Notes under the pieces: model-generated
The model's input: only the letters and a program-made list of their open reading frames with translations
Databases searched by the model: none
Told to the model about the DNA's origin: nothing
In this document: one piece after another, positions 1 through 64,000 of the stretch
Layout of the letters: each line of letters starts with the position of its first letter
Position numbering within the stretch: the stretch's first letter is position 1
Program-made: the position numbers and the translations under genes
Assembly: GCA_029551285.1 (NCBI GenBank)
Contig: JAKPFT010000087.1
Coordinates: 168-64,167, forward strand
Source of the DNA: a bacterium
GTDB lineage: Bacteria > Ratteibacteria > UBA8468 > B48-G9 > DSTR01
Length of the DNA stretch: 64,000 nt
Direction: 5' to 3'

Positions 1-140
1 GGCACCCAGGTCAATGCCCAGGAACATTGTTTCAGCCATATACCATTATTTTAAGGAAAAAGGTTGTCTCGTCAAATCGTCTTGTGGTTTTCTTCCGGTA
101 ACTAAAGGAAGCATGGTAGAATTTAACCGGAGCTGTCACT

Positions 141-1262
141 ATGACCGGAGCAAACAGAAACTTAAAACAATTAGCCAGACAGTGTCAACAGAAGAACTGG
201 CCGGAGAATTTTTCTGATCTGGTGCAGGAATGTGTTGGTATTGACCTTGCCTGTTTTTACGGGAAAAGACACTTGAAGCATCCAGTTCTGGTGGCACCGG
301 GACAGCTGACAGTTCAGGCCAGCCAGGTAGTGAAGATTAAGGAAAGCGGTTATGCTGGCTGTATCCTGAAGTCGGCGGTTGGCGAAGAAGAAAATGGCTA
401 CTGCAGCATGGTTTTCCAGCGGAAGAAAGCAAGCTGGATTAAGACTGTGTACGACGAAGAAGACCTTTGCGGTCGGGAGCCTATTATCCACTGGGATGGT
501 CGGGCCGATACCAGAAATCTGGACCAGTATCTGCTTTTTGCCCGGAAGGCCAGAAGTCTTGATGACCAGGGGTTTTTTGTCGGCGGCTCCTTGCTCTGTC
601 ACCTTCCTGGTCCTGACGAGGAGTTTCATGAAAAAGAATGGAGGTTTACAGTGGGAAAACTCCAGGAAATCGGTTTTGACACCCTGGAGATTGATTTCTG
701 CCCGACCCTGGAGAAAGAAAGCGCGCTGGTGGAGAAAGCCAATATTCTGCGCTGGTATCGCACTGTCCCTGCTCTGGTGAAAAGTGTTGACCCCGGAATA
801 GCCGTCTTCCCGAAGATGCTTAATCTGCGGTGGGGCCTGGATTTTCAACTGGAAATGGCTTCCGCTGCGGTGCAGGGCGGTGCTGACGGATTGGTGGTGG
901 CTAACCGGATTTACCTGTCTGAACTTGGTTGTACCCACGGCGGCCGGATGCTTCGTCAGCAGAATCTTCTTCAGGTTAGAGAAATTCATCGTGCTTTTCC
1001 CCGTCTTCCCATTTCCGCTACCGGTGGTATTTACTCGGGGCGACATATGGCCGGGTATCTTCAGGCAGGTGCTCAAAACATTCAGTTGCTCAGTTATCTG
1101 ATGGGTCGGGTGAAAGCACCCTTCCTGCTGAAGAACGGGTATAAGTTTCAACAGGTTCTTTTTGAACTATTCTTCCATCCGGAGGACGGACTAATACCCC
1201 TGATGATGGAAAATGGCTGTCAGAATATCTGGCAGCTGCGGGAAGTCAGGTTATTGGTTTAG
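141..1262 (+). CDS. Dihydroorotate/dihydropyrimidine dehydrogenase-like FMN TIM-barrel protein
   Basis: 373-aa ORF. GIDL...PVLVAPG N-terminal motif and GADGLVVANR...ATGGIYSG C-terminal barrel motifs are typical of the DHOD/DHPD family. True start uncertain because the window begins just upstream. Confidence 0.5.
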   Translation: MTGANRNLKQLARQCQQKNWPENFSDLVQECVGIDLACFYGKRHLKHPVLVAPGQLTVQASQVVKIKESGYAGCILKSAVGEEENGYCSMVFQRKKASWIKTVYDEEDLCGREPIIHWDGRADTRNLDQYLLFARKARSLDDQGFFVGGSLLCHLPGPDEEFHEKEWRFTVGKLQEIGFDTLEIDFCPTLEKESALVEKANILRWYRTVPALVKSVDPGIAVFPKMLNLRWGLDFQLEMASAAVQGGADGLVVANRIYLSELGCTHGGRMLRQQNLLQVREIHRAFPRLPISATGGIYSGRHMAGYLQAGAQNIQLLSYLMGRVKAPFLLKNGYKFQQVLFELFFHPEDGLIPLMMENGCQNIWQLREVRLLV

Positions 1263-1863
1263 AAAGACTGTTTTCCTCCGCCAGCAGTCTGGCCGCAATT
1301 TCCTCGCACAGCACAACCACATCTTCTGTATCCAGGAACTTTTCAATTTCGCCATTGAAGAGAACCTTCAAATCAGCCGGGAATTCTTCGTCAGCCGGGT
1401 AGAAGAGAAAAAACAGTTTCACCGCTGGCAAAACAGATATTTGGATACCCGAAGGGGCCAGGTTAGTTTTCTGGCCGCCCCAGAAGAAGGCCTTTCTTTG
1501 CAGTACATCCGGTTGGGCCTGAAAGGCCGTGAGCAACGGTTTAATTACCCGGTCCACAAAGGAGGGATAGTAAATATTGCCTGCATTCATTTCCTTGAAA
1601 CTGATCAGTTGCCCCTGGTAACGACTACTGCGACTGTCAATCAGATAATGGACGATAACAATTTTTTCTCTCAGGGATAACCAGTCAGCCCCGGGAAAGT
1701 TGCCTTGAGAGAGAGATAACTGGCATGTTCGTCCAAGGTAGGGAAGAGTTAACAGGCCAGTTGGCTCGTCCCAGACGGCGCCGGTCCGGCCGGCAATAAC
1801 GGCCGGCGCTATTTTCTGTAGCTGGTGCCAGCCGAGGGATAAGGCCTCCTGAAGTTTCTCCAT
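1246..1863 (-). CDS. Hypothetical protein, last gene of the acs operon (possibly DUF3786-type, a family often linked to acs clusters)
   Basis: 205-aa ORF immediately downstream of acsE on the same strand. No family recognisable with certainty; the DUF3786 suggestion rests only on context and size. Confidence 0.35.
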   Translation of the reverse strand: MEKLQEALSLGWHQLQKIAPAVIAGRTGAVWDEPTGLLTLPYLGRTCQLSLSQGNFPGADWLSLREKIVIVHYLIDSRSSRYQGQLISFKEMNAGNIYYPSFVDRVIKPLLTAFQAQPDVLQRKAFFWGGQKTNLAPSGIQISVLPAVKLFFLFYPADEEFPADLKVLFNGEIEKFLDTEDVVVLCEEIAARLLAEENSLSKPIT

Positions 1864-1864
1864 G

Positions 1865-2740
1865 CTACACCTTCAGCCAGGAATGCGAGTAGATGGAACG
1901 GCCGGAAAGCACTTCGGCTGTTTTGGTGAATCTTCTTTTTTCTTCAGTAAGCGTAGCCGCGTCAAGTTGGCCTGTCAGACTCTCCTTTATCGTCCGGTTA
2001 ACTTCTGGTCGCTGACCGCGGGCCAGCGCTACCAGTTCGCTATCCAGAGCGTCAACGATGGCACTGTCCAGTCCGCAATCCATTAACATGGCCAGGTAGG
2101 TTTGATTCACCAGGGGCCGCAAGGAGTCCGGAACCCCATTGGAGACATTGGAAAGTCCGCAGGTGGACTTAAAGTCAGGCAAGATTTCCTTCAGCATCCG
2201 CATAAATTCCATCACGGCTACCACCTGGTCCTGCTGAAAAGCCACCGGCAAGACAATCGGGTCAAAATAAACATACTCGTGAGGCAGGCCAGCCTGGTCT
2301 ACCCAGGCAGCCATCTCCGCAGCCAGCGCACCCCGTTCGTTAGCGTCGCGAGGCATACCTTCTTTCCCCAGGAGCAGAGCAATGAAGCGGCAACGATATT
2401 TCTGCACCAGAGGAAAAAGCTGCTCCACCCGTTCCGCGGTGGCCTGAATGGAGTTAATCAGAGCGCGACTGCCTTCCATTTCCAGTCCTGTTCTGAGAGC
2501 TTCCGTATTGGTGGTGTCCAGCGAAAGGGGCAGGCTGGAAACTTCCCTCACAGTGGTAATGAGCCATTCCATTAATTTGGGCCCGTCTTTTCTGGCCGGT
2601 CCGATGTTCAAGTCAAGATAGTCCACCCCTGCCTGCTGGCTTAACACTACCAGTTGCTGTATCGGCTCTTTCCTCCTTTCTTTCATGGCGGCTGACAACT
2701 TCTTGTTCATAACATTGAGGTTTTCACCGATGAGCATCAT
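1865..2740 (-). CDS. acsE: Methyltetrahydrofolate:corrinoid/iron-sulfur protein methyltransferase (pterin-binding MeTr)
   Basis: 291 aa. N-terminal MLIGE(N/R)IN... matches the Moorella AcsE start, with LDxN(I/V)GP, LSLD(T/S)TN and GLSNVS blocks. Adjacent to acsC and acsB. Confidence 0.85.
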   Translation of the reverse strand: MMLIGENLNVMNKKLSAAMKERRKEPIQQLVVLSQQAGVDYLDLNIGPARKDGPKLMEWLITTVREVSSLPLSLDTTNTEALRTGLEMEGSRALINSIQATAERVEQLFPLVQKYRCRFIALLLGKEGMPRDANERGALAAEMAAWVDQAGLPHEYVYFDPIVLPVAFQQDQVVAVMEFMRMLKEILPDFKSTCGLSNVSNGVPDSLRPLVNQTYLAMLMDCGLDSAIVDALDSELVALARGQRPEVNRTIKESLTGQLDAATLTEEKRRFTKTAEVLSGRSIYSHSWLKV

Positions 2741-2768
2741 CTTGGCCTCCGGTCCTGAATATTCTCAG

Positions 2769-4109
2769 TTACTCTGCTTTCCAGTTCTTCAGAAAAACGG
2801 GGATGTAACTGGCTTCTCTCGGACCAAGAAGGATCTTCCAGCCAGGCAGTTCTTCCTCCAGTTCTCCCACCATACCGGCAACGACCCCTGGCAAAATGAG
2901 GGTTCGGTGGGCGATTTTTTCTTCCAAATGCGTCTGCTTAACCAGTTCGGCAATCTTTTCCGCATTAAACTTGTCCGCCGCCCACGCCGTCAGCACAGAC
3001 AATCCTTCAGCATCCTGGACCAGAAGGTAGGCCGGAACCCGAGAATTTTCAATTTCGCCGGAAACGACAAAATAGGTCAGGGAGAAGTTGGTGGTCACCA
3101 GTACGGGTGAGGATGGCCCCGGTTGACCGATTTCATAAAGGCCCTGAGGAGTGGCCATCGGTCGTTGAGGGTCGGTGAAGATATTAAGCCGTTCCAGGAG
3201 TAAGGGGAAAAGGATTTCTCCCTTTAACTCCGGGAGCACTACCAGGCTGGCATATTTGGCGATGGCTAAACAGGCGTGAAGAGCCTGTCTCAGCGGGTCC
3301 TGAGTGAGCGTGCCGGGCATGGTCAGGACCGGATAACCAAGTTCTTTAATGTGTCCCAGGATGGCCCCGCGGCGAATAGTTACCAGTTTCTCCAGCAGTT
3401 CCCTTCCCGAGGAGACTTCCGGATAAAGAACCAGGTCTGCCAGTCCAGGTCCAGAAAGTTTGCCTGCCAGTTCCACCAGTGTTTCAAGAGAAGCCCCGCG
3501 GACAACAAGCGGTAGGGAAAACTCTCTGGCCAGATTACCCATTTGCTCCCAGTTGGTGCTGTCAGCAGCGAAAAGTAGGGGTCGGCTCTGCAGACAACCT
3601 TTAACTGCTTCTCTCAATCTGGCGACTTCCTGACTCATGAGGAGCAGACATTTTCCGGTGGCGCAGGCTTTTTCCACCAGAGAGGAAAATCGGCCCTGCC
3701 CGGTGTCTTCAACGGCAATCAACTCCGCCTGCAGTTTTAAACCGACGCGTTCGTAGGAGAGACGGCCAATGTCAGCCAGTCTGGTAGTTATTTCCTCATC
3801 AGACATTCTCTCCGAGATCAGCACCCCGAGGGCTGGTGGATTGTAGAATGTTTTTTCGTGACGAAAGAGGACCGTTTCCCCTCCAAGTTTGATCTGGTTG
3901 TCTCCAGTGCCCACAGTGACCGTCCGGATGGGCGGGGCTGAGGCTTGAGCCAGCTGATTTTTCCCTTCTTCGCTGAGATGGGGACACCTAACTAATTCTG
4001 TTTTTCCCAGAGCCAGTTGCATGGCAAAGGCCAGACAGGTGGGGAAACCACACTCTTTGCAATTGGTTTTGGGCAGGTACTTGAAAATGTCCAGCGGTTT
4101 CAGAGCCAT
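2769..4109 (-). CDS. acsC: Corrinoid iron-sulfur protein large (gamma) subunit
   Basis: 446 aa. N-terminal CKECGFPTC...C 4Fe-4S motif of CFeSP AcsC, followed by a TIM-barrel-like region. Operon context between acsB and acsE. Confidence 0.85.
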   Translation of the reverse strand: MALKPLDIFKYLPKTNCKECGFPTCLAFAMQLALGKTELVRCPHLSEEGKNQLAQASAPPIRTVTVGTGDNQIKLGGETVLFRHEKTFYNPPALGVLISERMSDEEITTRLADIGRLSYERVGLKLQAELIAVEDTGQGRFSSLVEKACATGKCLLLMSQEVARLREAVKGCLQSRPLLFAADSTNWEQMGNLAREFSLPLVVRGASLETLVELAGKLSGPGLADLVLYPEVSSGRELLEKLVTIRRGAILGHIKELGYPVLTMPGTLTQDPLRQALHACLAIAKYASLVVLPELKGEILFPLLLERLNIFTDPQRPMATPQGLYEIGQPGPSSPVLVTTNFSLTYFVVSGEIENSRVPAYLLVQDAEGLSVLTAWAADKFNAEKIAELVKQTHLEEKIAHRTLILPGVVAGMVGELEEELPGWKILLGPREASYIPVFLKNWKAE

Positions 4110-4136
4110 GAGCCACTCCTTGAAAGTGAGCCGGCG

Positions 4137-6341
4137 TTACATAATCGGTTCCATTTCCAGAGCCGGATGTTTCTTTTCCTGGAGGAATGGTAAAATCGCT
4201 TCTTCCGTGACACCCACCGTTTCATCGGCAATTTTCTCAGGAAGGTCCGGAAGGCCGATTTCCGCCGCCCGTTTTTTTAACCGGTCCATGATCTCTTCCT
4301 TCAAGGCCTTTGGCATCCAGACCAGCCTTCTTATTCCTCCCTCAGCAGCCAGGTACTTACTCTGGGTAATGTTGAACTTGGAATGACCCAGGAATCCGGG
4401 TGTCTGCCGGCCACCGCCGATTGTTCCCGCCAGGGTAGTAAACTTCATGCCGCAGGGCGTTTCGCCTTTATAGTCGCGGTGTACCGTCATGATGCCGTTG
4501 CACATCGGCAGAACCACCGCCACACATTCACAGCAACCACAGGTGGTCATGGGGTCTACCATTAAACTGTAGATACTGACTTTTTCAATAGCGCCCCGGC
4601 TGGCCTGTCGCACAAAATTATTACAGCCTTCAAACTGGCCAAGTTTTTGATTCAAGACTGCACCCTTTTTCACCGGCTGGTTCGGCCCTTTGGGATTAAT
4701 TCTATTAGAACCTCTGCAGTCAAGCCAGGAGAAAGCTCCACACAGACCCGTCCGCTCCGGGGTAACGATGCAGACATGGGTAGGAGCGAAGGACTGACAT
4801 AAGGTGCAGGAATAAAAGGTATCCACCTCTTCGTCAGTCATCCCGGCCAGTCTTTCATCTCTCTTTGTCCAGACAGCCCTCGCCTGTTGAACCAGTTGCT
4901 TAACCGCGGCCTCTTCGGTGTAGATTTTCACCTGCACCTTGTCCAGGATATTGGCGAAAACTTCATGATACTTGGCATGGAGAACAACCCCCAGGTGTTT
5001 CAACAGGAGCCCTTTCTCTCTGGCTTTCTTGCTAATTCTCAGCCAGACAATGTCACGCTGGCCGATATGCATGACCCCGTTGATGTAGTTGAGATAATCG
5101 TGAATGTGACGTTCCAGGATTGGTTCAAAGTCCTCCTGCATTTCCCGTCCGGCCACCTGAACCAGGGTGGCCAGAGGTATCTGGCTTCCTTCGGGTAAGC
5201 TGTCCAGGTCAGGGCCAATGACTTCTATCCGGCCATCTTCCACCTGGTTCAACGGAAGAGAACTCGTCCATTCGCAGGCCAGAGTTTTTGTGCCCCCGGC
5301 TTCCACAAAAAGGTCCTCTTTTCTGATTCTTTCCCCCTCAAAGGCTGGTCCATAGGGAACCGGAATGGGAATTTTACTTACCGTAACTTTTAATCCCCGA
5401 ACCTCAACAGCCCTGGCCACAATCTGGTCATGGGGGACACCGGAAACCACGTGTTCATATGTACACACTCCGGTAGGAAGAATCTGAGGTATATCTGAGT
5501 CAGCGATGGTGGGAAAACCGAAATTGATGGCACCGGCAGCATTAGCGTACCAGCGGTCGGTAACCTCACCCAGGGCGATGACAAAGGCGAAAATCCGGTC
5601 CTTGTTATAGATGAGGATTTTCCGGTACTCGCCGGGCTGGATACCCCCAAAACTCATAGCGGCCCTGACCGCAAACCCAAGAGCAAAGACGGCCTGGGAG
5701 ATATCCGGGCCGAAAGGAACCAATCTTACTGGCCAGCCTAACTGCATCCCCGCGGCCTTAAGCTGTTCGGCAAACGTGGTACCCTGATGGCCAGCGCACA
5801 TGAAGACATAGAGATTTTTTTCCTGAAGTTCCTGAGCAATTCTGGCCGCTATTTTTTCTTCCGGCGCAGCTCCAACGATTGCGGCAAACCCGGGAGCCGT
5901 GCCATCGACAAATTCAATTCCCCGTTTTCTCAGGATGATATCGCTGGCCGCACCCAGCCAGAGTTTGCCCTCCGGCGCCTCTTCTTCCGGGGAATAAAAG
6001 TCAGGGTGCTCAAGGTAGGTAATTGCTTCAGCCATCTCTTCGGCAAAAAGGGTCGCCATTCCGGCATCAAGCACCGGCCCCAGGTATGGCAGATGGACTT
6101 TCTGGTAGACCGGTTCCGGAAGAAGCCTTTCACAGATAGCGAAAACTTTTTCCATATCGGCCAGTTTCCTCACCGGAAGGCCTGACAGCCCATAAATGAT
6201 GGGCAGGTAATAAGCAGTTTCCGGAAAACCAACCTCTGCGCCTGAGCCGTGTTTGTCCATAGCCTGTTGCCATTTTTTCCTGGCTTCGGAAACAATCTCG
6301 TGAGCCCCTCTGATAGCCGCAGCGGCGATAATTTTGGACAT
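4137..6341 (-). CDS. acsB: Acetyl-CoA synthase (CO-methylating), ACS catalytic subunit
   Basis: 734 aa. Shares FYSC(T/V)LCQSFAP(T/N)HVCIVTPER(T/V)GLCGA(F/V)SWLD and the C-terminal ...HPAL(E/T)M(E/D)PIM blocks with Moorella AcsB. Confidence 0.9.
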   Translation of the reverse strand: MSKIIAAAAIRGAHEIVSEARKKWQQAMDKHGSGAEVGFPETAYYLPIIYGLSGLPVRKLADMEKVFAICERLLPEPVYQKVHLPYLGPVLDAGMATLFAEEMAEAITYLEHPDFYSPEEEAPEGKLWLGAASDIILRKRGIEFVDGTAPGFAAIVGAAPEEKIAARIAQELQEKNLYVFMCAGHQGTTFAEQLKAAGMQLGWPVRLVPFGPDISQAVFALGFAVRAAMSFGGIQPGEYRKILIYNKDRIFAFVIALGEVTDRWYANAAGAINFGFPTIADSDIPQILPTGVCTYEHVVSGVPHDQIVARAVEVRGLKVTVSKIPIPVPYGPAFEGERIRKEDLFVEAGGTKTLACEWTSSLPLNQVEDGRIEVIGPDLDSLPEGSQIPLATLVQVAGREMQEDFEPILERHIHDYLNYINGVMHIGQRDIVWLRISKKAREKGLLLKHLGVVLHAKYHEVFANILDKVQVKIYTEEAAVKQLVQQARAVWTKRDERLAGMTDEEVDTFYSCTLCQSFAPTHVCIVTPERTGLCGAFSWLDCRGSNRINPKGPNQPVKKGAVLNQKLGQFEGCNNFVRQASRGAIEKVSIYSLMVDPMTTCGCCECVAVVLPMCNGIMTVHRDYKGETPCGMKFTTLAGTIGGGRQTPGFLGHSKFNITQSKYLAAEGGIRRLVWMPKALKEEIMDRLKKRAAEIGLPDLPEKIADETVGVTEEAILPFLQEKKHPALEMEPIM

Positions 6342-6384
6342 TGGTGAACTCCTTTTGCCATACTAATTCTGCCGGGGAAATATC

Positions 6385-8292
6385 TCAGAGTTCGCGCCTC
6401 ATAGCCATGTCAAAAAGGATTCTTTCCCTGGCTTTATCAATCCCTAATTTTTTTCTTTGTTTATCAATATGGGCCAGCATCAAACCGGCCATCTTTTTTG
6501 GGTCCGGCTCAAAGGCCCATCTTCCTCCCAGTTCGTTCTCCACCTCGTGAAACAGGTAATGCGTCAGGTTTCTGCCTCCCAGAACAGGAAAGGTGACTCC
6601 AAAAACAGTAAAAACTCCGGAAGCCACAAAATACTGTCCGATGCTGATGGCTTTTTCACTCATCCATTCGGGAGCCGCACCGGCGACGGGCAGGTCAGAA
6701 AGGTCATCTCCCAGTCCCCCTTCTCTGACCACCGCTGCCGCAGCCACCAGAATCCGGGAATTATCCACACAGGAGCCCAGATGGAGTACCGGTGGGATGC
6801 CGACGGCTTCACAGACCTCGCGCAATCCCTGGCCGCAGTAGTCAAGGCCTTTCACCGGGTCAAGCAGGCCGGCTCTGGCTGAGGCAATCGCCGAGCAACC
6901 TGTCTGGAGAACAAGAACGTCGTTGTGAACCAATTCTTTGACCACCGTAAGGTGGCCGCTATCGTGTTCTACCTTACAATTATTGCAGCCAACCACCCCG
7001 GCCACCCCTCTGATGCGTCCCCCGATGATGTTATCGTTCAATGGTCGGTATGAGGACCGAAACATTCCGCCAAGAAGATACGCGATGGTCTCGTGAGAAA
7101 ATCCGGCAACCAGGTCAACCTCTTCACCAGGCAGGTCAACCGGTTTGCCTTTTCTCTGACCAAAGTTTTCAATAGCCTGCCGCACAAGTTCCCGGGCTTT
7201 CTCCAGGGCTGTTTCCTCGGTAAATTGAACATGGACAGCGCCAGGGATCCTGGCTTTGTCTGAGGTCGTCACAATTTTCGTGTGATAACAGGCAGCAATC
7301 GCGGGCAAAGACTGCATGATGCACTGGATATCAACCGCCATTAAGTCAACGGCACCGGTGGTGATGGCTGTCTCCTGATTGAGAAAGTTGCCCATAAGAG
7401 GAATGCCGTGCCGCATGAGAATTTCGTTGGCGGTGCAGCAAATTCCGGCGATGTTGATACCCCGGGCTCCTTTCTCCCTGGCCTTTTGAATGAGGTCGGG
7501 TTCTTCCGCTGCGACTACAATCATTTCTGAAAGAAGGGGTTCGTGTCCGTGGACGATGATGTTGACGGTATCCTTCTTCAAAACCTGGAAGTTGACCTGG
7601 CTGACCATCGGCTGGGGAATACCAAAGAGTACATCCTGCAGCTCCGTGGCGATCATGGAACCACCCCAGCCATCACTTAAGGCACAGCGGCTGGCCTGAG
7701 ACATAAGACTGTGGTATTCCTGGTCAGTTCCCATGTGGGTACGGTGAAGGGCTTCCACCACTTCCCGGTCAATCCCGCGTGGTACTATCCCCAGTTTTTT
7801 CCACAGGTCATATCTTTTAAGCGGTGCGCGCCTCAGGAAAAAAAGTTCGCCTTCCTGCTGACCAAACTGATTTTGCGCCCACTGACCAACCTTGAGAGCC
7901 AATTCTTCCACAGTAAGATTTTTCGGCTCCAGACCAAGTTCCAGTGCCAGTTTAACCAGCTTATACTCATCGCGGATCTGGTACCCGGGGGCTTCCTTCC
8001 TGGCAACTTTAATTAGTGTTTCGGCCACCGCGCGGCCGTGGTCAGAATGAGCGGAAGCACCAACCGCCACCATCCGGAGAAAATTTCTTGCAGTAATGGT
8101 ATCAGCATCGGCACCGCAGACACCTAACTGGGGACCTTCACCAAAAGGGTCAATACGACACGGCCCCATCGCACAGTTGCGACAGCAAATACCTAACTGG
8201 CCGAACCCGCACTGAGGTTGTTGTCTGGCCAGTCTTTCCCAGCATAGTTCCAGTTCTGCTGAGCCGGCCGGTGATGGAAACTGGTTATCCAT
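6385..8292 (-). CDS. acsA: Anaerobic Ni-dependent carbon monoxide dehydrogenase catalytic subunit
   Basis: 635 aa. N-terminal Cys cluster CGFGQLGICCRNCAMGPCRI is typical of CooS/AcsA. Lies directly upstream of acsB. Confidence 0.9.
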   Translation of the reverse strand: MDNQFPSPAGSAELELCWERLARQQPQCGFGQLGICCRNCAMGPCRIDPFGEGPQLGVCGADADTITARNFLRMVAVGASAHSDHGRAVAETLIKVARKEAPGYQIRDEYKLVKLALELGLEPKNLTVEELALKVGQWAQNQFGQQEGELFFLRRAPLKRYDLWKKLGIVPRGIDREVVEALHRTHMGTDQEYHSLMSQASRCALSDGWGGSMIATELQDVLFGIPQPMVSQVNFQVLKKDTVNIIVHGHEPLLSEMIVVAAEEPDLIQKAREKGARGINIAGICCTANEILMRHGIPLMGNFLNQETAITTGAVDLMAVDIQCIMQSLPAIAACYHTKIVTTSDKARIPGAVHVQFTEETALEKARELVRQAIENFGQRKGKPVDLPGEEVDLVAGFSHETIAYLLGGMFRSSYRPLNDNIIGGRIRGVAGVVGCNNCKVEHDSGHLTVVKELVHNDVLVLQTGCSAIASARAGLLDPVKGLDYCGQGLREVCEAVGIPPVLHLGSCVDNSRILVAAAAVVREGGLGDDLSDLPVAGAAPEWMSEKAISIGQYFVASGVFTVFGVTFPVLGGRNLTHYLFHEVENELGGRWAFEPDPKKMAGLMLAHIDKQRKKLGIDKARERILFDMAMRREL

Positions 8293-8301
8293 GTTAACCT
8301 C

Positions 8302-9594
8302 CTAAGAAAAGAAAATCTGCTGCCCCTCAGGGGAAACTGATTCTCTGAAACCCGTATCTTTCTCTAACTTTTCTCTGAGATAGCCGTAGTCAAAGTAACT
8401 CTTGCCAAGGAAATTCTTGTAGTTTTTAAGGTCAATTCCAGCCCGGATGACAGCCGTATAAAAGCCAGCCTGTTGAGGGTCACCGCCAACCATAACAAAA
8501 CCGACCAGCCGGTTTTTCCGCAGAATGAAACGCTGGTAGTTCCAGCTTTTTCTGTCCTGTTTTTCCCTGATTTCGTCACTTTTTTCTGGCCGCAGGATAC
8601 CGGCGGAAACCAGCGGCAGCCCGAAAAATTCCGTGGCATTCGCCGGGAAGGAGCCGGGATATTTCCGGCGCGCCCCGGCCATATTTAAACCAGCCAGTCT
8701 TCCCTGTTCCTGGGCGGTTAGCCACAGGCCGTTAACAGTGGACTCACCGGTAATCATATCCCTGGTTTCGGCCACATCACCAGCGGCAAACACATCAGGG
8801 CAACCGGTCTGAAGAAAGTCATCAACGACAATACCATAACGACATTCCGTGCCGGCCTCCTTTCCCAGTTCCTTGTTGGGAAAAACTCCCTTTCCGACAA
8901 TGGCCAGGCCGGTTTCCATCTTTTCGCCGTTGTCCAGTTTTACGCCAGACAGTTCCTGCTCACCCAGCATTTCCACTGGCGCCAGGCCGGTTCTGATGAT
9001 AAGTCCGTTTGCCTGCAGGCAATCAGCCACTATCTCAGCAGCCTCCGGGTTGACCAGCTGGGAAAGGAGATGGTGTGATTTGACAATGATTTGAACCTTT
9101 AGACCCCTTTTCTTAAGAGCCGTAGCCGCCTTCAGTCCGATTAATCCACCACCAAAAATTACTGCCTGTTTACATTTCTCAGCCCGGGCGAGAATTCCCT
9201 GGGCATCAGTCAAAGTCCAGAAGTGATAAATTCCTTCTATTTGCTCTCCGGCCACCCCCAGGTTTCTGGGAAGGGAACCGGTCGCCACCAGCAGCCGGTC
9301 GTAACGCAGTTGTTTCCCGGAAGCGGTTTGCACCCTTTTCTCCCCGGGGATGATTCGGGTGACGCGTTCACCTAACAGAAGCGCCACCCGGTTTTTACGA
9401 AAATAATTCTCATCCTTGAGACAGAGGTCCTTTTTTGAGTGGGTTCCGGCGAGGTAATTGGTGATTAAACACCGGGCGTAAGGCAGGTACGGTTCTGCGG
9501 AGACCAGGGTAATCTCACCCTGCTGGTCCTCTTCGCGGATACCTTCAATGGCGTTCAGGCCAGCGGCACAGCCGCCGACAATCAGGTAATGCAC
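8302..9594 (-). CDS. FAD/NAD(P)-binding pyridine nucleotide-disulfide oxidoreductase (CODH-associated)
   Basis: 430 aa. Two Rossmann GxGxxG motifs (VGGCAAG; FGGGLIGLKAA) and a GD(V)A motif. Overlaps cooF by 13 nt. Confidence 0.7.
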   Translation of the reverse strand: MHYLIVGGCAAGLNAIEGIREEDQQGEITLVSAEPYLPYARCLITNYLAGTHSKKDLCLKDENYFRKNRVALLLGERVTRIIPGEKRVQTASGKQLRYDRLLVATGSLPRNLGVAGEQIEGIYHFWTLTDAQGILARAEKCKQAVIFGGGLIGLKAATALKKRGLKVQIIVKSHHLLSQLVNPEAAEIVADCLQANGLIIRTGLAPVEMLGEQELSGVKLDNGEKMETGLAIVGKGVFPNKELGKEAGTECRYGIVVDDFLQTGCPDVFAAGDVAETRDMITGESTVNGLWLTAQEQGRLAGLNMAGARRKYPGSFPANATEFFGLPLVSAGILRPEKSDEIREKQDRKSWNYQRFILRKNRLVGFVMVGGDPQQAGFYTAVIRAGIDLKNYKNFLGKSYFDYGYLREKLEKDTGFRESVSPEGQQIFFS

Positions 9595-10058
9595 CGGCTT
9601 CTCCTTTTCTTTTTCACTTCCTCAAACTCACTTGCCTGGCCGAAGAACAGTGCTTTGGTGGGGCAACTACTAACACACGGCGGCACTTCCTCATCCTGAC
9701 ACAACTCGCATTTTACCGCCACTGGATTTTCTCGGTCCATAGCAATAACCCCGTAGGGACAGACCATCAGACAGGAATAACAGTGAACACATCTGTCCCG
9801 GTTGATGACCGGAACTTCGTCTTTCCTGGTAATGGCTCCGGAGATGCAGGCTGAGAGGCAGTAAGGCTCGGGGCATTGACGGCATTGAAGAACCAGGGAC
9901 TTATCTGCCTGTCTGGTCACCCTGATTCTGGGTACCGGACCCGGTTTTTCCAGGATTGCCTCCGGCAGGTATTTGGTGCGCGAATGTTTCAGCCAGCAGG
10001 CCAGTAAACAACTGCGGCAGGCCAGGCATCTTTCCTGGTCAAAAAAAATTCTCTTCAT
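9582..10058 (-). CDS. cooF: CooF-like 4Fe-4S ferredoxin (CODH electron-transfer subunit)
   Basis: 158 aa with four CxxCxxCxxxCP-type clusters. Sits between acsD and the oxidoreductase. Confidence 0.7.
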   Translation of the reverse strand: MKRIFFDQERCLACRSCLLACWLKHSRTKYLPEAILEKPGPVPRIRVTRQADKSLVLQCRQCPEPYCLSACISGAITRKDEVPVINRDRCVHCYSCLMVCPYGVIAMDRENPVAVKCELCQDEEVPPCVSSCPTKALFFGQASEFEEVKKKRRSRCIT

Positions 10059-10060
10059 GG

Positions 10061-11041
10061 CTATATCTGTTCCGGGTTAACCGGCTTGTTCAGAACCGGT
10101 GTCATCAGTTCTGCGCTCCAGTCAAGAAAAAGTTTAGCCGCCGCAGGGTGTCTCATCACGACAATGTCGGCGCCGGCCAGCGTCAGCAAAGCTGCCGTGA
10201 TGGCCTCCATCATTATTCCCCTCGTTTTTTCATCACCCATGGCCGGGTTCTCGCTCCGGGGCAGGATGGCTTCCTTAGTTTTCCACACTTCTTTAGCCAG
10301 ATTACAGACCATGGGAAAACCTAACTTATCATCCTGTTGGATTAAGGCGGCGATGCGGTCCCTTTCCATTACGGAATAAGTGTACTCCAGCCCGTAACCA
10401 AGGCCGCCAGTGGTGGGGTCAATAATGATTTTGTTTTCGGGCACTCCCAGTTCCAGGAGAAGGATGTTTAACTGCTTGGCTAAATTGACATCAATCGGTG
10501 AGCTGGCGATGACTACCTGACGATAGGCGATGGCTGCTGCTCCTATGGCCTTATAGTTTTTCTCCTGGACCGGCCCTATGGCCACATTGCGACCAGCAGC
10601 GACTTCCGCGACTAACTTCAGAACTTCAGCATCCTTCTGGAGGTGGTCACAACCGAAAATTAGTAGCGGTACCTCCACTGTCTTCAGAACTGCTTCAACG
10701 GTTTTGACAGCTTCGGCCGCCGAACGGTTGGAACCCATGGGGTCAATACTGGCCAGGTGCAGCGCGATCGCTCTGGCCTGATACTTTTCTACATTTACTC
10801 TGGCCCAGGTGGCAGGGTCATTCAACGCTGATCCGTAAGGTACCAGACACGCTTCCGGCCAGTTCTCCGGAATTTCATCTCTGACTTCCATAGCGACCAG
10901 CGGTCCGCGGTGACCATCTCCGTCAAAGACGTGGTAATTAAAAGTTTTCTGACCGCCCGCCGTGACCGAGTTTTCACCAGTGCCCAGGGTGACTTCTCTT
11001 ATTTTTCCGGTGTAGGTCGGACCGGGAATTTGCAGGCTCAT
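10061..11041 (-). CDS. acsD: Corrinoid iron-sulfur protein small (delta) subunit
   Basis: 326 aa TIM-barrel protein in the acs cluster. Size and position fit the CFeSP delta subunit. Confidence 0.75.
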   Translation of the reverse strand: MSLQIPGPTYTGKIREVTLGTGENSVTAGGQKTFNYHVFDGDGHRGPLVAMEVRDEIPENWPEACLVPYGSALNDPATWARVNVEKYQARAIALHLASIDPMGSNRSAAEAVKTVEAVLKTVEVPLLIFGCDHLQKDAEVLKLVAEVAAGRNVAIGPVQEKNYKAIGAAAIAYRQVVIASSPIDVNLAKQLNILLLELGVPENKIIIDPTTGGLGYGLEYTYSVMERDRIAALIQQDDKLGFPMVCNLAKEVWKTKEAILPRSENPAMGDEKTRGIMMEAITAALLTLAGADIVVMRHPAAAKLFLDWSAELMTPVLNKPVNPEQI

Positions 11042-11227
11042 CTTTCCCCCAGATTTTTATGAATTTCTTTCCCGAATTACTTACCGCTCTCGCTGCCGAA
11101 ACCTTCCCCGAACCAATACCGTTCAGCACTTTTCAGGTACCGAATCATCTCTTCTCTTTCCCGAAGATTCTTCAACCAGGCCAGCGGTTTCCTTGGTTTT
11201 CCTGGCTGGAAGCGCTGGTTGCTCTGT

Positions 11228-11986
11228 TCAGGTTTCATGGCTGTCCTCCATCCTGAAAAGAATTGTTTCCACCGCCCTCAGAAAATGAGGCGCTTTTTCA
11301 GAGAAAGGTTTCCCTGCGATTTCTGTCTCGCGAATGGTTTCCTCGTAGGGGAGAAATCCGAGAAGGTTCAAACCTTTCAACTTTTCCCGAAGAAAGTCCT
11401 CTTCGCTCTTACTTCTCACGAAGTTACCCACCACGCCAATCTTTTTGAGGCCAAGTTGCCGGGCCAGAGTATCAATCCGATAGGCTGTCTGAACGCTTTT
11501 TTCGCCCGGTTCGGTAAGGATGATGAGCCAGTCAATTCCCATGGTGGTACCCCGGCCCAGATGCTCAATTCCGGCTTCCATGTCAAGGATGACAAACTCC
11601 TCACGCCTCAGAATCAGATGCCGCAACAGGGCTTTCAAAAAGGCATTTTCCGGGCAGGTGCAACCTGAACCTGCTGCTCTGATGGTGCCCATCACTCCCA
11701 GGAGAAGGTTGCCCTGGCGAAGGAAATACTTTTCCGGGATGTCGTCTACGCGGGGGTTAAGTTTGAAAACAGGCGAGGTTTCACTTTCGGTTCGCTCCTG
11801 AATGAGCTCCTTCATCTCTGACAGCGGCACAACGCTACCCTCTAATCCAAGCGTCAGCTGAAGATTCATGGCCGGGTCAGCGTCAATCAAAATCACTCTG
11901 AAGCCACGACGCTGTAACACCCACGCTAAACCAGCGGTGAAGGTTGTCTTGCCAGTTCCACCCTTGCCGCTGACAGCAATTTTCAT
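11228..11986 (-). CDS. cooC: CooC/AcsF-type Ni-insertion ATPase (MinD/ParA fold)
   Basis: 252 aa. Starts directly at the Walker A motif (MKIAVSGKGGTGKTT). First gene of the minus-strand acs unit. Confidence 0.85.
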   Translation of the reverse strand: MKIAVSGKGGTGKTTFTAGLAWVLQRRGFRVILIDADPAMNLQLTLGLEGSVVPLSEMKELIQERTESETSPVFKLNPRVDDIPEKYFLRQGNLLLGVMGTIRAAGSGCTCPENAFLKALLRHLILRREEFVILDMEAGIEHLGRGTTMGIDWLIILTEPGEKSVQTAYRIDTLARQLGLKKIGVVGNFVRSKSEEDFLREKLKGLNLLGFLPYEETIRETEIAGKPFSEKAPHFLRAVETILFRMEDSHET

Positions 11987-11993
11987 AGTTTAA

Positions 11994-12022
11994 AGTATAA
12001 AGGCTACCCCTGTCACTGTCAA
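11994..12022 (-). promoter_or_regulatory. Sigma70-like promoter for the acs operon (TTGACA-17 bp-TATACT), coordinates approximate
   Basis: On the minus strand I read a perfect -35 hexamer, a 17-bp spacer and a near-consensus -10 that ends about 7 nt before the cooC ATG. This would make the transcript leaderless or nearly so. Confidence 0.35.
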
Positions 12023-12047
12023 GAGGGATTGATTCATCAGAAATTCC

Positions 12048-12210
12048 AACATAAGAAAAGTTGTTGAGGAGTATGTCTAACTTCGGGAAGATTTCTGCCC
12101 ACACGCCCTTGTCGGAGACAGGACTACGAACGCTGCCGCTTTGCCTGCTTGTCTTGTAACTGCGCCATGGGATAGCGTGTGGTGAAATCTTAGCTCGTTG
12201 ACACCCCGGA
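12048..12210 (+). repeat. Copy 1 (short form) of a 135-260 bp repeated element with conserved 5' and 3' blocks
   Basis: About 123 bp essentially identical to copy 2. 5' block ...GAGTATGTCTAACTTCGGGAAGATTTCTGCCCACACGCC..., 3' block ...GCTGCCGCTTTGCCTGCTTGTCTTGTAACTGCGCC...GAAATCTT..CGTTGACAC. The terminal blocks can pair (AAGATTTC / GAAATCTT). Confidence 0.8.
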
Positions 12211-12314
12211 TTTATGCCGGGATTTTAAGGGCATTTCTCGCACGGTTCACTTCAGCGGGAAAACTTGCCACGGAGGGTGCGGTGCGGAAAGATAGCGATG
12301 TCTTACATGGTTTA

Positions 12315-12665
12315 TCAAACAATGAGAAGGGCCGTTTTCAGAGACCTTGCCACTTTCTCCATTATTTCTGCGGGAAGAGACCCAACCTTCTTCAGTAGAA
12401 TTGTCTCATGGACAACGGCTATCTTCTCGGTCTTTATAAAAGAGGGCCTCTTAAGCCCCGTTTGAGAAAATGTTGTAGTGTGTTCGCTGATCTCCACCCA
12501 GGTCTCACGCAATATTGCGCTTGCTGGCGCTCTTGAGAAAATCCCGATTACAATCACATCTTCCCCGTGAGTTACCCACACCAGCACGGGTCTGACTTTC
12601 TCAGAGGTGAAATCGGTAAAGGGGAATCGCACCAGCCAGATTTCTCCCCGTTCAGGTTTGGGCAT
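12315..12665 (-). CDS. Type II toxin, PemK/MazF family (start chosen at the internal MPKPERGEIWLV)
   Basis: Has the MazF/PemK hallmark (G(E/D)IW.V.F.P..G.E...RP.LV) and is about 116 aa from the internal Met. Overlaps the upstream small ORF by about 14 nt, as type II TA pairs typically do. Confidence 0.55.
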   Translation of the reverse strand: MPKPERGEIWLVRFPFTDFTSEKVRPVLVWVTHGEDVIVIGIFSRAPASAILRETWVEISEHTTTFSQTGLKRPSFIKTEKIAVVHETILLKKVGSLPAEIMEKVARSLKTALLIV

Positions 12666-12855
12666 CGTAGATATCATCCTCTTCCAGCCACTCTTTGAAA
12701 CCTGTTTCAGCAACGGTCATCATGGCAGCAGTCTCAGCTCTCTTTTCTAAGGCCTCGGTGATAGCAAGAATCTCTCTGGGAGGCAGTTGAAGAATCATCT
12801 CAAAAACCATCTTCCTGATTTCTTCAGTACTCATGTTCAGGATAACTTTAGCCAT
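12652..12855 (-). CDS. Putative antitoxin (67 aa) cognate to the MazF/PemK-like toxin
   Basis: Small acidic protein (C-terminal EEDDIYDAQT) directly upstream of, and overlapping, the toxin gene. Family not recognised. Confidence 0.4.
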   Translation of the reverse strand: MAKVILNMSTEEIRKMVFEMILQLPPREILAITEALEKRAETAAMMTVAETGFKEWLEEDDIYDAQT

Positions 12856-12994
12856 TTACCACCTCCGTGATAGTCTTATGGCCGTTTCCAGCACGTTTTT
12901 GTGTACCGCTCCATTATACCACTGGCAATGCGATTATAAAACCTGATGAACGCCAGGTTAAAATCCGACATAAAAAAGGCAGTGAAAAATGTAT

Positions 12995-13127
12995 TTAACT
13001 TCAGAAAGATTTCTGCCCACACGCCCTTGTCGGAGACAGGACTACGAACGCTGCCGCTTTGCCTGCTTGTCTTGTAACTGCGCCATGGGATAGCGTGTGG
13101 TGAAATCTTAGCTCGTTGACACCCCGG
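12995..13127 (+). repeat. Copy 2 (short form) of the repeated element
   Basis: Same sequence as copy 1 from AAGATTTCTGCCC through TTGACACCCCGGA. Lies about 40 nt upstream of the 13169 CDS, in the same orientation. Confidence 0.8.
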
Positions 13128-13168
13128 ACCTTATATCAGAATTTCAGGATTCATGATAGAATACTGGT

Positions 13169-14269
13169 ATGGCACAGGGGAAAAGGGTACCGGCGGTTTT
13201 CATCGCAGCTACCCGGCAGAACGACGGAAAGACCGTCTTAAGTTTAGGGCTGGTTCTGGCGCTCCAGAAAAAGTATCACCAGGTTGGTTTTATCAAACCG
13301 GTTGGCCAGAAGTACGTCGTGGTAGAAGGACAGAAGGTGGATAAAGACGCGCTGCTGATGAAGCAGGTTTGTTCTCTTAAGGAAAACCTGAAAGATATCA
13401 ATCCCATTGCTGTGGAGGAAGGTTTTACCAGACGGTACTTAGAAAGACCGCATGTTCACGGCCTGATGCAGCAGATTAAGGAAAGTTACATCCGGGTGGC
13501 AGAGGGAAAAGATGTTATCGTGATTGAGGGTACCGGACACGGAGGAGTGGGGACAGTCTTTGATCTGAGCAACGCGGCAGTGGCCAGGCTTCTGGAAGTA
13601 CCGGTGGTTTTAATTTCTATCGGGGGAATTGGCCGGCCGATTGACGAGATCGCCCTGAACAGGGTCTTTTTTGCTAACTATGGAGTAAGTTTGAAAGGTG
13701 CCCTGATCAACAAGGTACTGCCTGAGAAAAAGAGCCTGGTAGAAAAATATGTTTCTATCGGACTGACCCGGCAGCAACTTTCTCTGCTGGGAGTTATTCC
13801 TTATGTGCCGGTGCTGGCTCATCCGACAGTCGGACAGGTTTTTGAAACCGTTAAGGGCAAATTGTTGGTTGGGGGAGAAAGGATGCGGCAGCAGGTGCTG
13901 AATGTTCTGGTGGGGGCGATGACCCCCCGGCACGCTCTGGATTATTTCCGTCCCGGTTCCCTGCTTATTACTCCGGGAGACCGGGAAGATATCATTCTGG
14001 CAGCGCTGTCACATTCATCCACGATGAGCACTGGTTCCCCGATGATTTCTGGAATTGTTCTTACCGGTGGGTTGGCACCTCACAAGACTATTCTGGAACT
14101 TCTGGTGAGGAGTAATCTTCCTACACTGCTGTCTACAGAAGGAACCTACGAGGTGGCCTCAATGGTTCATTCCATGGAGGTGAAAGTGAGGGCGGAAGAT
14201 ACAGAAAAAGTTGAAATTGCCAGGCGGCTGGTGGCGGAAAACGTTCGGGTGGAGGAACTTTTCAACTGA
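13169..14269 (+). CDS. Phosphotransacetylase N-terminal-like protein (BioD-like P-loop plus DRTGG domain), standalone
   Basis: 366 aa. The N-terminus resembles the BioD-like domain of long Pta (VFIAATRQNDGKTVLSLGLVLAL). A DRTGG-like segment (LLITPGDREDIILAAL) follows. No PTA_PTB catalytic domain is present. Confidence 0.5.
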   Translation: MAQGKRVPAVFIAATRQNDGKTVLSLGLVLALQKKYHQVGFIKPVGQKYVVVEGQKVDKDALLMKQVCSLKENLKDINPIAVEEGFTRRYLERPHVHGLMQQIKESYIRVAEGKDVIVIEGTGHGGVGTVFDLSNAAVARLLEVPVVLISIGGIGRPIDEIALNRVFFANYGVSLKGALINKVLPEKKSLVEKYVSIGLTRQQLSLLGVIPYVPVLAHPTVGQVFETVKGKLLVGGERMRQQVLNVLVGAMTPRHALDYFRPGSLLITPGDREDIILAALSHSSTMSTGSPMISGIVLTGGLAPHKTILELLVRSNLPTLLSTEGTYEVASMVHSMEVKVRAEDTEKVEIARRLVAENVRVEELFN

Positions 14270-16167
14270 TGAAACAGGTCAGCCTAACCTTTTATCCAGA
14301 AGGGATTCGGATAACGGTCCCAGCCGGTACCGATCTTCTTACCGCAGCCTTGAAAGCAGGACTGGCGCTCAGTTCCTCCTGTGGCGGCAAAGGAGTGTGT
14401 GGTCGGTGCCGGGTAAAAATTAAAACCGGGGATGTTGAAAGCGAACCGACAGGGAAAATTTCTGCCGAAGACCGCAGAACCGGTATTTACCTGGCCTGTC
14501 GCACTCTGGTACGCGGGGATACTGAGGTAGAAATTCTTCCTCAGACCAGGGTTTCCTTCAGGCCCGGGGTAGAAATTTTCCGCAGGGAAGAAGTAACCCC
14601 GGAAGCAAAAGGTTGTTTATTCTGGCTCTTTCCCCGGCACGCCCTGACCAGAAAATTTGTTGTTCCCATGGGAAAACTGGTGGCTCAACGGCCAGGGAGC
14701 GACTTCGGTAGAATTGAGTATTTCTTAAAGGAACAGGGTTCAGGAGAGATTTCGGTTAACCTTGCTACCCTACGCCGGTTACCGATGGTACTTCAGCAAA
14801 ACCGGGAACTCGTTACAGTGACTGTCGGTGAACGGCCGGGATTGACGGAAGTGATTCTGGTAGAACCTGGAGATACGAGCTTTTCTCATTACGGCGTGGC
14901 CGTAGATGTGGGCACAACGACCATTTCCGCCTGTCTGGTTAATCTTAACACCGGGCAGGTATTAGGAACTGAGATGGCTTTCAACCGGCAGGTCTCCTAC
15001 GGAGAAGATGTTATCACCCGGATGATGATGGCCGAAAAGGAGGCTGGTCTGGAGCAACTTCACCACGCCGTGGTGGAGACGATTAACGAACTAATCCGGA
15101 GTTTGACTCTTGGCTCCAGGGTGAATTTGACTGATATTACCGCGGTGGCCTGCTCCGGAAATATGACCATGATGCATCTTCTCTTAAAAATTAACCCTTC
15201 TTTTCTGCGGCGAGAACCGTATGAACCCAGCACCAACAATTTCCCGGTAATAGAAGCTGCCGAGGTGGGGATCAGGGTTAATCCTTCGGCGTTACTGGCC
15301 GCGGTGGGCGGAGTTTCTTCCTATGTAGGAGGGGACATCACTGCGGGGGTATTGACCCTGGGGCTGCTCAATAGTTCCTCTCTTTGTATGCTGTTAGACA
15401 TCGGGACCAACGGTGAAATGGTTCTGGGTAACAAAGACTGGTTGGTCTGCTGTTCCGCTTCCGCCGGACCGGCTTTTGAAGGCAGCGGCGTTCAGGATGG
15501 GATGAGAGCCATACCCGGCGCCATTGAGGAAGTGAGGATTCTTTCTGGCCCGGCCGGAGAACTGGTTGAAGTGGAAACCATTGCCGGCCATCCGCCCATA
15601 GGTATCTGCGGGTCAGGCTACATGTCTCTTTTAGCCGCTCTTTTTGAAAAAGGTATTATTGACCGCTCAGGTCACTTTACAGAAGTGAGCCAGAGGATGG
15701 TGGGACGCCGGGAAGAAAGAGGTTATCAGGTGGTGGCGGCAGAGGCATCCGGTCACGGCCGGCCGATTGTGATTACCCAGATTGACATTGAGAATCTGCT
15801 GCGGGCGAAAGCCGCTATTTACGCCGGGATGACCAGCCTGGTGCGACACGCTGGAATTTCCTTCCAGGATATAGATAGAATCTACATTGCGGGTGGCTTC
15901 GGCAGCAGAATCAATATTCGCAGTGCTATTAAAATTGGTCTGTTACCGGACCTGCCCGAAGAACGTTTCCAGTTTGTGGGCAACACTTCCCTTCAGGGGG
16001 CTTACTGGTTTTTGATGAGTAAGTCGGCCCGGGAGGCAAGCCGGGAGATAATCAACCGTATGACACCTGTAGAACTGTCGCTGGACCCTGAATATATGGA
16101 GGAGTACCTGCGAGCCCTTTTCATTCCTCACACTGATTTGAATCTGTTTCCCTCGGTAAGGAAATGA
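14269..16167 (+). CDS. Reductive activator of corrinoid Fe-S protein (RACo/AcsV-like): N-terminal 2Fe-2S ferredoxin plus ASKHA ATPase
   Basis: 632 aa. N-terminal plant-type ferredoxin motif (SSCGGKGVCGRCRVKI) followed by a long ASKHA/DUF4445-like region. Size and WL context match RACo. Confidence 0.75.
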   Translation: MKQVSLTFYPEGIRITVPAGTDLLTAALKAGLALSSSCGGKGVCGRCRVKIKTGDVESEPTGKISAEDRRTGIYLACRTLVRGDTEVEILPQTRVSFRPGVEIFRREEVTPEAKGCLFWLFPRHALTRKFVVPMGKLVAQRPGSDFGRIEYFLKEQGSGEISVNLATLRRLPMVLQQNRELVTVTVGERPGLTEVILVEPGDTSFSHYGVAVDVGTTTISACLVNLNTGQVLGTEMAFNRQVSYGEDVITRMMMAEKEAGLEQLHHAVVETINELIRSLTLGSRVNLTDITAVACSGNMTMMHLLLKINPSFLRREPYEPSTNNFPVIEAAEVGIRVNPSALLAAVGGVSSYVGGDITAGVLTLGLLNSSSLCMLLDIGTNGEMVLGNKDWLVCCSASAGPAFEGSGVQDGMRAIPGAIEEVRILSGPAGELVEVETIAGHPPIGICGSGYMSLLAALFEKGIIDRSGHFTEVSQRMVGRREERGYQVVAAEASGHGRPIVITQIDIENLLRAKAAIYAGMTSLVRHAGISFQDIDRIYIAGGFGSRINIRSAIKIGLLPDLPEERFQFVGNTSLQGAYWFLMSKSAREASREIINRMTPVELSLDPEYMEEYLRALFIPHTDLNLFPSVRK

Positions 16168-16922
16168 TCACTGTTGGAGTTGCCGGCAAGGGTGGGACAG
16201 GCAAAACTACAGTCTGTGCCCTGACAATTGTGGCGCTGAAAAGAGCTGGCAAGAGACCTCTGCTGGCCGTTGACGCTGACCCCAGCAGCATGCTGTGTGA
16301 GGTGCTGGGAGTGCTGGCGCCCCCAAGTTTGGTCAGTCTGGTGGATGAGGTTGGTCGCTCTTTTGATAAACTGCCGCAGGGCATGGACAAGAGCAGATAC
16401 TTAGAGTACCGGATTCGCGAGGCGGTCAGTGAAAACAGGGATTTTGACGTCCTGCTGATGGGACGCACCGAGGGGCCAGGCTGCTACTGTTATGCCAATC
16501 ACCTGCTTCGCGATCATCTTGACCGGCTGGAGAAAAATTACCAGTTTGTGGTCATTGATAATGAGGCCGGACTGGAGCATCTTTCCCGGCGGACCACCAG
16601 ACAACTGGACCTTCTTCTTCTGACCACCATAACCAGCCGAACTTCCCTGCTAAGTGTGGAGCGAATCCTGGAGATGGTTAATGACAGGAATTTAGATATC
16701 CGGGTGGGGAAAGTCTGTCTTGTGGTGAACGAAATGGCAGGAAATTCTTTGCCTTCACTGGCAGAAAAGTTTTCTCTGCCTTCTTTCCGTCTGCCGGTTG
16801 ACAGGGAAATATTAACTCGCAGTGAAAAAGGCCAGGGGTTGATGGACCTTCCTGATGATTCTCCTGCTCTTGTCAGCATCAAAGATAATCTTCTACCGAT
16901 TCTAAACTCCCTGGTCAATTAG
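16164..16922 (+). CDS. cooC: Second CooC/AcsF-type Ni-insertion ATPase
   Basis: 252 aa. Walker A at the N-terminus (MITVGVAGKGGTGKTT). Overlaps the RACo gene by 4 nt. Confidence 0.8.
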   Translation: MITVGVAGKGGTGKTTVCALTIVALKRAGKRPLLAVDADPSSMLCEVLGVLAPPSLVSLVDEVGRSFDKLPQGMDKSRYLEYRIREAVSENRDFDVLLMGRTEGPGCYCYANHLLRDHLDRLEKNYQFVVIDNEAGLEHLSRRTTRQLDLLLLTTITSRTSLLSVERILEMVNDRNLDIRVGKVCLVVNEMAGNSLPSLAEKFSLPSFRLPVDREILTRSEKGQGLMDLPDDSPALVSIKDNLLPILNSLVN

Positions 16923-16948
16923 CCTCAAGATTAGCTTTACCAGAACCT

Positions 16949-17740
16949 ATGTCAAAAAAAATTACACTCGCCAGAAGAAAAGTCGTCTGCATTACAGGTG
17001 CGGCTGGAGGTATCGGTCAGGCCCTCTGTCAGGCTTTGGCCAGGCAGAAGTTTCTGGTGGTGGCCGTGGACAGGCTGCCCCGGCCGCAGGCCAGACATAT
17101 ACTGGAAACGCTGGTCGGCAGAGGACACCTTTATCTTTCCGCTGATATTGCCAGTTTTAGCGAGCGGGAAAGGGTAGTTGCTGAGATTCGCCGGAAAATC
17201 GGCCGGCTGGACCTCCTGGTAAATAATGCCGGCGTGGCTCCAGTCCGGAGGCTTGACCTTCTGGAGACGACCGAGGAAAGTTACGACCGGGTGATGACGA
17301 TTAACCTGAAGGGCACCTTTTTCCTTACCCAGGCTGTGGCTCGTTACATGGTGGAACTGGTGGAAAAAGGTGTTTCCTTACACCCTAAGATTATCAACAT
17401 TTCTTCTATCTCCGCGTACACTTCCTCGGTGAGCCGGCCGGAATACTGTCTTTCCAAGGCCGGCGTCAGCGTGATGACGAAACTTTTTGCTGACCGGCTG
17501 GCCGGCCACGGAATCTATGTTTACGAAGTCAGACCGGGCATTATTGAAACGCCGATGACTGCCGCGGTAAAAGAAAAGTATGACCGGCTCATCTTTCAGG
17601 AAAATCTTTTGCCCATCAAGCGCTGGGGAAAACCGGAGGATGTGGCGGCCGCGGTGGTAGCCATTGCCACCGGTTGCTTTGACTATTCCACCGGCTCTGT
17701 TTTTGAAGTTGATGGCGGTTTTCATCTGCGACGGCTGTGA
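16949..17740 (+). CDS. Short-chain dehydrogenase/reductase (SDR) family oxidoreductase
   Basis: 263 aa. TGAAGGIGQA Rossmann motif, NNAG motif and YxxxK catalytic motif (YCLSK). Confidence 0.8.
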   Translation: MSKKITLARRKVVCITGAAGGIGQALCQALARQKFLVVAVDRLPRPQARHILETLVGRGHLYLSADIASFSERERVVAEIRRKIGRLDLLVNNAGVAPVRRLDLLETTEESYDRVMTINLKGTFFLTQAVARYMVELVEKGVSLHPKIINISSISAYTSSVSRPEYCLSKAGVSVMTKLFADRLAGHGIYVYEVRPGIIETPMTAAVKEKYDRLIFQENLLPIKRWGKPEDVAAAVVAIATGCFDYSTGSVFEVDGGFHLRRL

Positions 17741-19710
17741 GGATAAGGATGAAGAAAACCGGGTTGAAGATATTGCCGGGTTTGCAAGTGGATTGCTACC
17801 GGTGTCAACACCTGGTGGTGGGTAGCGGCGCGGCTGGCTTAAACTGCGCTCTGTATCTAGCTGAAGCTGGCAAAGATGTGGCCATAGTAACCAGCCGGCT
17901 TTTAGGTGGGACCTCCTATAATTCTGGCTCTGACAAGCAGACCTATTACAAGATGAGCCTCTTCGGGGATACCGAGGATAGTCCTATTTCCATGGCCCGG
18001 GCTCTTTTTGAGGGTGGCGGGATGGATGGCGATTTAGCCTACATTGAAAGCCTGGGAAGCCTTCCGGCATTCTTTCGTCTGGTGGAAAAGGGTGTTCCCT
18101 TTCCGGCCAATGAGTATGGTGCTTTTGTCGGTTATAAGACAGACCACGACCCAAGACAGCGGGCTACCAGTGCCGGGCCGAAAACTTCCCGTTTTATGGT
18201 GGAAGTCCTGCTCAGGGAGGTGAAGCGCCTGGGGGTGCCGATTTTTGATGAAATCAGCGTCGTCAAACTGGTAACTGTGGGCAAGCGCCGGAAGAAAATT
18301 GTCGGTCTGGTGGGAATGGAGAGGAAAAAAGTAACTGGCCGGTCTTCAGGCATAGTGGTGTTTGAGGCCGAAGCGGTGATTCTGGCCACTGGAGGACCGG
18401 GAGAGCTCTACGCTAACAGTGTCTATCCTGCTGGACAGGTCAGTCTTCACGGAGTGGCGCTGGAAGCCGGAGTAGAAGCCGTAAACTTAGGCGAGTCCCA
18501 GTTTGGTCTGGCTTCCACTTCCTTCCGCTGGAATCTTTCCGGGACCTATCAGCAGGTTATTCCCTCCTACTTCAGTTGTGAGGAAGGTGGAAGGCGCCAC
18601 AACTTTCTAAAAAACTGGTATCGCCATCTGGGGGAAATGGCCAGCAACATTTTTCTGAAGGGGTACCAGTGGCCTTTTTCGGCTGAGCGGGTGGCAAATT
18701 TTGGTTCCTCCCTGATTGACCTGGCGGTTTATTTTGAGAAAAAAGAAGGCCGGGCGGTGATGATGGACTTCACGGAAAATCCGTGCTCTCAGGGAGAAGA
18801 ATTCAGTCTGGCTCTTCTTTCCGGGGAAGCACTCACTTATCTGAAACGTTCTGGAGCGCTTCAGGAAACACCCTACCTGAGGTTGCGCCGGATGAATCCT
18901 CAGGCCATAGAAATTTACCGGGAACACGGAATAGATCTGAAGCGACCCCTGTGCGTTGATGTCTGTTTCCAGCACAACAACGGTGGTCTGGCCGTGGACA
19001 CCAGCTGGCAAACAGCCATCAGCGGCCTTTTTGCCATCGGCGAGCTGGCTGGCACCCACGGCGTAAGACGGCCTGGTGGTGCGGCCTTAAACTCAGGTCA
19101 GGTGGGGGTAGCCAGGGCGGCGAAATACCTTCTGGAGTTGAGCCGGTCAACTGGCGAGGAAGAAGTTACCGGGTTGCTCCGGCAGGCTGCGGGCCAGGTG
19201 TGGCGGGAAAGTCAGCGCATGGTTTCCCAGAGAGGTCTTCAGCATCAAATTGTCCGCAAAGAAATTCAGCAGCGGATGAGCCAGGCGGCCGGTTTTCTGC
19301 GCTACCCTTCCCTGGTGGCTGAGGCTCTCAAGCAGGCCAGGAAACTTCTTAGAGAAATTGAAAATAGAGGCCTGTCAGCGAAAAAAAGCCAGTTGGTGAC
19401 TGCCTGGGAAACTAAAAGTCTGGTGTTGACCCACCTGGCCTTTCTGGCCTCAATAGACTTCTACCTCAGGAAAGGAGGCGGAAGTCGGGGCAGTTATCTG
19501 GTGGTCGTTGAAGACACTTTCAGGGAGAAAGCCGTTTTTTCCGTGAACAACAAGCAGGGTGAAGTCTTCCGCTGTCGGAAAGAAAAACTTTCTGACCGGG
19601 GCTTCAAGATAGTGGTGGACAGGGAAGGTAACTGCCAGGCAGTCAGGGTGAAACCGCTGCCTAAGGATGACAGCTGGTTTGAGACTATCTGGAAGTGTAC
19701 GGGGAAATAA
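17737..19710 (+). CDS. FAD-binding flavoprotein of the fumarate reductase/succinate dehydrogenase/AprA-like family
   Basis: 657 aa. N-terminal VVGSGAAGLNCALYLAEAG dinucleotide-binding motif with flavoprotein-family blocks downstream. Specific function not assignable. Confidence 0.55.
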   Translation: MRIRMKKTGLKILPGLQVDCYRCQHLVVGSGAAGLNCALYLAEAGKDVAIVTSRLLGGTSYNSGSDKQTYYKMSLFGDTEDSPISMARALFEGGGMDGDLAYIESLGSLPAFFRLVEKGVPFPANEYGAFVGYKTDHDPRQRATSAGPKTSRFMVEVLLREVKRLGVPIFDEISVVKLVTVGKRRKKIVGLVGMERKKVTGRSSGIVVFEAEAVILATGGPGELYANSVYPAGQVSLHGVALEAGVEAVNLGESQFGLASTSFRWNLSGTYQQVIPSYFSCEEGGRRHNFLKNWYRHLGEMASNIFLKGYQWPFSAERVANFGSSLIDLAVYFEKKEGRAVMMDFTENPCSQGEEFSLALLSGEALTYLKRSGALQETPYLRLRRMNPQAIEIYREHGIDLKRPLCVDVCFQHNNGGLAVDTSWQTAISGLFAIGELAGTHGVRRPGGAALNSGQVGVARAAKYLLELSRSTGEEEVTGLLRQAAGQVWRESQRMVSQRGLQHQIVRKEIQQRMSQAAGFLRYPSLVAEALKQARKLLREIENRGLSAKKSQLVTAWETKSLVLTHLAFLASIDFYLRKGGGSRGSYLVVVEDTFREKAVFSVNNKQGEVFRCRKEKLSDRGFKIVVDREGNCQAVRVKPLPKDDSWFETIWKCTGK

Positions 19711-19775
19711 TCTGATTTCTCTGCGGGGTGAGAGAAAGCGGTAGCGCTGTCACAGGGACGGCCGCCCCAAGGAAA

Positions 19776-19795
19776 GTAATCCCGGCCGGGATTAT
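19776..19795. terminator. Perfect 16-bp palindrome (AATCCCGGCCGGGATT) between convergent genes; candidate bidirectional terminator
   Basis: Palindrome seen directly after both stop codons (17737..19710 on plus, 19795..20808 on minus). No strong U-tract. Coordinates approximate. Confidence 0.35.
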
Positions 19796-20808
19796 TATGA
19801 AAAAAGAAGGCCAGGAACAGTTGCCCCGCAGACAGCGCAGCGATTCCGGGAAAGCCCTACCCGGGAAATAGAATAACCCCGGCGCCGGATCAGGAGCTGG
19901 TGACACTTGTGGCAGTAAGTATTTTCGCCTTCGTCGCCGGGTATGTTTCCCGTATAGACATACTGCAGTCCTGCCTGGAAGCCAATCTGGCGTGCAGCCG
20001 TTATGGTAGCGACCGGCGTTGGCCCCCGGTCAAGCAGCCGGTACATAGGAAAGAAACGGCTCAGATGCCAGGGAATTTCAGGGCTGATGCTGACCAGTGT
20101 TTCTGCTAACTGGCCGAGCAGTTTCTCATTATCATTCTCGCCGGGAATAATCAGAGTGGTCACCTCCACCCAGATACCGAGTTTTTTCATCCTTCTGATA
20201 TTTTCCACCACCGGCTGCTGTCGGGCATGGCACAGCCTGCGGTAGAAAGAATCGTCTCCCTTCAGGTCCACATTGGCCGCATCCAGAACCGGAGCCAGCA
20301 GTTCCAGAGCCTGCTGGCTCATGTATCCATTGGTAACAAAGTTGTTTTTGAGACCTTTTTCTTTAGCCAGTCGGGCCACTTTCAGGGCATACTCTAAGAA
20401 GATGGTCGGCTCAGTATAGGTATAAGAGATGCTGAGGCAGTTAGCCGCCTGAGCCTGTTGAATTACTTTCTCCGGAGGCACAAACTTCTCATGGGTTGGC
20501 CAGTGCCTTTCTTTGGGAGCCTGAGAAATCTCAGCGTTCTGGCAGAAGGTGCAGGCAAAGTTGCATCCGACCGTGGCGATGGAATAAGACAGCGAACCGG
20601 GAAGGAAGTGATAAAAGGGTTTCTTTTCTATCGGGTCCACATTTTCCGCGATTAACTGGCCGTAAACCTCGCTGTAGAGTTTCCCCTGCCGGTTAAGGCG
20701 CACCCCGCAGAAACCCCTCTGACCTTCCTTAATCACGCACGACTGGTGGCACAACTGGCAGCGGACGGTGTGGTTTTCCATCTTTTCCCAGAGAATAGCC
20801 TCGTACAT
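19795..20808 (-). CDS. Radical SAM enzyme, PflA/AmmeMemoRadiSam (AmrS)-like
   Basis: 337 aa. N-terminal Cys-rich segment (CQLCHQSC...GFCGVR) then the canonical CNFACTFCQN radical SAM CxxxCxxC motif. Confidence 0.65.
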   Translation of the reverse strand: MYEAILWEKMENHTVRCQLCHQSCVIKEGQRGFCGVRLNRQGKLYSEVYGQLIAENVDPIEKKPFYHFLPGSLSYSIATVGCNFACTFCQNAEISQAPKERHWPTHEKFVPPEKVIQQAQAANCLSISYTYTEPTIFLEYALKVARLAKEKGLKNNFVTNGYMSQQALELLAPVLDAANVDLKGDDSFYRRLCHARQQPVVENIRRMKKLGIWVEVTTLIIPGENDNEKLLGQLAETLVSISPEIPWHLSRFFPMYRLLDRGPTPVATITAARQIGFQAGLQYVYTGNIPGDEGENTYCHKCHQLLIRRRGYSISRVGLSRNRCAVCGATVPGLLFS

Positions 20809-20819
20809 TGTTAGCCCCT

Positions 20820-22895
20820 TCAGAATTCACACGTCTGCTTCCAGCAGTGGGCCAGCGTGGCCGGCGAGAAAAACTCATCCAGTTCGTTAAGGTCGTGACC
20901 CAGGTAGAGGACTTGCTGCGGCCGGCTGCCGTAACGGAACACGGTGATACCTTTACAGTTAGATTTCCAGGCCATCAAAAAAATCTTTCTGACATCGGCC
21001 ACGGTGGCTTCCGCCGGAAGATTCACCGTCTTGGAGACAGCGTTATCAGTGTATTTCTGGAAGGCAGCCTGCATCTTCAGGTGCTGGGTGGGAGAAAGGT
21101 CAAAGGCCGTAACAAAGAGCCGTCGCAGATGTTCAGGAATACCGGGCAAACCAGCCAGACTTCCCCGGGTCATTACCTGGCGCATCAGAGAGACGCTGAG
21201 TATGCCGGCTTTTTCCGCTGCCCGCTCAAAGACCGGATTCACTTCCAGAAATGTCCGGCCATTCAGGATGCGCCGGAGAAAAGTTAGTCCAAAAAAGGGT
21301 TCAATACCGCTGGAACAGTTAGCAATCACACTGATGGTGCCGGTAGGCGCGATGGTTGTTCTCGTCGCATGGCGCAGGGCCTGGACTTTTCTGTGGTAGC
21401 GGCTCAGGGGAAAATTCGGGAAAGAACCTCTTTCCTCACCCAGACGACAGGAGTAAGAAAAGGCTGTCTGGTTGATGAACTTCATCACCTCTTCCGCTAA
21501 CTCAAAACTCTTCTGGCTGCCATAGGCAAGACCAAGCTGGGCGAGAGTGTCGGCCCAGCCCATGATGCCCAGTCCAATCTTCCGGTTAGCCCGGGTAATC
21601 TGTTCCACCTGGGGCAGCGGAAAACGGTTGACTTCAATAACGTCGTCCAGGAAGCGCACTGCCAGTTCCACCAGTTGTTTCAATTTTTCCCAGTTAATTT
21701 TATCTTTCTCCACCACCCTGGTTAGATTGATGGAACCCAGATTACACGATTCAAAAGGTAAAAGTGGTTGTTCTCCACAGGGATTACAGGCTTCAATTTT
21801 GCCCAGGCCCGGGGTGGGATTGGCGCGATTGACGGCATCCAGGAAAATCAATCCCGGTTCTCCGCTCTCCCAGGCGCATTGGGCCATCATCTCAAAAACT
21901 TCTCTGGCCGGTAATCTTCTGGTGGTCTGGTTGGTACGCGGGTTAATCAGGGGGTAATCCTGCCGCTGCAGCACCCTTTTCAAAAAATCGTCGGTGACCG
22001 CCACGGAGAGATTGAAATTGGTAAATCGCTGTGTCCTTTTGGCCGCGATGAACTCTAAGATGTCCGGGTGGTCTACCCTCAAAATCCCCATGTTGGCTCC
22101 GCGGCGACGGCCTCCCTGTTTCACCACCGAAGTAGCCGCATCAAAAATTTCCATGAAAGACAGGGGGCCGGAAGCCTGCCCCCGCGTAGAAGCTACCAGG
22201 TCTCCGCGAGGTCTCAACCGGGAAAAGGAAAAGCCTGTTCCCCCTCCGCTCTGGTGAATCAACGCCATGTTCTTCAGGGCTTCAAAAATTCCCTCAATGG
22301 AGTCCTCAACCGGTAGCACAAAACAGGCGGAAAGCTGTCCCAGACTGGTTCCAGCATTCATCAGGGTTGGAGAATTGGGCAGAAACTCCAGGTTGGTCAT
22401 CAGGGAAAAGAATTTCTCCTCGTATTCAGAAACGCTGCCGCCAAAATTGCTTTCCCCTGAAGCCACATGATGAGCCACCCGACGGAAAAGTTCTTCTGGT
22501 TTTTCCACCACCTGGCCATTGAGTCGCAGCAGGTACCGCTCTTTAAGTACTGCTGCGGCCGTTACCGAAAGTTTGAGGCGTCCCTCCACTCCCAGAACAG
22601 TTTTGCTCTCTCTGAGAAGGCGGCGCTGATCGCGGTAACGAATGTAGGCTGAGGCCACCGGCGCAAGATTGTTCTCCATCAGCACCTGTTCCACTGTATC
22701 CTGAATTTCCTCTACGTGGGGATAGCCACCGGGTGTCTTCTTTAGCTTCTCCAGGACACATTGAGTAAGATAGGCTGCTCTTCCCGGAGCCGTTAAGTGA
22801 CAGGCAGCGAGGGCCTTGCTGATGGCAGTTTCAATTCTAACTGGAGAAAATTTCTCTAAGGATCCGTCCCGTTTCCGGACGCGAGTAAGCTTCAT
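20820..22895 (-). CDS. nrdJ: Class II adenosylcobalamin-dependent ribonucleotide reductase with N-terminal ATP-cone
   Basis: 691 aa. ATP-cone at the N-terminus (VRKRDGSLEKFSPVRIETAISKA). Catalytic core has CNPCGEQ and NLGSINL-type blocks. Start overlaps the upstream PDZ gene by 4 nt (ATGA). Confidence 0.85.
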   Translation of the reverse strand: MKLTRVRKRDGSLEKFSPVRIETAISKALAACHLTAPGRAAYLTQCVLEKLKKTPGGYPHVEEIQDTVEQVLMENNLAPVASAYIRYRDQRRLLRESKTVLGVEGRLKLSVTAAAVLKERYLLRLNGQVVEKPEELFRRVAHHVASGESNFGGSVSEYEEKFFSLMTNLEFLPNSPTLMNAGTSLGQLSACFVLPVEDSIEGIFEALKNMALIHQSGGGTGFSFSRLRPRGDLVASTRGQASGPLSFMEIFDAATSVVKQGGRRRGANMGILRVDHPDILEFIAAKRTQRFTNFNLSVAVTDDFLKRVLQRQDYPLINPRTNQTTRRLPAREVFEMMAQCAWESGEPGLIFLDAVNRANPTPGLGKIEACNPCGEQPLLPFESCNLGSINLTRVVEKDKINWEKLKQLVELAVRFLDDVIEVNRFPLPQVEQITRANRKIGLGIMGWADTLAQLGLAYGSQKSFELAEEVMKFINQTAFSYSCRLGEERGSFPNFPLSRYHRKVQALRHATRTTIAPTGTISVIANCSSGIEPFFGLTFLRRILNGRTFLEVNPVFERAAEKAGILSVSLMRQVMTRGSLAGLPGIPEHLRRLFVTAFDLSPTQHLKMQAAFQKYTDNAVSKTVNLPAEATVADVRKIFLMAWKSNCKGITVFRYGSRPQQVLYLGHDLNELDEFFSPATLAHCWKQTCEF

Positions 22896-23710
22896 CGCAG
22901 GTGGTAACTTAAAAGAAGAGGTGTGTTGTTACGGATTACTTCTACCGTGACAGTTTTTGTGGCTGAATTCAGAACCTGCTGATAGACCGCAAAAGCTCTG
23001 GCCAGACTGTCAATCAGCACACCGTTGACCCGGCGGATGATATCGCCGCTGCGCAACCCGTACTGGTAGGGCAGGCTATTTTCCGGCACCTGGCTGACCC
23101 GGAAGCCCTCTACCCTGCCCTCTTCGGTGATAAACGGGGACACCTTGAAGTTTTCCATAAGGTTGGGCGTGTCTCTCAGTTGGTTCAGCACTTCAGAGAC
23201 AGATACAGCCAAGGGTTCCTGAGCCACCGGCGGAGCCGTTGTTGCCTCCCGGCCTGACACAGGCAAAACAACTGTCTTAGTGGCCGGTTCTTTCCCCTTT
23301 TCTATGGTAACTGCCGCCGGCTGTGTTCCTGAAGAAGCCAGCGTTGTTTCTGGCAGGGACAGGCTAACTTCTTTCCCCTCGTATTCAAAAACCACCCTTT
23401 TTTCTTCAATGCGGGCGATGACGGCGCCAGCGCAGACAATTTCTCCTTGCCGGAAAAGGCTCTCTTCGTTCTGGTTTTTTAACCGCAGGACAGCCATGGA
23501 ACCAACCTGAGGAGCGTAGATGATGCCTTTTAACTCAACCAGAGTGTCAAGAGCCGGTGCTGGCTGAGGTTTAAGAATACTGTACCTGACAGGCGTTTTC
23601 GGTGGCGCCGGCTGGGTAAAAACATTTTTCTTGAGGATTAAATTTGTGTCTGTCCGGGAAGCAGCCGCCGCCAGAATAAGGCAAAGAAAGGTTAAGAACA
23701 CTTTTCTCAT
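22892..23710 (-). CDS. Secreted PDZ-domain protein (GspC-like architecture)
   Basis: 272 aa. N-terminal signal peptide, Pro/Thr-rich linker and a C-terminal PDZ-like segment (GFRVSQV...GLRSGDIIRRVNGVLI). Confidence 0.5.
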   Translation of the reverse strand: MRKVFLTFLCLILAAAASRTDTNLILKKNVFTQPAPPKTPVRYSILKPQPAPALDTLVELKGIIYAPQVGSMAVLRLKNQNEESLFRQGEIVCAGAVIARIEEKRVVFEYEGKEVSLSLPETTLASSGTQPAAVTIEKGKEPATKTVVLPVSGREATTAPPVAQEPLAVSVSEVLNQLRDTPNLMENFKVSPFITEEGRVEGFRVSQVPENSLPYQYGLRSGDIIRRVNGVLIDSLARAFAVYQQVLNSATKTVTVEVIRNNTPLLLSYHLR

Positions 23711-24900
23711 GAACCAGCTCCGAGAGCCAGTTGTAAGATACCAATCAGGTCAAAGATGTCAATACTGGCATCCTGGTTGAGGTCAGCCGCGGAGATAAGT
23801 TTCTCCGGATAAGGCACCTGGTAGGTGAAACTGCCCAGGGAAACTTCACTTTCAGTGGCCATTCTCAGACATAAAACGACATCAATGACATTGACCGTCC
23901 CGTCAAAATTCAGGTCGCCTTTTCTCACCACCGGGTCGGTGAGAGAAAAATTTACGCTGGAAAGATTCTGCCCCGGAAGAACCGTTACTGGATTGTCAGG
24001 ATAGAAATGAGAAGGCTCGGTCAAAACATCAAACAAGCCGTCACCGTTGGCGTCAAGAAAAGCCCAGAGGTAGTAGCATCCGGTGGAAACAGAAGAGATG
24101 GTAAAAGGACCAGGACCGGGAGAGACCGTTGAATAAGCCGGGACGCTCAGGTAAGAGTTCGCGGGAAGCAGATAGATGAAGATTAAACCAGCACAGTTTC
24201 CCTGATAGTCTATCCATCCCGAGATTGAACCCGGTTGTGTCTGGACGGTGTAGGTGGCGGAAGCGACACTGCTGGGATTAAGTCCGGACTTGTAAGCACG
24301 CGCCTTCAGGCTACAACTGCTGGTGAGATTCAATGGTGTGGTATAGAGCGGCGAAGTTAAGCCCGGGTCACTGCCGTCAGTGGTATATCTGATGGTGGCC
24401 CCTGGTGTCTCGCAGGAAAGAGAGACATTGACCGGGCTGGTGTAACTACCTGGCGCCGGCGAAAAAATAGGTTCAATGACTGTATTAACCTGGGTAATTC
24501 TCTGGCTGCCAGAGATCGGAATCTTCATTTCTCCGCTGGCGCTGATTGTTCCGGAAAACTTACAGGTACCTGCGGCGTTTGAAGGAATCTGAATCGTATA
24601 ACTGATGGTAAAGGAACTCACCCCGGAGGTACTGTACTGCAGCCAGGTGTAGGTCTGGCCGATTACTTTAATATAGGAAGGTACAGCCGAAGAAATGGTC
24701 CAGCCTTCAGGCACGGTTTCGTTGACAATCACGGCGGCCGGCGGGTTGGCCGGGTCAGTACTCACATTGATGGTGACCTGGACTGAACCACCGGGAACGA
24801 AGGTTGCGGGAAGGTTTCTGCTGGCGCTGGTACCTGCCTGAAGACCGTTCACCAGGGGGACCAGCAGAAGCAAAACACAGAAGATGCAGGTTTTACACAT
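23707..24900 (-). CDS. Secreted surface protein with CHB_HEX_C-like (Fn3-like) domain and C-terminal dockerin-like domain
   Basis: 397 aa. Signal peptide. FSPAPGSY...IRYTTDGSDP...KARAYKSGLNPS matches the chitobiase/hexosaminidase C-terminal-like domain. C-terminal duplicated Ca-binding dockerin segments (DLNFDGTVNVIDVVLCLRMA ... DLNQDASIDIFDLIGILQLA). Confidence 0.6.
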   Translation of the reverse strand: MCKTCIFCVLLLLVPLVNGLQAGTSASRNLPATFVPGGSVQVTINVSTDPANPPAAVIVNETVPEGWTISSAVPSYIKVIGQTYTWLQYSTSGVSSFTISYTIQIPSNAAGTCKFSGTISASGEMKIPISGSQRITQVNTVIEPIFSPAPGSYTSPVNVSLSCETPGATIRYTTDGSDPGLTSPLYTTPLNLTSSCSLKARAYKSGLNPSSVASATYTVQTQPGSISGWIDYQGNCAGLIFIYLLPANSYLSVPAYSTVSPGPGPFTISSVSTGCYYLWAFLDANGDGLFDVLTEPSHFYPDNPVTVLPGQNLSSVNFSLTDPVVRKGDLNFDGTVNVIDVVLCLRMATESEVSLGSFTYQVPYPEKLISAADLNQDASIDIFDLIGILQLALGAGS

Positions 24901-24916
24901 GGCTTTTCCCTGAAAA

Positions 24917-25549
24917 CTAATTTCTGGTAATCTTTCTTAAGAGGAGGATGACATCAAGGATATCCACGATGTCATTGCCATCAAGGTCAGCCCGGTTTAG
25001 AACCGGTGGTTCCATTCCCAGAGCCATTCGAAGACAGAGGGCAAGGTCAACAATATCAAGATTTTTGTCCCCGCTGATGTCGCCGGCGATGTAGATAATT
25101 TCTCCGGAAGTCAGGTTGACATTACGCGCCCACCCGTCGGCCCAGCTATTGGAATCCGGACCAAGGCACACGGCCTGGTATTCTATACCTTTTCGAGCAT
25201 CCCAGATTCTGAAGGTAATCGTATCACCCTGGCGGGCGCCCTCATCCACTGTCGGTGTGGTGATGTCATCACCGTAGACTTCCATAAAGCCGTAGAATCC
25301 GGCAGTGTGAATTACAAATCTGCCGCAGAGCACACCATTTGGGTCAAAAGCTGCCACCTCATCGCCAGGCTGTCCGGCCACTCCATTAATACTCACCTGC
25401 CCGTAGAAAGGGCATGAAGTTGGCGTGTTGATGGGAGTTGCAAAGTGGGCTGCCAGCAAAAGGTTGCTTTCAACGAAGAGAATAGCACCGACGACAAACC
25501 CGGTTTGTCTCTTTCTCCACCCCACTTTGCTCCTTTCTATTGTGACCAT
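24917..25549 (-). CDS. Small secreted protein: one FYG/Cys-Cys module plus dockerin-like tail
   Basis: 210 aa. Module FYGQVSINGVAGQPGDEVAAFDPNGVLCG...VYGDD.TTPT.DEGA..GDTITFRIW. C-terminal GDISGDKNLDIVDLALCLRMALG...ADLDGNDIVDILDVILLLRKI. Confidence 0.55.
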   Translation of the reverse strand: MVTIERSKVGWRKRQTGFVVGAILFVESNLLLAAHFATPINTPTSCPFYGQVSINGVAGQPGDEVAAFDPNGVLCGRFVIHTAGFYGFMEVYGDDITTPTVDEGARQGDTITFRIWDARKGIEYQAVCLGPDSNSWADGWARNVNLTSGEIIYIAGDISGDKNLDIVDLALCLRMALGMEPPVLNRADLDGNDIVDILDVILLLRKITRN

Positions 25550-28500
25550 CTCAGTTGCCCATTCTCAGAGAGTTTAATCCAGTAACCGTAACCAGGAGCA
25601 AAGTAATGCAGGGTGTTGAAGATCGGCGTATCTGGCTTGTAAGTATGATAACCGTCAGCGTCAAAACTGCGGATGTAGGTAAACTGGCCAGTTAGAGAAG
25701 TGAGAACAGCACCAACATCATCAACCTTGATGGCTTCCGTGACATCTTCCGGTAGAGTTACTAACGGTGCAGTAGCAGTATCATAGTAACACACTGGTGC
25801 CCAGCACCCGACCAGAACCCAGCGGCGATTCGCATCCACTGTCACAGAAAGAGTGTCAGTCGGTGAGATTTTGGCGCCAAGCAGTTCCAGGGTAACGTCT
25901 TCTTTCATCTTAATCCAGTATCCATAGCCAGGCGCTAAGTAATTTAGAGTGTTGTACTGTGGTGTGTCAGGATAATAGGTATGGTAGCCGTCTTTATCAA
26001 AACTGCGGATGACCTCAAACTTGCCAGCGATGGAAGAAAGAGCCTGGGCAATATCGTTTACCGGAACCGCCTCTGTTCCGGAAAGGGTAGCAACATCTGG
26101 CGGGTTTTGGCTGGAGTAGTAAAGACGGTTCACCGAGAAACTGAACAAATTCCAGCCGGCCTTAAGTGGAATCCTCTGGCCCACATCAAGGTTCACCTGC
26201 CGGGAGTCACCGTTTGCAGTCCAGGTAGCATTATCCGGTCCCAGGGGTTTGGCTGTGTAAGTCTTTTTCTCGCTTGCCTTCCAGATTCTGAAAGTCAGAC
26301 CTTCACCGGGACTGGCTCCTTCATCAACGCCGGAAGTATCCGGGTCGTCGCCGTAAACCAGTAAATCACCGTAAGAACCGGTGTTGGTAACCAGGAAACT
26401 TCCACAGCACACGCCGCTGCTATCATAAACAGCAATTTCATCGCCGGCTGCGGCATCCACAGTGAAAATTTTAACGGTGCCGTGGAACCTGACCGAATAA
26501 TTACTCTGGGTGAAGGGCAGGAAATGGTAGAAGTTGGCCGTGACTTCTTTAGGCCCATTCATGGTGACACTGACCGGGTTAGTGGTTCCGGAAAGACTGC
26601 CGCTCCACCCGGTGAAAGTATAGTCACTGCTGGCTGTGGCCTGGACCTGCACCTGGCTGCCGCTGTCGTACCAGTTGCTTTCTGGACTGACACTTCCGCC
26701 AAAAGAGTTATTCACGCCGGTGGTGAGGTAGTACTGGGTCGTCCAGGAAAGATTCAGGGTTTTAGCCTCATTCATCAGCAGAGAACCGGAAGCCGGTGAA
26801 GTCACGTATCTGATGCCGGTCCCTCCGGAAACAGGTGTGGTGACCGACCAGTTGGCCGTAGTTCCTGCATCGTACCAGCCTTCGCCCTGTGGATTGCCGT
26901 ATTCAGAGTTAATTTTCAGGTAATACTGCGTTTTCCAGAGCCAGGTAACGGCAGAAGGTTCGTTGATGGTAAAAGTCAGGGAACTGTCAGTTCCGCTGGC
27001 TGGCGCACTGCCAGTACCGGTCCAGCCGGTGCAGACATATTGCGTGGAACCCACAGTCACTGGTGTGGTCACTGCAGAACCGACCAGGGAACCAGCGTTG
27101 TACCAGTCTTCACCACTGGGGCTGCCATGCTGGGAAATCACCGTGAAGTAGTACTGGGTCGTCCAGGAAATTACCACGGTATCAGGCTCATTCATGACCT
27201 TGCTTCCAGAACTCGGAGCGGTGACAAAACGAATTCCTGTTCCGCCTGACCACGGACTGGTGACCGACCAGTTGGCTGTAGTTCCCGCATCGTACCAGCC
27301 TTCGCCCTGTGGATTACCATGTTCGGAAACGACGCTGAGGTAGTACTGGGTCGTCCAGGAAATAGTTACTGTGTTCGGCGCGTTCATGACTACAGAACCG
27401 GAGGAGGGTCTGGCTTCGTATCTTGTGCCGGTTGTGCCTGCTACTGGCGAGTCAACCGACCAGTTAGCCGTGCTTCCCGCGTTATACCAGCCAGCGCCAG
27501 CAGGGCTGCCATGAGCAGAAACAATCGTCAGGTAGTACTGGGTAACCCAGGTAATGTTGACAGTTTTTGGCCCATCCATAAAGACGCTTCCAGAAGCTGG
27601 AATAGCTACATACTGAACGCCAGTAGCACCAGCCACCGGTGAGTTTACTGACCAGTTGGCCGAAGTTCCTTCATTATACCAGCCAGCACCAACCGGCGTG
27701 CCGTAAGTTGAGTTAAGCGTCAGGTAGTACTGCGTAATCCAGGAAATGGTGATAGTTTTTGGCCCATCCATGAGTACGCTGCCAGAAGAAGGAACAGCCA
27801 CATAGCGCACACCCTCAGCCCCGGCTACCGGGGAAGTGACTGACCAGTTGGCCGTAGTTCCTGCATCGTACCAGCCAGCGCCAACCGGTGTGCCGTAAGC
27901 CGAAACTATGGTCAGAAGATACTGCGTTTTCCAGTTCCAGGTGATGGTGGAGTTGTTGGTAATGGTGAAGGTTACGGAAGTAGCCGTACCGCTGGTCGGC
28001 ACATCTCCGGTTCCAGTCCAGCCGGTGCAGACATACCGGATGCCGGTTTCCCCAGCCACCGGAGAGACCACCGAGGCTGTTACTTGCGTCAGGGTGTCGT
28101 AGATGTGAAGGCCAGCCGAAGGTTCTGGAGAACCATAAGCACTGCTGACCGTAAGACTGGCGCCGGTGGAAAGATTTACTTCCAGGGGGTCTGCGGATGG
28201 GTCCCACAACGGAGTGACCGAGGCAATGGCCAGATACTCTTTCTGTTCACTGGCGTCCCAGATACGGAAGGTGATGGTGTCACCATTTTCCGCTCCTTCA
28301 TCCTCAGCCGGGGTAGTGCTGTCATCCCCGTAAACTGGAAGATACCCGTAATAGCCAGCATGTTCCACGACAAAAGCGCCGCAGCAAACCCCCTGCGGGT
28401 CAAAAGCGCCGACTTCGTCTCCTGACTGAGCCGGCACTCCGTTGATGGTAATCACTCCATAAAATTCTCTCACTGAGGGTGTTTTCGCCACCGGTGTGTA

Positions 28501-29847
28501 ACGACGGCCAGTAAGAGAAAAGTTGGCCATCACAGTTTTGCCACTATTCATGGTCACGGTGGCCGGGTTATCTGTCCCGGTTAAGTCTCCGCTCCAGCCC
28601 GTGAAGGTGAAACCGCTGTTAGCCACCGCAGTCACCTGAACACTTTCGCCGCTGTCATACCAGTTACTGCTGGGTGTTACCGAACCGCCCGCGGCTGGAT
28701 TGGTCTGCGTCGTCAAAAGGTACTGGACCTTCCAGTTCCAGGTGATGGTGGAATTCTGGGTAATGGTGAAGGTTACGGAAGTAGCCGTACCGCTGGCCGG
28801 CACATCTCCGGTTCCAGTCCAGCCGGTGCAGACATATCTGGTGTTACCGGCAGTTACCGGCGAAAAAACAGAAGCGGTTACTGAAGTGCCGGTGGCGTAA
28901 GAGTGGCTGCCGACACCCGGGTCAGGTGAACCGTAAGCGCTGGCCACGGTCAGATTAACCTGACCAAGAAAGACCGCGGTAACTGTTCTGGGCGCATTAA
29001 CTGTGACTACGGTCGGATTGGTAGACCCAGAAAGGTCTCCACTCCAGTGGTCAAAAACATAGCTGGGGTTGGCTGTCGCCTGGACCTGCACCTGGCTGCC
29101 GCTGTCGTACCAGTTGCTGGCTGGCGTGACTGTTCCGGCCTGAACCGGGTCAGCCTGCGTGGTTAAGTAATACTGGACCTTCCAGTTCCAGGTGATGGTG
29201 GAGTTGTTGGTAATGGTGAAGGTTACGGAAGTAGCCGTACCGCTGGCCGGCACATCTCCGGTTCCAGTCCATCCGGTGCAGACATAGCGCACTCCAGAGC
29301 CAGCATCAACCGGCGAGGTGACTGAGGCAGTAACTTGAGTTCCGGTATTATAGTAATGAATACCCACGCCCGGGTTGGGCGAGCCGTAGGTGCTGGTGAC
29401 ACTTAAGGTTAACTGGCTGACGCTGGTGCTCAGATTAACATTCAGCTTGCCCTTGTCCACCCAGACAGGACTGTCCGGACCCAGCAGTACCGCATCAAAT
29501 ACCTGATTGGTGCTGGCCTGCCAGATTTTGAAGGTAATCGTATCACCTGGCTGAGCGCCTTCATCTATTGTTGGAGTGGTGGAATCATCGCCATAAACTG
29601 CCATGAAACCGTAGAAACCCTCGGTGTTCACCGTGAAAACACCGCAGCAAACTCCCTGCGGGTCAAAAGCCGCCACCTCATCGCCGGGTTGAGCCGGACT
29701 GCCATTTACCTGAACTGTGCCGTAAAAGTCGCAGGAAGTCGGCGACGTTCCCACGATGGAGAAGTGGCCGGAGAAACACAACTGACCAAAAAGAAGAGAA
29801 ACAGCCAGGACTGCAAACCCCAATCCAATCTGCTTTTGAGGTCTCAT
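25537..29847 (-). CDS. Large secreted repeat protein (1436 aa): FYG/Cys-Cys modules, divergent InlB B-repeat-like units, six tandem ~69-aa repeats, C-terminal tandem GWNL/APGYGYWIK modules
   Basis: Signal peptide. Three FYG...GVCCG...VYGDD...TFRIW modules. Recurrent (Y/V)VCTGWTGTGDVPASGTATSVTFTI units. Tandem TQYYLT.VSA.G.P.GAGWY.AG.TANWSV.SPVAG.. repeats. Thr/Ser-rich throughout. Confidence 0.65.
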   Translation of the reverse strand: MRPQKQIGLGFAVLAVSLLFGQLCFSGHFSIVGTSPTSCDFYGTVQVNGSPAQPGDEVAAFDPQGVCCGVFTVNTEGFYGFMAVYGDDSTTPTIDEGAQPGDTITFKIWQASTNQVFDAVLLGPDSPVWVDKGKLNVNLSTSVSQLTLSVTSTYGSPNPGVGIHYYNTGTQVTASVTSPVDAGSGVRYVCTGWTGTGDVPASGTATSVTFTITNNSTITWNWKVQYYLTTQADPVQAGTVTPASNWYDSGSQVQVQATANPSYVFDHWSGDLSGSTNPTVVTVNAPRTVTAVFLGQVNLTVASAYGSPDPGVGSHSYATGTSVTASVFSPVTAGNTRYVCTGWTGTGDVPASGTATSVTFTITQNSTITWNWKVQYLLTTQTNPAAGGSVTPSSNWYDSGESVQVTAVANSGFTFTGWSGDLTGTDNPATVTMNSGKTVMANFSLTGRRYTPVAKTPSVREFYGVITINGVPAQSGDEVGAFDPQGVCCGAFVVEHAGYYGYLPVYGDDSTTPAEDEGAENGDTITFRIWDASEQKEYLAIASVTPLWDPSADPLEVNLSTGASLTVSSAYGSPEPSAGLHIYDTLTQVTASVVSPVAGETGIRYVCTGWTGTGDVPTSGTATSVTFTITNNSTITWNWKTQYLLTIVSAYGTPVGAGWYDAGTTANWSVTSPVAGAEGVRYVAVPSSGSVLMDGPKTITISWITQYYLTLNSTYGTPVGAGWYNEGTSANWSVNSPVAGATGVQYVAIPASGSVFMDGPKTVNITWVTQYYLTIVSAHGSPAGAGWYNAGSTANWSVDSPVAGTTGTRYEARPSSGSVVMNAPNTVTISWTTQYYLSVVSEHGNPQGEGWYDAGTTANWSVTSPWSGGTGIRFVTAPSSGSKVMNEPDTVVISWTTQYYFTVISQHGSPSGEDWYNAGSLVGSAVTTPVTVGSTQYVCTGWTGTGSAPASGTDSSLTFTINEPSAVTWLWKTQYYLKINSEYGNPQGEGWYDAGTTANWSVTTPVSGGTGIRYVTSPASGSLLMNEAKTLNLSWTTQYYLTTGVNNSFGGSVSPESNWYDSGSQVQVQATASSDYTFTGWSGSLSGTTNPVSVTMNGPKEVTANFYHFLPFTQSNYSVRFHGTVKIFTVDAAAGDEIAVYDSSGVCCGSFLVTNTGSYGDLLVYGDDPDTSGVDEGASPGEGLTFRIWKASEKKTYTAKPLGPDNATWTANGDSRQVNLDVGQRIPLKAGWNLFSFSVNRLYYSSQNPPDVATLSGTEAVPVNDIAQALSSIAGKFEVIRSFDKDGYHTYYPDTPQYNTLNYLAPGYGYWIKMKEDVTLELLGAKISPTDTLSVTVDANRRWVLVGCWAPVCYYDTATAPLVTLPEDVTEAIKVDDVGAVLTSLTGQFTYIRSFDADGYHTYKPDTPIFNTLHYFAPGYGYWIKLSENGQLRWSQ
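26700..27930 (-). repeat. Intragenic tandem DNA repeats (period ~207 bp, about 6 units) inside the 1436-aa gene, plus three near-identical ~110-bp segments further 5' (about 27.93, 28.72 and 29.18 kb)
   Basis: Recurring strings such as GTAGTACTGGGTCGTCCAGGAAA, and CCGACCAGTTGGCCGTAGTTCCTGCATCGTACCAGCC identical at two places. CCAGTTCCAGGTGATGGTGGAGTTGTTGGTAATGGTGAAGGTTACGGAAGTAGCCGTACCGCTGG occurs three times. Coordinates approximate. Confidence 0.6.
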
Positions 29848-29862
29848 GGCACCTGCCCTCCT

Positions 29863-30261
29863 TTACTCAACGACGAAAAGATTGACCTGGTGACGGTCAT
29901 GGTTCTTCGTCCAGACAGCATTTTCCGGCTTATCAACCACCGCAGTTTTGCCGTTAATCTTGAAGGTAATAACATCTCCAGGTTCAGCCCCCTCATCTCT
30001 GGTGGTGGTGGGGTCATCGCCGTAGACGCAAAGATACCCGAAGACGCCTAATTTTTTTACGATGAACTTCCCGCAGAGGTTACCCTGAGGGTCGTAGGCG
30101 GTGATGACATCGCCTTCTTTGACCGGTGCATTGTTCACCATCGCCTGGCCGTAAAAATCAACACCTTCAGGGGTGGGAGTAACTCTTTCCTCAGCCAGCA
30201 AAATAGCGGTTAACATCAGCGACAGAAGGAGCCCGAAGATCATATGCCCTCTCATCTTCAC
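29863..30261 (-). CDS. Small secreted protein consisting of a single FYG/Cys module
   Basis: 132 aa. Signal peptide then FYGQAMVNNAPVKEGDVITAYDPQGNLCG...VYGDDPTTTRDEGAEPGDVITFKI. Confidence 0.5.
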   Translation of the reverse strand: MKMRGHMIFGLLLSLMLTAILLAEERVTPTPEGVDFYGQAMVNNAPVKEGDVITAYDPQGNLCGKFIVKKLGVFGYLCVYGDDPTTTRDEGAEPGDVITFKINGKTAVVDKPENAVWTKNHDRHQVNLFVVE

Positions 30262-30301
30262 CCCCTGATTGTCAGGATAAACATTGTGGTCTCTGTCTTT
30301 C

Positions 30302-32185
30302 TCACTGTGTTCCCCATCGGAAGGAACGTGAAGTTGTCATTTTTATCCAGTAACCGTATCCCGGCCCGAAGTAGTGCAGGGTATTGAAAACAGGATTTAC
30401 TGCCGGGTCAAAGGTCCTGGCGCCATAAGCGTCAAAGCCGCGTACCACGCTGTAGTATCCGGCAATACTGTTTAAGGCATTGGCCACGCTGGGAAGGGAA
30501 ACAAAACTGTTCACTCCTTCCGGAAAGGAAACTGCCGGTTGACTGCCATTATCGTAATATACATTTGTGTCCCAGTATCCCACTAAATTCCAGCCAGTAT
30601 TCAGGGTGAGGGTGGCTGAAGGATTAACCGGCTCGCCTTCTAATTCAAGGGTTGCGGCTTCGCTCATCTTAATCCAGTAGCCATAGCCGGGTGCCAGATA
30701 ATGCAGGGTATTAAACACAGGATTGACCGTGGGGTCAAAGGTCATGGCGCCAGAGGCGTCAAAGCCGCGGACCACCGTATATTTACCGGCAATGGAAGTT
30801 AGAACATCTCCAATGCTGTTGACTTTCTGGTAATTGACCCCGGCCAACATCGCCACGTTCGGCTGAGCGGCACTGTCGTAAAAACAGGTGTTGAGTGGAA
30901 AACTGATTAGGTTCCAGCCGGCGACCAGAGGCATTCTCCAGCGATTAATTCCGTTAAGGTTAACATTGCGATTGACACCATCCTGCCAGAGGATGCTGTC
31001 GGGGCCAAGCGCGGTGGCCAGGTAGATTTTTTTCTCCGCGGCTGACCAGATTTTGAAGGTGATGGTATCGCCGTTTTGCGCGCCTTCATCCCTGGTGGGA
31101 GTCGTCGGGTCATCGCCGTAAACAGGCATGAAACCGTAAAAACCAGCTGTCGTAACCTTCCATGTTCCACAGCAGACACCCTGCGGGTCAAAGGCGGCAA
31201 TCATATCACCTGGCTGGACATTCACGCTGTTAATCGTCGCGTTTCCATAGAAATTGATCCAGGTGTTGGTCGTGGTTAGTATCCCGAACGGAAAAAGATA
31301 CTCTGAGGTAGCAATGCTGCTGGGGTTCATGCCTTCTTTGAAGGCTCTGGCCTTGATGGTAGTGGCTGTAGCGACACTCAGCGGCGTGGTGTAAACAGTT
31401 GAAGTCTCCGTAGGGTCAGAGCCGTCGGTGGTATAGCGAATCGTTGCGCCGCTGGTAACGCAGGTAATAGCAACACTGAGACTGCTGCTGTAAGCGCCGG
31501 GGTTTGGACTGAAGGTTGGGGTAGCCACTGTTTCCAAGATTGTATAAAGCCCGCAGGCTATCTGACTGGGATTCATCCCTTCCTTGAAGGCTCTGGCTTT
31601 GATGGTCGTGGTGGTATTAACAGCCACCGGTGTCGTGTAAATGGTTGAAGTCTCCGTGGGGTCAGAGCCGTCGGTGGTATAACGGATGGAGGCCCCGCTG
31701 GTGCTGCAGGTGATGGCTACTGATTGTGCGCTAGCGTAACTGCCGGGAGGTGGCGAAAACTGCGGCGTGGAAACAGTGGAATTGTCAAGAATTACGGTGT
31801 CGCCGACGATGTTGTAAGTGCCGTAATCGTCAACGACAGAGCCGGTGAAAACTTTGTCGCCGCTATCACCAGCAGGAACGCTGACAGTGTAAGTAATCTG
31901 ATAGGGCACATCTATCGGGTTCGTACTGTAATTGAGCCACTTGTAGCGGTTGTCTTCCGAAATGTAAGTGCTATAAGGCGGGGTGGAGGAAACAATGGTC
32001 CAGCCTTGCGGCAGATACTCCCGAATAACGATGCTCACCACATGGTCAGGAATGACGGTGAGGGTAACCTGAAAAGTAGTGCCGGCCACATAACCGTCAG
32101 GCAGATTTCTGGTGACGCTGGTAGCGGAGAAGACCTGGCTGGAAAGAAAAAGGGAAAGAAACAATAAAGAAAACTTTCTCGTCAT
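30302..32185 (-). CDS. Secreted surface protein (about 627 aa from the internal Met): two CHB_HEX_C-like domains, one FYG/Cys-Cys module, C-terminal tandem GWNL/APGYGYWIK modules
   Basis: Start chosen at MTRKFSLLFLSLFL (signal peptide). Duplicated FSPPPGSY...IRYTTDGSDPTETST(I/V)YTTP...KARAFKEGMNPS. Same C-terminal module pair as the 1436-aa protein. Confidence 0.55.
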   Translation of the reverse strand: MTRKFSLLFLSLFLSSQVFSATSVTRNLPDGYVAGTTFQVTLTVIPDHVVSIVIREYLPQGWTIVSSTPPYSTYISEDNRYKWLNYSTNPIDVPYQITYTVSVPAGDSGDKVFTGSVVDDYGTYNIVGDTVILDNSTVSTPQFSPPPGSYASAQSVAITCSTSGASIRYTTDGSDPTETSTIYTTPVAVNTTTTIKARAFKEGMNPSQIACGLYTILETVATPTFSPNPGAYSSSLSVAITCVTSGATIRYTTDGSDPTETSTVYTTPLSVATATTIKARAFKEGMNPSSIATSEYLFPFGILTTTNTWINFYGNATINSVNVQPGDMIAAFDPQGVCCGTWKVTTAGFYGFMPVYGDDPTTPTRDEGAQNGDTITFKIWSAAEKKIYLATALGPDSILWQDGVNRNVNLNGINRWRMPLVAGWNLISFPLNTCFYDSAAQPNVAMLAGVNYQKVNSIGDVLTSIAGKYTVVRGFDASGAMTFDPTVNPVFNTLHYLAPGYGYWIKMSEAATLELEGEPVNPSATLTLNTGWNLVGYWDTNVYYDNGSQPAVSFPEGVNSFVSLPSVANALNSIAGYYSVVRGFDAYGARTFDPAVNPVFNTLHYFGPGYGYWIKMTTSRSFRWGTQ

Positions 32186-32330
32186 GGAAGGCTCCTTCGG
32201 TTGGCAGGGTTTCTGGCTCATTTTTCTATTGTTTTTAGCCGCACTTCACCTATGCTGCAATTTTACCCCGGCACACCCTTTTCTGTCAAGTCGCTTTTTT
32301 TAGACGCTAAAATACCCGCATAAAGGCATG

Positions 32331-32590
32331 GTTAACGAGGGAAGATTTCAAGACACGGTAGCCGATGGCGCAGTTACAAGACAAGCACCCAAAGCGGCAG
32401 CGTTCGGTAAGCGTCCCCCAAAAGGCAATCCGGGACGGCCACCTTACCCGGCGGTGTCTCCAGTTCGCCGCATGACGAATGAGTTCGCGCCAGCAACCGA
32501 TTGGGTGTGTAATCTTGTCTGCAACAAGGCGTGTGGGCAGAAATCTTCCCGAAGTTAGACACCTTTTTTTCACAACCTTCGTTATCTCGT
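32331..32590 (-). repeat. Copy 3 (long form, minus orientation) of the repeated element, in the 5' leader of the 30302..32185 gene
   Basis: Reverse complement begins ...GGTGTCTAACTTCGGGAAGATTTCTGCCCACACGCC and ends ...GCTGCCGCTTTGGGTGCTTGTCTTGTAACTGCGCC...GAAATCTTCCCTCGTTAACC. Carries about 105 bp of extra internal sequence homologous to copy 4. Confidence 0.75.
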
Positions 32591-34174
32591 GCTTTTAGTT
32601 AGACGCCGATACTTTGACCTCAGTATAGTTAGCAGCCAGAAGCCAACCATCAGATACGGAAGAAGTCCTTTTAGAAAGAGAGCAGCCAGCCAGACCACCG
32701 GATAAAGCATCAGGCGAACGATGGCTCTAAGCCAGCCTTTTCTGGAAATGAAGGAAGCCGCGGCTGGCCCTTTCCGGTAATACCAGGTGACAAAAGCCCG
32801 GCCAACTTCAGTTGGACAGAGTACTCTATCCCGGAAAAGACGCAACACTTCAATCTCCTTGCTCAACGGCGAGCCGAAAGCAGCCGTGGCGATAAAACAG
32901 CCACCACTGTCAGCGCTGCGGACCACCGGGCCGGAAGGGTCAACAATCACTCCATTAGCCACTCCATCAGCGTCGCCTGAGCCACCGTCAGTAAGGGTCA
33001 CAATGGCTACATTGCCGGTCATTTCAACCTGGGAATACTCCTGCCATCGCTGAGTGGCTGCCGCGCTCTCATCATACTTGTACCATCTGCTGCCTCCAGG
33101 CAGAACTTCCGGGAAGATAAAGCGCAACCTCACTGTTTGCCCTTCTGGCACTTCCACGCGGCTGAGAAAGACACCATAAGGAGCCCGGAGAAAATCAGGC
33201 AGATTCTCAGCCTCCATGCCAGAAAAGTAGGTTACGGGATATCCATCAGGAGATTCCAGCAGAACAGCCTTATCGTGGAAGGAGATAATTTTCGTATCCT
33301 GAGGTAAAGGCAGGTCCGGATTGTATCCGTAATGGGAAAGGTCTTCCCCGGCCGGCTCCTGTTGGTCAGGGATACCATTGCCGTCGGTATCTTCTGTTTG
33401 ACTGCGGGGCACCGTGGTTATGGCTGCTTCTGCGGGTTGGGAACTTCGGCCAGCGCTGTCGGTGGCCTGAACCCTGATGATATAAGAAGTTTCTGGTTGC
33501 AGGATGCAGGAGCCAATCCAGGCAGCATTAACCTGGCCTGAGGTAACGCTTGTGGCAAAGACAATTGTCTCGTTGTTAGCGCAACGTATTTCCCAGGAGC
33601 TGGAAGCCGCAGGGGTGTTGAGCGGACTCAAATACTGCCCTGTCACCTTAATCGGAATGTCTACGGCAAGAGCGCTGGCGTTCAGGGCCTGGCCGTCCTG
33701 ATTGAAGAATTGCAAATTGTAAAAGAAGGGCTGGCCGTCAGAAGTAAACTGCTCACCGCCGATGGCAGTCTCATACTGATAATTGGAGACGTCAATCCAG
33801 CGACAAGTTCCCTGAAATGTTCTGGCGCCGCTGGCCTGCTCTGGAATCTGAAGTTGATAGCTAATGTCCATAGAAGTGTCACTGATGACATCGTGGAATT
33901 CCCACTTGATTTCGCCGGTCTCAGGAAGGAACCGACTCTGGACAGGGTCTGCCGTGACTAAGTTCCAGCCCACCGGGACATATTCGGTTACAATTACGGC
34001 ATTGGGCAGGTTGGCTTCATCCACTTCAAGGTTCAGCGTCACCGTGAGACTGCTGCCAGGCTGGTAGGCCACCGGCAAGGTTCTGGTAGCCGTCACTGTC
34101 TGAGCAAATTGAGCGAAGGAAAAGGATGGAAGGAAAAGAAGAAGCACAAGCAATAAACCAGCAACCTTTCTCAT
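32582..34174 (-). CDS. Secreted protein with a C-terminal Cys-containing hydrophobic/basic tail (GGCFIATAAFGS...TM...KYRRLTKSTR); putative surface-anchored protein
   Basis: Start taken at the internal MRKVAGLLLVLLLF, whose ATG overlaps the upstream stop as ATGA. The C-terminal 110 aa contain a conserved Cys motif, a TM helix and a basic tail, the layout of a protein-sorting or anchor signal. Confidence 0.5.
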   Translation of the reverse strand: MRKVAGLLLVLLLFLPSFSFAQFAQTVTATRTLPVAYQPGSSLTVTLNLEVDEANLPNAVIVTEYVPVGWNLVTADPVQSRFLPETGEIKWEFHDVISDTSMDISYQLQIPEQASGARTFQGTCRWIDVSNYQYETAIGGEQFTSDGQPFFYNLQFFNQDGQALNASALAVDIPIKVTGQYLSPLNTPAASSSWEIRCANNETIVFATSVTSGQVNAAWIGSCILQPETSYIIRVQATDSAGRSSQPAEAAITTVPRSQTEDTDGNGIPDQQEPAGEDLSHYGYNPDLPLPQDTKIISFHDKAVLLESPDGYPVTYFSGMEAENLPDFLRAPYGVFLSRVEVPEGQTVRLRFIFPEVLPGGSRWYKYDESAAATQRWQEYSQVEMTGNVAIVTLTDGGSGDADGVANGVIVDPSGPVVRSADSGGCFIATAAFGSPLSKEIEVLRLFRDRVLCPTEVGRAFVTWYYRKGPAAASFISRKGWLRAIVRLMLYPVVWLAALFLKGLLPYLMVGFWLLTILRSKYRRLTKSTR

Positions 34175-36825
34175 GGTCCCCCCTGCTTTTGGAAGACTGG
34201 CAAGCGGCATCTTTGATTCACTGACTGAACCTGACCGTAAGTTGTCTGTTCCGGTGCGCTGATGGTGAAAAAACCGCTACTTCCGCTCACTCCAGGCAAG
34301 TCTTTACTGGCTACCCGAATTTGATAATCGGCTCCTGCCGGCAGTGTCGCTGGAATACTCCACGGACAGAAACCTTCGCCCTGCTGGCCAGGGCTGACCG
34401 TGGTGATGGTACCAAGAAGAAGACCTGATTTCCACAACTGCACCGTAACCTGTGAACCCGGGAAACCCTGGTATTGCCAGCGGATAGTTTGACTGCTGCC
34501 GGCCGGCCAGATTTCGCCGGCCATGGGCGCCACTACGGCGATACTTCCATGAGAAATAGAAAAGGACCCGCTTTCGGCAAACAGAGAGGGATAACGATAA
34601 CTGGTCACCCTGATTAGATAGTTATCCCCCGGAGTCAGGTTCAGCGGTATTGCCCAGGTCTGAGTTCCTTCTCCGGCTTGGCCGACGCAGGAACCGGCGG
34701 AGATCAGTCCCTTCCTTTTTCCGCCTTGATAAAGTTCCATCCTTACCTGATTGCCCGGGTCTCCAGTGTACTGCCAGCGGATGGAAGCTGTCGTTCCGGT
34801 ATACCAGACCGCGCCTGGTTCCGGCGCCACCACCGCGATGCTTTTCTTATGGATGCTGAAAAATTGGGCGCTGGCATCACTGACCCAGGGGTACTCCTTG
34901 CTGGTGATGCGCATCCGGTAGCGGCTGCCTTCCGCAATCCCGGCTGGCTTCCAGGGATAACTGCCCTGGCCTTCCCGGCCAATGCTGACGCCATCAGAGA
35001 CTATTGCGGCTACTTCCTCTCCGTCCAGCAGGGCAATTTCCACATTACGGCCGGCCTGGCCGGTGTACTGCCAGCGGATGAGTTGAAGGCTGTCCCTGTC
35101 CCAGGACTCACCGCCAGCCGGCGAAAGAACTTTTAACCAGGCCAGTGGCTGAGTGATGGAGAGGGAAAAATCCCGGCGGTCACTCCCCGGTGGAGTGGAA
35201 CTATCTGTGACCTGAATCTGGAACGAGTAAACGCCGGCACTGGCCGGTGTTCCTTCCACACAGGCCTGGCTGTTGGCCGTGGTCAGGGTCAAGCCTGGCG
35301 GCAACTGGCCGCTAACCAGTGACCAGAAATAGGGTTTCTCACCGCCGTCAGCCAGGACCCTGTTCCGGTAAAATCTGCCAGTATAGCCGCTGGCCAGAGA
35401 GGGAGTAATAATTTTTACCTGGCCACCGACGACATCAAAGGCGTTGCTGCTGCCGCTTTTTCCCTGTGCCGCCACAGTGATGACATTGCCTGCTTTAACG
35501 GCATTGATGGTCACATTCCCTTCCCAGTAACCCTCGGTAAAATTGCCGGTGCTGGCAGGCGAAATAGTCCCGGTCAGGTCAGAAAGGGAAACCACACCAT
35601 TGAACTGGCGATAAAGTTGGCCACTCCTGTCCCGGGCCGTAATTTTCAGCAGGAAGGCAACGCCTGTCTTCTGGGGAGAAGAAATGGGGGAGACCTCAAA
35701 TCTTTCCAGGCTGGGCGGGGCACCAAGCGCATAAAAAGTTCCATCCGAACAACCTGAGAAAACCGTGCCGTCAGCGCCGATGGCTGGCGAGGCAGCACCT
35801 GCGGGACTGCCGAGAGCAAACTTCCACTTCAGCCGTCCGTTGCGGTCTATGCAATAAAGATGGCCGTCGTTACACCCGAAATAAAAGTTGTTCTGGCTGT
35901 CCACAGCTGGTGAAGATTCTACAGTGTTCTCTGTCCGGTAGAGCCACTTAAGTTTGCCGAAGCCATCCAGCGCTGCGAGGAAATTTCCGGCGCCAACATA
36001 GATGCGGCCGTTGAAATCTATGGCTGGAGAAGAGACCAGCGCCGCCCCGAAACTGTACTTCCACCTTTCTGTTCCCCCGCCGCTGACACCATAAAAGTAA
36101 CCGGCCTGGTTGCCCAGATAGATTGTCCCGTCAGGGCCAACTGAAGGAGCGTGGGTTATGGCTGAGCCGGTCACCACCCGGAAAAGGAGTTTTCCTTCCG
36201 GGTTGAATCCATAAAGACTGCCATCAGAAGAACCGACATAGATTTCCCCGGAAAAACCAATCACCGGAGAGGAGAAAACAGGGCCTTCTGTCTGGAATTT
36301 CCAGCGGACGGTCCCGTCAGATTTCAAGGCGTAGAGGCACCGATCACCGGAACCAACATAGATAGTCCCCTCACTGTCTATCACCGGAGAAGAGAAATTA
36401 CCCCCGGTGGTGGTCAGTTTCCACTTCAAACTTCCGGTGGCAGAAACAGCGCAAAGCGCGCCTTCTCCGGAACTGACATAGGTGCTCAGATAGACCGTAC
36501 CGTCACTGCCCAGGGCCGGCGAGGAACGGATGGTGCCGCCTGGACGAAAACTCCAGCGTAAGGTGCCATCAGGCGCTAAGGCATAAAGAGTGCCTTTTTC
36601 TGAGGTAAAATAAACGCTGCCGTCGGAACCTATAGCCGGGGAAGAGACAATCGCGGCGTCGGCTTTGAACTTCCATTTCAGGGAAGGTTGTTCTGGTCCA
36701 GGCACTGTGGCCCGGCCGGTGTGTCTGGCATCGTGGCGAAACATTGGCCAGACTTCGGATGCTTCGGGATAGCCGCAGGAAAAAATCAAAGAAAGACAGG
36801 CAACCAGCCAGATTTTTCCGCTCAT
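34171..36825 (-). CDS. Lipoprotein with PQQ-like beta-propeller repeats followed by three Kre9/KNH-like Ig-type repeats
   Basis: Start placed at MSGKIWLVACLSLIFSCGYP (lipobox LIFSC), preceded by a GGAGGAG RBS; the longer track ORF is an N-terminal extension. Repeated GTLYA...DGT(L/V)RW(K/S)F blocks. Three G(Q/F)(A/P)G..V.(I/M/V).L..(G/S)..(repeat) segments. Confidence 0.6.
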   Translation of the reverse strand: MSGKIWLVACLSLIFSCGYPEASEVWPMFRHDARHTGRATVPGPEQPSLKWKFKADAAIVSSPAIGSDGSVYFTSEKGTLYALAPDGTLRWSFRPGGTIRSSPALGSDGTVYLSTYVSSGEGALCAVSATGSLKWKLTTTGGNFSSPVIDSEGTIYVGSGDRCLYALKSDGTVRWKFQTEGPVFSSPVIGFSGEIYVGSSDGSLYGFNPEGKLLFRVVTGSAITHAPSVGPDGTIYLGNQAGYFYGVSGGGTERWKYSFGAALVSSPAIDFNGRIYVGAGNFLAALDGFGKLKWLYRTENTVESSPAVDSQNNFYFGCNDGHLYCIDRNGRLKWKFALGSPAGAASPAIGADGTVFSGCSDGTFYALGAPPSLERFEVSPISSPQKTGVAFLLKITARDRSGQLYRQFNGVVSLSDLTGTISPASTGNFTEGYWEGNVTINAVKAGNVITVAAQGKSGSSNAFDVVGGQVKIITPSLASGYTGRFYRNRVLADGGEKPYFWSLVSGQLPPGLTLTTANSQACVEGTPASAGVYSFQIQVTDSSTPPGSDRRDFSLSITQPLAWLKVLSPAGGESWDRDSLQLIRWQYTGQAGRNVEIALLDGEEVAAIVSDGVSIGREGQGSYPWKPAGIAEGSRYRMRITSKEYPWVSDASAQFFSIHKKSIAVVAPEPGAVWYTGTTASIRWQYTGDPGNQVRMELYQGGKRKGLISAGSCVGQAGEGTQTWAIPLNLTPGDNYLIRVTSYRYPSLFAESGSFSISHGSIAVVAPMAGEIWPAGSSQTIRWQYQGFPGSQVTVQLWKSGLLLGTITTVSPGQQGEGFCPWSIPATLPAGADYQIRVASKDLPGVSGSSGFFTISAPEQTTYGQVQSVNQRCRLPVFQKQGGP

Positions 36826-36897
36826 CGGCACTCCTCCAGTTGACGTCAGTGGCCACCCTGATAAAATATACTGCGTCAGAGAAACAAAGTCAAGGCC

Positions 36898-37635
36898 ATG
36901 ATGATGGACAGAAGTTGCTTCCTGAAAAGGGAGAAAAAAGTCCTGGTGATTATCCCGGCCTTCAACGAAGCCAGCAGTATCGTCGGGGTTGTTCGGGGCG
37001 TGAAACAATCTTTTCCTGAAGCCGACATCCTGGTGGTGGATGATGGCTCAAAAGACGCTACCGGAGAACTGGCTCGGCAGGAGGGGGCCGGTGTGGTGCG
37101 ACTGCCTTTCAACCTGGGGGTGGGCGCAGCCCTCCAGACAGGCTACAGGTACGCGCTGAGGTATGCCTACGAGTTCGTTGTTCAACTGGACGCCGATGGC
37201 CAGCATGACCCTCTTTACCTGCCGGAATTGCTTCGGCCGTTAAGTGAAGACCAGGTTGACCTGGTGATTGGTTCCCGGTTTCTTGAAAGAAGCAGATTTC
37301 CAGGTTCATGGACCAGGCTGGTGGGTATCAAAATCTTTGCCTTTCTGACCTGGCTGGCGACCGGGCAGAGGCTGACTGACCCGACTTCCGGCTACCGGGC
37401 CATGAGGCGGTCGGTAGTGGAATTTTTCTGCAGCGATTTTTTCCCTCATGATTATCCTGACGCTGATGTCCTCATCACTACCTGCCGGGCCGGGTTTCGC
37501 CTCAAGGAAATTCCTGTGGTGATGAAGGAACGGCTAACCGGCTGTTCTCTCCATCGCGGACTGAAACCCTTTTACTACATCTACAAGATGTTTCTATCCA
37601 TTCTGGTGAGCGTTTTGCGCCAGGACTGGAGGTAG
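36898..37635 (+). CDS. GT2 family glycosyltransferase, polyprenyl-phosphate sugar (Ppm/DPM1-like) synthase type
   Basis: 245 aa. VLVIIPAFNEASSI...ILVVDDGSKDAT...DADGQHDP motifs of dolichyl/polyprenyl-phosphate mannose or glucose synthases. Confidence 0.8.
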   Translation: MMMDRSCFLKREKKVLVIIPAFNEASSIVGVVRGVKQSFPEADILVVDDGSKDATGELARQEGAGVVRLPFNLGVGAALQTGYRYALRYAYEFVVQLDADGQHDPLYLPELLRPLSEDQVDLVIGSRFLERSRFPGSWTRLVGIKIFAFLTWLATGQRLTDPTSGYRAMRRSVVEFFCSDFFPHDYPDADVLITTCRAGFRLKEIPVVMKERLTGCSLHRGLKPFYYIYKMFLSILVSVLRQDWR

Positions 37636-37637
37636 GC

Positions 37638-38009
37638 ATGCTCTTCCGACAGAAAGTCTTTGCGATTGTGGTCAGCCTTCTGGTGATCGTGGGTATTGTG
37701 GAACTGGTCAGGCGGAGAAAACTGGCTGAGGAATATTCCTTTCTCTGGCTGGTCACCGGTTTTCTGCTGCTTCTGGTGACAGTGAAACTTGACGTGCTGA
37801 TTTTCCTGAGCCGGCTGATTGGCGCAGAAGTACCCACCAACACCCTTTTCATTTTTGGCCTGATTTTTCTCATGCTGCTGGCCCTCCACTTTTCCCTTAA
37901 GTTTTCTCAGATGGCCAGCCAGATAAAGAACCTGGCTCAGGAAGTGGCGCTTCTTCAGAAAAAAGTTGAAGACCAGGGACAGTTTCTGAGCGGGGACGGC
38001 GCCCGGTGA
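37638..38009 (+). CDS. Small 3-TM membrane protein (DUF2304-like) commonly paired with GT2 enzymes
   Basis: 123 aa with three predicted TM helices. Immediately follows the GT2 gene and overlaps the GT4 gene by 4 nt. Confidence 0.45.
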   Translation: MLFRQKVFAIVVSLLVIVGIVELVRRRKLAEEYSFLWLVTGFLLLLVTVKLDVLIFLSRLIGAEVPTNTLFIFGLIFLMLLALHFSLKFSQMASQIKNLAQEVALLQKKVEDQGQFLSGDGAR

Positions 38010-39148
38010 GAACTCAGGTGATGCGTCTGTGTTTCATTGTTGACTACTACCTTCCCCATATTGGCGGTGGCGAGGTTTACGTTTCCGGACTGGCGGAAGA
38101 GCTAGTCCGGCGGGGTCATGCCTGTGTGGTGGTCACGGCAAGGTTTGACAGGAGATTGCCTGTCAGAGAAGTGATTAACGGCGTCACCGTTGTTAGAATT
38201 TCTCTGCCGCGGCCATCCCGTCTTTGTTTTTTTGTGTTGGGGTTACCGCGGATGATGGAGGAGGCGAGAAAATCTGATGTGGTCATCGGTGCTTCCTATG
38301 GCGGGGCAGTACCGGCCTTTCTAACCGGATTTTTCTCCGGAAGACCGTGCTGCCTGATTGTCTACGAATTCATGGCTGGATTGTGGAGAAACCTGGAGTC
38401 AAATCCGGTGAGGGCCTTTTTCTACCAGGCTGTGGAACGGCTGATTGCCGGGTTACCCTTTTCCTGCTTCCTGACGCTTTCCCGTTACACCAGAAATACT
38501 CTGAGGCTTCTGGGAGTAGCTGACAATAGGCTGGAAGTTGCTTACGGCGGTGTGGACCGGCTGGTAGAAGAAAGTATCAGCAAGGAAGGACACCGAAAGG
38601 TGGACTTTGGCTTCCCGGAAAATTCATTCGTTTTCCTGACCTCTGGCCGGACCGGCATCAGCAAAGGTATAGAGTTAATGGCTCAGGCGGCCGGTTTGAT
38701 TCTGAAAGCAAGGCCGGAAGCCCGTTTTGTTTTCATTGTCACTCCAGGACACCCTGGGAAATGGCAGCAAACAGTGGCCAGTCTTAACAAACTTCCACCA
38801 GACACCTTCAGGCTCATCCCGGGTCTGCCGCGGGAGAAACTGCTACTATACCTTGCTGCCGCTGACTGTGTTATCATTCCCTCATTGTCTGAAGGTTTTG
38901 GCTTTGCGGCTCTGGAAGCCTGCTTTTTTGGCAAGCGCGTTGTGGCCACCGATGCCGGTTCTCTTCCGGAAGTTGTCTTCGGGAGATACCGACTGGTAAA
39001 ACCCGGCTCGGTAAAGGCTCTGATGGAAGGTTGTCTCCAGGCGTTAAGGGACGAGCTGGAAGAGTCTCCAGTAAAAAATTTCTCCTGGTCAAAGACTGCC
39101 GGTAAGGTGGAAAACATCTGTCTGGGACTTCTCCGGAAATGGCGATGA
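38006..39148 (+). CDS. GT4 family (GT-B) glycosyltransferase
   Basis: 380 aa. N-terminal GGGEVYVSGLAEELVRRGH and a C-terminal E...E-type GT4 region (PSLSEGFGFAALEA). Confidence 0.8.
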   Translation: MRTQVMRLCFIVDYYLPHIGGGEVYVSGLAEELVRRGHACVVVTARFDRRLPVREVINGVTVVRISLPRPSRLCFFVLGLPRMMEEARKSDVVIGASYGGAVPAFLTGFFSGRPCCLIVYEFMAGLWRNLESNPVRAFFYQAVERLIAGLPFSCFLTLSRYTRNTLRLLGVADNRLEVAYGGVDRLVEESISKEGHRKVDFGFPENSFVFLTSGRTGISKGIELMAQAAGLILKARPEARFVFIVTPGHPGKWQQTVASLNKLPPDTFRLIPGLPREKLLLYLAAADCVIIPSLSEGFGFAALEACFFGKRVVATDAGSLPEVVFGRYRLVKPGSVKALMEGCLQALRDELEESPVKNFSWSKTAGKVENICLGLLRKWR

Positions 39149-40092
39149 AACAGTGTCTTTTCTGCGGTCAAAAGGTTTTTGTCCAGCGCTATTGTGGTAT
39201 TCCGGACCGGCTGGGCATGAGTAAAAAGTTGCACGCCATCTTAGAATGTGCTTTTTGTCACTCCTTTCAGGTGGAGCCGATACCTTCGGCAGAGGAAATG
39301 GCCCGGCTTTACCCGCCAGCTTATGCCTTCAAAGAAACCACCGGCGGTCCCGGCCGAAGATTCTGGAACAGGATTGAATGGCAGATTTTTTATGCTCCGG
39401 TGCTGAGAGCGTGTGTTAATCTTGTCAGAAGACATACGGGCGTTGAGCAGGGGAAAATTCTGGATATCGGTTGTGGCAGCGGGCTGAGACTGAAGGAGTT
39501 TTCCCGGGCCGGTTTTCAGACAGAAGGGGTTGATTTCTCTAAGGAAGATGTTGACTACGCCAGGGAAAAACTGGGGCTGGCCGTCACCAGAGTCAACATT
39601 GAAGAAGAAAACTTGCCAGAGGGTAACTATGAGCTGGTGATGGCCTACTGGGTGATGGAGCACCTGAGAGAACCGGCTCTTCTAACAAGAAAGATTTACG
39701 CTGCGCTCAAATCAGGCGGCTGGGCAGTTTGTGGTGTGCCGCTGAGTGACAGTCTGGTCTCAAGGGTTTTCCGCGGCCGCTGGAGCGCGGTCAGAGAAGC
39801 GCCCAGGCACCTTGGTATTCCTTCCCGGAAAGGTATGAGAGAACTTCTGAAGCAGGCCGGATTTCAAAAAGTCTTCTGGAAACCGGTGTCTCTTTTTGAG
39901 CTGGCCGGTGATGTGGCTCTTTCGCTCTGGCCCAGGGGAAACTTTGTTCTCACCCAGAACAAACCAGGCTGGGTCGGTGTGGGTGACCGGCTGATGACAG
40001 GTTTTTTGACCCTGCTGGGCCTGCCGCTGGTGGGCCTGATTACCATCCTGAAGTTCCCGCCAGGGTTGACAGTCTTCTTCGCTCAGAAGTAG
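39139..40092 (+). CDS. Class I SAM-dependent methyltransferase
   Basis: 317 aa. ILDIGCGSGL motif I. N-terminal C4 zinc-ribbon-like CxxC..CxxC. Overlaps the GT4 gene by 10 nt. Confidence 0.75.
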   Translation: MAMKQCLFCGQKVFVQRYCGIPDRLGMSKKLHAILECAFCHSFQVEPIPSAEEMARLYPPAYAFKETTGGPGRRFWNRIEWQIFYAPVLRACVNLVRRHTGVEQGKILDIGCGSGLRLKEFSRAGFQTEGVDFSKEDVDYAREKLGLAVTRVNIEEENLPEGNYELVMAYWVMEHLREPALLTRKIYAALKSGGWAVCGVPLSDSLVSRVFRGRWSAVREAPRHLGIPSRKGMRELLKQAGFQKVFWKPVSLFELAGDVALSLWPRGNFVLTQNKPGWVGVGDRLMTGFLTLLGLPLVGLITILKFPPGLTVFFAQK

Positions 40093-40114
40093 TTCAAAGG
40101 AGTTCGGGAACAAC

Positions 40115-42277
40115 ATGAAGAAGCGGATTAAACCCGACGGTATTGACCGGAAAGACTTAAGCGGCAGCCAGATTATCCTTCTAACGGTGCTTTTGGTGCT
40201 TGCTGGTTTTTTGCTTTACTGGCCTTCCATGAAAGGTCCCTTTGTTCTTGACGATTACCACTCCATTCTTTCTAACAGGGCTCTTCAGACATTCAATCCA
40301 GCCGCTCTCTGGAATTTCACCAGAACCCGCTTTCTGACTTATTTCACGCTGGCGGCTAACTGGCGTCTGTCAGGGGAAAAGACTTTCAGTTACCATCTGG
40401 TGAATGTAGCCATCCACCTTCTGGCCACTTTTTCTTTCTGGCTTCTGGTCACCCTTTTGTTAAGAACACCAGGATTGGAAAAGACAAAACCTGCTGGACC
40501 GCCGGTCTTAACCGGTCTTGTGGCGGCAGCAGTTTTCCTGGTTCACCCAGTGGCTACCCAGGCGGTCAGCTACCTTGTTCAGCGCGCTACTTCTCTGGCA
40601 ACCTTTTTTTATCTTACCAGTGTGGTTCTTTTCTTAAAATTTCGGATGGCTGAAGGTGCTCTTCGGAAAGGAAAATGGCGATGGTACCTGCTGGCCGTGC
40701 TGACCACCTGGGCGGCGATGTTCACCAAGGAAATCTGTTTTACGCTGCCGGTGATGATAGTGATGGTTGACCTTCTTACTTTCCCCGGGAAAAAGTGGCG
40801 AGGAAGAATTTTATGTTATCTCCCATTTCTTGTCTCTCTAAGTTTCATCCCACTACTGCTTGTTGCCACAAAGAACTTTAACCTGGGCGAGTTAGGCCGG
40901 GTGGCAGAGCCAGCCGGGGCTATTTCTCCCTGGCATTACCTTTGCACTCAGTTCCGGGTCCTGGTAACTTACCTTCGTCTCCTGATTCTTCCAATCAACC
41001 AGAACCTTGACTACCAGTACACGCTTTTTCGCAGTTTTTTCCATGTGCCGGTGGTGGCCAGTTTTATTCTGCTGTTGCTGGTGGCACTTGGTGGCATCTT
41101 TGCCTGGTGGCGGGGAAACCGGCTGGCTGGCCTGGCCGTTCTCTGGTTTTTTCTGACACTTTCTGTGGAATCAAGTTTTATTCCCATAAGTGACCTCATT
41201 TTTGAGCACCGGCTCTACCTGCCGCTGGCCGGCTATGCCATGGCGTTTGCTTCTGGTTTTTACTGGTGCCAGCGTGAAGGCAGCCGCAGACTGGCTAACC
41301 TAACTCTATTTCTGCTGATGATTCTTTATTCAAGCCTCACCCTTCAGCGAAACTTTCTCTGGGCAGACGATTTAAAACTCTGGCTGGACACCGCGGCCAG
41401 GAGTCCGAACAAAGCCCGCGTCCTTAACAACCTGGGTGCAGTTTACAACAACCGCCGCCAGTATCAGCAGGCCGTCCAGGTTCTGAGTCGGGGTCTTTTC
41501 TTCGCTCCGCGTTTTTATCCACTCTACCTCAACCGCGGTCGGGCCTTGATGGAATTAGGTGACACCCGGGCCGCCCTTTCTGATTTTCTTTCAGGGCTGG
41601 CTCTCCAGCCAGAAGCCGGTGATATTCATCTCAACATTGCGGTCCTTTATGCCCAGTTAGGCGATTATCAGAAAGCCCTGTACCATCATCAGCGCTCCAT
41701 TGAACTGCTGCCGGACAGCGCCACAGCCTACAACAACCGGGCTTCCACCTATACCCGGATGGGATATTACGACTTAGCCATCGCTGACTGCGAGAAAGCA
41801 CTTTCTCTCAACCCGAAACTGGCTGAGGCTTGTTTTAACTTAGCCAGTGCCTGGGAAGAGAAAGGGGACAGAGAAAGGGCAGTCAGGTACTACACCAGAG
41901 CCATTGAGGTCAAACCTGATTATTTTGACGCCTATACCAATCGCGGGACAACCTATCGTTTTCTGGGTCAGACCGAGAAAGCCCTCGCCGACTACAGCCG
42001 GGCGATTTCCCTGAAGCCTGATAATCCTGGTGCCTATAACAACCGGGGCAATATCTATCTGGAGCGTCGTGAATATCAACGAGCCATTCAAGATTATAAC
42101 CAGACCTTGAATCTTCAGCCGGCGCATGCGGTGGCTTACTTTAACCGGGCGGTAGCCTACTTCAACCTTAAGGATTACCGTCAGGCCGCCGAAGATGTCA
42201 GAAAGGCGCAGCAGTTAGGGCTGAAGGTGCCGGCTGACTTCCTCCAGTTGCTCTCCTCAGTCGGAGCCAATCCCTGA
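40115..42277 (+). CDS. TMTC/PMT-like GT-C membrane glycosyltransferase homolog (DUF1736/PMT_2-like N-terminal polytopic domain) with C-terminal TPR array
   Basis: 720 aa. About 11 TM helices with a conserved YHLVNVAIHL motif. Then about 9 TPR repeats (AYNNRG..Y. pattern). Paralog of the 56383..58965 gene. Confidence 0.7.
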   Translation: MKKRIKPDGIDRKDLSGSQIILLTVLLVLAGFLLYWPSMKGPFVLDDYHSILSNRALQTFNPAALWNFTRTRFLTYFTLAANWRLSGEKTFSYHLVNVAIHLLATFSFWLLVTLLLRTPGLEKTKPAGPPVLTGLVAAAVFLVHPVATQAVSYLVQRATSLATFFYLTSVVLFLKFRMAEGALRKGKWRWYLLAVLTTWAAMFTKEICFTLPVMIVMVDLLTFPGKKWRGRILCYLPFLVSLSFIPLLLVATKNFNLGELGRVAEPAGAISPWHYLCTQFRVLVTYLRLLILPINQNLDYQYTLFRSFFHVPVVASFILLLLVALGGIFAWWRGNRLAGLAVLWFFLTLSVESSFIPISDLIFEHRLYLPLAGYAMAFASGFYWCQREGSRRLANLTLFLLMILYSSLTLQRNFLWADDLKLWLDTAARSPNKARVLNNLGAVYNNRRQYQQAVQVLSRGLFFAPRFYPLYLNRGRALMELGDTRAALSDFLSGLALQPEAGDIHLNIAVLYAQLGDYQKALYHHQRSIELLPDSATAYNNRASTYTRMGYYDLAIADCEKALSLNPKLAEACFNLASAWEEKGDRERAVRYYTRAIEVKPDYFDAYTNRGTTYRFLGQTEKALADYSRAISLKPDNPGAYNNRGNIYLERREYQRAIQDYNQTLNLQPAHAVAYFNRAVAYFNLKDYRQAAEDVRKAQQLGLKVPADFLQLLSSVGANP

Positions 42278-45200
42278 TTACGGCGTGTCCGTGAGAGAAA
42301 GGGCCCGCCGGAGAATTCTAATCACATCAAGGATGGTGACCGCGCTGTCTTCGTCCAGGTCAGCCACCGCAGGCCTGGCCACTTCCAGACCCAGGGCCAT
42401 TCTCAGACACACCATCACATCAAGAATGTCAATGGTGTCGTCTCCGTTCAGGTCGGCTTTCCCGTTCCAGAGGACCGGCACCGGTACCAGTTTATCGGCG
42501 GTGTCACCACTGGCCCTGGGAGACAGTTGTCCCCAGAACCAGAGCGAGCCGTTAGCCTTCACGGCCAGGGTAGCACTTTCAGCCACAGAGACGCTCACCC
42601 AGTCAGTTTCCTGACCCACCCTCACCGGAACGACCCGGTCCACGCTGGAGCCATCGCCCAGCCGGCCATAGCCGTTGTGTCCCCAGGTCCAGAGAGAACC
42701 ATCTTTCTTCAACGCCGCGCTGTGGGCTTCGCCAGCCGAGATGGCTACCCAGTCGGCTCCGCTGAGCATCACCGGATAAGGCCGGTCCACAGTGGTCCCA
42801 TCACCTAACTGGCCGTACCAGTTAGAACCCCAGGCCCAGAGCGTGCCGTTGGTCTTAAGCGCTATGGTATAACTTGTTCCAGCCGAGATGGCCAGCCAGT
42901 CAGTATCAAAGCCGATACGCACCGGGCTGGGCCGGTCAAGGTAAGTACCGTCGCCTAACTGCCCGCAACTGTTGTCACCCCAGGCCCAGAGCGTGCCGTC
43001 GGCTTTAAGGGCCACGGTGTGGCGGCCACCAGCGGAAACAGCCTTCCAGTTGTTGGCAGTACCGACCTGCTGGGGTAGATGATGGCTGCTGATGCTGCCG
43101 TCACCTAACTGTCCGCAACTGTTATCGCCCCAGGTCCAGAGCGTCCCATCGCCTCTGATGGCGGCGCTGTGTTTTCTTCCGGCAGAGACAGCCTGCCAGA
43201 ACTGGCTGCTGATGAGAAGCGGTTGGTTTCTGCTGGCGGTGGAACCATCGCCTAACTGGCCACAGTCATTTTCACCCCAGGCCCAGAGGCTACCATCACT
43301 GGCAATAGCCAGGCTATGACTGGTTCCGGTGGAGACGCGGCTCCAGGTCTTCTCAGGCAGCACCGGCACCGGCTGGCTCTTGCTCACCGTGGAACCATCG
43401 CCCAGCTGGCCGGCGCTATTTTCGCCCCAGGTCCAGAGGGTGCCGTCAGCCTTGACAGCAGCAGCGTAACTGCCACCGCCTTTCGTGCTGCGCCAATCAG
43501 TGGCGATACCGACCTGGGTGGGCGTGCTCTTGCTGGTTCGGGTGCCATCGCCTAACTGACCATAAGCATTGCTTCCCCAGGCCCAGAGTGTTCCGTTGGT
43601 GCCGTCATAGCGCAGTCCGAGGGAGTGCTGTCCGCCAGCGGCAATGGAAACCCAGGTGTTTTCCAGTCCTACCCGGTTGGGCAATTTGTTCATGGTTTCG
43701 CTGTTGACATCTTCGGAGACGCCCAACTGGCCATAGGTGTTGTTACCCCAGGCCCAGAGGGTACCGTCTTTCTTAATGGCCAGGGTGTGAGCCCATCCGG
43801 CTTCCACATCCTGCCAGTTGGTATCACTGTTAACCTGGGTTGGAGTTGAGGCTGGCCCGGTGCCGCCGGTGCCTAACTGGCCGTAGTCGTTGGCGCCCCA
43901 GGCGTAAAGAAGACCATTGCTCTTGACCGCCACCGAGTGGTACCAGCCAGCAGTAATCTTTGCCCAGTTGGTTTCCGAACCTATCTTTCTGGGCAGATAG
44001 AAATCCGTGGAGCTGCTGGTCCGGCCTAACTGACCGTAGGCGTTGTTGCCCCAGGACCAGATTGTGCCGTCGCTCTTCATCGCCAGGGTGTGGAACCAGC
44101 CGCAGGCCACAGCCACCCAGTTATTCTCGGTGCCAATCCGCACCGGCGAGTACCGGGTGACCGTAGTTCCGTCACCTAACTGGCCATAACTGTTCTGACC
44201 CCAGGCCCAGAGAGACCCGTCAGACTTGAGAGCCACCGTATGAGCCGAGCCAGCAGAAACGGCTACCCAGTCGCTATCCAGACCAATCTGCACCGGTGTT
44301 AGCCTGTTGGTGGCTGTGCCATCGCCTAACTGACCGTAGTTGTTAGCGCCCCAGGCCCAGAGGGTCCCATCGGTCTTGATGGCCAGGGAGTGGGAATGAC
44401 CGGCGGCTACGAGGCTCCAGTTGGTGTCCGTGCCAATCTGTACCGGCACCAGGGCGTCGTTATTGGTGCCATCGCCAATCTGGCCGGAGTTATTGCGTCC
44501 CCAGGCCCAGAGGGTTCCGTTACGTTTAATCCCTAAGGAATGGAACTGGCCCGCGGCAATCTTGCCCGGCGCAAAGTTGGACGGACCGGAGGCTACGGAA
44601 ACAGTTACTGTGACCAGTTCTGTTTCGGTATAAGCGTCGTCATTGATTCTGACGGTTGCGGAATAACTTAGTCCAGGCACCAGGTTGGTCCGGTTCACAG
44701 TCACACTGACGGAAACTGGCTGGTCGCTGACAGTGCCATTGGCCGGCACGATACTGGTAATCCAGTCGGCTCCCTGCTGATAAATCACCGTGCTCAGCCA
44801 GGCAACAGAACCTGTGCCGGCATTAGCCAGGTTGAAACTCATGGTGTTGATGGTGGTGCCGAAATTGAGCGTGGCTGGATTAACCGTCAGGTTGGGCGTG
44901 ACCACCATGCGCACCGGTATGGTTCTCACCTGGCTTCCGGCAGTGACGGTGATGTCACTGTTGTAAGTGCCGACAGGTAGTCCCTGGCGGTTGACTTCCA
45001 CCACCACGGTATCCACTTCTGTAGTGGTCGTGCCGGAAGCCGGGCTAATACTGGTAATCCAGGCAGCGGTCCTGGTAATGTTCCAGTTCAGGGTTCCGCC
45101 GCCGGTATTTCTGATGTTTAACTGCAGACTGGTGAGACTTCTGTCAAAGTCAAGGCTATCCGGCGTGACCAAAAGTTCCGGTGAAGCCACGGCCATCATA

Positions 45201-48200
45201 ATGGTCACCGCGGTATTGTTGGCGTTGCTGGTTACCGGCAAAGCAGCAGTGTAGTTACCGGCACTCAGGCCGTTTCGGGAAACAGTGACCGTCACGGTGG
45301 TGGAACTTCCACCAGACAGCACTCCGTTGCTGGGCGAGGCGCTGACAACCCAGTTGTTTCCCTGCTGGTAGACGGCTGTGCCCAGTGACCAGTTCAGCAG
45401 ACCTGTTCCCGTATTGGTAATGGTGAAACTGGCCGTCTCGGTGGTGAAGCCAAAGTCAAGGGAAGCCGGCTGAACTGACAGGGCCGGGCCTACCAGAGAA
45501 AAACTGTTGCCCAGCAGATACTCACCGGAAAGATGAGCCGTCCCGGTTCCGGTAACAAACTTCAGTCCTTCACCGGTAGGCGAGGAGCAGATAGAACGGA
45601 TTTCGCCTCTGATGGTATCGCCTAAGGTGGCGACGGAATTTCCCTTGACCACGATGAAGAAGTAGGTTCCAGGGTTATCCGGAATCAGGGTATCGGCGTT
45701 GCTGGCAAAGGTCATCCGGACTCTGGTGGCATCAATCCAGGTAATACTGGTGGGTGTCACAAAGGTATCAGACTGGCTGGAGAAAACACCGTTACCGGTA
45801 TCCCGGTAAAGTGCCACGCCGCTGTCGCTGGTGATGCCCAGAGGTGCCAGGTCAGAGACGACATTGGTGCCGGTGAAGTAAACATTCACTTCCCGCAGGT
45901 AGTTGGCTTCCGCAGAGGTGCTATCGTAAGCGTGGATTCTGATGATGGCTTTCTGCTCTGACCTGGAGATGGTGTCGTTGGTGCTCACCAGATCCGTTAA
46001 AAAGACTGGCAGCCGGGCCGTAACCGCCCCTGTAGTAAGATTGGTGTCGCCGTAAGAGCGGCCAGCCGAGAAGACCAAGGCATTGGAAGGCAGGGACAAA
46101 CTAAAGCTATCCTTGTACTCCAGATTCTCGCCGGTCCGGAAGACAAGGAAGTAGGTCGGACCATTCTGACTGAAAGCAGTGGGTAATGGTTCCGGCGAGA
46201 CCAGGTTTAAGTCAATGTACCGGCCAAGGATAGTGCGGCCGCGGCCCAGGAAGTAAAGGCCTTCACCGCTGTCGTACTGGCCATTGCTGTTCCCATCACG
46301 ATAAGCAAAGCCATACTCTCCGGAGGAGACATCAATTCCGGTGGTGCCTGCGGTAACTGTTCCCGCCAGCAAAGTTTCGCCGTTATCGTATCTTTTGTTA
46401 CCGTTGGCGTCAACCCACAGGGCGTCGCCAGGGCTCCAGAAGCCATTGGCATCCTGGTCGTACCACGAGACTTTATCGCTGGCGGCAAAGAGGGAGAGCC
46501 GGCTTCCCTCAGGGGCTACCTGACCGGTAATGTAACCGCTGCTGTCTGACTGCCAGCCAGAGGAAGTTACCGGCACAAGCGTGTCTGTAGCCGGGTTGAA
46601 AATTCCGTCACCGTTGTCCCGCCACAGGGAAAGGCCGCTGCTTCTGGTGCTGGAAATTGAGGCTAAAGCCTGGCCTGGCGTGGGCAACGAGCCGGCTGGC
46701 GCCAGTGGATTGAAGTAAACCCGCAGACTGTTCAGGGTAGTATTGGCCGCAAGGTCGCAAACGCTGATGCCGATGGCTGCCACCGGGTCAGAAGTGGCGT
46801 CCACTCCGGTGCCATTGGGACCAATAAGGTCAGTCAGCACCAGAGGACTGAAGTAGGGATTACCGCTGATGACATTGGTGCTCAGTTTGGCGAAACTGAA
46901 GCCGTTGACCTTCAGCACCCTGACCTGGTCTCCACCGGCGACCCCGGCCGTGACAAAATTGGCGCCTGCGCAGGTGACCACTGTTCTGGTGTGGTCCACC
47001 GAAACAATCCGGTAAACCTTTCCGGCAGCTGCTCCGCTTTTTACCAGCAGGTACCAGTCCTGGGTGAAATCGTTGCCAGTATCATTCAGCGCTGCCGTGA
47101 GGGTTAATTTCTCCGGTTCCGGTCCTGCTGAAGCCACCACGGCTTCTTGGTAAAGTTTACTGGTGGGGTCAGCCGCGACCTTAGTTCCATAACCCACACC
47201 GTAACTGCGCAGCGGCTCAATATTGCTGCCGTGGATTCTCACCTGGAAAGTATCGCTGTCTTCCATACTGGCACTGGCCCGTAGCACCACAAAGAACGTG
47301 CTGCCGGTGGTTGACACCTGGGGTGGATTTTCCGGCTGAATGAGGAAGCGATAGTAGGGCTCATCACTCCGGGAAAGCGATGACGGCGCCACTACCGGCA
47401 CGACCAGCTGGTCTTCTTCGTCAAAGACACCGTTTTTGTTGCTGTCAGCGTAAAGCGCCAGACCGCTGTTTTTATCGCGGGTGAAGAAGGCTAAGTCAGA
47501 AAGGTTAAACCCGGTGCCCGGGATAAGATGGACCACCACACTCTGCAGGTAAACTGTCTCCACACCAGTTTCATCGCTGCTGTAAGCGGTAAACTTCATC
47601 ACGGCTGTCGGTGCCCCTGACGGGTTCATCCGCTGGCCGGCCCGGGTAAGGTCGCTCAAGAGTGTGGTGACATTGGCCACGATGGGCTGACTACCGTCTT
47701 TTTCCCGGTCAGCGTCAGAGTTTAGACCGCCAGCAGCCGAAGCGTGGCCGCTGATACTGACATCGGTGGCTCCGACACTCACCTGGATTTTGTCCTGATA
47801 CTTCAGGGTTGAGGAAGTTCTCAAGATAATGAAGTAGTCGTCTCCGCGGTTGGCTCCGGTATCGTTAGCCAGAACATTGCCGCTGACGGCAATGGCTGTT
47901 TCTGGCTGGACAATGCCGGTAAGTTTTCCGTTTTCGTAGACCCAGGAATGGCTGTGAATCGGGACAAAGATGTCGCTGGCATCAAAACTGCCAACCAGAC
48001 CCGCGGCCTTGTTGTCCCGGTAAAGCATCAAACCGGAAGGCACAACTGCGCCGGCCGGCGGCGTTCCTCCGGAGATAGGCAGAAAATCGCTGGCGCTTAG
48101 CCCGTCTCCAGAAAGCGTGACCTTGATGTAGTCTAATGTTTCCGTGGAATTTGTTCCGAAGGCCAGGTTAACACCGATAATCGGAATGTTGCTGCTTCTG

Positions 48201-51200
48201 GGGTCAATGTACCTGGCAGTTATGTCAGAGAGAGCAAAGACCAGCGGGGCAGCCGCCACTTTGCTTTCGGCAATGGAAAGAGCCTCTTTTGCTGCCTGGG
48301 GCACCTGGACAAAACTAATGTCGCCCTGTTTGATAAAGGTTTTGAAGCTGGCGCCGTAAGGCACATTATTCTGGCTCACCCGGACGACCACAAAGAAGTC
48401 GCTCCTGCCATCGCTGGTTGCTGGCAGGGCCGCGTTGGCCGCCGTAGCGTCAAGGTAGATGGTCAACGTGGTATTGTCGTCACCGTCTGTTCCCCAGGTA
48501 AACCCGTTCGTTCCCCGGGTAGCATCCACGGGAACAGCCGTATCAACCGCAGCGTCAAAAATTCCGTTGTTGTTGGTATCCGCATAGATAGCCACGCCGG
48601 ACTGTCCGGGGTTAACCGCATTCAGGGCAGTCAGGGTGGTCTTCGGGTCAAAGCGGCCGCCGCTGGTGTCCTTGAAGGTAACGGTGACACTATTTAGCAC
48701 TAACTCCTGGTAGGTGGCGAGGGCTTTCTGCACTCCGGCGTTGCCAGCGGCATCAATGCCTAACAGGGCTGTTGGCGTATCAATCGGCAGAACCATCGGC
48801 CGGCTGGTAAACTTAGTAAGGTTAGCCGTCTCGCCATCCAGGTTGTCGTCAGTGAGGTAATGCTGATACCGGTATCGGGTAATCAGGTCGGCATTATCCG
48901 CCAGCATCAGGTAGTTCTTTCCGGGTTCGCTCATCTCTTCCGGGATGGAGTAGTCAAAACCGGTCACGGAAACAAGGTCGTTGATGGCCGCTTCAGCGAC
49001 GATGGTGTTGGTGGTAGTTGTTCCGGCTGGCGTGTAAGGAGCGTCCACATCGTTGGTGGCGATGATGAAGTTACTCACTCCCACCGCAAAGCGCAGTCCG
49101 TAAGGTAATGCCGCAGTCGTCTTCAGTGCCAGGTAGTAGTCAGCGCCGGCCGAAGCGCCGGTATCGTCTGCGGGCAGGTCTTCCGGCGTGGTCAGGGTGC
49201 AGGTAGCAGTATAGACACCCGGGGCCGGTGAGGTCCAGGCCGAAAGTGTGGTTGCTACATTGTTGTCCAGGGCACTGAACCAGCCGTTATCCACCGGACT
49301 GTCGTCCCGGTAAACGGCCAGGGAGAAGAAAGTGTTAAGGGTATCGGTGTCAAAACTGACACTGTCAGTCAGGTCAACATCGGTGAAGGTAACATCAAAA
49401 GATTTCCACTTCCCTGGTGCCGTCGCTTCGGAGAAGATGTTAATTCCAAAAAGCGCCAGACCTCTGTCAGCGCTGTCCGGACCGTTGTTCGGAAGAACTC
49501 CCTGGTTAACTGCCGGATAAGCGGTAGCCGTCAAACCGCGGTTCACCGGAACCATTCTGGCGACCAGGGAGCGGTTAGCGTTCATGGTGATGACAATCGG
49601 GTTTTTGGTGGAACCTTCCACCGGCTCGTTGCTATTATCCAGGCCGCCGCCGCTCCAGGATGCGAAGACATAGCCAGCCGCGGGAACCGCGGTAATCGTG
49701 ACCGGTGTGAAACCGTCAGGATAGAAGCCCACCGGATAGGTAACCCCGCCGCTGGTAGGTTCAGCCTGGACCGAACCGCTGCCGGCAGGAGAAACAGACA
49801 GGGAAAGTTGCCGGTCGCCAGGATTGCCGGGAACAAAGTGGGCTTCTACGGTATGGCCCTGGTTCATGGTGATGGTAATGAACGGCTGGGTAACCGGGCT
49901 GTCCACTCCGTCCACAACCCACTTGCTGAACTGATTTCCGGCGTTGGCAGTGGCGGCGATGATGACCACTTCTCCCGCCTGCCGCCAGGCTGAACCAGAC
50001 GGCCAGACACTGCCACTTCCCACTGCGGTCACGGTCAACTGGTACTCGCTAATCCACTGCCAGGTGATGGTGGAATTCTGGTTGATGGTGAAAGTAACCA
50101 TGGTGCCGGTACCGGTGGCTGGCACACTGCCAGTGCCTGTCCATCCGGTGCAGACATACCTTGTTCCGCTGGGCGCGTTGGTGTCTGGAGAAGTCACCGA
50201 ACAGGTTACCTGCGCATCCCGGCCGTAGAAAGTGGTGCCTACCGGTGGCACCGGACTGTCATACAGCGAAGCCACGGTCAGGGAAATAAGCGTTCCGATC
50301 AAACTGCTGGTGGCGCGATACTCTTCGGAAGTTTCCGGAATTCCTGCAGGCGAAGAAAACTTCAAACCTTCGCCCTGCACGACAGAAAGTGAAGAACGGA
50401 TTTCCGCGGTGATAGTATTTCCTGAAGTAAGCACCTCGCTGGAGTGAAGCACGATGAAGTAGTCGTTTTTGTGTTCAGGGTCATCTGTATCTGGCACCGG
50501 CGCCGCACCGTCGGCAAACCTGATTCTCACCCGGTCGCTGCCGACATAGGAGATGGAAAGCGGCTGGACAAAAGTATCTGTGTTTCTGTCAAAAATTCCG
50601 TCGCCATTGTCCTTCCAGAGGCCTACGCCACTACTTGCGCCGGTGGAGAGGAAGGCCAGGTCTCCGAAAACATTGGTCCCGGTTAAGTAAAGATTCACTT
50701 CAGAGAAATAATGCTGGTGGGCCGGGATGGGATTTCCTGGTGGGTCTTCGTCTAACTGGTCGTCGTAAAGGTTAATACCGATGACTGCGTGGTACTCATC
50801 CTTGTAGATTCTGTCTCCAGCCTGCACTAAGTTGTTAAGGAATACTGGAATTCTGGCAGTAACGACGTTGGTGGTGAGGTTGGTGTTGGCGTAGGAATAA
50901 CCGGAGGAGTAAGTGACCGCATTGGCCGGCAGGGACAGACTGAACTGGTCGGTAAACTTGATTTTATCTCCGGTGCGGAAGGCGATGAAGAAGTCAGTCA
51001 GTCCGTTGTTGTCATTAGCCGGCACGGAAACTACAGGGCTCAGGTGTAAGTCGGCAAAGTAGCCTAAAACCTTTCTGCCCCTTCCTAAGAAGTAGATGTC
51101 TTCGCCGTCGTCCCAGACCCCGTCACTATCTTCATCGTAGTAAGCAAATCCATAAAGATTGTTGTGAAGCAGCACACCGTACTCGTTCCCGGTCAGACTT

Positions 51201-54200
51201 CCCTGATAGATGACGCTATCGGTGCCGGAAGTAAACCTTCTATCTCCATCCAGGTCCACCCAGAGACCGTCTCCGCTTGACCAGACACTGTCACCGTCAG
51301 CGTCATACCAGCAGACCTTATCCGAGGGCTTAAAGAAGGTAAGCTCTTGTCCGGCAGGAATCTCTGTTCTCGCGGCATGACCGCCAGAACCTGCCGTCGC
51401 TGTGCCGTCTCCGTCCACATATCCATCATCAAAATCTGAGCGCCAGCCAGCCACATTTATCGGCAGGAATCTATCGCTGCGCCAGTCAAACCGGCCATTG
51501 TTGTTGGCATCGGCCCACACAGAGAGACCGCTGCTGTTATTACCGGAAAGCGGCGCTAAAATTGTCTCCGGATGGGTATCCGGAGAAGTGCCAACAGGAT
51601 TGAAATACACCCTGACGCGGTTTAAGGTGTTGGCAGAAATTGCGTCATAAACATTGAGGCCAATCGCACCCACCGGGTCAGAAGTCGCATCCACTCTCTG
51701 GGAAGGAGTGACCAGGTTAGCCAGGATAGAAGTGCTTACCGTTTTATTGGTCAGGGTATTGGTCCTGATTTGCTTGTAAGGCTGACGCTGTCCGCCGGTG
51801 AAGGTAAACATAATTCCTTCCCCCTGCTCCAAGACATCGTCTGACCAGTGCCGGAAGGAAATGTCATCGCCTGACTCCATGGTGGAGCGCGGCTGAACGA
51901 CTAAGAAGTAGTCAATCCCTTCGTCATCGCCGGTATCGGTGGTGGGGATATCCGCCACCACTCCGTTGTCTGGATTGGTTTCAAACCAGAGATGGACAAT
52001 CCATGGTCCGTTAGGGTCTCCGGTAAATCCTGGATGGCTTTCCAGGGTGGGAACAGCCCGCATCGTCACCCGGCTATCCAGATTGTCAAATACTCCGGGT
52101 ATCAGTCCGTCGTCTTTGTAAAGAGCAATTCCGCAGCCACCGTTGGGGTCGTTACACTCCCCGACGGCATCTACAACATTGCTGATGGAAATAAAATCTG
52201 TGATGTCAAAGTTTCTGGTGCCGTCGTCAAGGATGTGGATTCTCAGGTCGCTGAGGTAGCAGGTAGTACCTGGCGGCGCCACCATGTTGTATCCGATGAC
52301 CGCGGTCTTCTGCTGGGGATTAATCGTCTGGCCAGCCTGGGTCAGGTCGGTGAAAAACACCGGCATAACTGTGGGGTAAGCACTGTGCACAGTTTTCACC
52401 GGGTCAATAGAAGCCTTCAGACCGCTACCAAACTGAATGTCTTCGTTCCCGCGGATAAAAGCCGTGACGACGTCTCCGGCATCAATACCCCTTTCCCACC
52501 AGTTGCTGGTATAACGTGCATCCTGGATACCTCTTCCCCGGACGCAGATGTAGTAGTCGTAACCGCGGTACTGGCCGGTCCACAGGTCGTCCGGGTAAAG
52601 CTGGATGGCTGTTTTCGGCTTGAGAATCACATAGTAAGACTTGTAGTATCGTTTGCCGCTACTGGGTTCAATGGCATCCGGTGGCTTGTTTGGATTGTAA
52701 TTGGGGTCATCTTGCTCCAGGCCGCCGGGGTCGTCGTTTTCCGGAGACCAGACTGTGCCGTCGTAGTTGTACCACTGAAGGCTGTCCGCAGAAAGCCGCA
52801 CGCAGGTATCCACCGGGTTGCTGCCGTAGCCGGTAAAGGAATGCATGCCCGGGATGAAAATCTGCGGCAGGCCCTTGGTGTCTGTCCCATAGGGAGCCGG
52901 CGTGTCCAGCCAGAGAGACACACCGGAATACGCGTTGTCAGAAAGCGGGGCTAAGTCTGTCGGCTTAAACCCGTTTGTTCCCTTAAACCAGACGCGGATC
53001 CACTCAAAGGTCTCGCTGTCTGAGTAAGCCGAGCCGTCCGCCGGATAATTGCTGTCGCACATGTTCATCGCCAAGATGGGGACCGGCCAGCCGTCAGGGT
53101 CCACCGGGTCTGTGGAACCGGTAATGCCGTCTTGCCAGTTGGAAGTCATCGGCGCTTCGGAAGCCACATACCAGGGTTCAATGGAAAAGACAGTTCTGGC
53201 TTCCTTGCACCCGTCCATGTCAGCCACCGGTACTGGCGGTAACGCGTTCAGGTCACCATTATTTCTACCAGACGGCTGGAAGTGTCGGTATAACTTTGAC
53301 CTGGTTCCAACATCGGCCAGTTGGGGTTTGGAGTTATCCTCATGAGCAGGGTTTGGCGTGCCATCAAGGTTTGACATGTGGCAGAACTGGATGAAGGAGT
53401 GCTCATCATCTGTGCTTTCTTCAATGTAGGCGCGGAAGTTCATTCCGTACTTCGGGGTTCTGGTGACCCACTGGTGGTCAGGCGCGGAAGAAATAGCGAT
53501 GAAATAATCTACATTGTCGTCACAAGTGGCTTCCAGTGGCAGGTTCTGAAAGTACATGGTCACCCGCCAGCGTGGCGGCCGGCTATGTCCGCGGTTCACC
53601 CAGATTACTCCGCCGTCAACTACCTTCTCGCCAATCTCCGTTGGCCAGTCAGGTTCAGCATTACCCGAATAGCCGCTTTCCAGGGGGTCAGGATAGGGTG
53701 CGCCAAAACCAACCACCTGAAGACACTCATAGACAAAACCGTTGTCGGTTGTGGGCTTAACATAGTCCCCTTTCCTGTAAAGAGTATTGGCGCTCCAGGC
53801 AGGAACATCCGGAACGACGCTCTCCCAGTTGTTGATGATGTGGCCGCCAGGCGCTGGCGGTCTTCTCAGGGTTGAATCTTCGGTCGCCCAAATGCAGGTA
53901 TCGGTTCTCCAGTCAAAGTTACCGTCGCCGGTGTCCTGATAGATGGCGATGTTGGGATGCGGCGCCATCGGATGGCTGGCTAACTTCCCGTAATCAAAGT
54001 CTTGCGGGTAGGTATCCTCAAAGGTCACCACCAGTTTGTAAAGTCTCTCCTGGCCATCATGCAGCGGGTCTAAAGCCACTCCGGCTAAGTCCAGCCCTAA
54101 CACCGGGTAGGGCGCGGTCAGCCTCATTACCTCCAATTCTTCTGGCCCGTAAGGATAGGCGTGGTCAGAGGCGCCAAACCAGTTATACGTCCACTGACTG

Positions 54201-55825
54201 TACAAGTAAGGACCGCCCTGACCACTGTCATTATTGCCCCAGCTGGGATAATCGTTCCACCACCGCGTCTGGGCTGCACCAACCGGAATACCGTGGCCCT
54301 GGTCGCTTCTTCTCGCGGTCATATCCACAATCCGCTGCTCACAGGTGACTGTATCAGTCCTCGTGGTTCCACCAACTGACTGCCGGTAAAGAGCAGTTCC
54401 GCCGAAGTTCCAGTCATTGGGATACTGAACACCCGGGTCAATGTCGTTTACGGTAATCATTGCCGGAGCCGGGTCCTCGGAATGGCCTAAAGCAAGTTGA
54501 AAGGTGTCTCCATGTTCCATCTTGCCGCTGGTGCGCACCACTATGTAAAACCGGCTTCCGTAAGTAGCGCTGATTAACTTGGTAAACCCGGAGAAAAGTA
54601 TTTCGGTCGTACCGTCATCCTCCCACTGTGCGGTAAACTCAGCAATCTTATAGTCAACACTAAAATCCGACGGGTCAAAAATTTTGGCAGTCAACGGGTC
54701 AGAATCGCTTGAGTCCCGGTAAAGAGCCACAGAAGCAATTGACCTGTTAGGCAGGGAACTAACCGAAGTCTGCGTCAGGTAGCATCTCACACTGGTAAGA
54801 TTCATTACATCAGGGTTGCCATAGCCGGTCTGCGTGGTGACATCAAAGTAAAGCACCGCGGTGCGACAACTCTTAGAAAGAATTCCCTGGTTCTGCACCG
54901 TCATCTTACCTGCGGTAATACTTACTCTGACGACGCGGATGGTGCCGCTGGAGATGTACGGCGGGTCTTGCCCAGGTTGTAGCGCAGGGGGCGGGCTGCC
55001 GAAGCTTGCCCCAATTTGGTAGACTCCGGGATCCCGGGCCTGGGTGTTCCATTCGTGCGACGTCGTTCCGGGCCCGAACGTCCCAATTGAGACCCAGCGA
55101 GAGCCCGGGGTTAGTATGTCCTTGTAGTAGAGGGTTGTGGAATGTGAAGGAAGGGGCGGGTGCCAGGTAATCTGGTAAATTCCGTCCTGCCTGGTTAACT
55201 CTCCGGCCAGGGATGGATTGATAATGCCAGCGCCAGGAAACTGCCAGACGATGGTCTGGCTGGTGTAACTGCCGGTGAAGTCGGGGGGATTGGGAACGGA
55301 GGACAAGGTGTAATTCCATCCGATTCTCGTTATTCGTAGCGTAAAATCGTCGTTGGCCTCTATATTTGAAGTATTCGCCATAATGACGATAAAGTAGGTG
55401 CAGGACCAGGTACCTGGCGGATTCTCCGTCCAGGTATTAACATATTCATCGGCAAAGTCAATGGTAACCTCAGAGCCAATAGCCGGGTTGTTAACCGTGC
55501 CGTTGGTCAGAACCGTATCGCCAGCGCCGAAGTTCCCATCTCCGTTGTCCCGGTAGATGGCGACACTGGCAATCTCTGTTGAATCCAGGTTAGGCACACC
55601 AACATCGTTAAACTGCACCAGAACAGACTGAAAAACATCACCTGAGTTATCCGACTGAAGGTCCAGTTTGAAAACAGCCATGGGGTTTCTTGCCGGAGTC
55701 CAGGGGGTGAGGGAAATATCCGTACTGGTGCCGGTAATCGTCGCCTGACAGTTGGCCTTTAGTATCAGGAGAAAAAGTACTCCTGACCACAACCCTATCC
55801 TGAAGCGGTTAATTTTGCCTGTCAT
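42278..55825 (-). CDS. Giant secreted protein (4515 aa): large internally duplicated Thr/Ser-rich region, divergent InlB B-repeat, three BACON-like domains, about 14 or more RCC1 repeats, C-terminal dockerin-like domain
   Basis: Signal peptide MTGKINRFRIGLWSGVLFLLILKANCQA. Paralogous ~900-aa segments (for example GRGRKVLGYFADLHL... versus GRGRTILGRYIDLNL...). BACON-like LxFxxxxxTxSFxIxNxGxGxLNWxx units. GQLGDGT-type RCC1 blades. Terminal DLNGDDTIDILDVMVCLRMALG...DLDEDSAVTILDVIRILRRA. Confidence 0.7.
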   Translation of the reverse strand: MTGKINRFRIGLWSGVLFLLILKANCQATITGTSTDISLTPWTPARNPMAVFKLDLQSDNSGDVFQSVLVQFNDVGVPNLDSTEIASVAIYRDNGDGNFGAGDTVLTNGTVNNPAIGSEVTIDFADEYVNTWTENPPGTWSCTYFIVIMANTSNIEANDDFTLRITRIGWNYTLSSVPNPPDFTGSYTSQTIVWQFPGAGIINPSLAGELTRQDGIYQITWHPPLPSHSTTLYYKDILTPGSRWVSIGTFGPGTTSHEWNTQARDPGVYQIGASFGSPPPALQPGQDPPYISSGTIRVVRVSITAGKMTVQNQGILSKSCRTAVLYFDVTTQTGYGNPDVMNLTSVRCYLTQTSVSSLPNRSIASVALYRDSSDSDPLTAKIFDPSDFSVDYKIAEFTAQWEDDGTTEILFSGFTKLISATYGSRFYIVVRTSGKMEHGDTFQLALGHSEDPAPAMITVNDIDPGVQYPNDWNFGGTALYRQSVGGTTRTDTVTCEQRIVDMTARRSDQGHGIPVGAAQTRWWNDYPSWGNNDSGQGGPYLYSQWTYNWFGASDHAYPYGPEELEVMRLTAPYPVLGLDLAGVALDPLHDGQERLYKLVVTFEDTYPQDFDYGKLASHPMAPHPNIAIYQDTGDGNFDWRTDTCIWATEDSTLRRPPAPGGHIINNWESVVPDVPAWSANTLYRKGDYVKPTTDNGFVYECLQVVGFGAPYPDPLESGYSGNAEPDWPTEIGEKVVDGGVIWVNRGHSRPPRWRVTMYFQNLPLEATCDDNVDYFIAISSAPDHQWVTRTPKYGMNFRAYIEESTDDEHSFIQFCHMSNLDGTPNPAHEDNSKPQLADVGTRSKLYRHFQPSGRNNGDLNALPPVPVADMDGCKEARTVFSIEPWYVASEAPMTSNWQDGITGSTDPVDPDGWPVPILAMNMCDSNYPADGSAYSDSETFEWIRVWFKGTNGFKPTDLAPLSDNAYSGVSLWLDTPAPYGTDTKGLPQIFIPGMHSFTGYGSNPVDTCVRLSADSLQWYNYDGTVWSPENDDPGGLEQDDPNYNPNKPPDAIEPSSGKRYYKSYYVILKPKTAIQLYPDDLWTGQYRGYDYYICVRGRGIQDARYTSNWWERGIDAGDVVTAFIRGNEDIQFGSGLKASIDPVKTVHSAYPTVMPVFFTDLTQAGQTINPQQKTAVIGYNMVAPPGTTCYLSDLRIHILDDGTRNFDITDFISISNVVDAVGECNDPNGGCGIALYKDDGLIPGVFDNLDSRVTMRAVPTLESHPGFTGDPNGPWIVHLWFETNPDNGVVADIPTTDTGDDEGIDYFLVVQPRSTMESGDDISFRHWSDDVLEQGEGIMFTFTGGQRQPYKQIRTNTLTNKTVSTSILANLVTPSQRVDATSDPVGAIGLNVYDAISANTLNRVRVYFNPVGTSPDTHPETILAPLSGNNSSGLSVWADANNNGRFDWRSDRFLPINVAGWRSDFDDGYVDGDGTATAGSGGHAARTEIPAGQELTFFKPSDKVCWYDADGDSVWSSGDGLWVDLDGDRRFTSGTDSVIYQGSLTGNEYGVLLHNNLYGFAYYDEDSDGVWDDGEDIYFLGRGRKVLGYFADLHLSPVVSVPANDNNGLTDFFIAFRTGDKIKFTDQFSLSLPANAVTYSSGYSYANTNLTTNVVTARIPVFLNNLVQAGDRIYKDEYHAVIGINLYDDQLDEDPPGNPIPAHQHYFSEVNLYLTGTNVFGDLAFLSTGASSGVGLWKDNGDGIFDRNTDTFVQPLSISYVGSDRVRIRFADGAAPVPDTDDPEHKNDYFIVLHSSEVLTSGNTITAEIRSSLSVVQGEGLKFSSPAGIPETSEEYRATSSLIGTLISLTVASLYDSPVPPVGTTFYGRDAQVTCSVTSPDTNAPSGTRYVCTGWTGTGSVPATGTGTMVTFTINQNSTITWQWISEYQLTVTAVGSGSVWPSGSAWRQAGEVVIIAATANAGNQFSKWVVDGVDSPVTQPFITITMNQGHTVEAHFVPGNPGDRQLSLSVSPAGSGSVQAEPTSGGVTYPVGFYPDGFTPVTITAVPAAGYVFASWSGGGLDNSNEPVEGSTKNPIVITMNANRSLVARMVPVNRGLTATAYPAVNQGVLPNNGPDSADRGLALFGINIFSEATAPGKWKSFDVTFTDVDLTDSVSFDTDTLNTFFSLAVYRDDSPVDNGWFSALDNNVATTLSAWTSPAPGVYTATCTLTTPEDLPADDTGASAGADYYLALKTTAALPYGLRFAVGVSNFIIATNDVDAPYTPAGTTTTNTIVAEAAINDLVSVTGFDYSIPEEMSEPGKNYLMLADNADLITRYRYQHYLTDDNLDGETANLTKFTSRPMVLPIDTPTALLGIDAAGNAGVQKALATYQELVLNSVTVTFKDTSGGRFDPKTTLTALNAVNPGQSGVAIYADTNNNGIFDAAVDTAVPVDATRGTNGFTWGTDGDDNTTLTIYLDATAANAALPATSDGRSDFFVVVRVSQNNVPYGASFKTFIKQGDISFVQVPQAAKEALSIAESKVAAAPLVFALSDITARYIDPRSSNIPIIGVNLAFGTNSTETLDYIKVTLSGDGLSASDFLPISGGTPPAGAVVPSGLMLYRDNKAAGLVGSFDASDIFVPIHSHSWVYENGKLTGIVQPETAIAVSGNVLANDTGANRGDDYFIILRTSSTLKYQDKIQVSVGATDVSISGHASAAGGLNSDADREKDGSQPIVANVTTLLSDLTRAGQRMNPSGAPTAVMKFTAYSSDETGVETVYLQSVVVHLIPGTGFNLSDLAFFTRDKNSGLALYADSNKNGVFDEEDQLVVPVVAPSSLSRSDEPYYRFLIQPENPPQVSTTGSTFFVVLRASASMEDSDTFQVRIHGSNIEPLRSYGVGYGTKVAADPTSKLYQEAVVASAGPEPEKLTLTAALNDTGNDFTQDWYLLVKSGAAAGKVYRIVSVDHTRTVVTCAGANFVTAGVAGGDQVRVLKVNGFSFAKLSTNVISGNPYFSPLVLTDLIGPNGTGVDATSDPVAAIGISVCDLAANTTLNSLRVYFNPLAPAGSLPTPGQALASISSTRSSGLSLWRDNGDGIFNPATDTLVPVTSSGWQSDSSGYITGQVAPEGSRLSLFAASDKVSWYDQDANGFWSPGDALWVDANGNKRYDNGETLLAGTVTAGTTGIDVSSGEYGFAYRDGNSNGQYDSGEGLYFLGRGRTILGRYIDLNLVSPEPLPTAFSQNGPTYFLVFRTGENLEYKDSFSLSLPSNALVFSAGRSYGDTNLTTGAVTARLPVFLTDLVSTNDTISRSEQKAIIRIHAYDSTSAEANYLREVNVYFTGTNVVSDLAPLGITSDSGVALYRDTGNGVFSSQSDTFVTPTSITWIDATRVRMTFASNADTLIPDNPGTYFFIVVKGNSVATLGDTIRGEIRSICSSPTGEGLKFVTGTGTAHLSGEYLLGNSFSLVGPALSVQPASLDFGFTTETASFTITNTGTGLLNWSLGTAVYQQGNNWVVSASPSNGVLSGGSSTTVTVTVSRNGLSAGNYTAALPVTSNANNTAVTIMMAVASPELLVTPDSLDFDRSLTSLQLNIRNTGGGTLNWNITRTAAWITSISPASGTTTTEVDTVVVEVNRQGLPVGTYNSDITVTAGSQVRTIPVRMVVTPNLTVNPATLNFGTTINTMSFNLANAGTGSVAWLSTVIYQQGADWITSIVPANGTVSDQPVSVSVTVNRTNLVPGLSYSATVRINDDAYTETELVTVTVSVASGPSNFAPGKIAAGQFHSLGIKRNGTLWAWGRNNSGQIGDGTNNDALVPVQIGTDTNWSLVAAGHSHSLAIKTDGTLWAWGANNYGQLGDGTATNRLTPVQIGLDSDWVAVSAGSAHTVALKSDGSLWAWGQNSYGQLGDGTTVTRYSPVRIGTENNWVAVACGWFHTLAMKSDGTIWSWGNNAYGQLGRTSSSTDFYLPRKIGSETNWAKITAGWYHSVAVKSNGLLYAWGANDYGQLGTGGTGPASTPTQVNSDTNWQDVEAGWAHTLAIKKDGTLWAWGNNTYGQLGVSEDVNSETMNKLPNRVGLENTWVSIAAGGQHSLGLRYDGTNGTLWAWGSNAYGQLGDGTRTSKSTPTQVGIATDWRSTKGGGSYAAAVKADGTLWTWGENSAGQLGDGSTVSKSQPVPVLPEKTWSRVSTGTSHSLAIASDGSLWAWGENDCGQLGDGSTASRNQPLLISSQFWQAVSAGRKHSAAIRGDGTLWTWGDNSCGQLGDGSISSHHLPQQVGTANNWKAVSAGGRHTVALKADGTLWAWGDNSCGQLGDGTYLDRPSPVRIGFDTDWLAISAGTSYTIALKTNGTLWAWGSNWYGQLGDGTTVDRPYPVMLSGADWVAISAGEAHSAALKKDGSLWTWGHNGYGRLGDGSSVDRVVPVRVGQETDWVSVSVAESATLAVKANGSLWFWGQLSPRASGDTADKLVPVPVLWNGKADLNGDDTIDILDVMVCLRMALGLEVARPAVADLDEDSAVTILDVIRILRRALSLTDTP

Positions 55826-55838
55826 AGATTTCCTCCGG

Positions 55839-55875
55839 AAAAAAAGGACTGGCCCTGTAGAAAGGCCAGTCCTGG
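55839..55875 (-). terminator. Intrinsic-terminator-like hairpin (10-bp perfect stem plus U7 on the minus strand) ending about 2 nt before the RBS of the giant gene; candidate attenuator
   Basis: Plus strand AAAAAAA-GGACTGGCC-ctgtagaaa-GGCCAGTCC. Read on the minus strand this is a stem-loop followed by UUUUUUU, then CCGGAGG (RBS) and the ATG. Coordinates approximate. Confidence 0.4.
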
Positions 55876-56025
55876 TAAACTGCCGAGAAAGAAAAATTTT
55901 TCATCGGCGCCGCCGTTTAGTATTTTGACGCTACCTGCTGTGCTCTCGTTTAGTTGTTAATCTTTAACAGGCATTATACCCTTTTTTTCTCTTCTGCGCA
56001 AGATATGTGAATTTGACCGGAAGTT

Positions 56026-56285
56026 CCGACATAGGAAAGGTTGTTTAGGAGTATGTCTAACTTCGGGAAGATTTCTGGGCACACGCCTTGTCGCAGACAA
56101 GACTACGCAGCCAATCGGTTGCTCGGCGAACTCGCTCGCCATGCGGCGAGCTCAAACACCGCCGAGAAAGGTATTGCGTCCCGGTTGAACTTGTCCGGTC
56201 CGCTTACCGACCGCTGCCGCTTTGGCTGCTTGTCTTGTAGCTGCGCCCTCGGCTACCGTGCCTTCAAATCTTCCCTCGTTGACAC
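56026..56285 (+). repeat. Copy 4 (long form) of the repeated element, in the 5' leader of the second TMTC-like gene
   Basis: ...GGAGTATGTCTAACTTCGGGAAGATTTCTGGGCACACGCC...about 105-bp insert...GCTGCCGCTTTGGCTGCTTGTCTTGTAGCTGCGCC...CAAATCTTCCCTCGTTGACAC. Perfect 10-bp terminal inverted repeat GGGAAGATTT / AAATCTTCCC. Confidence 0.75.
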
Positions 56286-56382
56286 TTGGTCCTATGTCGG
56301 AATTTTAGAATTTGACCTGGCTTGTTGGCTGATGTATCCTTACTCCCGTGGCCTTTTCCGGCAGGGCTATCCCGGTAATCCT

Positions 56383-58965
56383 ATGAAGAAGAAGGTGTTA
56401 GTTGTTTGCCTGCTGCTGATAGTCGGTGTTGTCCTTTATTCCAACACCTTCCGTGTGCCTTTCACCTTTGACGATTATCACTCCATTGTCCTGAATGACA
56501 AAATTCATTCCTGGGGCGACTGGTCTGCCATCTGGTCTTTCAGCCGCGCGCGTTTTCTCACCTATCTTACCTTTGCGCTAAACTACCACTTCGGCGGCCT
56601 GCATGTTACTGGCTACCACCTGGTGAACCTTTTGATTCACCTGTCGGCTTCCATCGTCCTTTTCTTTTTCGTTTTACTTCTGACAGGGACAGCGTTTGAG
56701 CCTGAGCGGTCATTCCTGATTGCGGCTGTGGCTTCGCTAATTTTCCTGATTCACCCGCTCCAGACTCAGGCGGTTACCTACATCGTCCAGCGGGCAGCCA
56801 GCCTGGCGACACTGTGTTACCTGGCGACGCTCTGGCTCTATCTTAAGTATCGGCTTTCTCCTGAAAGAAAACGCTGGCTTTACTATTGCCTGGCGCTGCT
56901 TGTTGCCGTCGCGGGAATGTTCACCAAGGAAATCTGTTTTACCCTGCCGCTGATGATTCTGATGGTTAACCTTATCTCAGGAAAGGCCTGGCGCCGTGAC
57001 TGCCTGCCTTTTCTTCTCACCATGGCGGTCGTGCCGGCGCTTCACCTTTCGGGCGTGAAAGGCGCTGGACTGGGAGAAATCGGCCGGCTTGCCGAACCCA
57101 GCGGCACCATCGGGCCTCTAACTTACCTTTTTACCCAGTTTCGGGTGCTGGTCAGTTACCTGCGGCTTTTGCTTTTTCCGATTAAGCAGAACCTTGACTA
57201 CGACTACCCGGTGTACCACAGTTTTCTGGTGCCGCCGGTCTGGGGCAGTTTTCTGCTGCTGGCGTTTCTGTCTGGTCTGGGTTTCTATGCTTACCGGAAG
57301 GGGCAGCGGTTTTTTAGCCTGGCCGTGGCCTGGTTTTTTGTGGCGCTGGCTGTAGAAAGCAGTATCTACCCCATCGCCGATGTCATCTTTGAACACCGTC
57401 TTTACTTAGCGATGCCAGCATATGCTCTGGCAGTGGCGCTGCTTTTCGCTTACCTGAAAGGACAGGCGCCAAAATTTCTCTGGGCTACGGCTCTGGTTCT
57501 TCTGATGGCTGGCTACTCTACGCTGGCCTACACGCGTAACAATGTCTGGAAAAGCGCGGTCAGCCTCTGGCAGGATGTGGTGAGGAAAAGCCCGGGAAAA
57601 GCCAGAGCCCACCACAACCTTGGGCATGCCCTCACCGGCGAGAAAAAACTTGACGCGGCGCTAAAAGAGTTTAACCTTGCCTTAAAACTTAACCCGAATT
57701 TCCATCTCACCTACTTTACCCGGGGCAGTCTTTACGCCCAGATGGGCCAGTACCAGAAGGCACTGGATGATTTCAACACCCTGCTGAAGATAAGTCTGGA
57801 TAAGACCAGGCTAAGTCATGTTTATGTCGCCCGCGGGAAACTTTATGCGGAATTGGGAGAGATGGAAAAAGCCCTGAGTGATTTTAACCAGGCCATCAGG
57901 CTTGACAGGAAAAGTGCGATTGCCTTCAGCGAGCGCGGCCTGCTTTTTGCCAAACACGGACAGTATCAGCAGGCCATCAGGGATTTCAACGAGGCTCTGA
58001 GACTGAACAGCCACCTGGCTGACGCCTACAACAACCGGGGTCTGGCCCGGGTCTACCAGGGAGAGATTGAAGCTGCCCTGATGGACTTTAGAAGGGCGCT
58101 GAATGAGATGCCTGACTTTGCCAGCGTCTATGTGAACATGGGACTGGCCTATTTCCGGCGAGGCGACTGGCCGCAGGCTCTCAAAGCGTATCAGAAGGCG
58201 CTGGAGTTAAACAGTGAACTTTCCAGTGCCTACGCGGGGCTGGCACTGGTATATCGCAAGATGGGTCAGACAGAAAAAGCCAGGCAGCAACTGGAATCGG
58301 CCCTGGCCGCGAAGCCAGGGGATAAAACGCTGCTGAAGGCTCTGGAAGACCTGAAAAAAGAAAGCGCAGCCATGGCTTTGTCCAGCGTTCGCTCGCTAGC
58401 TCTGTCTTACTGTGAAAAGGGAAACGCTTTCCGGGAAAAGGGAGACTGGCTGGCCGCAATAGAACAGTACAATCTGGCTTTGAAGGAAGACCCGACTTTT
58501 GCTGCCGCCTACTACAACCGCGGCCGTACCTACCAGGAATTAGGAAAAAACGAGGAAGCACTGAACGACTACCTCCTGGCGCTGAAATATAATCCGAAAG
58601 ATGCCGAAGCCTGGAATAACAAGGGTTTTCTCTTAGACCAGCAGGGGAAACTTGACCAGGCCATCAGCGATTACTCCCGGGCGATTCTCTACGACCGCGG
58701 CAACAGCCAGGCTTACAACAACCGCGGGAATGCCTTCTTCAAGAAAGGTGAGTACGAGAAGGCTATCGCGGATTACAGCCAGGCCCTTGGTCTCAACCCG
58801 GCGCTGGCTCAGGCTTACCGGAACCGCGGGATGGCTTACGGGAAACTTAAGGAATACGAAAAAGCCGCCCTTGATTTTCAGAAGTATCTGGAGCTGAACC
58901 CGGATGACCCGAAGAAGGATAGCCTGAAAAAATTCATTGAAAAGCACATCAAGGGTGGGTCTTAA
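56383..58965 (+). CDS. Second TMTC/PMT-like GT-C membrane glycosyltransferase homolog with a long TPR array (start chosen at MKKKVLVV)
   Basis: About 860 aa from the chosen start. The same N-terminal polytopic domain as 40115..42277 (FTFDDYHSI...GYHLVNLLIHL), then about 14 TPR repeats. The track ORF extends upstream across repeat copy 4, which I do not accept as coding. Confidence 0.65.
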   Translation: MKKKVLVVCLLLIVGVVLYSNTFRVPFTFDDYHSIVLNDKIHSWGDWSAIWSFSRARFLTYLTFALNYHFGGLHVTGYHLVNLLIHLSASIVLFFFVLLLTGTAFEPERSFLIAAVASLIFLIHPLQTQAVTYIVQRAASLATLCYLATLWLYLKYRLSPERKRWLYYCLALLVAVAGMFTKEICFTLPLMILMVNLISGKAWRRDCLPFLLTMAVVPALHLSGVKGAGLGEIGRLAEPSGTIGPLTYLFTQFRVLVSYLRLLLFPIKQNLDYDYPVYHSFLVPPVWGSFLLLAFLSGLGFYAYRKGQRFFSLAVAWFFVALAVESSIYPIADVIFEHRLYLAMPAYALAVALLFAYLKGQAPKFLWATALVLLMAGYSTLAYTRNNVWKSAVSLWQDVVRKSPGKARAHHNLGHALTGEKKLDAALKEFNLALKLNPNFHLTYFTRGSLYAQMGQYQKALDDFNTLLKISLDKTRLSHVYVARGKLYAELGEMEKALSDFNQAIRLDRKSAIAFSERGLLFAKHGQYQQAIRDFNEALRLNSHLADAYNNRGLARVYQGEIEAALMDFRRALNEMPDFASVYVNMGLAYFRRGDWPQALKAYQKALELNSELSSAYAGLALVYRKMGQTEKARQQLESALAAKPGDKTLLKALEDLKKESAAMALSSVRSLALSYCEKGNAFREKGDWLAAIEQYNLALKEDPTFAAAYYNRGRTYQELGKNEEALNDYLLALKYNPKDAEAWNNKGFLLDQQGKLDQAISDYSRAILYDRGNSQAYNNRGNAFFKKGEYEKAIADYSQALGLNPALAQAYRNRGMAYGKLKEYEKAALDFQKYLELNPDDPKKDSLKKFIEKHIKGGS

Positions 58966-59632
58966 AAAGAAGAGCGTCCTTTGCTTGCCAGGAGCGGAGA
59001 AAATTCAGGTAGGACAAACCTTTTGTTAGGGAGATGTGTTTCTCTATCACCGGCCAATCAAGAATAGGAGCGCAATTCTCACGCTGGAGATAATCAGGCA
59101 GGCTTGACCAGCGATAATTCTTGAGAAATTGTTCCGCTTTTTCCCAGTTTGCCACTCCCTTTTCCTTCCAGTCAGGTAGCAGTAGATTGAGCGGATTGAG
59201 GTGGATGTATCTGGTGAGGTGGAGTAAATACTCATCGGTTTGAACTTCCTTAACCTTATACCTGCCGTCAAAAAGCACGCCGGTTCTCTCGTAGCGCTCG
59301 TTGAAGTACATGGCGTGCGCCGTGCAGATCTTGCGCAGAAACTTGATAATCCCCCCTTCCCTTTTCTCGCATAACAACAGGTGAAAATGGTTGGGCATAA
59401 GGCAGTAACAGACGATGGAAACAAGGGGTTGCCTTTCCGGAAATTTCCTGAGAGCCGGGGTCTGACTGGCTGCCCGAATCACTGAGGCCGGTCGTTCATC
59501 GTTAAGAGTTAGAAGGGACTGCTGAAATCTGCGATAGTCACGGCTATGGAGAAAGATTTCCCGCTTGTCCACACCCCGGCTGTAGAGATGGTAAAAACCG
59601 CCGCTGGAGAAGAATACTTTTCTGTAAGGCAT
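58949..59632 (-). CDS. HUH/Y1 transposase-like protein (IS200/IS605 TnpA or REP-associated tyrosine transposase family)
   Basis: 227 aa. HUH motif (MPNHFHLLL) and a downstream conserved Tyr region (DGRYK). GAGGAGA RBS. The 3' end overlaps the convergent TMTC-like gene by 17 nt. Confidence 0.55.
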   Translation of the reverse strand: MPYRKVFFSSGGFYHLYSRGVDKREIFLHSRDYRRFQQSLLTLNDERPASVIRAASQTPALRKFPERQPLVSIVCYCLMPNHFHLLLCEKREGGIIKFLRKICTAHAMYFNERYERTGVLFDGRYKVKEVQTDEYLLHLTRYIHLNPLNLLLPDWKEKGVANWEKAEQFLKNYRWSSLPDYLQRENCAPILDWPVIEKHISLTKGLSYLNFLRSWQAKDALLFKTHP

Positions 59633-59684
59633 TGTCTCCTCGTTACTTGCAAGGACGGGCCTTGCAGGAAACGGCGAAGAGAAA

Positions 59685-59712
59685 GGCGGGGAAAAGTTCC
59701 CCGCCTTTCTTT
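59685..59712. terminator. GC-rich hairpin (GGCGGGGAA-aag-TTCCCCGCC) followed by TTTCTTT; terminator for the PD40 gene, possibly bidirectional
   Basis: 9-bp stem with T-rich flanks on both sides, between the 59731..62535 gene end and the RAYT-like gene start. Coordinates approximate. Confidence 0.45.
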
Positions 59713-59730
59713 ACGGCAACAATCAACACC

Positions 59731-62535
59731 TTACGGCGTCTGGGCAGGTGTTATACCGGTCCAGTACATTTCAAAGGCTGTCCAGGCGTTGTTCAGGCTG
59801 TAGTAGTACTGGCCCTGATAGGTGTTGCTGGCCCAGAAACCGATAATGCTGATGAGGACATTGTCCCAGTTGTCGGTGTTGGATGGCCACTGCGGACCAA
59901 GGTTACCCACCTGATAACCGAGAACCAGTTGCCGGTTGTACTTCCACTCGTTGATGGTGTACAGAAGGTCGGCATCTTCAATGATGGCGTTGTCATTATC
60001 ATCTCTGACGTTTCCATCAGCGTCATAGATGTCGGTGGGGATGTACGGGTTAGCCACCAGAAGTCTGCCGCTACCGGCAACGGCTGTTTCGGTGTTGGCT
60101 CCGGTAACCGGGTTGACATAAACCAACTCGCCGACAAAGTTGGTTTTCTGTCCGGTGGCGGGAGAAACTGCCACGCTGACCTTGACCACATGGTCACTGA
60201 CATTGCCGGCGACACCGCTACCACTGTCAGCGAAGACCAGTTTCAGGGTGTTAAGTCCTGTGTACGGGCTGTTCGCATAGACCACATAGTTGGTGGTTAC
60301 TGTACCATCAACCCAGACCGTGTTAACCGGCGTGCAAGCCATCACATCGTTGAGGACATAGCCGGCTGGCTTGTTCATCTCATCCACATCGATACTGATG
60401 GTATAAATGAGATTGGAGCCGTTAGGTGCGCGGTTCTGCATGATGCGGTTGGCATACATGGTGCCAGAATTCCGCTGGATACCCCAGGCAACTTCGTCAC
60501 CGACTGCGTCACCCGGTAGGGACCCAACAAGGGTTTCCGTCACCGCGCCGCTGGCGTTAGCCAGCAGGATTTCTCTGGTACCCCGGGCAACCACCGTGGC
60601 GACAAAGGCGATGCTGCCATCGCCCACCGGTGAGTAGACCGGGTAGGTCGGGTTGGTGTAGGCCGTGTAGTCAATGTTTCCAGCGCCGAAAAGTTGCACA
60701 TCGGTTCCGGTCTTGGCATCCATGGTATAAATCTTGTAAGAGCAATCCCGGTTGGAAACAAAAACAATCCGGCTGCCGTCCGGGCTGTAGGCAGGATACC
60801 TGTCTGACCAGATGCCCTGAGAGTTGCCAGCCATCAGTTGAACGCGATTGTTCTGAACATTAGCCGTATTAGCAGCCCAGTTCAGGTCAACGCCAGCGGT
60901 CCAGATCTGATGGTTGCCAATGTAGGCTCCAGTGTTCAGCCTGTGGCTGAAGGCAATCTGGTTGTTAGCCGGGGCCACCGCCGGGTCGTAGAGGTCAACG
61001 GTGGTGGCGACCAGTCCGGCCAGGGTAAGAATCTGGGCCGTTGAGCCCATGGTCTCGGTAATCTTTTTCACATAAAGGTTCTTATTCTGAGTTCGAGGGA
61101 GATTTCCATAGGCATAGACGACCCATTTGCCGTCAGCGGAAACTGCCGGACAGCGAACTGCCTGGGTGCCAGCGGTTCCGGCCAGGACAAGCTGGGGATT
61201 GGTGCCGTTGGTGTTGATGATGTGGCTGGTGCTGGGTTCCCCGGTATAGCCGGCTTCAACGAAGTCGTAAACGATGTTGGCACCGTTGGCGTTCAGGTCA
61301 ACGTGGGTGATCTGCTCGCCGCTGGTGAGGTGCGTCACCTGGGTTGCCGTGCCCAGGGTCCCGGTGGCGTCAAAGTCACTGCGGAAGACCTGATAGTTGT
61401 TGACATAGACCAGTCTGGTAGTGCCAATGTCCACGCCGCCTGGCGCCGGTACGGCTGGTCCCCAGGCAACCAGGCCTTCTTCGCCGTTGTCACTGGTCCA
61501 CTCAGCCATCTGGGTGTTGGAAGAAGCGCCGGTGTCATAGTTGGCCTGCCAGACATTAACATCCGCGGAAAGAATCGCGGCGCCATAAAGCATATTACCG
61601 GTGGTCGGCGTCAGCGGAACGTCACGGCTCAGGGCATTATCACCGTAGAAAGCCGGGTCATACTCATCCTTGTCCGGAGTGTTGGTAAGGTTGACCTGGT
61701 TTCCGGTAACCGAGCCGGCTCCGCCGCTGGCGTCAGCCATGTAAACATCCCATTTGGTCCAGGAGAAACCGCTGGCCTGACGCCGGTTGTAAATGATGTA
61801 AGGAATACCACCAGCCACCGCGGTCATCAGACGACCGTACTGGACATTGCCGTTGGGGTTGGAAGTTAGATTGGTCTTGCCCTGACCATCAAGGTTAATC
61901 CGGTAGATATTCTGCACGCCGTTGAGGCTGCCGATGTAAACAACCTGGGTGCTGGGCGTGCTGGCGTTACCATCCAGGAAGGCTGGATGGGAGTAGGTCA
62001 TACCTGTTTCCTGAAGGAGAATTTCCCGGACCTTGGTGGTCACATTGTACTTTACCAGATAGGACTTGCCGGTGGTGGTATCTTCCATCGCTGCCACGAG
62101 AACATTCCCATCTGGAGATAAGGCCGCATACTTATAACTGCTGGTTGCACTTCCTGTGAGGAAAAGATTCACCTGAGGCGCACTGGTAGCGTCAGAGGCA
62201 ACCTTATAAACGTCAAAGTAAGCATTGACTGCCCCACCAGTCCCGCAGTTACTTGTGAAGACGATGCTCTTGCCGTCACTGGTGAAAGCAGGGTTAAGAA
62301 TCATGCCACCGGCGCCAGGAGTGAAGTAAGTCACCTGGCTGACCTCACCGGTCTCCAGGTTCTTCACATACAACTCACCGGTTTGCGTGATAACTCCGTC
62401 GCTGCGGGTGATGGTGCCAACATAGAGGATATTACCCTGTTTACCAAGCGCGGCTTCGGCTGCCTGTGGCAGCATGAGGCCCAGTGCTAAAACCCCAACC
62501 GCTGCTGTTAGCAGCCACCTGACCTTTCTACTCAT
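59731..62535 (-). CDS. Secreted TolB-like/PD40 beta-propeller repeat protein
   Basis: 934 aa. Signal peptide (LLTAAVGVLALGLMLPQAAEA). Multiple PD40-like blades (F(T/S)SDGK(S/W)IVF.S.R.G, YSPDGSRIVFVSNRD). Thr/Ser/Asn-rich. Confidence 0.6.
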   Translation of the reverse strand: MSRKVRWLLTAAVGVLALGLMLPQAAEAALGKQGNILYVGTITRSDGVITQTGELYVKNLETGEVSQVTYFTPGAGGMILNPAFTSDGKSIVFTSNCGTGGAVNAYFDVYKVASDATSAPQVNLFLTGSATSSYKYAALSPDGNVLVAAMEDTTTGKSYLVKYNVTTKVREILLQETGMTYSHPAFLDGNASTPSTQVVYIGSLNGVQNIYRINLDGQGKTNLTSNPNGNVQYGRLMTAVAGGIPYIIYNRRQASGFSWTKWDVYMADASGGAGSVTGNQVNLTNTPDKDEYDPAFYGDNALSRDVPLTPTTGNMLYGAAILSADVNVWQANYDTGASSNTQMAEWTSDNGEEGLVAWGPAVPAPGGVDIGTTRLVYVNNYQVFRSDFDATGTLGTATQVTHLTSGEQITHVDLNANGANIVYDFVEAGYTGEPSTSHIINTNGTNPQLVLAGTAGTQAVRCPAVSADGKWVVYAYGNLPRTQNKNLYVKKITETMGSTAQILTLAGLVATTVDLYDPAVAPANNQIAFSHRLNTGAYIGNHQIWTAGVDLNWAANTANVQNNRVQLMAGNSQGIWSDRYPAYSPDGSRIVFVSNRDCSYKIYTMDAKTGTDVQLFGAGNIDYTAYTNPTYPVYSPVGDGSIAFVATVVARGTREILLANASGAVTETLVGSLPGDAVGDEVAWGIQRNSGTMYANRIMQNRAPNGSNLIYTISIDVDEMNKPAGYVLNDVMACTPVNTVWVDGTVTTNYVVYANSPYTGLNTLKLVFADSGSGVAGNVSDHVVKVSVAVSPATGQKTNFVGELVYVNPVTGANTETAVAGSGRLLVANPYIPTDIYDADGNVRDDNDNAIIEDADLLYTINEWKYNRQLVLGYQVGNLGPQWPSNTDNWDNVLISIIGFWASNTYQGQYYYSLNNAWTAFEMYWTGITPAQTP

Positions 62536-62929
62536 ATCCTACCTCCTTTTCTGACAAACTCACTTCTTTTGCCACTACCCCGACTGCTACAGAAAACAAA
62601 CCAACCGCTACTTCCTGTCTCTGTGATTTTTCTCTGTTTCACCTCCTTCATGGTCCGGCGCTACACAGTTGACCTTTCAGCCTTCAGGTGGACCATATTG
62701 CCTGAGGACCGGGATTTTCTTTCCTGGCCGGGTTTTTTAGGTCCGGCCTGACATTGTACCGGAATTTTACCCTATCCCTGAAATTTGTCAAGTCCCCTGT
62801 ATTTTCTGTCATTTAAAAATTAAAAGTGCACTGATTTTTTAGGATTTAAAGATTAAAAGTGCACTAATGTTGCCTCTCCCTTGATGGGAGAGGGTCAGGG
62901 TGAGGGTGAAAAGGGGTTAATAAAGAAAC

Positions 62930-64000
62930 AGCGGTAGTAATGTGGATACTGTGGTTAACTCTTAATTTCAAGAGTTATCCAAGCTTTCGTGGATAATGTG
63001 AATAACTGGCTGTTTAGTTATTGAAGACGAAGGCGGCATTATCCACAAAGCGTCAGTATCCACATTTAAGGTCTTATGGTTTAATCTTTTCTTGTTGAAA
63101 ACAAGGAGGATTAGACCATGGGAAAACAAATACATAGGCGTTTGGCGGATGAGCAGGTAAAAGGTTTGCTGGAGAGGTACTGTTCAGGAGAAGTTGAGCT
63201 GGAGTATATATTAAAGATTCTGGAGATAAAGCGCAGGCAATTTTTCAAGATATTAAAGCGATATAGAGAAGATACCGCAAGCTTTTCAATTGCATATAAC
63301 AGACAGGAGAAAACTCGGCAGATTCCGAGGCAGGTAGAAATGAACATTATAAAAGAGTTAAAGATAGAAAGATTCTTGATAGAAGACCCTGCAATGCCGG
63401 TAAGGAACTACAATTACAGTTATGTACGGGACCAGTTGTGGAAGAATTACAAACAGAAGGTTTCCGTGCCGACGATTATAGACAGGGCAAAGAAGAATGA
63501 CTTTTATCTGCCGAAAAAGGAGCATAAAAAGCACGACAGGGAAGTATTGACTAATTATGCCGGAGAGTTAATACAGCATGATTCCTCTCAACATAAATGG
63601 TCACCCTATGCTGATAAAAAATGGTATTTGATAACTTCTCTGGATGATTACAGCCGCAAGATGCTTTATGCTGACCTGGTAGAGAGAGAAACTACATGGG
63701 ACCATATTGCAGCTATGGAAAGCATCTTCTTGAAATATGGACTGCCTTTGTCGTTTTATGTGGACAGCCATTCCATATTCCGGTTTGTGCAGGGCAGGGA
63801 TAGTTTCTGGCGCAAGCATTACAAGGTAACCGATGATGCTGATCCGCAGTGGAAACAGGTGCTCATTGAATGCGGCGTGAAAATAACCTATGCCTTATCT
63901 CCGCAGGCAAAAGGCAAGGTTGAACGGCCATATGGCTGGTTACAGGACAGAATTGTGAGAACCTGTGCGAGAGAGAACATAAAAGAAATCAGAGGTGCCC
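62930..64000 (+). mobile_element. Low-GC insertion sequence, partial (left end plus 5' part of a DDE/rve-type transposase gene), running off the window
   Basis: GC drops sharply after about 62.76 kb. Nested inverted repeats built from GTGGATA(C/A)TG (GTGGATACTG...GTGGATAATG...CATTATCCAC...CAGTATCCAC) lie upstream of an ORF that starts near 63118 (MGKQIHRRLADEQVKGLLERY...) with integrase-core-like HDSSQHKW...DDYSRK...E blocks and no stop before the window end. Confidence 0.55.
63118..64000 (+). CDS. DDE transposase (integrase core, IS481/ISNCY-like), 5' partial with no stop in the window
   Basis: Open frame of about 294 codons to the window end. N-terminal HTH-like region then rve-like catalytic core. 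AT-rich codon usage unlike the host genes. Start coordinate approximate. Confidence 0.55.
   Translation, partial: MGKQIHRRLADEQVKGLLERYCSGEVELEYILKILEIKRRQFFKILKRYREDTASFSIAYNRQEKTRQIPRQVEMNIIKELKIERFLIEDPAMPVRNYNYSYVRDQLWKNYKQKVSVPTIIDRAKKNDFYLPKKEHKKHDREVLTNYAGELIQHDSSQHKWSPYADKKWYLITSLDDYSRKMLYADLVERETTWDHIAAMESIFLKYGLPLSFYVDSHSIFRFVQGRDSFWRKHYKVTDDADPQWKQVLIECGVKITYALSPQAKGKVERPYGWLQDRIVRTCARENIKEIRGA

Follow-up and report, generated by a model that had tools for sequence, protein, structure and literature searches.

In the TIMEs (PMC4133298), two copies of a ~260-bp non-autonomous element, in direct or inverted orientation, surround cargo that carries no transposase; one target duplication encloses the whole unit, and the flanking copies may match exactly or almost exactly. 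A composite-like organization is also described for MITE-flanked class 1 integrons and MITE-297 of Acinetobacter, where identical MITEs (439 bp and 502 bp) bracket the cargo and flanking duplications are found (PMC3934969; PMC6382973). The locus described here, from an uncultivated Omnitrophota-like bacterium, is a clear-cut case of this already known kind, a MITE-bounded composite unit. Two direct copies of a MITE (miniature inverted-repeat transposable element) enclose a mazEF-type toxin-antitoxin (TA) pair, and the resulting 1110-bp unit has probably been inserted into a 65-bp divergent promoter region. The flanking genes are as an earlier, sequence-only reading of the window (the whole 64,000-nucleotide stretch analyzed) had them, with cooC-acs on the minus strand at one side and DRTGG/RACo/cooC on the plus strand at the other (Table 1). 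The same locus sequence recurs at 99.9-100% identity in assemblies made independently from several samples (L003/L013, L012, L014-L017), two of which span both repeat copies; the arrangement is therefore not an assembly artefact. The 1.1-kb insertion is chromosomal and is fixed in every sample seen.

Table 1. Features of the insertion, its flanks, and the other MITE copies in the window
Feature	Position	Strand	Description
CdhD	10061-11041	-	flanking gene, same side as cooC 11228-11986
cooC	11228-11986	-	flanking gene, left side of insertion
cooC-acs promoter (predicted)	11994-12022	-	TTGACA-17-TATACT, 11/12 matches; -10 box 7 nt from cooC ATG
Pre-insertion -35 of DRTGG promoter (predicted)	12016-12021	+	CTGTCA; palindromic with cooC -35
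Left target-site duplication	12031-12037		GATTCAT; adjoins outer end of copy 1
MITE copy 1 (w1)	12038-12228	+	191-bp short form; left TIR CAGAAATTCCAACATAA, right TIR TTATGCCGGGATTTTAA
Exact 123-bp block	12088-12210 and 13006-13128	+	ungapped, offset 918; holds deletion junction between GGACTA and CGAAC
Non-coding cargo	12229-12314		inner end of copy 1 to mazF stop codon
MazF/PemK-family toxin, 116 aa	12315-12665	-	Pfam PemK_toxin PF02452
Antitoxin, 67 aa	12652-12855	-	upstream of mazF, 14-nt overlap; GGAGGTG ribosome-binding site
TA promoters (predicted)	12913-12961	-	TTAACC-17-TATAAT and TTTATA-16-TG-TATAAT; consensus scan only
MITE copy 2 (w2)	12957-13147	+	191-bp short form; left TIR GTTAAAATCCGACATAA, right TIR TTATATCAGAATTTCAG
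Right target-site duplication	13148-13154		GATTCAT; adjoins outer end of copy 2
Extended -10 box, DRTGG/RACo/cooC operon (predicted)	13154-13162	+	TGaTAGAAT; 6 nt upstream of ATG at 13169
DRTGG	13169-14269	+	flanking gene, right side
RACo	14269-16167	+	follows DRTGG
cooC (second)	16164-16922	+	follows RACo
MITE copy 3 (w3)	32307-32598	-	292-bp long form; target-site duplication CGTCTAA
MITE copy 4 (w4)	56018-56308	+	291-bp long form; target-site duplication AATTTGAC

A new MITE family and its mosaic copies

The repeat belongs to the non-autonomous DNA transposons. Its full-length form is ~293 bp, with copies ranging from 191 to 296 bp, and it is bounded by 17-bp terminal inverted repeats (TIRs) whose consensus ends, CTAAAATTCCGACATAA and TTATGTCGGAATTTTAG (derived from 8 copies), are perfect reverse complements; CTTAAAATCC and CNGAAATTC occur as end variants within the family. 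Six TIR matches with at most 3 mismatches are present in the window, against 0.13 expected. The element boundaries were fixed by the TIR consensus of the family, independently of the flanking DNA, and target-site duplications of 7 to 8 bp directly adjoin the TIRs. These duplications are perfect at copies 3 and 4, at L005 (GGTTTCC), and at the outer ends of copies 1 and 2; 6 of 8 positions match at L011, and those at L009 and L010 are degenerate. At least eight dispersed copies (four in the window and four at other loci from the same digester metagenomes) sit in unrelated contexts and in every orientation relative to neighboring genes. Their pairwise identity is 78 to 91%; copies 3 and 4, earlier estimated to be about 80% alike, measure 82%. 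The element has no conserved open reading frame (ORF), the longest stop-free stretches lying on different strands and frames from copy to copy, and the small ORF considered within it (MSNFGKIS...) was rejected because its reading frames differ among copies.

This MITE family has not been described before and is absent from Rfam and from the plasmid, viral, and reference-genome collections searched. Neither viral contigs nor plasmids gave a match, the core pattern met only two chance matches in reference genomes (Ferruginibacter and Stenotrophomonas), and three candidate loci from a metagenome scan (L006-L008) were likewise chance matches. Neither a transposase nor an autonomous insertion sequence (IS) whose inverted repeats match was found, and neither the window nor the loci fetched contain a full-length element of that kind. 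A first MAFFT alignment suggested a likeness of the DNA that follows copy 1 to the promoter that follows copy 3; BLAST did not bear it out beyond the inverted repeat, and it is therefore treated as an alignment artefact.

Copies 1 and 2 are short forms sharing the same 100-nt central deletion: nhmmer matches them to profile positions 3-90 and 191-292, and positions 91-190 are missing. The short form was not found elsewhere than at this locus in the collections scanned. The sequence-only reading had reported direct copies, identical over about 123 bp, on either side of the TA pair, and an exact 123-bp block with no differences does flank the mazEF-type operon; the match extends leftward to 12078-12210 with 2 mismatches. 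Its description of the copies as essentially identical holds for this core but not overall, since identity over the full 191 bp is 88.8% and the terminal segments reach only 64% (left) and 79% (right), within the range of 59 to 90% among unrelated copies. The step from near-identity to a recent event does not stand, because identity is confined to the core and the ends have diverged like those of unrelated family members. With identical core and old, divergent ends, the 123-bp block has the look of a tract left by recombination or gene conversion and gives no date for the insertion. An exact repeat core thus cannot date an insertion where the repeat ends are old, which is a caution for any reading made from sequence alone.

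The cargo between the MITE copies is 728 bp, with mazEF as its sole gene content. The toxin matches PF02452 over profile positions 1-108 of 109 (E=1.3e-14; 54.8 bits, cutoff 23.1), and the nearest non-self of its 114 homologues is 66% identical. Upstream of that homologue (L025), a 64-aa ORF has the same position and the same 14-nt overlap and is 61% identical to the 67-aa antitoxin (E=1e-27). By this comparison, the 67-aa ORF is the predicted cognate antitoxin, of an uncharacterised group that co-occurs with this MazF subfamily. The full-length PemK/MazF-fold match of the toxin, the small overlapping upstream antitoxin, and a promoter of its own (here predicted) are as in MazEF/PemIK type II TA systems; the difference is that the antitoxin belongs to no Pfam or NCBIfam family, with no match even at permissive thresholds. 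The pair is transcribed toward cooC from its own predicted promoter, and no terminator is predicted between the two. The -35 box of the first predicted TA promoter (TTAACC) is made partly of terminal bases of copy 2. All 7 contigs with the exact MazF, from fragmentary metagenomes, represent this locus, and with the next homologue at only 66% identity, neither a donor nor a second site was found for the TA unit.

The insertion site and its predicted promoters

The 7-bp duplication GATTCAT brackets the entire MITE-mazEF-MITE unit (12038-13147), and the inner flanks (gggcattt versus aacgccag) are without a target-site duplication. When the unit is excised in silico, a 65-bp spacer is restored that contains GGGATTGATTCATGATAGAAT and carries back-to-back predicted promoters (CTGTCA-18-TG-TAGAAT on the plus strand, TTGACA-17-TATACT on the minus strand); all promoters discussed here are consensus predictions. 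The same back-to-back layout is found in the closest relative, L018 (TTGTCA-18-TG-TAAAAT on the plus strand, TTGACA-18-TAAACT on the minus strand). In the two closest relatives found, which are collinear on both sides and have DRTGG at 76-77% amino acid and ~70% nucleotide identity, the spacer between cooC and DRTGG is 67 bp (L018), in agreement with the reconstructed 65 bp, or 101 bp (L019/L020), and neither the TA pair nor the MITE is present in it. The syntenic comparison proposed from sequence alone has thus yielded an empty site, and the TA cassette with both repeats, taken there for an insertion, is supported as lineage specific.

In the predicted promoter of the DRTGG/RACo operon, the insertion falls between the -35 and extended -10 boxes. 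The CTGTCA -35 box is now 1117 bp further from its -10 box, a distance made up of the 1110-bp unit and one 7-bp duplication, whereas the predicted cooC-acs promoter is left intact. The earlier suggestion that the position could disturb regulation is upheld insofar as promoter DNA, the spacer of the predicted DRTGG promoter, is interrupted. The -10 layout recurs in L018 and L019, and the extended -10 promoters on the DRTGG/RACo side are apparently leaderless. A predicted promoter whose layout is conserved in L018 has been split, yet the insertion is fixed in each sample seen, which makes the locus a natural test of -35 dispensability at extended -10 promoters.

Possible origins of the composite unit

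Our tentative preference, from the sequence of the copies, is for a history in two steps. The GATTCAT duplication would stem from the transposition of a solo MITE into the promoter spacer; afterwards, the mazEF segment between the inner MITE ends would have entered by homologous recombination between MITE cores, carried either on a 919-bp circle of one MITE plus the TA pair or by ectopic conversion from another MITE-TA-MITE locus. Such an exchange would leave the exact 123-bp core, the shared 100-nt deletion included. The TIR variants point in this direction, as they match across copies (left end of copy 2 with right end of copy 1, 15/18; left end of copy 1 with right end of copy 2, 13/17) better than within them (12/18 in copy 1 and 12/17 in copy 2), and in silico chimeras joining the left end of either copy to the right end of the other have closed termini in the minimum free energy fold, unlike the native copies. 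The cross-copy match is modest, however, with a roughly estimated chance of ~0.01; the left end of copy 1 paired with the copy 2 right end is by itself unconvincing, and within-element matches in other old copies are likewise only 11-14/17. The circle route is in addition opposed by the inner flanks, where a normally inserted MITE on a circle would give a duplication and none is present. Neither a solo-MITE allele, an excised form, a 919-bp circle junction, nor a second composite site occurs among the 7 contigs carrying this MazF. Of the candidate events put forward in the sequence-only reading, element-mediated recombination is among the viable routes, the repeat being a mobile element; the excised or single-copy form it envisaged did not appear in these contigs. 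At only ~70% DNA identity, the relatives are too remote to reveal in which order these events took place, or when.

Almost as likely, and a real possibility, is a single composite transposition in which a transposase from a related autonomous IS, acting in trans, would have moved the whole 1110-bp unit by its outermost inverted repeats. Beforehand, mazEF at another locus would have become flanked by two MITE copies; the ends used would be the left one of copy 1 and the right one of copy 2, the GATTCAT duplication arising in the process, and gene conversion, earlier or later than the move, would have made the cores identical. Fewer events are required by this route, which fits the lone 7-bp duplication around the entire unit with none at the inner flanks. 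It has a precedent in the MITE-bounded composites TIME-COMP1/2, which transpose experimentally with target duplications (PMC4133298). The within-copy TIR matches (12/17 to 12/18) also lie within the 11-14/17 read by eye for other old copies. Against it, the TIR variants pair better across copies, the duplex of the left end of copy 2 with the right end of copy 1 having a dG of -11.0 versus -1.5 for the two ends of copy 2; no transposase was found, and no second site of the unit with a different duplication, the composite-transposon test of movement, was found in the fragmentary metagenomes.

An extension of the two-step history, which we regard as unlikely, would make the dispersed MITE copies landing pads for a transposase-free "translocatable unit": the 919-bp circle of one MITE plus mazEF would excise and re-integrate via host homologous recombination between MITE cores. 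If this were true, TA modules and possibly other small cargo could hop between MITE-marked promoter regions in Omnitrophota with no dedicated recombinase required, and mosaic copies with identical cores and cross-matched ends would be the footprint.

The repeat could also be read as a cis-regulatory structured RNA (a riboswitch-like leader or small RNA) present here as regulatory duplicates, which is very improbable. The predicted fold of the long forms is indeed an extended rod bearing a three-way junction (z = -3.6 and -7.1 versus shuffles), and five copies (w2, w3, w4, L010, and L011) are found upstream of genes in sense orientation. However, the short form has a z of only -1.3, RNAalifold recovered the rod and junction from six long copies but gave no covariation support (covariation term +1.29; compensated pairs 3/74), and identity of 78-84% along the whole length is typical of repeats and not of independently conserved RNA cores. 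Rfam returned no matches at gathering scores over the 64 kb and, with E up to 10 over 11900-13300, only chance-level matches outside the element. Three copies (w1, L005, and L009) are antisense to or convergent with their neighbors, and the predicted promoters of downstream genes lie 3' of the element. The inverted repeats, target duplications, and mixed orientations lead us to reject a cis-regulatory RNA.

Just as improbable is an ancient arrangement or local tandem duplication, with the TA pair and the repeated segment native to the operon junction. In its favor, an offset of 918 bp separates the direct repeats, which share their deletion. Against it, the site is empty in relatives (67 or 101 bp), the family has target duplications of its own at unrelated loci, and the ends are as different as those of unrelated copies, which is not expected from duplication in place. 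TA pairs are common cassettes of chromosomal integrons, and the imperfect palindrome with GTCTAAC / GTTGAC is reminiscent of RYYYAAC / GTTRRRY, yet an attC-like site with the TA pair as its cassette is the least plausible reading, since the copies are single and dispersed with 7-8-bp target duplications, the elements (191-296 bp) are well above attC size (57-141 bp), GTTGACA does not fit GTTRRRY, and there is no array and no adjoining integrase gene.

Comparison with known systems

The locus is a finely resolved example of a TA pair's arrival at the core of a Wood-Ljungdahl cluster; the phylum is an uncultivated one, and the ends, duplication, empty site, and reconstructed promoter are all defined. 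The new MITE family is of use for annotating these genomes and for explaining breaks between their contigs. Short non-coding imperfect palindromes at intergenic or promoter sites, existing in long and short versions set apart by an internal segment, are known from ERIC, Correia/NEMIS, and RUP. Our family is likewise short, non-coding, and imperfectly palindromic, with long and short forms, but it shares no sequence similarity with them; it has a full form of ~293 bp whose apical three-way junction domain is 100 nt long, and its duplications are 7-8 bp, whereas Correia elements duplicate TA.

For IS26, a translocatable unit of one IS with adjacent DNA reportedly integrates beside an IS26 already in place (Harmer, Moran and Hall 2014). 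The outcome this predicts is the same as here, a resident copy, the cargo, and a direct second copy with a duplication at the outer ends only. The likeness concerns mechanism and not membership, as IS26 units are moved by Tnp26, which is encoded in the unit; our MITE encodes nothing, so that integration here would need host homologous recombination. Tn6645 was set aside as an analogue because, according to its paper, it is bounded by ISAba3 and is not a MITE-bounded composite.

There is a close resemblance in architecture to the TIMEs (PMC4133298), which have 38-bp Tn3-type inverted repeats, 5-6-bp duplications, and experimentally demonstrated mobility, in contrast to the 17-bp inverted repeats of unrelated sequence, the 7-8-bp duplications, the TA cargo, and the presumed mobility of the present unit. 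The Acinetobacter units (PMC3934969; PMC6382973) are plasmid borne and carry resistance cargo of several to 76 kb, whereas the unit described here is chromosomal, measures 1.1 kb, carries a TA pair, and is bounded by mosaic MITE copies.

The 1110-bp unit and its cargo

Between the divergent cooC and DRTGG genes lies a 1110-bp unit (12038-13147) in which a toxin-antitoxin (TA) pair, mazEF, is enclosed by two MITE derivatives, copies 1 and 2. The sequence-only reading had reported identical direct repeats on both sides of a minus-strand MazF/PemK-like TA pair. The repeats 12088-12210 and 13006-13128 are indeed exactly identical over 123 bp (the core) at an offset of 918 bp, the match reaching 12078 with two mismatches, and the toxin and an overlapping 67-aa ORF were both found, and the neighbors agree with that reading (cooC and CdhD on the minus side; DRTGG, RACo, and a second cooC on the plus side). 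The deletion junction of copies 1 and 2, GGACTA/CGAAC, has TAC microrepeats on either side in the long form, and this deletion occurs in no other MITE copy among the eight compared. The heptamer GATTCAT is present both to the left of copy 1 (12031-12037) and to the right of copy 2 (13148-13154), and neither inner flank (gggcattt, aacgccag) has a counterpart; therefore, one target duplication brackets the whole MITE-mazEF-MITE unit. A transposition-type event made GATTCAT at the cooC/DRTGG site, and the unit, bounded by two MITE derivatives, is missing from the related loci L018 and L019/L020.

Several metagenome assemblies, independent of one another, yielded contigs that match the window at the TA locus with 99.9-100% identity, and both MITE copies are contained in two of these contigs (L003/L013 and the 16.5-kb L012); the arrangement is no assembly artefact. 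Short contigs of the same population end at window position 13120 (L014, L015, and L016) or start at 12216 (L017), at or a few bases from the edges of the 123-bp block, as expected because the repeat is multi-copy. The MITE repeatedly causes assemblies to break in MAGs of this population, and binned genomes probably contain too few of its copies. Between cooC and CdhD, a small ORF (53-56 aa, no Pfam match) is called in the window, in L012 (5118-5279), and in L018 (7006-7176); kept in the population and in this 70%-identity relative, it may encode a small protein that is conserved in the acs cluster.

Features of the insertion locus and copies of the MITE (window positions unless a contig is named)
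Feature	Position	Strand	Remarks
Small ORF	11077-11238	-	
cooC	11228-11986	-	beside CdhD (-)
cooC promoter, predicted		-	TTGACA-17-TATACT, end 7 nt from cooC ATG
MITE copy 1 (w1)	12038-12228	+	191 bp; profile positions 91-190 (apical domain) missing
MazF/PemK toxin	12315-12665	-	116 aa; PF02452, E=1.3e-14, full-length match
Antitoxin ORF	12652-12855	-	67 aa; 14-nt overlap with toxin
Predicted TA promoters	12961-12913	-	one -35 formed in part by copy 2 terminal bases
MITE copy 2 (w2)	12957-13147	+	191 bp; profile positions 91-190 (apical domain) missing
DRTGG promoter, reconstructed, predicted		+	CTGTCA-18-TG-TAGAAT, end 6 nt from DRTGG ATG
DRTGG/AAA_26 protein gene	13169-14269	+	then RACo and second cooC
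MITE copy 3 (w3)	32307-32598	-	flanking duplication CGTCTAA / CGTCTAA
MITE copy 4 (w4)	56018-56308	+	flanking duplication AATTTGAC / AATTTGAC
MITE, contig L005	3714-4007		flanking duplication GGTTTCC / GGTTTCC
MITE, contig L009	1241-1534		flanking duplication degenerate
MITE, contig L010	621-916		flanking duplication degenerate
MITE, contig L011	4159-4451		flanks match 6/8

The best non-self match among 114 MazF homologues is only 66% identical, and therefore no donor has been sampled. In the contig that carries this homologue (L025), an upstream 64-aa ORF has the same 14-nt overlap and is 61% identical to the 67-aa protein (E=1e-27), indicating that the pair is a conserved two-gene module; the antitoxin matched no family in Pfam or NCBIfam. 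Positions 1-6348 of L025 (Chloroflexi-labelled, JGI 3300020109) hold densely packed small genes (HEPN, UPF0150, DUF2283, and several ORFs of 60-115 aa that lack annotation) with ABC ATPase genes interleaved, and look like a TA or defence-gene cluster. The cargo differs mildly in GC content (47.8%) from the window (53.1%) and the flanking genes (about 51%). No minus-strand terminator is predicted between mazF and cooC, so read-through from the TA pair into cooC-acs is possible. The left arm of copy 2 (12957-13005) is the most divergent and most AT-shifted of the family (GC 28.6% versus 37-49% elsewhere), with changes from the consensus that are, by eye, mostly G/C to A/T; it adjoins, upstream, the -35 of the predicted TA promoter, the place expected of an AT-rich UP-like region.

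The MITE family

The repeat is identified as a MITE because it is small and non-coding, occurs in dispersed copies, and has inverted repeats and target duplications. Four copies are found in the window, and a pattern scan of metagenome contigs yielded four further distinct loci (L005, L009 [the same as L004], L010, and L011) with flanks unlike those of the window. Similarity in the eight-copy alignment begins at CTAAAATTCCGACATAA and stops at TTATGTCGGAATTTTAG, which form perfect 17-bp terminal inverted repeats (TIRs); with up to 3 mismatches, the motif occurs 6 times in the window versus 0.13 expected. Element ends were set from the TIR consensus only, and the adjoining bases were read afterwards for duplication. 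The full form is 291-296 bp, with 78-84% identity among copies (91% for w4/L005), and its stop-free stretches vary in strand and frame from copy to copy. Orientation relative to neighboring genes is mixed: sense-upstream for w2, w3, w4, L010, and L011, antisense for L005, and between convergent genes for w1 and L009. The long form folds as a long, imperfect hairpin whose apex is a three-way junction (z = -3.6 and -7.1), for which RNAalifold gave no covariation support (covariation term +1.29), and an Rfam search matched no family. This apical domain of about 100 nt (z down to -7.1), present in w3, w4, L005, L009, L010, and L011, is well conserved in sequence though the copies are otherwise about 80% alike. 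No autonomous parent element was found in the DNA examined, GTDB species representatives and viral contigs held no true match to the core pattern, and BLAST of full-length w4 against plasmids returned nothing.

Copy 4 (55957-56400 region) occupies a divergent intergenic site between the gene of a 4515-aa protein (minus) and a TPR protein gene (plus), with sigma-70-like promoters, by eye, on either side (TTGCGC-17-TATAAT leftward, TTGACC-17-TATCCT rightward). The giant protein (42278-55825, minus) is predicted to be secreted and has about 13 tandem repeats of about 50 aa (DNA repeat families D1 and D3-D5 at 42.6-44.6 kb), RCC1-like by eye, and a dockerin-like C terminus, also by eye. An 84-nt stretch (56890-56973) in the N-terminal part of the TPR protein gene (56383-58965), upstream of the TPR repeats, is 80% identical to 40691-40774, where a paralogue is only a guess. 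The span 24272-31720 resembles a cluster of genes for paralogous surface proteins, its large ORFs and the gaps between them holding numerous diverged direct repeats (130-230 nt; families D2, D6-D11, and D15); the sole ORF scanned there (30302-32221) encodes a predicted secreted protein with CHB_HEX_C/Fn3-associated domains.

Empty site and predicted divergent promoters

The closest DRTGG homologues outside the population are 77% and 76% identical, and on the contigs that carry them (L018; L019 and L020) collinearity with the window extends to both sides, at a DNA identity of about 70%; gene order differs in more distant relatives. Judging by the names that these homologues bear, the host is probably a member of Candidatus Omnitrophica/Omnitrophota. 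A search of related genomes for an empty site, which the sequence-only reading had proposed, found one: the cooC and DRTGG start codons are 67 bp (L018) or 101 bp (L019/L020) apart, without TA pair or MITE. With 12038-13154 (the unit and one duplication) removed, a spacer of 65 bp remains, in which simple sigma-70 scoring predicts a back-to-back promoter pair whose -35 boxes overlap and are palindromic. The layout and positions are the same in L018 (predicted plus TTGTCA-18-TG-TAAAAT, minus TTGACA-18-TAAACT), with a single palindromic -35 (TTGTCAA/TTGACAA) common to both promoters there and in the reconstructed site; L019 retains only the TG-TAGAAT-6 nt-ATG arrangement of DRTGG. This places the insertion within the spacer of the predicted DRTGG promoter, in the divergent regulatory region suggested earlier. 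By consensus prediction, the extended -10 remains beside the gene, and the old -35 has moved 1117 bp farther off (the unit plus one 7-bp duplication); its present position reads ATATCA (3/6 matches), and a promoter scan found no plus-strand promoter at the present DRTGG upstream site, consistent with a lost -35. The predicted cooC promoter (11/12 consensus matches) is unaltered. With -10 boxes that end 6-7 nt from the ATG and without a visible Shine-Dalgarno sequence, the mRNAs of both divergent Wood-Ljungdahl operons look leaderless or near-leaderless (window 11984-12022 and 13154-13171; L018 7931-8003; L019 7897-8003).

Mosaic copies, route of insertion, and known systems

The near-identity of the flanking copies had been taken to mean that the event was recent, but beyond the core identity falls to 64% on the left (49-50 nt) and 79% on the right (38-39 nt), within the 59-90% range of unrelated family members. 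With 0 differences in 123 bp beside such divergent ends, copies 1 and 2 are therefore mosaic. The core, including the deletion, is best read from the alignment as homogenised by recombination or gene conversion, and its exactness says nothing secure on the insertion date. Insertion, mobile-element involvement, and promoter position stand from that reading, and its recency argument falls.

The TIR variants match better across copies than within them. The left end of copy 2 (L2, GTTAAAATCC) pairs with the right end of copy 1 (R1, reverse complement CTTAAAATCC) at 15/18 positions, and the left end of copy 1 (L1, CAGAAATTCC) with the right end of copy 2 (R2, reverse complement CTGAAATTCT) at 13/17, against 12/18 within copy 1 and 12/17 within copy 2. 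Minimum free energy folds close the termini of the in silico chimeras L1+R2 and L2+R1 and leave those of the native copies unclosed. The chance of such shared derived positions is roughly estimated at about 1 in 100, which makes the cross-copy pairing a suggestive, not decisive, sign of true partners.

Two routes fit the insertion, and we lean slightly toward a two-step one, held tentatively and at a little below an even chance. A solo MITE (L1...R2) would first land in the promoter spacer, and an R1-mazEF-L2 segment would then enter via homologous recombination through the MITE cores, supplied either by a 919-bp circle (one MITE plus the TA pair) or, through ectopic conversion, by another MITE-TA-MITE locus. 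The two-step route would account for the exact core as well as the cross-matching of the ends, at the cost of more events; its simple circle version predicts an inner duplication, which is absent here. Somewhat less probable, though a serious candidate, is movement of the composite as a whole by a trans-acting transposase on the outermost ends, which has been experimentally shown for TIME-COMP elements (PMC4133298) and would require separate homogenisation of the core. No second site of the unit, solo-MITE allele, or circle junction was found among the metagenome contigs with pattern or MazF matches.

MITE-bounded composite units are already known, e.g., TIME-COMP1/2 of Pseudomonas, whose duplications are 5 bp long and whose flanking TIMEs are oriented either directly or inversely (PMC4133298). 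In Acinetobacter, class 1 integrons lie between identical MITEs, and a 76-kb region is bracketed by two copies of MITE-297 (PMC6382973, PMC3934969); Tn6645 was rejected as an analogue, being IS-bounded (PMC6382973). The locus is a new member of these composite units; it brings together a MITE family that is new, a unit of very small size, TA cargo, an uncultivated phylum, and an insertion inside a conserved divergent promoter of a Wood-Ljungdahl cluster. The case is clean, instructive, and mechanistically ordinary, unless a reading as a transposase-free translocatable unit is true. IS26 translocatable units give a product like that of the two-step route, whereas the two-step route here would rely on host recombination.

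Follow-up and report, generated by a model that had tools for sequence, protein, structure and literature searches.

Results

A repeat family at four places in a 64-kb window

We analyzed a 64-kb stretch of DNA, called the window throughout. In it, a cooC-like gene and a gene for a DRTGG protein are separated by a long spacer that holds two copies of a repeated element (c1 and c2) with a toxin-antitoxin gene pair between them. A third copy (c3) lies beside a surface-protein gene, a fourth (c4) lies near a gene for a 4515-aa protein, and a Y1 (HUH) transposase-like gene is found 2.6 kb from c4. The original prediction of four homologous copies at these places held: repeat detection in direct and inverted orientation, alignment, and an nhmmer profile all recovered them, and searching the 64-kb window with the family profile yielded these four copies and no others, at E values from 1e-19 to 1e-93. 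The copies and the genes enclosed by the first two are as follows.

12038..12228, plus strand, c1: short-form MITE, 191 bp, with left inverted repeat CAGAAATTCCAACATA and right inverted repeat TATGCCGGGATTTTAA
12315..12855, minus strand, cargo between c1 and c2: PemK/MazF toxin (12315-12713) and 67-aa putative antitoxin (12652-12855)
12957..13147, plus strand, c2: short-form MITE, 191 bp, with a ~102-bp internal deletion identical to that of c1
32307..32598, minus strand, c3: long-form MITE, ~291 bp
56018..56308, plus strand, c4: long-form MITE, 291 bp

The limits of the element had been drawn too narrowly in the original prediction, at 135-260 bp; the true size is 191 bp for the two short copies and ~291 bp for the two long ones, and element lengths over the whole family are 191 bp and 291-296 bp. 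The extra homologous core that had been described in the two long copies is present, at a size of ~102 bp rather than ~105 bp, and the short form arose from the long form by internal deletion. The common 5′ and 3′ blocks, the segments GGGAAGATTT and AAATCTTCCC, and the hairpin CTTGTC..GACAAG were all found in the copies. GGGAAGATTT and AAATCTTCCC do pair with each other, as had been noted, but they are internal and do not form the termini.

Copies outside the window had been proposed as something to look for, and at least four further loci were found in the same metagenomes. Six contigs emerged from a scan of these metagenomes for the invariant 3′ block, and four loci among them lie outside the window: L008 (also represented by L010), L009, L011, and L012. 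These four extra loci presumably belong to the genome of the window organism. When they were aligned with the window copies, homology extended beyond the limits first given and ended in a terminal inverted repeat. Several metagenome contigs that span the repeats are visibly chimeric. An exact-pattern scan of species-representative genomes with the 3′ block gave 0 matches, and blastn against a plasmid collection gave chance 25-nt matches only. We found no tRNA in the region. We also considered, and rejected, a small protein as the product of the element: an ORF running from (A/G)TG to TAA/TAG inside CTTGTCTTGTA is open in six of eight copies, but the reading frame of its central part shifts from copy to copy, and no homologue turned up when 5.8 billion proteins were searched with a profile.

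The elements end in inverted repeats flanked by target-site duplications

Every copy carried terminal inverted repeats of 16-18 bp (CTAAAATTCCGACATAAG ... CTTATGTCGGAATTTTAG) at its two ends, each end deviating from the consensus at 0-4 positions. The left-end consensus is CTAAAATTCCGACATAAG, the right end is its complement, and the inverted repeats CTAAAATTCCGACATA / TATGTCGGAATTTTAG are the true ends of the element. With up to three mismatches allowed, a 15-mer core of the inverted repeat matched the window nine times, compared to 0.9 matches expected, and seven of the nine were element ends.

The original prediction had also named target-site duplications as a feature to check. Direct repeats of 7-8 bp, differing from site to site, were found directly outside the inverted repeats. 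Exact 7-8 bp duplications in register flanked 8 of 14 independent elements but 0 of 174 mismatched-flank controls. The eight elements, with the coordinates of both repeats for those in the window, are listed here.

12031..12037 and 13148..13154, GATTCAT (7 bp), left and right of the whole c1-toxin/antitoxin-c2 unit
32599-32605 and 32300-32306, CGTCTAA, c3
56010-56017 and 56309-56316, AATTTGAC, c4
GGTTTCC, L009
AAAACCT, L071, a related element
ACAATAAT, L074, a related element
ATTGAAA, L109, a related element
ATGCATG, L125, a full element

At three MITE copies the target duplication was degraded or absent, and none was seen at two full, transposase-bearing elements described below (L104 and L022).

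A larger element with the same ends encodes a predicted Tn5-like transposase

An inverted-repeat scan gave 98 loci, many of them in Omnitrophota genome bins and often at contig ends, as expected because repeats break assemblies. Among these loci were elements of 2.27-2.30 kb (2272-2299 bp) that carry the inverted repeats of the MITE and are complete or nearly so (L104, L022, L026, L094, and L057); both ends of L104 are perfect. These partner elements come from Omnitrophota genomes other than that of the window. They contain an upstream gene for a 135-144 aa protein with a DUF6788 domain and a second gene for a 505-517 aa protein with a DDE_Tnp_1 domain (Pfam PF01609, E 3e-17). For this putative transposase, the best NCBIfam match was 'IS4 family' (transpos_IS4_1), at 52.4 bits and thus far under the cut-off of 115, and searching the PDB with its sequence returned nothing. 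An AlphaFold model (pLDDT 81) gave Tn5 transposase (1MUH) as the best Foldseek match, with an E value of 3.7e-9 and a TM score of 0.45-0.5 over ~450 residues. Residues Y402, R405, E409, and K417 were invariant and form a Y-2-R-3-E-7-K motif. The transposase family is rare, with 44 proteins at E < 1e-20 among 5.8 billion; one of the 44 is named 'transposase [Candidatus Omnitrophota bacterium]'.

No such transposase was found in the 64-kb window or, among the samples checked, in those that hold the window organism, and we therefore infer mobilization in trans in this genome. A Tn5-like transposase supplied in this way would cut the MITE at its inverted repeats, and the excised MITE would then be pasted into a staggered 7-8 bp cut. 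We detected no similarity between the interior of the MITE and that of the insertion sequence; the MITE is therefore not a simple deletion derivative of its partner. The original prediction had suggested that the HUH gene at 58949..59632 mobilizes the family, which proved wrong: this gene encodes a weak Y1 protein, and the ends and duplications of the elements match the predicted Tn5-like DDE transposase instead.

Two MITEs and a MazF toxin-antitoxin pair form one insertion

Neither c1 nor c2 has a target duplication of its own. GATTCAT occurs at the left flank of c1 and at the right flank of c2, and the 1110-bp unit between these repeats is therefore one insertion. The spacer between the cooC-like and DRTGG genes is 1182 bp here but only 67-101 bp in three contigs (L013-L015) of the closest relatives, whose DRTGG protein is 76-77% identical and which are labelled Candidatus Omnitrophica. 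Deleting the unit and one GATTCAT in silico left 65 nt, which could be aligned with the L013 spacer, including its −35 and −10 boxes. The spacer of L013-L015 is therefore an empty site, although in other species. Strain-level polymorphism was not found: all same-strain contigs carry the unit, and for c3 and c4, exact look-ups of the neighbouring proteins gave no entry.

The two MITEs of the unit have their internal deletion in common (TACG ... AACGC) and show no differences across the central ~120 nt, but their outer arms differ. By eye, the left arm of c1 resembles the complement of the right arm of c2, and the left arm of c2 resembles the complement of the right arm of c1. Two histories of the unit may be envisaged. 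It could have moved as a composite transposon via the outer ends of the two MITEs, or a 918-bp circle containing one MITE and the cassette could have recombined into a resident MITE. The second of these histories would likewise be compatible with the arm similarities.

Element ends lie at a fixed distance upstream of predicted promoters

At one end of many elements, the order of features read outward was element end, 14-18 nt (mode 15), TTGACA, 16-18 nt, and a TATAAT-like hexamer, an arrangement that corresponds to a sigma-70-type promoter directed away from the element. Among 149 unique flanks, a set that includes chance matches, TTGACA-like hexamers (≥5/6 positions) peaked at offset 15 (n = 19), with 37 within offsets 14-18 over a background of ~1 per offset. 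TATAAT-like hexamers (≥5/6) in the same 149 flanks peaked at offset 38 (n = 17) over a background of ~2. A strong −10 at the correct distance was accompanied by a weak −35 in 17 flanks. In all eight window-family copies, exactly one end was of the promoter type: the left end in c1, c2, c4, L009, and L011 and the right end in c3, L008, and L012. When full elements were oriented by their transposase gene, the promoter signature was present at 17 of 20 distinct right-end flanks compared to 1 of 17 left-end flanks. The sites next to the four window copies are as follows.

11994..12022, minus strand, promoter-like TTGACA-17-TATACT into the cooC-like gene, −35 at 15 nt from the c1 left end (promoter scan)
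12913..12940, minus strand, promoter-like TTTATA-16-TATAAT with an upstream TG, for the antitoxin/toxin operon, 16 nt from the c2 left end (promoter scan)
32260..32289, minus strand, promoter-like TTGACA-18-TAAAAT, for the surface-protein gene, 17-18 nt from the c3 right end (promoter scan)
55973..56001, minus strand, TTGCGC-17-TATAAT towards the 4515-aa gene, 16 nt from the c4 left end (script and eye)

The c4 site combines a perfect −10 with a weak −35, and the promoter scan did not call it. Since the target duplications lie between the element and the −35 box and the spacers differ by site, the promoters must be host DNA rather than part of the element. The insertion of the c1-c2 unit separated the two boxes of the DRTGG promoter, −35 and −10, and this insertion lies exactly 15 nt from the −35 of the cooC-like gene. 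As a separate candidate, we considered an inward promoter in which a host −35 would be combined with TAAAAT from the inverted repeat; the geometry fits, but at the window copies such promoters are either weak or missing, the promoter scan called none, and this candidate was dropped.

These positions revise the earlier view that the copies sit mostly in 5′ leaders. The predicted promoters lie between element and gene (c3, c4) or point away (c1, c2, c4); copies occur near gene starts because the elements dock on the upstream side of promoters, and the leaders are not predicted to include them. From the sharp distance peak, the orientation bias, and the c1-c2 case, we infer that the promoter association reflects directed target choice, beyond the survival of harmless insertions.

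A palindromic fold with a covarying core

The whole element is a near-perfect palindrome from end to end. Predicted folding energies were as follows.

plus strand, RNA: −135.2 kcal/mol, z −8.1
minus strand, RNA: −134.6 kcal/mol, z −8.4
plus strand, single-stranded DNA: −73.0 kcal/mol, z −8.3

Because both strands and single-stranded DNA fold equally well, the element is best described as a DNA palindrome without strand preference. The original prediction had recognized no known riboswitch or small RNA, and Rfam gave no match either: no model of Rfam 15 reached its gathering score in the window, and at E ≤10 or ≤1 the elements gave chance-level matches only.

Covariation among copies had been put forward as a further check. 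Within the close family it was uninformative, as RNAalifold on closely related copies gave one compensated pair. The inverted-repeat scan also uncovered a second MITE family (L074, 296 bp; L041, L018, L043, L053, L106, and L081), which is rod-shaped too and is ~50-60% identical to the window family over the whole length, and between these two diverged families the core does covary. RNAalifold on a MAFFT alignment with the distant members was misaligned, and a covariance-model alignment was used instead: the core structure was written by hand, a covariance model was built on it, and both MITE families were aligned by that model. In this alignment, 91.9% of cells paired, compared to 28-43% when partners were slid. 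Both sides had changed in 15 of 44 core pairs, versus a shuffle mean of 7.8, and 0 of 500 shuffles reached 15; these counts come from an alignment fitted to the structure, to which three or four lineages contribute. Most of the signal lay in three helices. On the modelled strand, G-T pairs outnumbered A-C pairs in the core by 15 to 6, which is weak evidence.

Several unpaired motifs of the core were conserved (GAACTC, CAGACAC, GTAAGGT, and CCGAACGCT..GCTTT). Nothing equivalent to the core was seen in the full insertion sequences, and both short copies are missing it. The core might be a functional single-stranded nucleic-acid structure; it may serve transposition as single-stranded or cruciform DNA, bind a protein, or act as RNA, or its pairing may simply reflect correction between the arms of the palindrome. 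Covariation of the core between diverged families is a feature that a plain selfish MITE does not require.

Discussion

A MITE family, its partner, and competing explanations

Overall, the best explanation of these results is a family of non-autonomous MITEs with a Tn5/IS4-like partner and apparently promoter-directed insertion, to which we assign a probability of roughly 0.85. The original prediction had offered a MITE-like mobile element as one of its readings, and that reading is borne out by the inverted repeats, the target duplications, and the ends common to a transposase-bearing element. It is an ordinary class of element, with an unusual insertion rule and a structured core. The insertion rule itself is less firmly established. 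In our judgment the odds lean slightly toward a Tn5-like insertion-sequence/MITE family that is guided to sigma-70-type promoters, either by the DNA or by bound RNA polymerase and possibly via DUF6788, and that integrates one way ~15 bp upstream of the −35 box, at about position −50. The promoter may be read by the transposase, by the DUF6788 protein, or by bound RNA polymerase.

The strongest competitor to this insertion rule would have the MITEs insert at random, with purifying selection in a compact genome leaving those at promoter-proximal positions. Intergenic spacers are indeed very short (67-101 bp in the relatives), neutral sites are few and most are beside promoters, and selection of this kind could account for some of the promoter association. 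As a full account we consider random insertion rather unlikely, however, as the distances form a sharp peak at 15 nt and not a one-sided tail, in the full elements the promoter-facing end is almost always the right one (17/20 versus 1/17), and the c1-c2 site was not neutral, since the DRTGG promoter was split there. A different view takes the element to be primarily a structured RNA, either a cis-regulatory leader or a small RNA gene, whose spread is incidental. This was the other nature proposed for the repeats at the outset, and it is not borne out by the missing Rfam match, the equal folds of the two strands, and the promoters outside the elements. It can draw on the stable rods formed by the long copies (z −5.6 and −3.7, and z −8 for the full element), on core pairing that is kept between diverged families, on the 15 to 6 excess of G-T over A-C pairs on the modelled strand, and on the conservation of some unpaired motifs. 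Nevertheless, we regard a primary RNA function as improbable: Rfam offers no matching family, equivalent folds are predicted for the opposite strand and for single-stranded DNA (−134.6 versus −135.2 kcal/mol; DNA z −8.3), the predicted promoters are found on the downstream side of the elements or read away from them, the elements are not consistently oriented with respect to the adjacent genes, the whole core is missing from the two short copies, and the inverted repeats, the duplications, and the ends of the transposase-bearing element already explain the spread.

Two other kinds of mobile DNA deserve comparison with a MITE moved by a DDE transposase. IS200/IS605 elements and REP-associated Y1 transposases use subterminal hairpins, lack terminal inverted repeats, and do not duplicate their target site. 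A REP- or PATE-like palindromic element moved by the HUH (Y1) transposase-like gene at 58949-59632 would suit the palindromic character of the repeats and the presence of a Y1_Tnp gene (Pfam E 1e-7) 2.6 kb from c4, whose best NCBIfam match is a REP-associated tyrosine transposase. That match is below the family cut-off (36.9 versus 80 bits), inverted repeats and target duplications are both present here, and identical ends bound elements with a DDE transposase, which together make movement by the Y1 enzyme very hard to credit. Integron attC-like sites, for which the toxin-antitoxin genes would be the cassette, seem just as far-fetched. Toxin-antitoxin pairs in reverse orientation are common in chromosomal integrons, and such a pair does lie in reverse orientation between two copies; moreover, GTCTAAC near the 5′ side matches the attC inverse core site, RYYYAAC, and GTTGAC/GTTAAC occurs near the 3′ side. 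These boxes are internal, however, ~35 and 25 bp from the true ends. In addition, a Pfam scan covering 30 of the larger window ORFs, located outside 36.9-42.3, 1.2-2.7, and 62.6-64 kb, gave no integrase, the copies are not arrayed but lie 1-24 kb apart, the elements are flanked by variable 7-8 bp duplications, and their ends match a DDE transposon.

Implications

The MITE and its autonomous partner constitute an undescribed transposon family in a candidate phylum known only from metagenomes, and the MITE family accounts for assembly breaks and odd intergenic repeats in Omnitrophota. The MITE-bounded MazF cassette may illustrate one route by which toxin-antitoxin genes move between promoter-upstream sites. 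A fixed distance upstream of a promoter is unusual for a bacterial transposon, and to our knowledge promoter-guided integration is undescribed for a bacterial DDE transposon. Text searches of the literature, with incomplete coverage, returned no report on DUF6788, on Omnitrophota MITEs, or on promoter-upstream targeting by a bacterial insertion sequence. If the targeting is real, it would provide a simple bacterial case of a cut-and-paste transposase that reads a general transcription signal, it would bear on how transposons spare compact genomes and rewire upstream regulatory DNA, and it might offer a tool for promoter-proximal insertion.

Comparison with known systems

The partner is an IS4/Tn5-type element that by its ends and duplication length appears closest to subgroup ISPepr1 and that is atypical in size and gene content. 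Its likeness to IS4 and Tn5 consists of the DDE_Tnp_1 domain, the Tn5-like predicted fold, and the Y-x2-R-x3-E motif. In the canonical IS4 motif, Y-(2)-R-(3)-E-(6)-K, the lysine is one residue closer to the glutamate than in the partner, where it comes seven after, and the upstream DUF6788 gene of the partner is an extra relative to IS4. For ISPepr1, De Palmenaer et al. (2008; PMC2266710) give the ends YT-AA-YTT---A, direct repeats of 7-8 bp, a size of 1500-1600 bp (Table 1), and, as the only target preference reported there, AT-rich DNA. Compared by that published consensus, the present ends start with CT, agree with its YT-AA-YT portion, and fit seven of nine positions, and the duplications are likewise 7-8 bp. 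The differences from ISPepr1 are the two deviating end positions, the length of the partner (2.3 kb, not 1.5-1.6 kb), and insertion that is promoter-associated and orientation-specific.

Prokaryotic MITEs have been described as elements of 50-800 bp with inverted repeats of at least 10-15 bp and duplications of 2-10 bp that vary by site (PMC11602168). The present elements agree in size, inverted repeats, and duplications, have no coding capacity, occur as dispersed copies, and are joined by a partner with matching ends and by an empty site. They also resemble known bacterial MITEs, such as the Correia elements of Neisseria, ERIC, and MITEAba12, which are under 300 bp and non-coding, have inverted repeats and short duplications, occur as dispersed intergenic copies with a rod-like fold, and come in long and short versions distinguished by an internal block. 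In contrast to these, the present family is unlike any described family that we found in sequence, its host is Candidatus Omnitrophota, its position relative to promoters is fixed, and its branched core covaries between diverged families. The c1-c2 unit is likewise comparable to other MITE-bracketed cargo in having two MITEs in direct repeat and a single outer duplication; its cargo is a MazF pair, and the arms of its MITEs differ.

With respect to target choice, the closest parallels are Tn7 at attTn7 and yeast Ty3 and Ty1 at RNA polymerase III promoters, all of which insert at a fixed distance from a landmark, in one orientation, and spare coding sequence. If promoter targeting is confirmed, the Omnitrophota elements would follow a many-site 'safe harbour' strategy comparable to that of Ty3 and Ty1 at RNA polymerase III genes. 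They differ from Tn7 and from Ty3/Ty1 in their enzyme, which is a predicted Tn5-like DDE transposase, and in their landmark, which is an ordinary sigma-70-type promoter with many sites per genome.

Gene start next to the c1-c2 insertion

The 1.1-kb insertion formed by MITE copies c1 and c2 and the MazF toxin-antitoxin cassette between them parts the -10 and -35 elements of the DRTGG gene. The -10 hexamer, which is TAGAAT in the window (within 13148-13171) and TAAAAT in a relative without the insertion (L013, within 9975-10003), ends 6 nt 5' of the ATG, and the gene lacks a Shine-Dalgarno sequence. The DRTGG gene looks leaderless. The surrounding genes are ordinary metabolism, of use for synteny only; among them are genes for cooC-like ATPases and for the corrinoid activator RACo, and their order is kept in the Omnitrophota relatives.

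2769-11986 (-) and 13169-16922 (+), acetyl-CoA synthase / CO dehydrogenase gene cluster

Inverted-repeat-like sequences at promoters and element ends

Of the sigma-70-like promoters in the window, the best two are TTGACA-18-TAAAAT and TTGACA-16-TAAAAT. Past the -10 of both lie stretches, TAAAATTGCAGCATA and TAAAATTCCGGTACA, that are similar to the element's inverted repeat, TAAAATTCCGACATA; mimicry, relic ends and chance could each explain this likeness.

32251-32265 (-), inverted-repeat-like by sequence resemblance, at TTGACA-18-TAAAAT
62755-62769 (-), inverted-repeat-like by sequence resemblance, at TTGACA-16-TAAAAT

At L109, a locus outside the window, a plus-strand sequence that also resembles the inverted repeat, AAAAATTCCAACATA, lies immediately left of a 228-nt MITE with the same ends, which begins at the pattern match, and this arrangement suggests occasional targeting of element ends. 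At another such locus, L120, the 2.3-kb element, the full insertion sequence with the MITE's inverted repeats, is present in two copies that abut head to tail across a 7-bp spacer (TCTCATA; 2344-2386). A tandem dimer could explain the pair, as could one copy inserting beside the end of another, or an effect of assembly.

Genes on either side of c4

A giant ORF lies to the left of MITE copy c4.

42278-55825 (-), ORF of 4515 aa

This ORF contains tandem repeat units of ~150 nt in a run at 42594-44557 (repeat families D1-D5), and a strong terminator-like hairpin of 12 pairs plus a T-tract (55845-55873) stands directly upstream of its start codon. To the right, a mechanically called ORF (56041-58965, +) begins within c4 and continues in frame into the TPR-repeat gene; this is an ORF-listing artefact rather than a fusion, and the actual start of the TPR-repeat gene is probably 56383. 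The Y1 (HUH) protein (227 aa; 58949-59632, -), whose gene the original prediction put forward as a possible mobiliser, bears a weak likeness to REP-associated tyrosine transposases, and no repeat family tied to it was seen within the window.

DUF6788 beside another transposase

The 2.3-kb element carries a DUF6788 gene with a Tn5-like DDE transposase gene. At L114, outside the window, a DUF6788 gene (800-1138, -) also immediately precedes a gene for a DDE transposase of IS66 type (1-816, -). Because it adjoins this second type, DUF6788 may be a modular accessory gene common to several insertion-sequence families.

Follow-up and report, generated by a model that had tools for sequence, protein, structure and literature searches.

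The window, by which is meant the whole 64-kb stretch of DNA that was analysed, encodes a set of large or secreted proteins, three of which end in dockerin-type modules; the genes and modules of these proteins and of their neighbours, as described below, are on the minus strand. The first carrier, a secreted protein of 397 aa (23707..24900), consists of a signal peptide, a DUF11-like N-module (24490-24834), a CHB_HEX_C_1/Fn3_assoc domain (24241-24471), a beta domain here termed ‘mid’ (23929-24231) and the dockerin. Its ‘mid’ domain matches cohesin proteins of related loci (L004, L007, L010, L013 and L014; E 1e-13 to 1e-21). The second, a secreted protein of 210 aa (24917..25549), has a signal peptide, a beta-sandwich module termed FYG (25100-25447) and the dockerin, and its AF2 model has a pLDDT of 88 overall and of 93-97 over the FYG module. 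Two orthologues (P0002 and P0003) are 55-56% identical to it and keep the CLRMA pentapeptide of the tail. The third is a giant surface protein of 4515 aa (42278..55825), in which a signal peptide and a terminal dockerin enclose long unannotated repeat regions; the annotated modules, besides the dockerin, are InlB-B-like repeats, three BACON-like domains and an RCC1 beta-propeller region (~42521-44575). The combination of RCC1 and dockerin is also found in relatives, i.e. in a 236-aa protein of L004 and in P0022 and P0025.

Several neighbours have no such tail. The 1436-aa protein (25537..29847), encoded directly upstream of the 210-aa protein in the same gene string, is without dockerin and without cohesin. 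It contains three FYG modules (29419-29766, 28159-28506 and 26176-26526) besides InlB-B-like repeats, and its C-terminus is formed by a GWNL/GYGYWIK tandem (25540-26175); the repeats are 45-63% identical to repeats of the relatives' cohesin-bearing proteins. A 132-aa secreted protein (29863..30261) is a signal peptide followed by a single FYG module. The 639-aa protein (30302..32221) has a DUF11-like N-module (31775-32125), two CHB_HEX_C_1 domains, one FYG module (30944-31294) and a C-terminal GWNL tandem (30305-30937); the ‘627-aa’ protein of the sequence-only reading is this same open reading frame read from a later start. FYG copies in the gene string thus number three in the 1436-aa protein and one each in the 639-, 132- and 210-aa proteins. 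The 542-aa protein (32582..34210) is the third with the shared N-module (33749-34099, DUF11-like), which is followed by a choice-of-anchor U domain and a CFI-box-CTERM membrane anchor (32585-32905), a third kind of C-terminal module; its NCBIfam matches are NF041770 (86 bits) and NF041766 (80.8 bits). Next to the 397-aa carrier lies the gene for a GspC-like protein (22892..23710), with the N-terminal region of type II secretion system (T2SS) protein C and a PDZ domain (Pfam T2SSC, 34 bits; NCBIfam GspC_delta, E 3e-28, below cutoff). The cargo of the dockerin system is made up of DUF11-like, CHB_HEX_C_1, FYG, RCC1, BACON-like and InlB-B-like modules, and it has no catalytic domain of a glycoside hydrolase, lyase or esterase. 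The host, an uncultured, acetogen-like bacterium, had been taken for a Wood-Ljungdahl anaerobe, and genes for CODH/ACS, a corrinoid protein, a methyltransferase and RACo at ~1.8-16.2 kb bear this out.

Dockerins of type I (PF00404) are defined by a duplicated segment of ~22 residues, which consists of an EF-hand-like loop of 12 residues, acidic or amide at positions 1, 3, 5, 9 and 12, and of a helix after it. A duplicated loop-helix segment of this kind, with CLRMA in the first helix, ends exactly three window proteins, those of 397, 210 and 4515 aa. In the 397-aa protein the module is at 23710..23928 (aa 325-397), with Ca loops at 23878-23916 and 23746-23784 and CLRMA at 23857-23871; this is a dockerin of the long-linker type, where an insert ‘Y..PYPE.L’ separates both segments. 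In the 210-aa protein it is at 24920..25099 (aa 151-210; loops 25043-25081 and 24950-24988; CLRMA 25022-25036), and in the giant at 42281..42475 (aa 4451-4515; loops 42416-42454 and 42323-42361; CLRMA 42395-42409). The presence of duplicated Ca-binding C-terminal segments on three proteins had been noted before, and two approaches now agree on it. A six-frame motif scan of the window gives six matches to an EF-hand-like loop and three to the CLRMA pentapeptide, all within the last 60-75 residues of these three proteins, and a tail HMM run with filters off on all six-frame fragments matches only the three tails (84-90 bits, with 88.9 bits for the giant), the next best match having E=4.1.

The motifs that had been read from the tails hold in part. 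CLRMA is in all three; the two residues before it, given as (V/L)(L/V), are VL, AL and MV, and the pattern fits one tail only. Likewise, the loop consensus D.N.DG..N..D is exact only in the first loop of the 397-aa protein, and other loops read D.S.DK..D..D, D.N.DD..D..D, etc. Asp at loop positions 1 and 12 is found in all six loops, two of which are present in each tail.

Assignment of the tails to dockerins is supported by Pfam, by profile search of solved structures and by the predicted fold. With a gathering score of 22.9 bits for Pfam Dockerin_1, the 397-aa tail passes (23.9 bits), and those of the 210-aa protein (16.4 bits) and the giant (18.4 bits) are both below; Dockerin_1 is nevertheless the only or best family for these two. 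The sequence-only reading had named scores under the dockerin threshold as evidence against itself, and such scores are indeed found for two of the tails, but all top sequence and structure matches are dockerins. Every match of the 397-aa protein in a phmmer search of the PDB is a dockerin. With the tail profile (A1) searched against solved structures, dockerins are best (5lxv_B, 5.6e-8) and generic EF-hand proteins do not enter the list before 5e-4. The NCBI product name for the 210-aa protein is ‘dockerin type I repeat-containing protein’.

A Foldseek search with the whole 210-aa model returns no dockerin since the FYG sandwich dominates, and the tail was therefore modelled alone. This tail is the weakest Pfam scorer, and its AF2 model has a pLDDT of 93.5, with helices at 19-29, 37-40 and 50-61, i.e. 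the three helices of the dockerin fold. The top 35 PDB matches of the predicted structure are all dockerins (TM 0.51-0.85), 2ccl, 1ohz and 5nrk among them, and 2ccl_B gives a TM of 0.81 and an rmsd of 1.4; calmodulin-type EF-hands reach a TM of 0.26-0.32 with a probability of ~0.05. An EF-hand has a helix preceding the first loop, and in the model of the 210-aa tail no entering helix is present before loop 1, so that the canonical EF-hand pair is not seen. It should be pointed out that solved dockerins were part of AlphaFold training, and the fold match is therefore not wholly independent of the sequence match.

The CLRMA tails belong to a widespread subfamily. The tail profile matches 51 metagenomic proteins, most with a precomputed Pfam PF00404 assignment and many with exact CLRMA, and the subfamily occurs in Omnitrophota, Ratteibacteria, TA06 and unclassified MAGs. 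The idea that CLRMA is a locus-specific recognition code is rejected, as it is a subfamily signature present in dozens of metagenomic proteins. The subfamily consensus reads GDINxDGxVDISDVILCLRMAIGLD...ADMNxDGxVDISDVILVLRKAIGLD. Loop positions 10-11 are IS in this cohesin-linked consensus and VI, IV or IL in the window tails; these positions we take to be cohesin contacts, on C. thermocellum type I numbering. In addition, 7-11 of 22 residues are identical between the two segments of the window tails, compared with 14-16 in the relatives. The deviation at loop positions 10-11, together with the lesser internal symmetry, suggests that specificity may differ from that of the cohesin-linked relatives.

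In the relatives the subfamily is closely associated with cohesins. Loci around two dockerin matches, L004 and L007, encode several Pfam Cohesin proteins. When loci are seeded only on cohesin, an A1-type dockerin is within 6 kb in all 12 of the GTDB genome loci, and among metagenome loci with a length of 2 kb or more it is present in 19 of 21; when loci are seeded on the dockerin, a cohesin lies within 10 kb in only three of six. The window and the relatives' cohesin loci have in common CHB_HEX_C_1, the ‘mid’ domain, InlB-B-like repeats, the combination of RCC1 and dockerin, and CFI-box-CTERM. The closest lineage with an orthologue of the FYG-dockerin protein is that of the loci L020-L022, and a cohesin contig, L050, probably belongs to it as well: L050 and L021 stem from one sample, GC is similar, and the tetranucleotide correlation of L050 is 0.925 to L020 and 0.907 to L021.

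That the window encodes no cohesin had been stated from the outset and is confirmed: Pfam finds none, and a cohesin HMM built from the relatives' loci gives, with filters off, a best E of 4.2. Pfam PF00963 is also without a match in the ~72 kb made up of the window and an 8.5-kb extension (L053) past its right edge, a low-GC region with a transposase and with neither cohesin nor dockerin. The relatives' loci L020-L022, syntenic with the window, gave no cohesin. A cohesin profile, searched against a 5.8-billion protein set for cohesins with the organism's locus tags (PK644, PKX93 and PKW42), gave one match only, from another MAG. When GTDB genomes and JGI metagenomes were scanned for cohesin patterns, none of the contigs returned could be assigned to the window organism; by tetranucleotides the nearest was L034 (r = 0.62).

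The N-module shared by the 397-, 639- and 542-aa proteins was considered as a divergent cohesin and rejected. Its alignment with the cohesin profile (A2) has an hhalign probability of 0.2%, its family is a large tandem-repeat one that matches DUF11, NPCBM_assoc and bMG10 instead, and two homologues bear the N-module plus a true cohesin in one chain. The appeal of such a reading lies in the order of domains, as relatives show a cohesin followed by CHB_HEX_C_1.

We consider it fairly likely that the tails are type-I-like dockerins of a non-cellulosomal subfamily, which plug their carriers into a surface cohesin scaffold encoded outside the window. The cohesin-dockerin surface assembly previously proposed stands as the best reading, given that the CLRMA subfamily is linked to Pfam cohesins in relatives. 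The carriers would be exported via the N-terminal signal peptides read from their sequences, and the outer membrane of the probably diderm cell would most likely be crossed by a type II secretion-like route, as suggested by the adjacent GspC-like gene. Outside the cell, each tail would bind two Ca2+ ions, as the loop residues suggest, and take on the predicted dockerin fold of three helices. By analogy with the relatives, the tail may then plug its carrier into a cohesin module of a surface scaffold protein. The cargo docked in this way would be the DUF11-like/CHB_HEX_C protein, the small FYG beta-sandwich protein and the RCC1-propeller giant of 4515 aa. The cohesin partner is presumed to be elsewhere in the genome, as genes for the same dockerin subfamily adjoin cohesin genes in relatives. 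As no glycoside hydrolase is attached, the product looks more like a complex for adhesion or surface display, a role that has been proposed for the dockerin proteins of Omnitrophota, than like a cellulosome.

The tails might instead be orphan dockerins with no dedicated protein partner, the module aiding folding or stability in a Ca2+-dependent way, or directly binding envelope or prey-surface material. The lack of a partner in the window is consistent with this, as is the half of the dockerin-seeded loci that have no nearby cohesin. Many genomes reportedly have dockerin-like modules and no detectable cohesins. The Omnitrophota dockerins have themselves been proposed as adhesins (PMC10066038). 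Linkage seen from the cohesin side is very strong, however, as shown by the GTDB and metagenome loci, and the helix faces are well conserved among the three window paralogues despite their unrelated cargo, which suggests a shared specific partner. Orphan status is therefore rather unlikely.

Perhaps the dockerins are real and their receptor is not a cohesin but a module of the gene string itself, either the FYG beta-sandwich or the C-terminal GWNL/GYGYWIK tandem. FYG and the 100-aa GWNL are present in the window and in L020-L022, where all loci lack a cohesin, and are absent from every cohesin-seeded locus, although this absence is weak evidence, based as it is on ~64 kb and a small number of short loci. 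The 1436-aa repeat protein begins with FYG, as the homologous repeat proteins of relatives begin with cohesin, and the 210-aa protein with FYG and dockerin mirrors a 227-aa protein of L004 with cohesin and dockerin; because FYG takes cohesin positions in this way, it is the most plausible alternative receptor. The departure of the window dockerins from consensus at loop positions 10-11 would also fit. However, whole-model Foldseek likens FYG to the PapC-usher C-terminal domain and to dioxygenase-type sandwiches, with no cohesin among the top 50 matches of the 210-aa model, and in P0008 and P0009 FYG is accompanied by a T9SS tail or by HYR domains, with no dockerin present. The acidic motif of FYG, which is strongly conserved, is more suggestive of a ligand site. 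To our knowledge, no non-cohesin dockerin receptor of the FYG or GWNL kind has been described. A receptor within the gene string thus appears unlikely, and it is distinctly doubtful that the locus is a cohesin-free dockerin system in which the CLRMA dockerins dock on a new receptor, most plausibly FYG, with GWNL as a new surface anchor.

The GWNL tandem had been put forward, as a speculation, as the dockerin partner, and this finds no support: neither with cohesins nor with any other family in Pfam or the PDB could similarity be detected, and the tandem is always at the extreme C-terminus, where anchors sit. Look-alikes at the level of a GWNL...GYW motif end a two-cohesin protein of L004 on its C-terminal side and are also present in proteins with the DUF11-like N-module, in the slot otherwise occupied by dockerins, CFI-box or transmembrane anchors, or T9SS tails. 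The GWNL tandem may therefore be an alternative C-terminal anchor rather than a dockerin receptor. Homology of the 100-aa window module to the short modules of L004 was considered and rejected, as hhalign gives 42% probability over 18 columns and a GWNL HMM misses them; with homology this weak, the look-alikes are a hint at the level of the motif only, and the anchor role is tentative.

The GspC-like protein probably belongs to the export route of the dockerin carriers. The start of its gene has 4 nt in common with the stop of the 397-aa dockerin gene, and in L020 a full-length homologue (27% identical, E 3e-27) is encoded ~6 kb away from the FYG-dockerin gene. C-terminal peptides are the typical ligands of PDZ domains, and the tail could thus be a secretion or sorting signal read by this protein as part of a type II secretion system. 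T2SS-like loci also flank Omnitrophota giant genes (bioRxiv 10.1101/2023.11.21.568195). Against this, the 1436-, 639- and 132-aa proteins of the same string have no tail, and there are no further T2SS genes in the window. T2SS substrates are recognised as folded proteins, with no linear tag. In relatives, moreover, it is cohesins that the tail adjoins, and the gene tables read for three of the cohesin-bearing loci list no GspC-like gene. A sorting role for the tail is accordingly very improbable. That the tails are generic EF-hand Ca-binding pairs is scarcely credible and already effectively refuted by the profile search and Foldseek, for although two of them score under the Dockerin_1 threshold and EF-hand proteins appear lower in the profile list, the top matches are all dockerins, EF-hand proteins align with the model at a TM of only ~0.3, the model has no helix ahead of the first loop, and relatives of the tails are linked to cohesins.

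The window tails resemble clostridial type I dockerins (PF00404; C. thermocellum Xyn10B, PDB 1ohz/2ccl) in having two segments of ~22 residues, each a 12-residue Ca loop and then a helix, in the three helices of the predicted model (TM 0.73-0.85, rmsd 1.1-3 A), and in their C-terminal position on secreted proteins. They differ in cargo, which is not a carbohydrate-active enzyme, in the low identity between the two segments (32-50%) and in having no cohesin nearby. The cellulosome-like arrangement, where dockerins are borne by polysaccharide-degrading enzymes, is thus not found in the window. The host is probably a diderm Wood-Ljungdahl anaerobe, unlike the cellulolytic Firmicutes. Helix 1 of the window tails reads CLRMA, with a conserved Cys, and loop positions 10-11 are hydrophobic; the C. 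thermocellum counterparts are presumably LKRY and Ser-Thr.

The logic of cellulosome adaptor and anchoring scaffoldins (adaptors with cohesin and dockerin, anchors with cohesin and SLH) recurs in the relatives' loci. L004 has a scaffoldin-like set of the 227-aa cohesin-dockerin protein, a 1043-aa multi-cohesin protein and the two-cohesin protein with its distinct C-terminal module. In the window, unlike in scaffoldin loci, the positions of the cohesins are taken by DUF11-like or FYG modules, and a scaffold role for any window protein is therefore only putative.

Further parallels come from uncultured anaerobic bacteria. Non-cellulosomal dockerins on giant ORFs of Omnitrophota have been described (PMC10066038), as have dockerin-type giant proteins with T2SS-like loci beside the giant genes (bioRxiv 10.1101/2023.11.21.568195), and Cloacimonadota have a cellulosome-like dockerin/cohesin system (PMC8542988). 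Common to these systems and the window are dockerins on giant or non-CAZyme surface proteins, T2SS-like genes near giant genes and a proposed role in adhesion or surface display, and the window dockerin subfamily is the one found in Omnitrophota MAG loci. The window differs in having a single terminal dockerin per protein in place of many internal repeats, in its lineage-specific FYG and GWNL modules and in its lack of a cohesin. GC is also different, 53% in the window MAG and 28-42% in most related loci. A locus of similar GC, L017, which has a Coh-Doc-Coh-Doc terminus, was considered as a close relative and set aside, as only the dockerin is common to it and the window.

With the window tails, a known system of protein docking gains one more member of an ordinary kind. 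The surface proteins of an uncultured Wood-Ljungdahl anaerobe, including one of 4515 aa, appear to be built for modular docking; this was already noted for Omnitrophota and Cloacimonadota, and the window therefore adds a lineage and not a principle. If the window lineage truly has no cohesins, FYG or GWNL would be candidates for a new docking partner. The more useful by-product is the tight co-location of CLRMA dockerin and cohesin subfamilies over several candidate phyla, often with C11 peptidase cargo, and the co-located pairs are concrete material for testing non-cellulosomal cohesin-dockerin specificity. One such pair, a C11-peptidase-dockerin gene that adjoins a cohesin gene, is conserved in Ratteibacteria, Omnitrophota and unclassified lineages, with identities of 36-84%.

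The sequence-only reading held that three proteins of the window end in dockerin-type tails with a CLRMA motif. The ORFs lie on the minus strand at 23707–24900 (397 aa), 24917–25549 (210 aa) and 42278–55825 (the 4515-aa giant). Scanning the window for motifs in six frames yields six EF-hand-like loops and three CLRMA pentapeptides, all within the final 60–75 residues of these ORFs, and a tail HMM, applied unfiltered to all six-frame fragments, matches the same three only (84–90 bits; the runner-up has E = 4.1). This confirms the observation, with a slight correction of the consensus. At its start each protein has a hydrophobic stretch that resembles a signal peptide, as judged from the sequence itself. 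Genes for secreted proteins form a tight minus-strand string at about 19.8–37 kb. The proposed Wood-Ljungdahl context is also real: the segment at about 1.8–16.9 kb encodes CODH and ACS, the two corrinoid protein subunits, a methyltransferase, RACo and CooC-like ATPases.

All three tails have their Pfam match in Dockerin_1; its gathering score of 22.9 is passed by the 397-aa protein only (23.9), the other two (210 and 4515 aa) scoring 16.4 and 18.4. In a single-sequence search of PDB sequences, every match to the 397-aa tail is a dockerin-bearing protein. A1, the profile of seven dockerin tails, has dockerins as its best matches (5lxv_B at 5.6e-8), and generic EF-hand proteins do not enter the list before 5e-4. 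The lowest-scoring tail, that of the 210-aa protein, was modelled from a 37-sequence alignment and shows three helices (pLDDT 93.5). Foldseek puts dockerins alone in the top 35 PDB matches of this model, with type I modules leading (2ccl_B, TM 0.81, rmsd 1.4 Å; 8x39, TM 0.85), and calmodulin-type proteins reach TM 0.26–0.32 with a probability of about 0.05. Since Pfam, the PDB searches and the modelled fold all point to dockerins, a generic EF-hand identity is ruled out. Part of this is already known: the NCBI pipeline labels the protein of 210 aa as 'dockerin type I repeat-containing protein', giant proteins of uncultured anaerobes have been reported with dockerins (PMC10066038; bioRxiv 10.1101/2023.11.21.568195), and there is ample earlier documentation of non-cellulosomal dockerins (Peer et al., 2009, cited in both PMC10066038 and PMC8542988).

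Searched against 5.8 billion proteins, the tail profile gives 51 matches, mostly fragments at contig ends, with the frequent reading ...DISDVILCLRMAIGLD...ADMNxDGxVDISDVILVLRKAIGLD. As many of these metagenomic matches have CLRMA and orthologues of the 210-aa protein (55–56% identical) retain it, it is the signature of a widespread dockerin subfamily and no private code of this locus. The long-linker variant of the 397-aa protein, in which 'Y..PYP.WL' separates the segments, recurs as well (P0018, P0027, P0028, P0237 and P0180). Window tails have hydrophobic residues (VI, IV and IL) at loop positions 10–11, whereas the subfamily consensus is I-S, and their two segments agree at 7–11 of 22 residues, compared with 14–16 in relatives. 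Judged from sequence, these deviations may reflect a different or single binding mode.

The contigs of two dockerin matches, when looked up, were loci rich in Pfam Cohesin proteins. Locus L004 (38% GC; its JGI sample also yielded a copy of the window) encodes a two-cohesin protein with a C11-peptidase-dockerin after it, RCC1-dockerin and beta-helix-dockerin proteins, a 227-aa cohesin+dockerin protein, a 1043-aa multi-cohesin protein with CHB_HEX_C_1 domains, a two-cohesin protein with short GWNL...GYW modules at its end, and a CHB_HEX_C_1 protein with a CFI-box-CTERM anchor. Further searches were seeded on cohesin alone, against circularity. In GTDB genomes all 12 loci returned (five Omnitrophota MAGs, TA06, Ratteibacteria, Desulfurellales, Abditibacteriales and unclassified MAGs) have an A1-type dockerin at most 6 kb away; in metagenomes this dockerin occurs in 19 of 21 loci of at least 2 kb. 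Dockerin-seeded searches gave a cohesin within 10 kb in three of six loci. Modules common to the window and the cohesin loci are CHB_HEX_C_1, RCC1+dockerin, CFI-box-CTERM, 'mid', the beta domain of the 397-aa protein (E 1e-13 to 1e-21), and InlB-B-like repeats (45–63% identity).

In a recurring gene pair, a two-cohesin protein precedes a C11 (clostripain-like) peptidase that is ~660 aa long and bears a CLRM-type dockerin (L004 628–4331, L010, L014, L019, L009, L039 and L034). It spans Omnitrophota, Ratteibacteria and unclassified MAGs, the adjoining C11-peptidase-dockerin gene being 36–84% identical across several lineages, and no description of the pair was found in the literature searched. 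The tight association, in different candidate phyla, of cohesin with C11 peptidase and the CLRMA type of dockerin is among the most interesting by-products. In an uncultured bacterium, a protein of >2400 aa (L017 1–7233) has a C-terminus alternating cohesin-dockerin-cohesin-dockerin, an unusual self-complementary arrangement.

As the sequence-only reading maintained, the window has no cohesin detectable by Pfam or by a cohesin HMM built from relatives' loci, filters off (best E 4.2); nor does the 8.5-kb extension past its right edge. Two collection scans with a cohesin profile (GTDB genomes and metagenomes) returned no contig attributable to the window organism, which is represented by fragmented MAGs. 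In L020–L022, which represent the closest lineage sharing the window's gene order (1436-like, then FYG-dockerin), stretches of up to 9.6 kb contain no cohesin. This lineage probably owns one, because contig L050, on which a cohesin is encoded together with a C11 peptidase and CLRMA dockerins, shares a sample with L021, matches in GC and correlates in tetranucleotide usage at 0.925 with L020 and at 0.907 with L021.

Candidate partners inside the window include FYG, a module of ~115 aa with six copies in four proteins of 210 aa (25100–25447), 1436 aa (29419–29766, 28159–28506 and 26176–26526), 639 aa (30944–31294) and 132 aa (29863–30261). It has a strongly conserved acidic motif, VYGDDxTTPxxDEGAxxGDxITF, and no match in Pfam or NCBIfam. 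The AF2 model is a confident beta-sandwich (pLDDT 93–97) with weak likeness to the PapC-usher C-terminal domain (E 4.5e-3) and dioxygenase-type sandwiches; elsewhere FYG is fused to a T9SS tail or HYR domains. It occupies the position of cohesin in homologous proteins, and among the loci examined neither FYG nor the GWNL tandem ever occurs together with a cohesin. FYG might replace cohesin here, though the probability of this is low.

The GWNL...APGYGYWIK tandem (modules of ~100 aa each; 25540–26175 in the 1436-aa and 30305–30937 in the 639-aa protein) had been suggested as the dockerin partner, a suggestion that found no support. It has no match in Pfam or PDB, it is always at the extreme C-terminus, both proteins ending ...(L/F)RW(S/G)(T)Q, and motif-level look-alikes, of weak homology, terminate a two-cohesin protein in L004. 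The tandem is tentatively read as an alternative anchor, not a receptor, possibly a new type of domain for anchoring or sorting at the C-terminus. FYG and GWNL, both uncharacterised, also count among the most interesting by-products.

The N-terminal module common to the 397-, 639- and 542-aa proteins was rejected as a cohesin (hhalign 0.2%). Its family, DUF11/NPCBM_assoc/bMG10-like and large, comprises 2466 representative proteins, in one of which the module is repeated in tandem as many as 39 times. The C-termini of these proteins are interchangeable (dockerins, GYW-type modules, CFI-box/transmembrane anchors, T9SS tails), which marks the dockerin as one among several alternative attachment devices. 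Dockerins occur in 13 of the top 150, some consisting of the module and a dockerin alone, and two proteins of the family additionally have a cohesin. The 542-aa protein (32582–34210, minus strand) joins the DUF11-like module to choice-of-anchor U and a CFI-box-CTERM domain, made of GGCFIATAAFGS... and hydrophobic helices, an ending also found on the CHB_HEX_C_1 protein of L004.

The partner of the window dockerins is most likely a cohesin encoded elsewhere, and the whole explanation, that exported dockerin-tailed proteins dock onto it as a surface complex, appears reasonably probable. The carriers would pass through Sec export and a T2SS-like step, the tails would fold in a Ca2+-dependent manner, and they would dock, at the cell surface, onto scaffold proteins that bear cohesins. 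The complex would be adhesive or for surface display rather than a cellulosome, since no catalytic CAZyme domain is attached. Published proposals for Omnitrophota (PMC10066038; bioRxiv 10.1101/2023.11.21.568195) and Cloacimonadota (PMC8542988) agree with this picture. Of the cohesin-dockerin assembly first envisaged, the dockerins stand, and in relatives their subfamily is linked to cohesins; the cohesin itself is missing from the window.

A GspC-like/PDZ gene (22892–23710, minus strand) overlaps at its start with the 397-aa gene's stop, in an operon-like arrangement. It is translationally coupled to that dockerin gene on one side and, on the other, to an adenosylcobalamin-dependent ribonucleotide reductase (20820–22895, minus), followed by a radical-SAM gene (19795–20808, minus). 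This is an odd mix for an operon. The GspC-like gene is alone: the window has no other T2SS genes. L020 has a full-length GspC-like homologue near its FYG-dockerin gene.

Most of the giant, at aa 1 to about 1900 and about 2200–3440, has no family match. These regions are made up of recurring units with an 'S/GxGLxLWxDxGDGxFxxxxDxxV'-like motif, which looks like calcium-binding loops between beta regions. The gene is flanked (36898–42277 and 56041–58965) by GT2 and GT4 glycosyltransferases, a methyltransferase and two large membrane/TPR proteins. The 720-aa and 974-aa TPR proteins have multi-pass N-terminal halves, which appear to resemble O-antigen/PMT-type glycosyltransferases. The flanking proteins may glycosylate surface proteins. 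An IS200-like Y1 transposase lies at 58949–59632. At the right end of the window (about 62600–64000) GC falls from about 54% to about 42%, and low GC extends over 9 kb or more in the JGI copy (L053 1–9500). This stretch, possibly a mobile island or an insert of foreign DNA, contains a 421-aa ORF that is transposase/integrase-like by sequence, an Amidase_3 protein and several Lys/Glu/Asn-rich ORFs.
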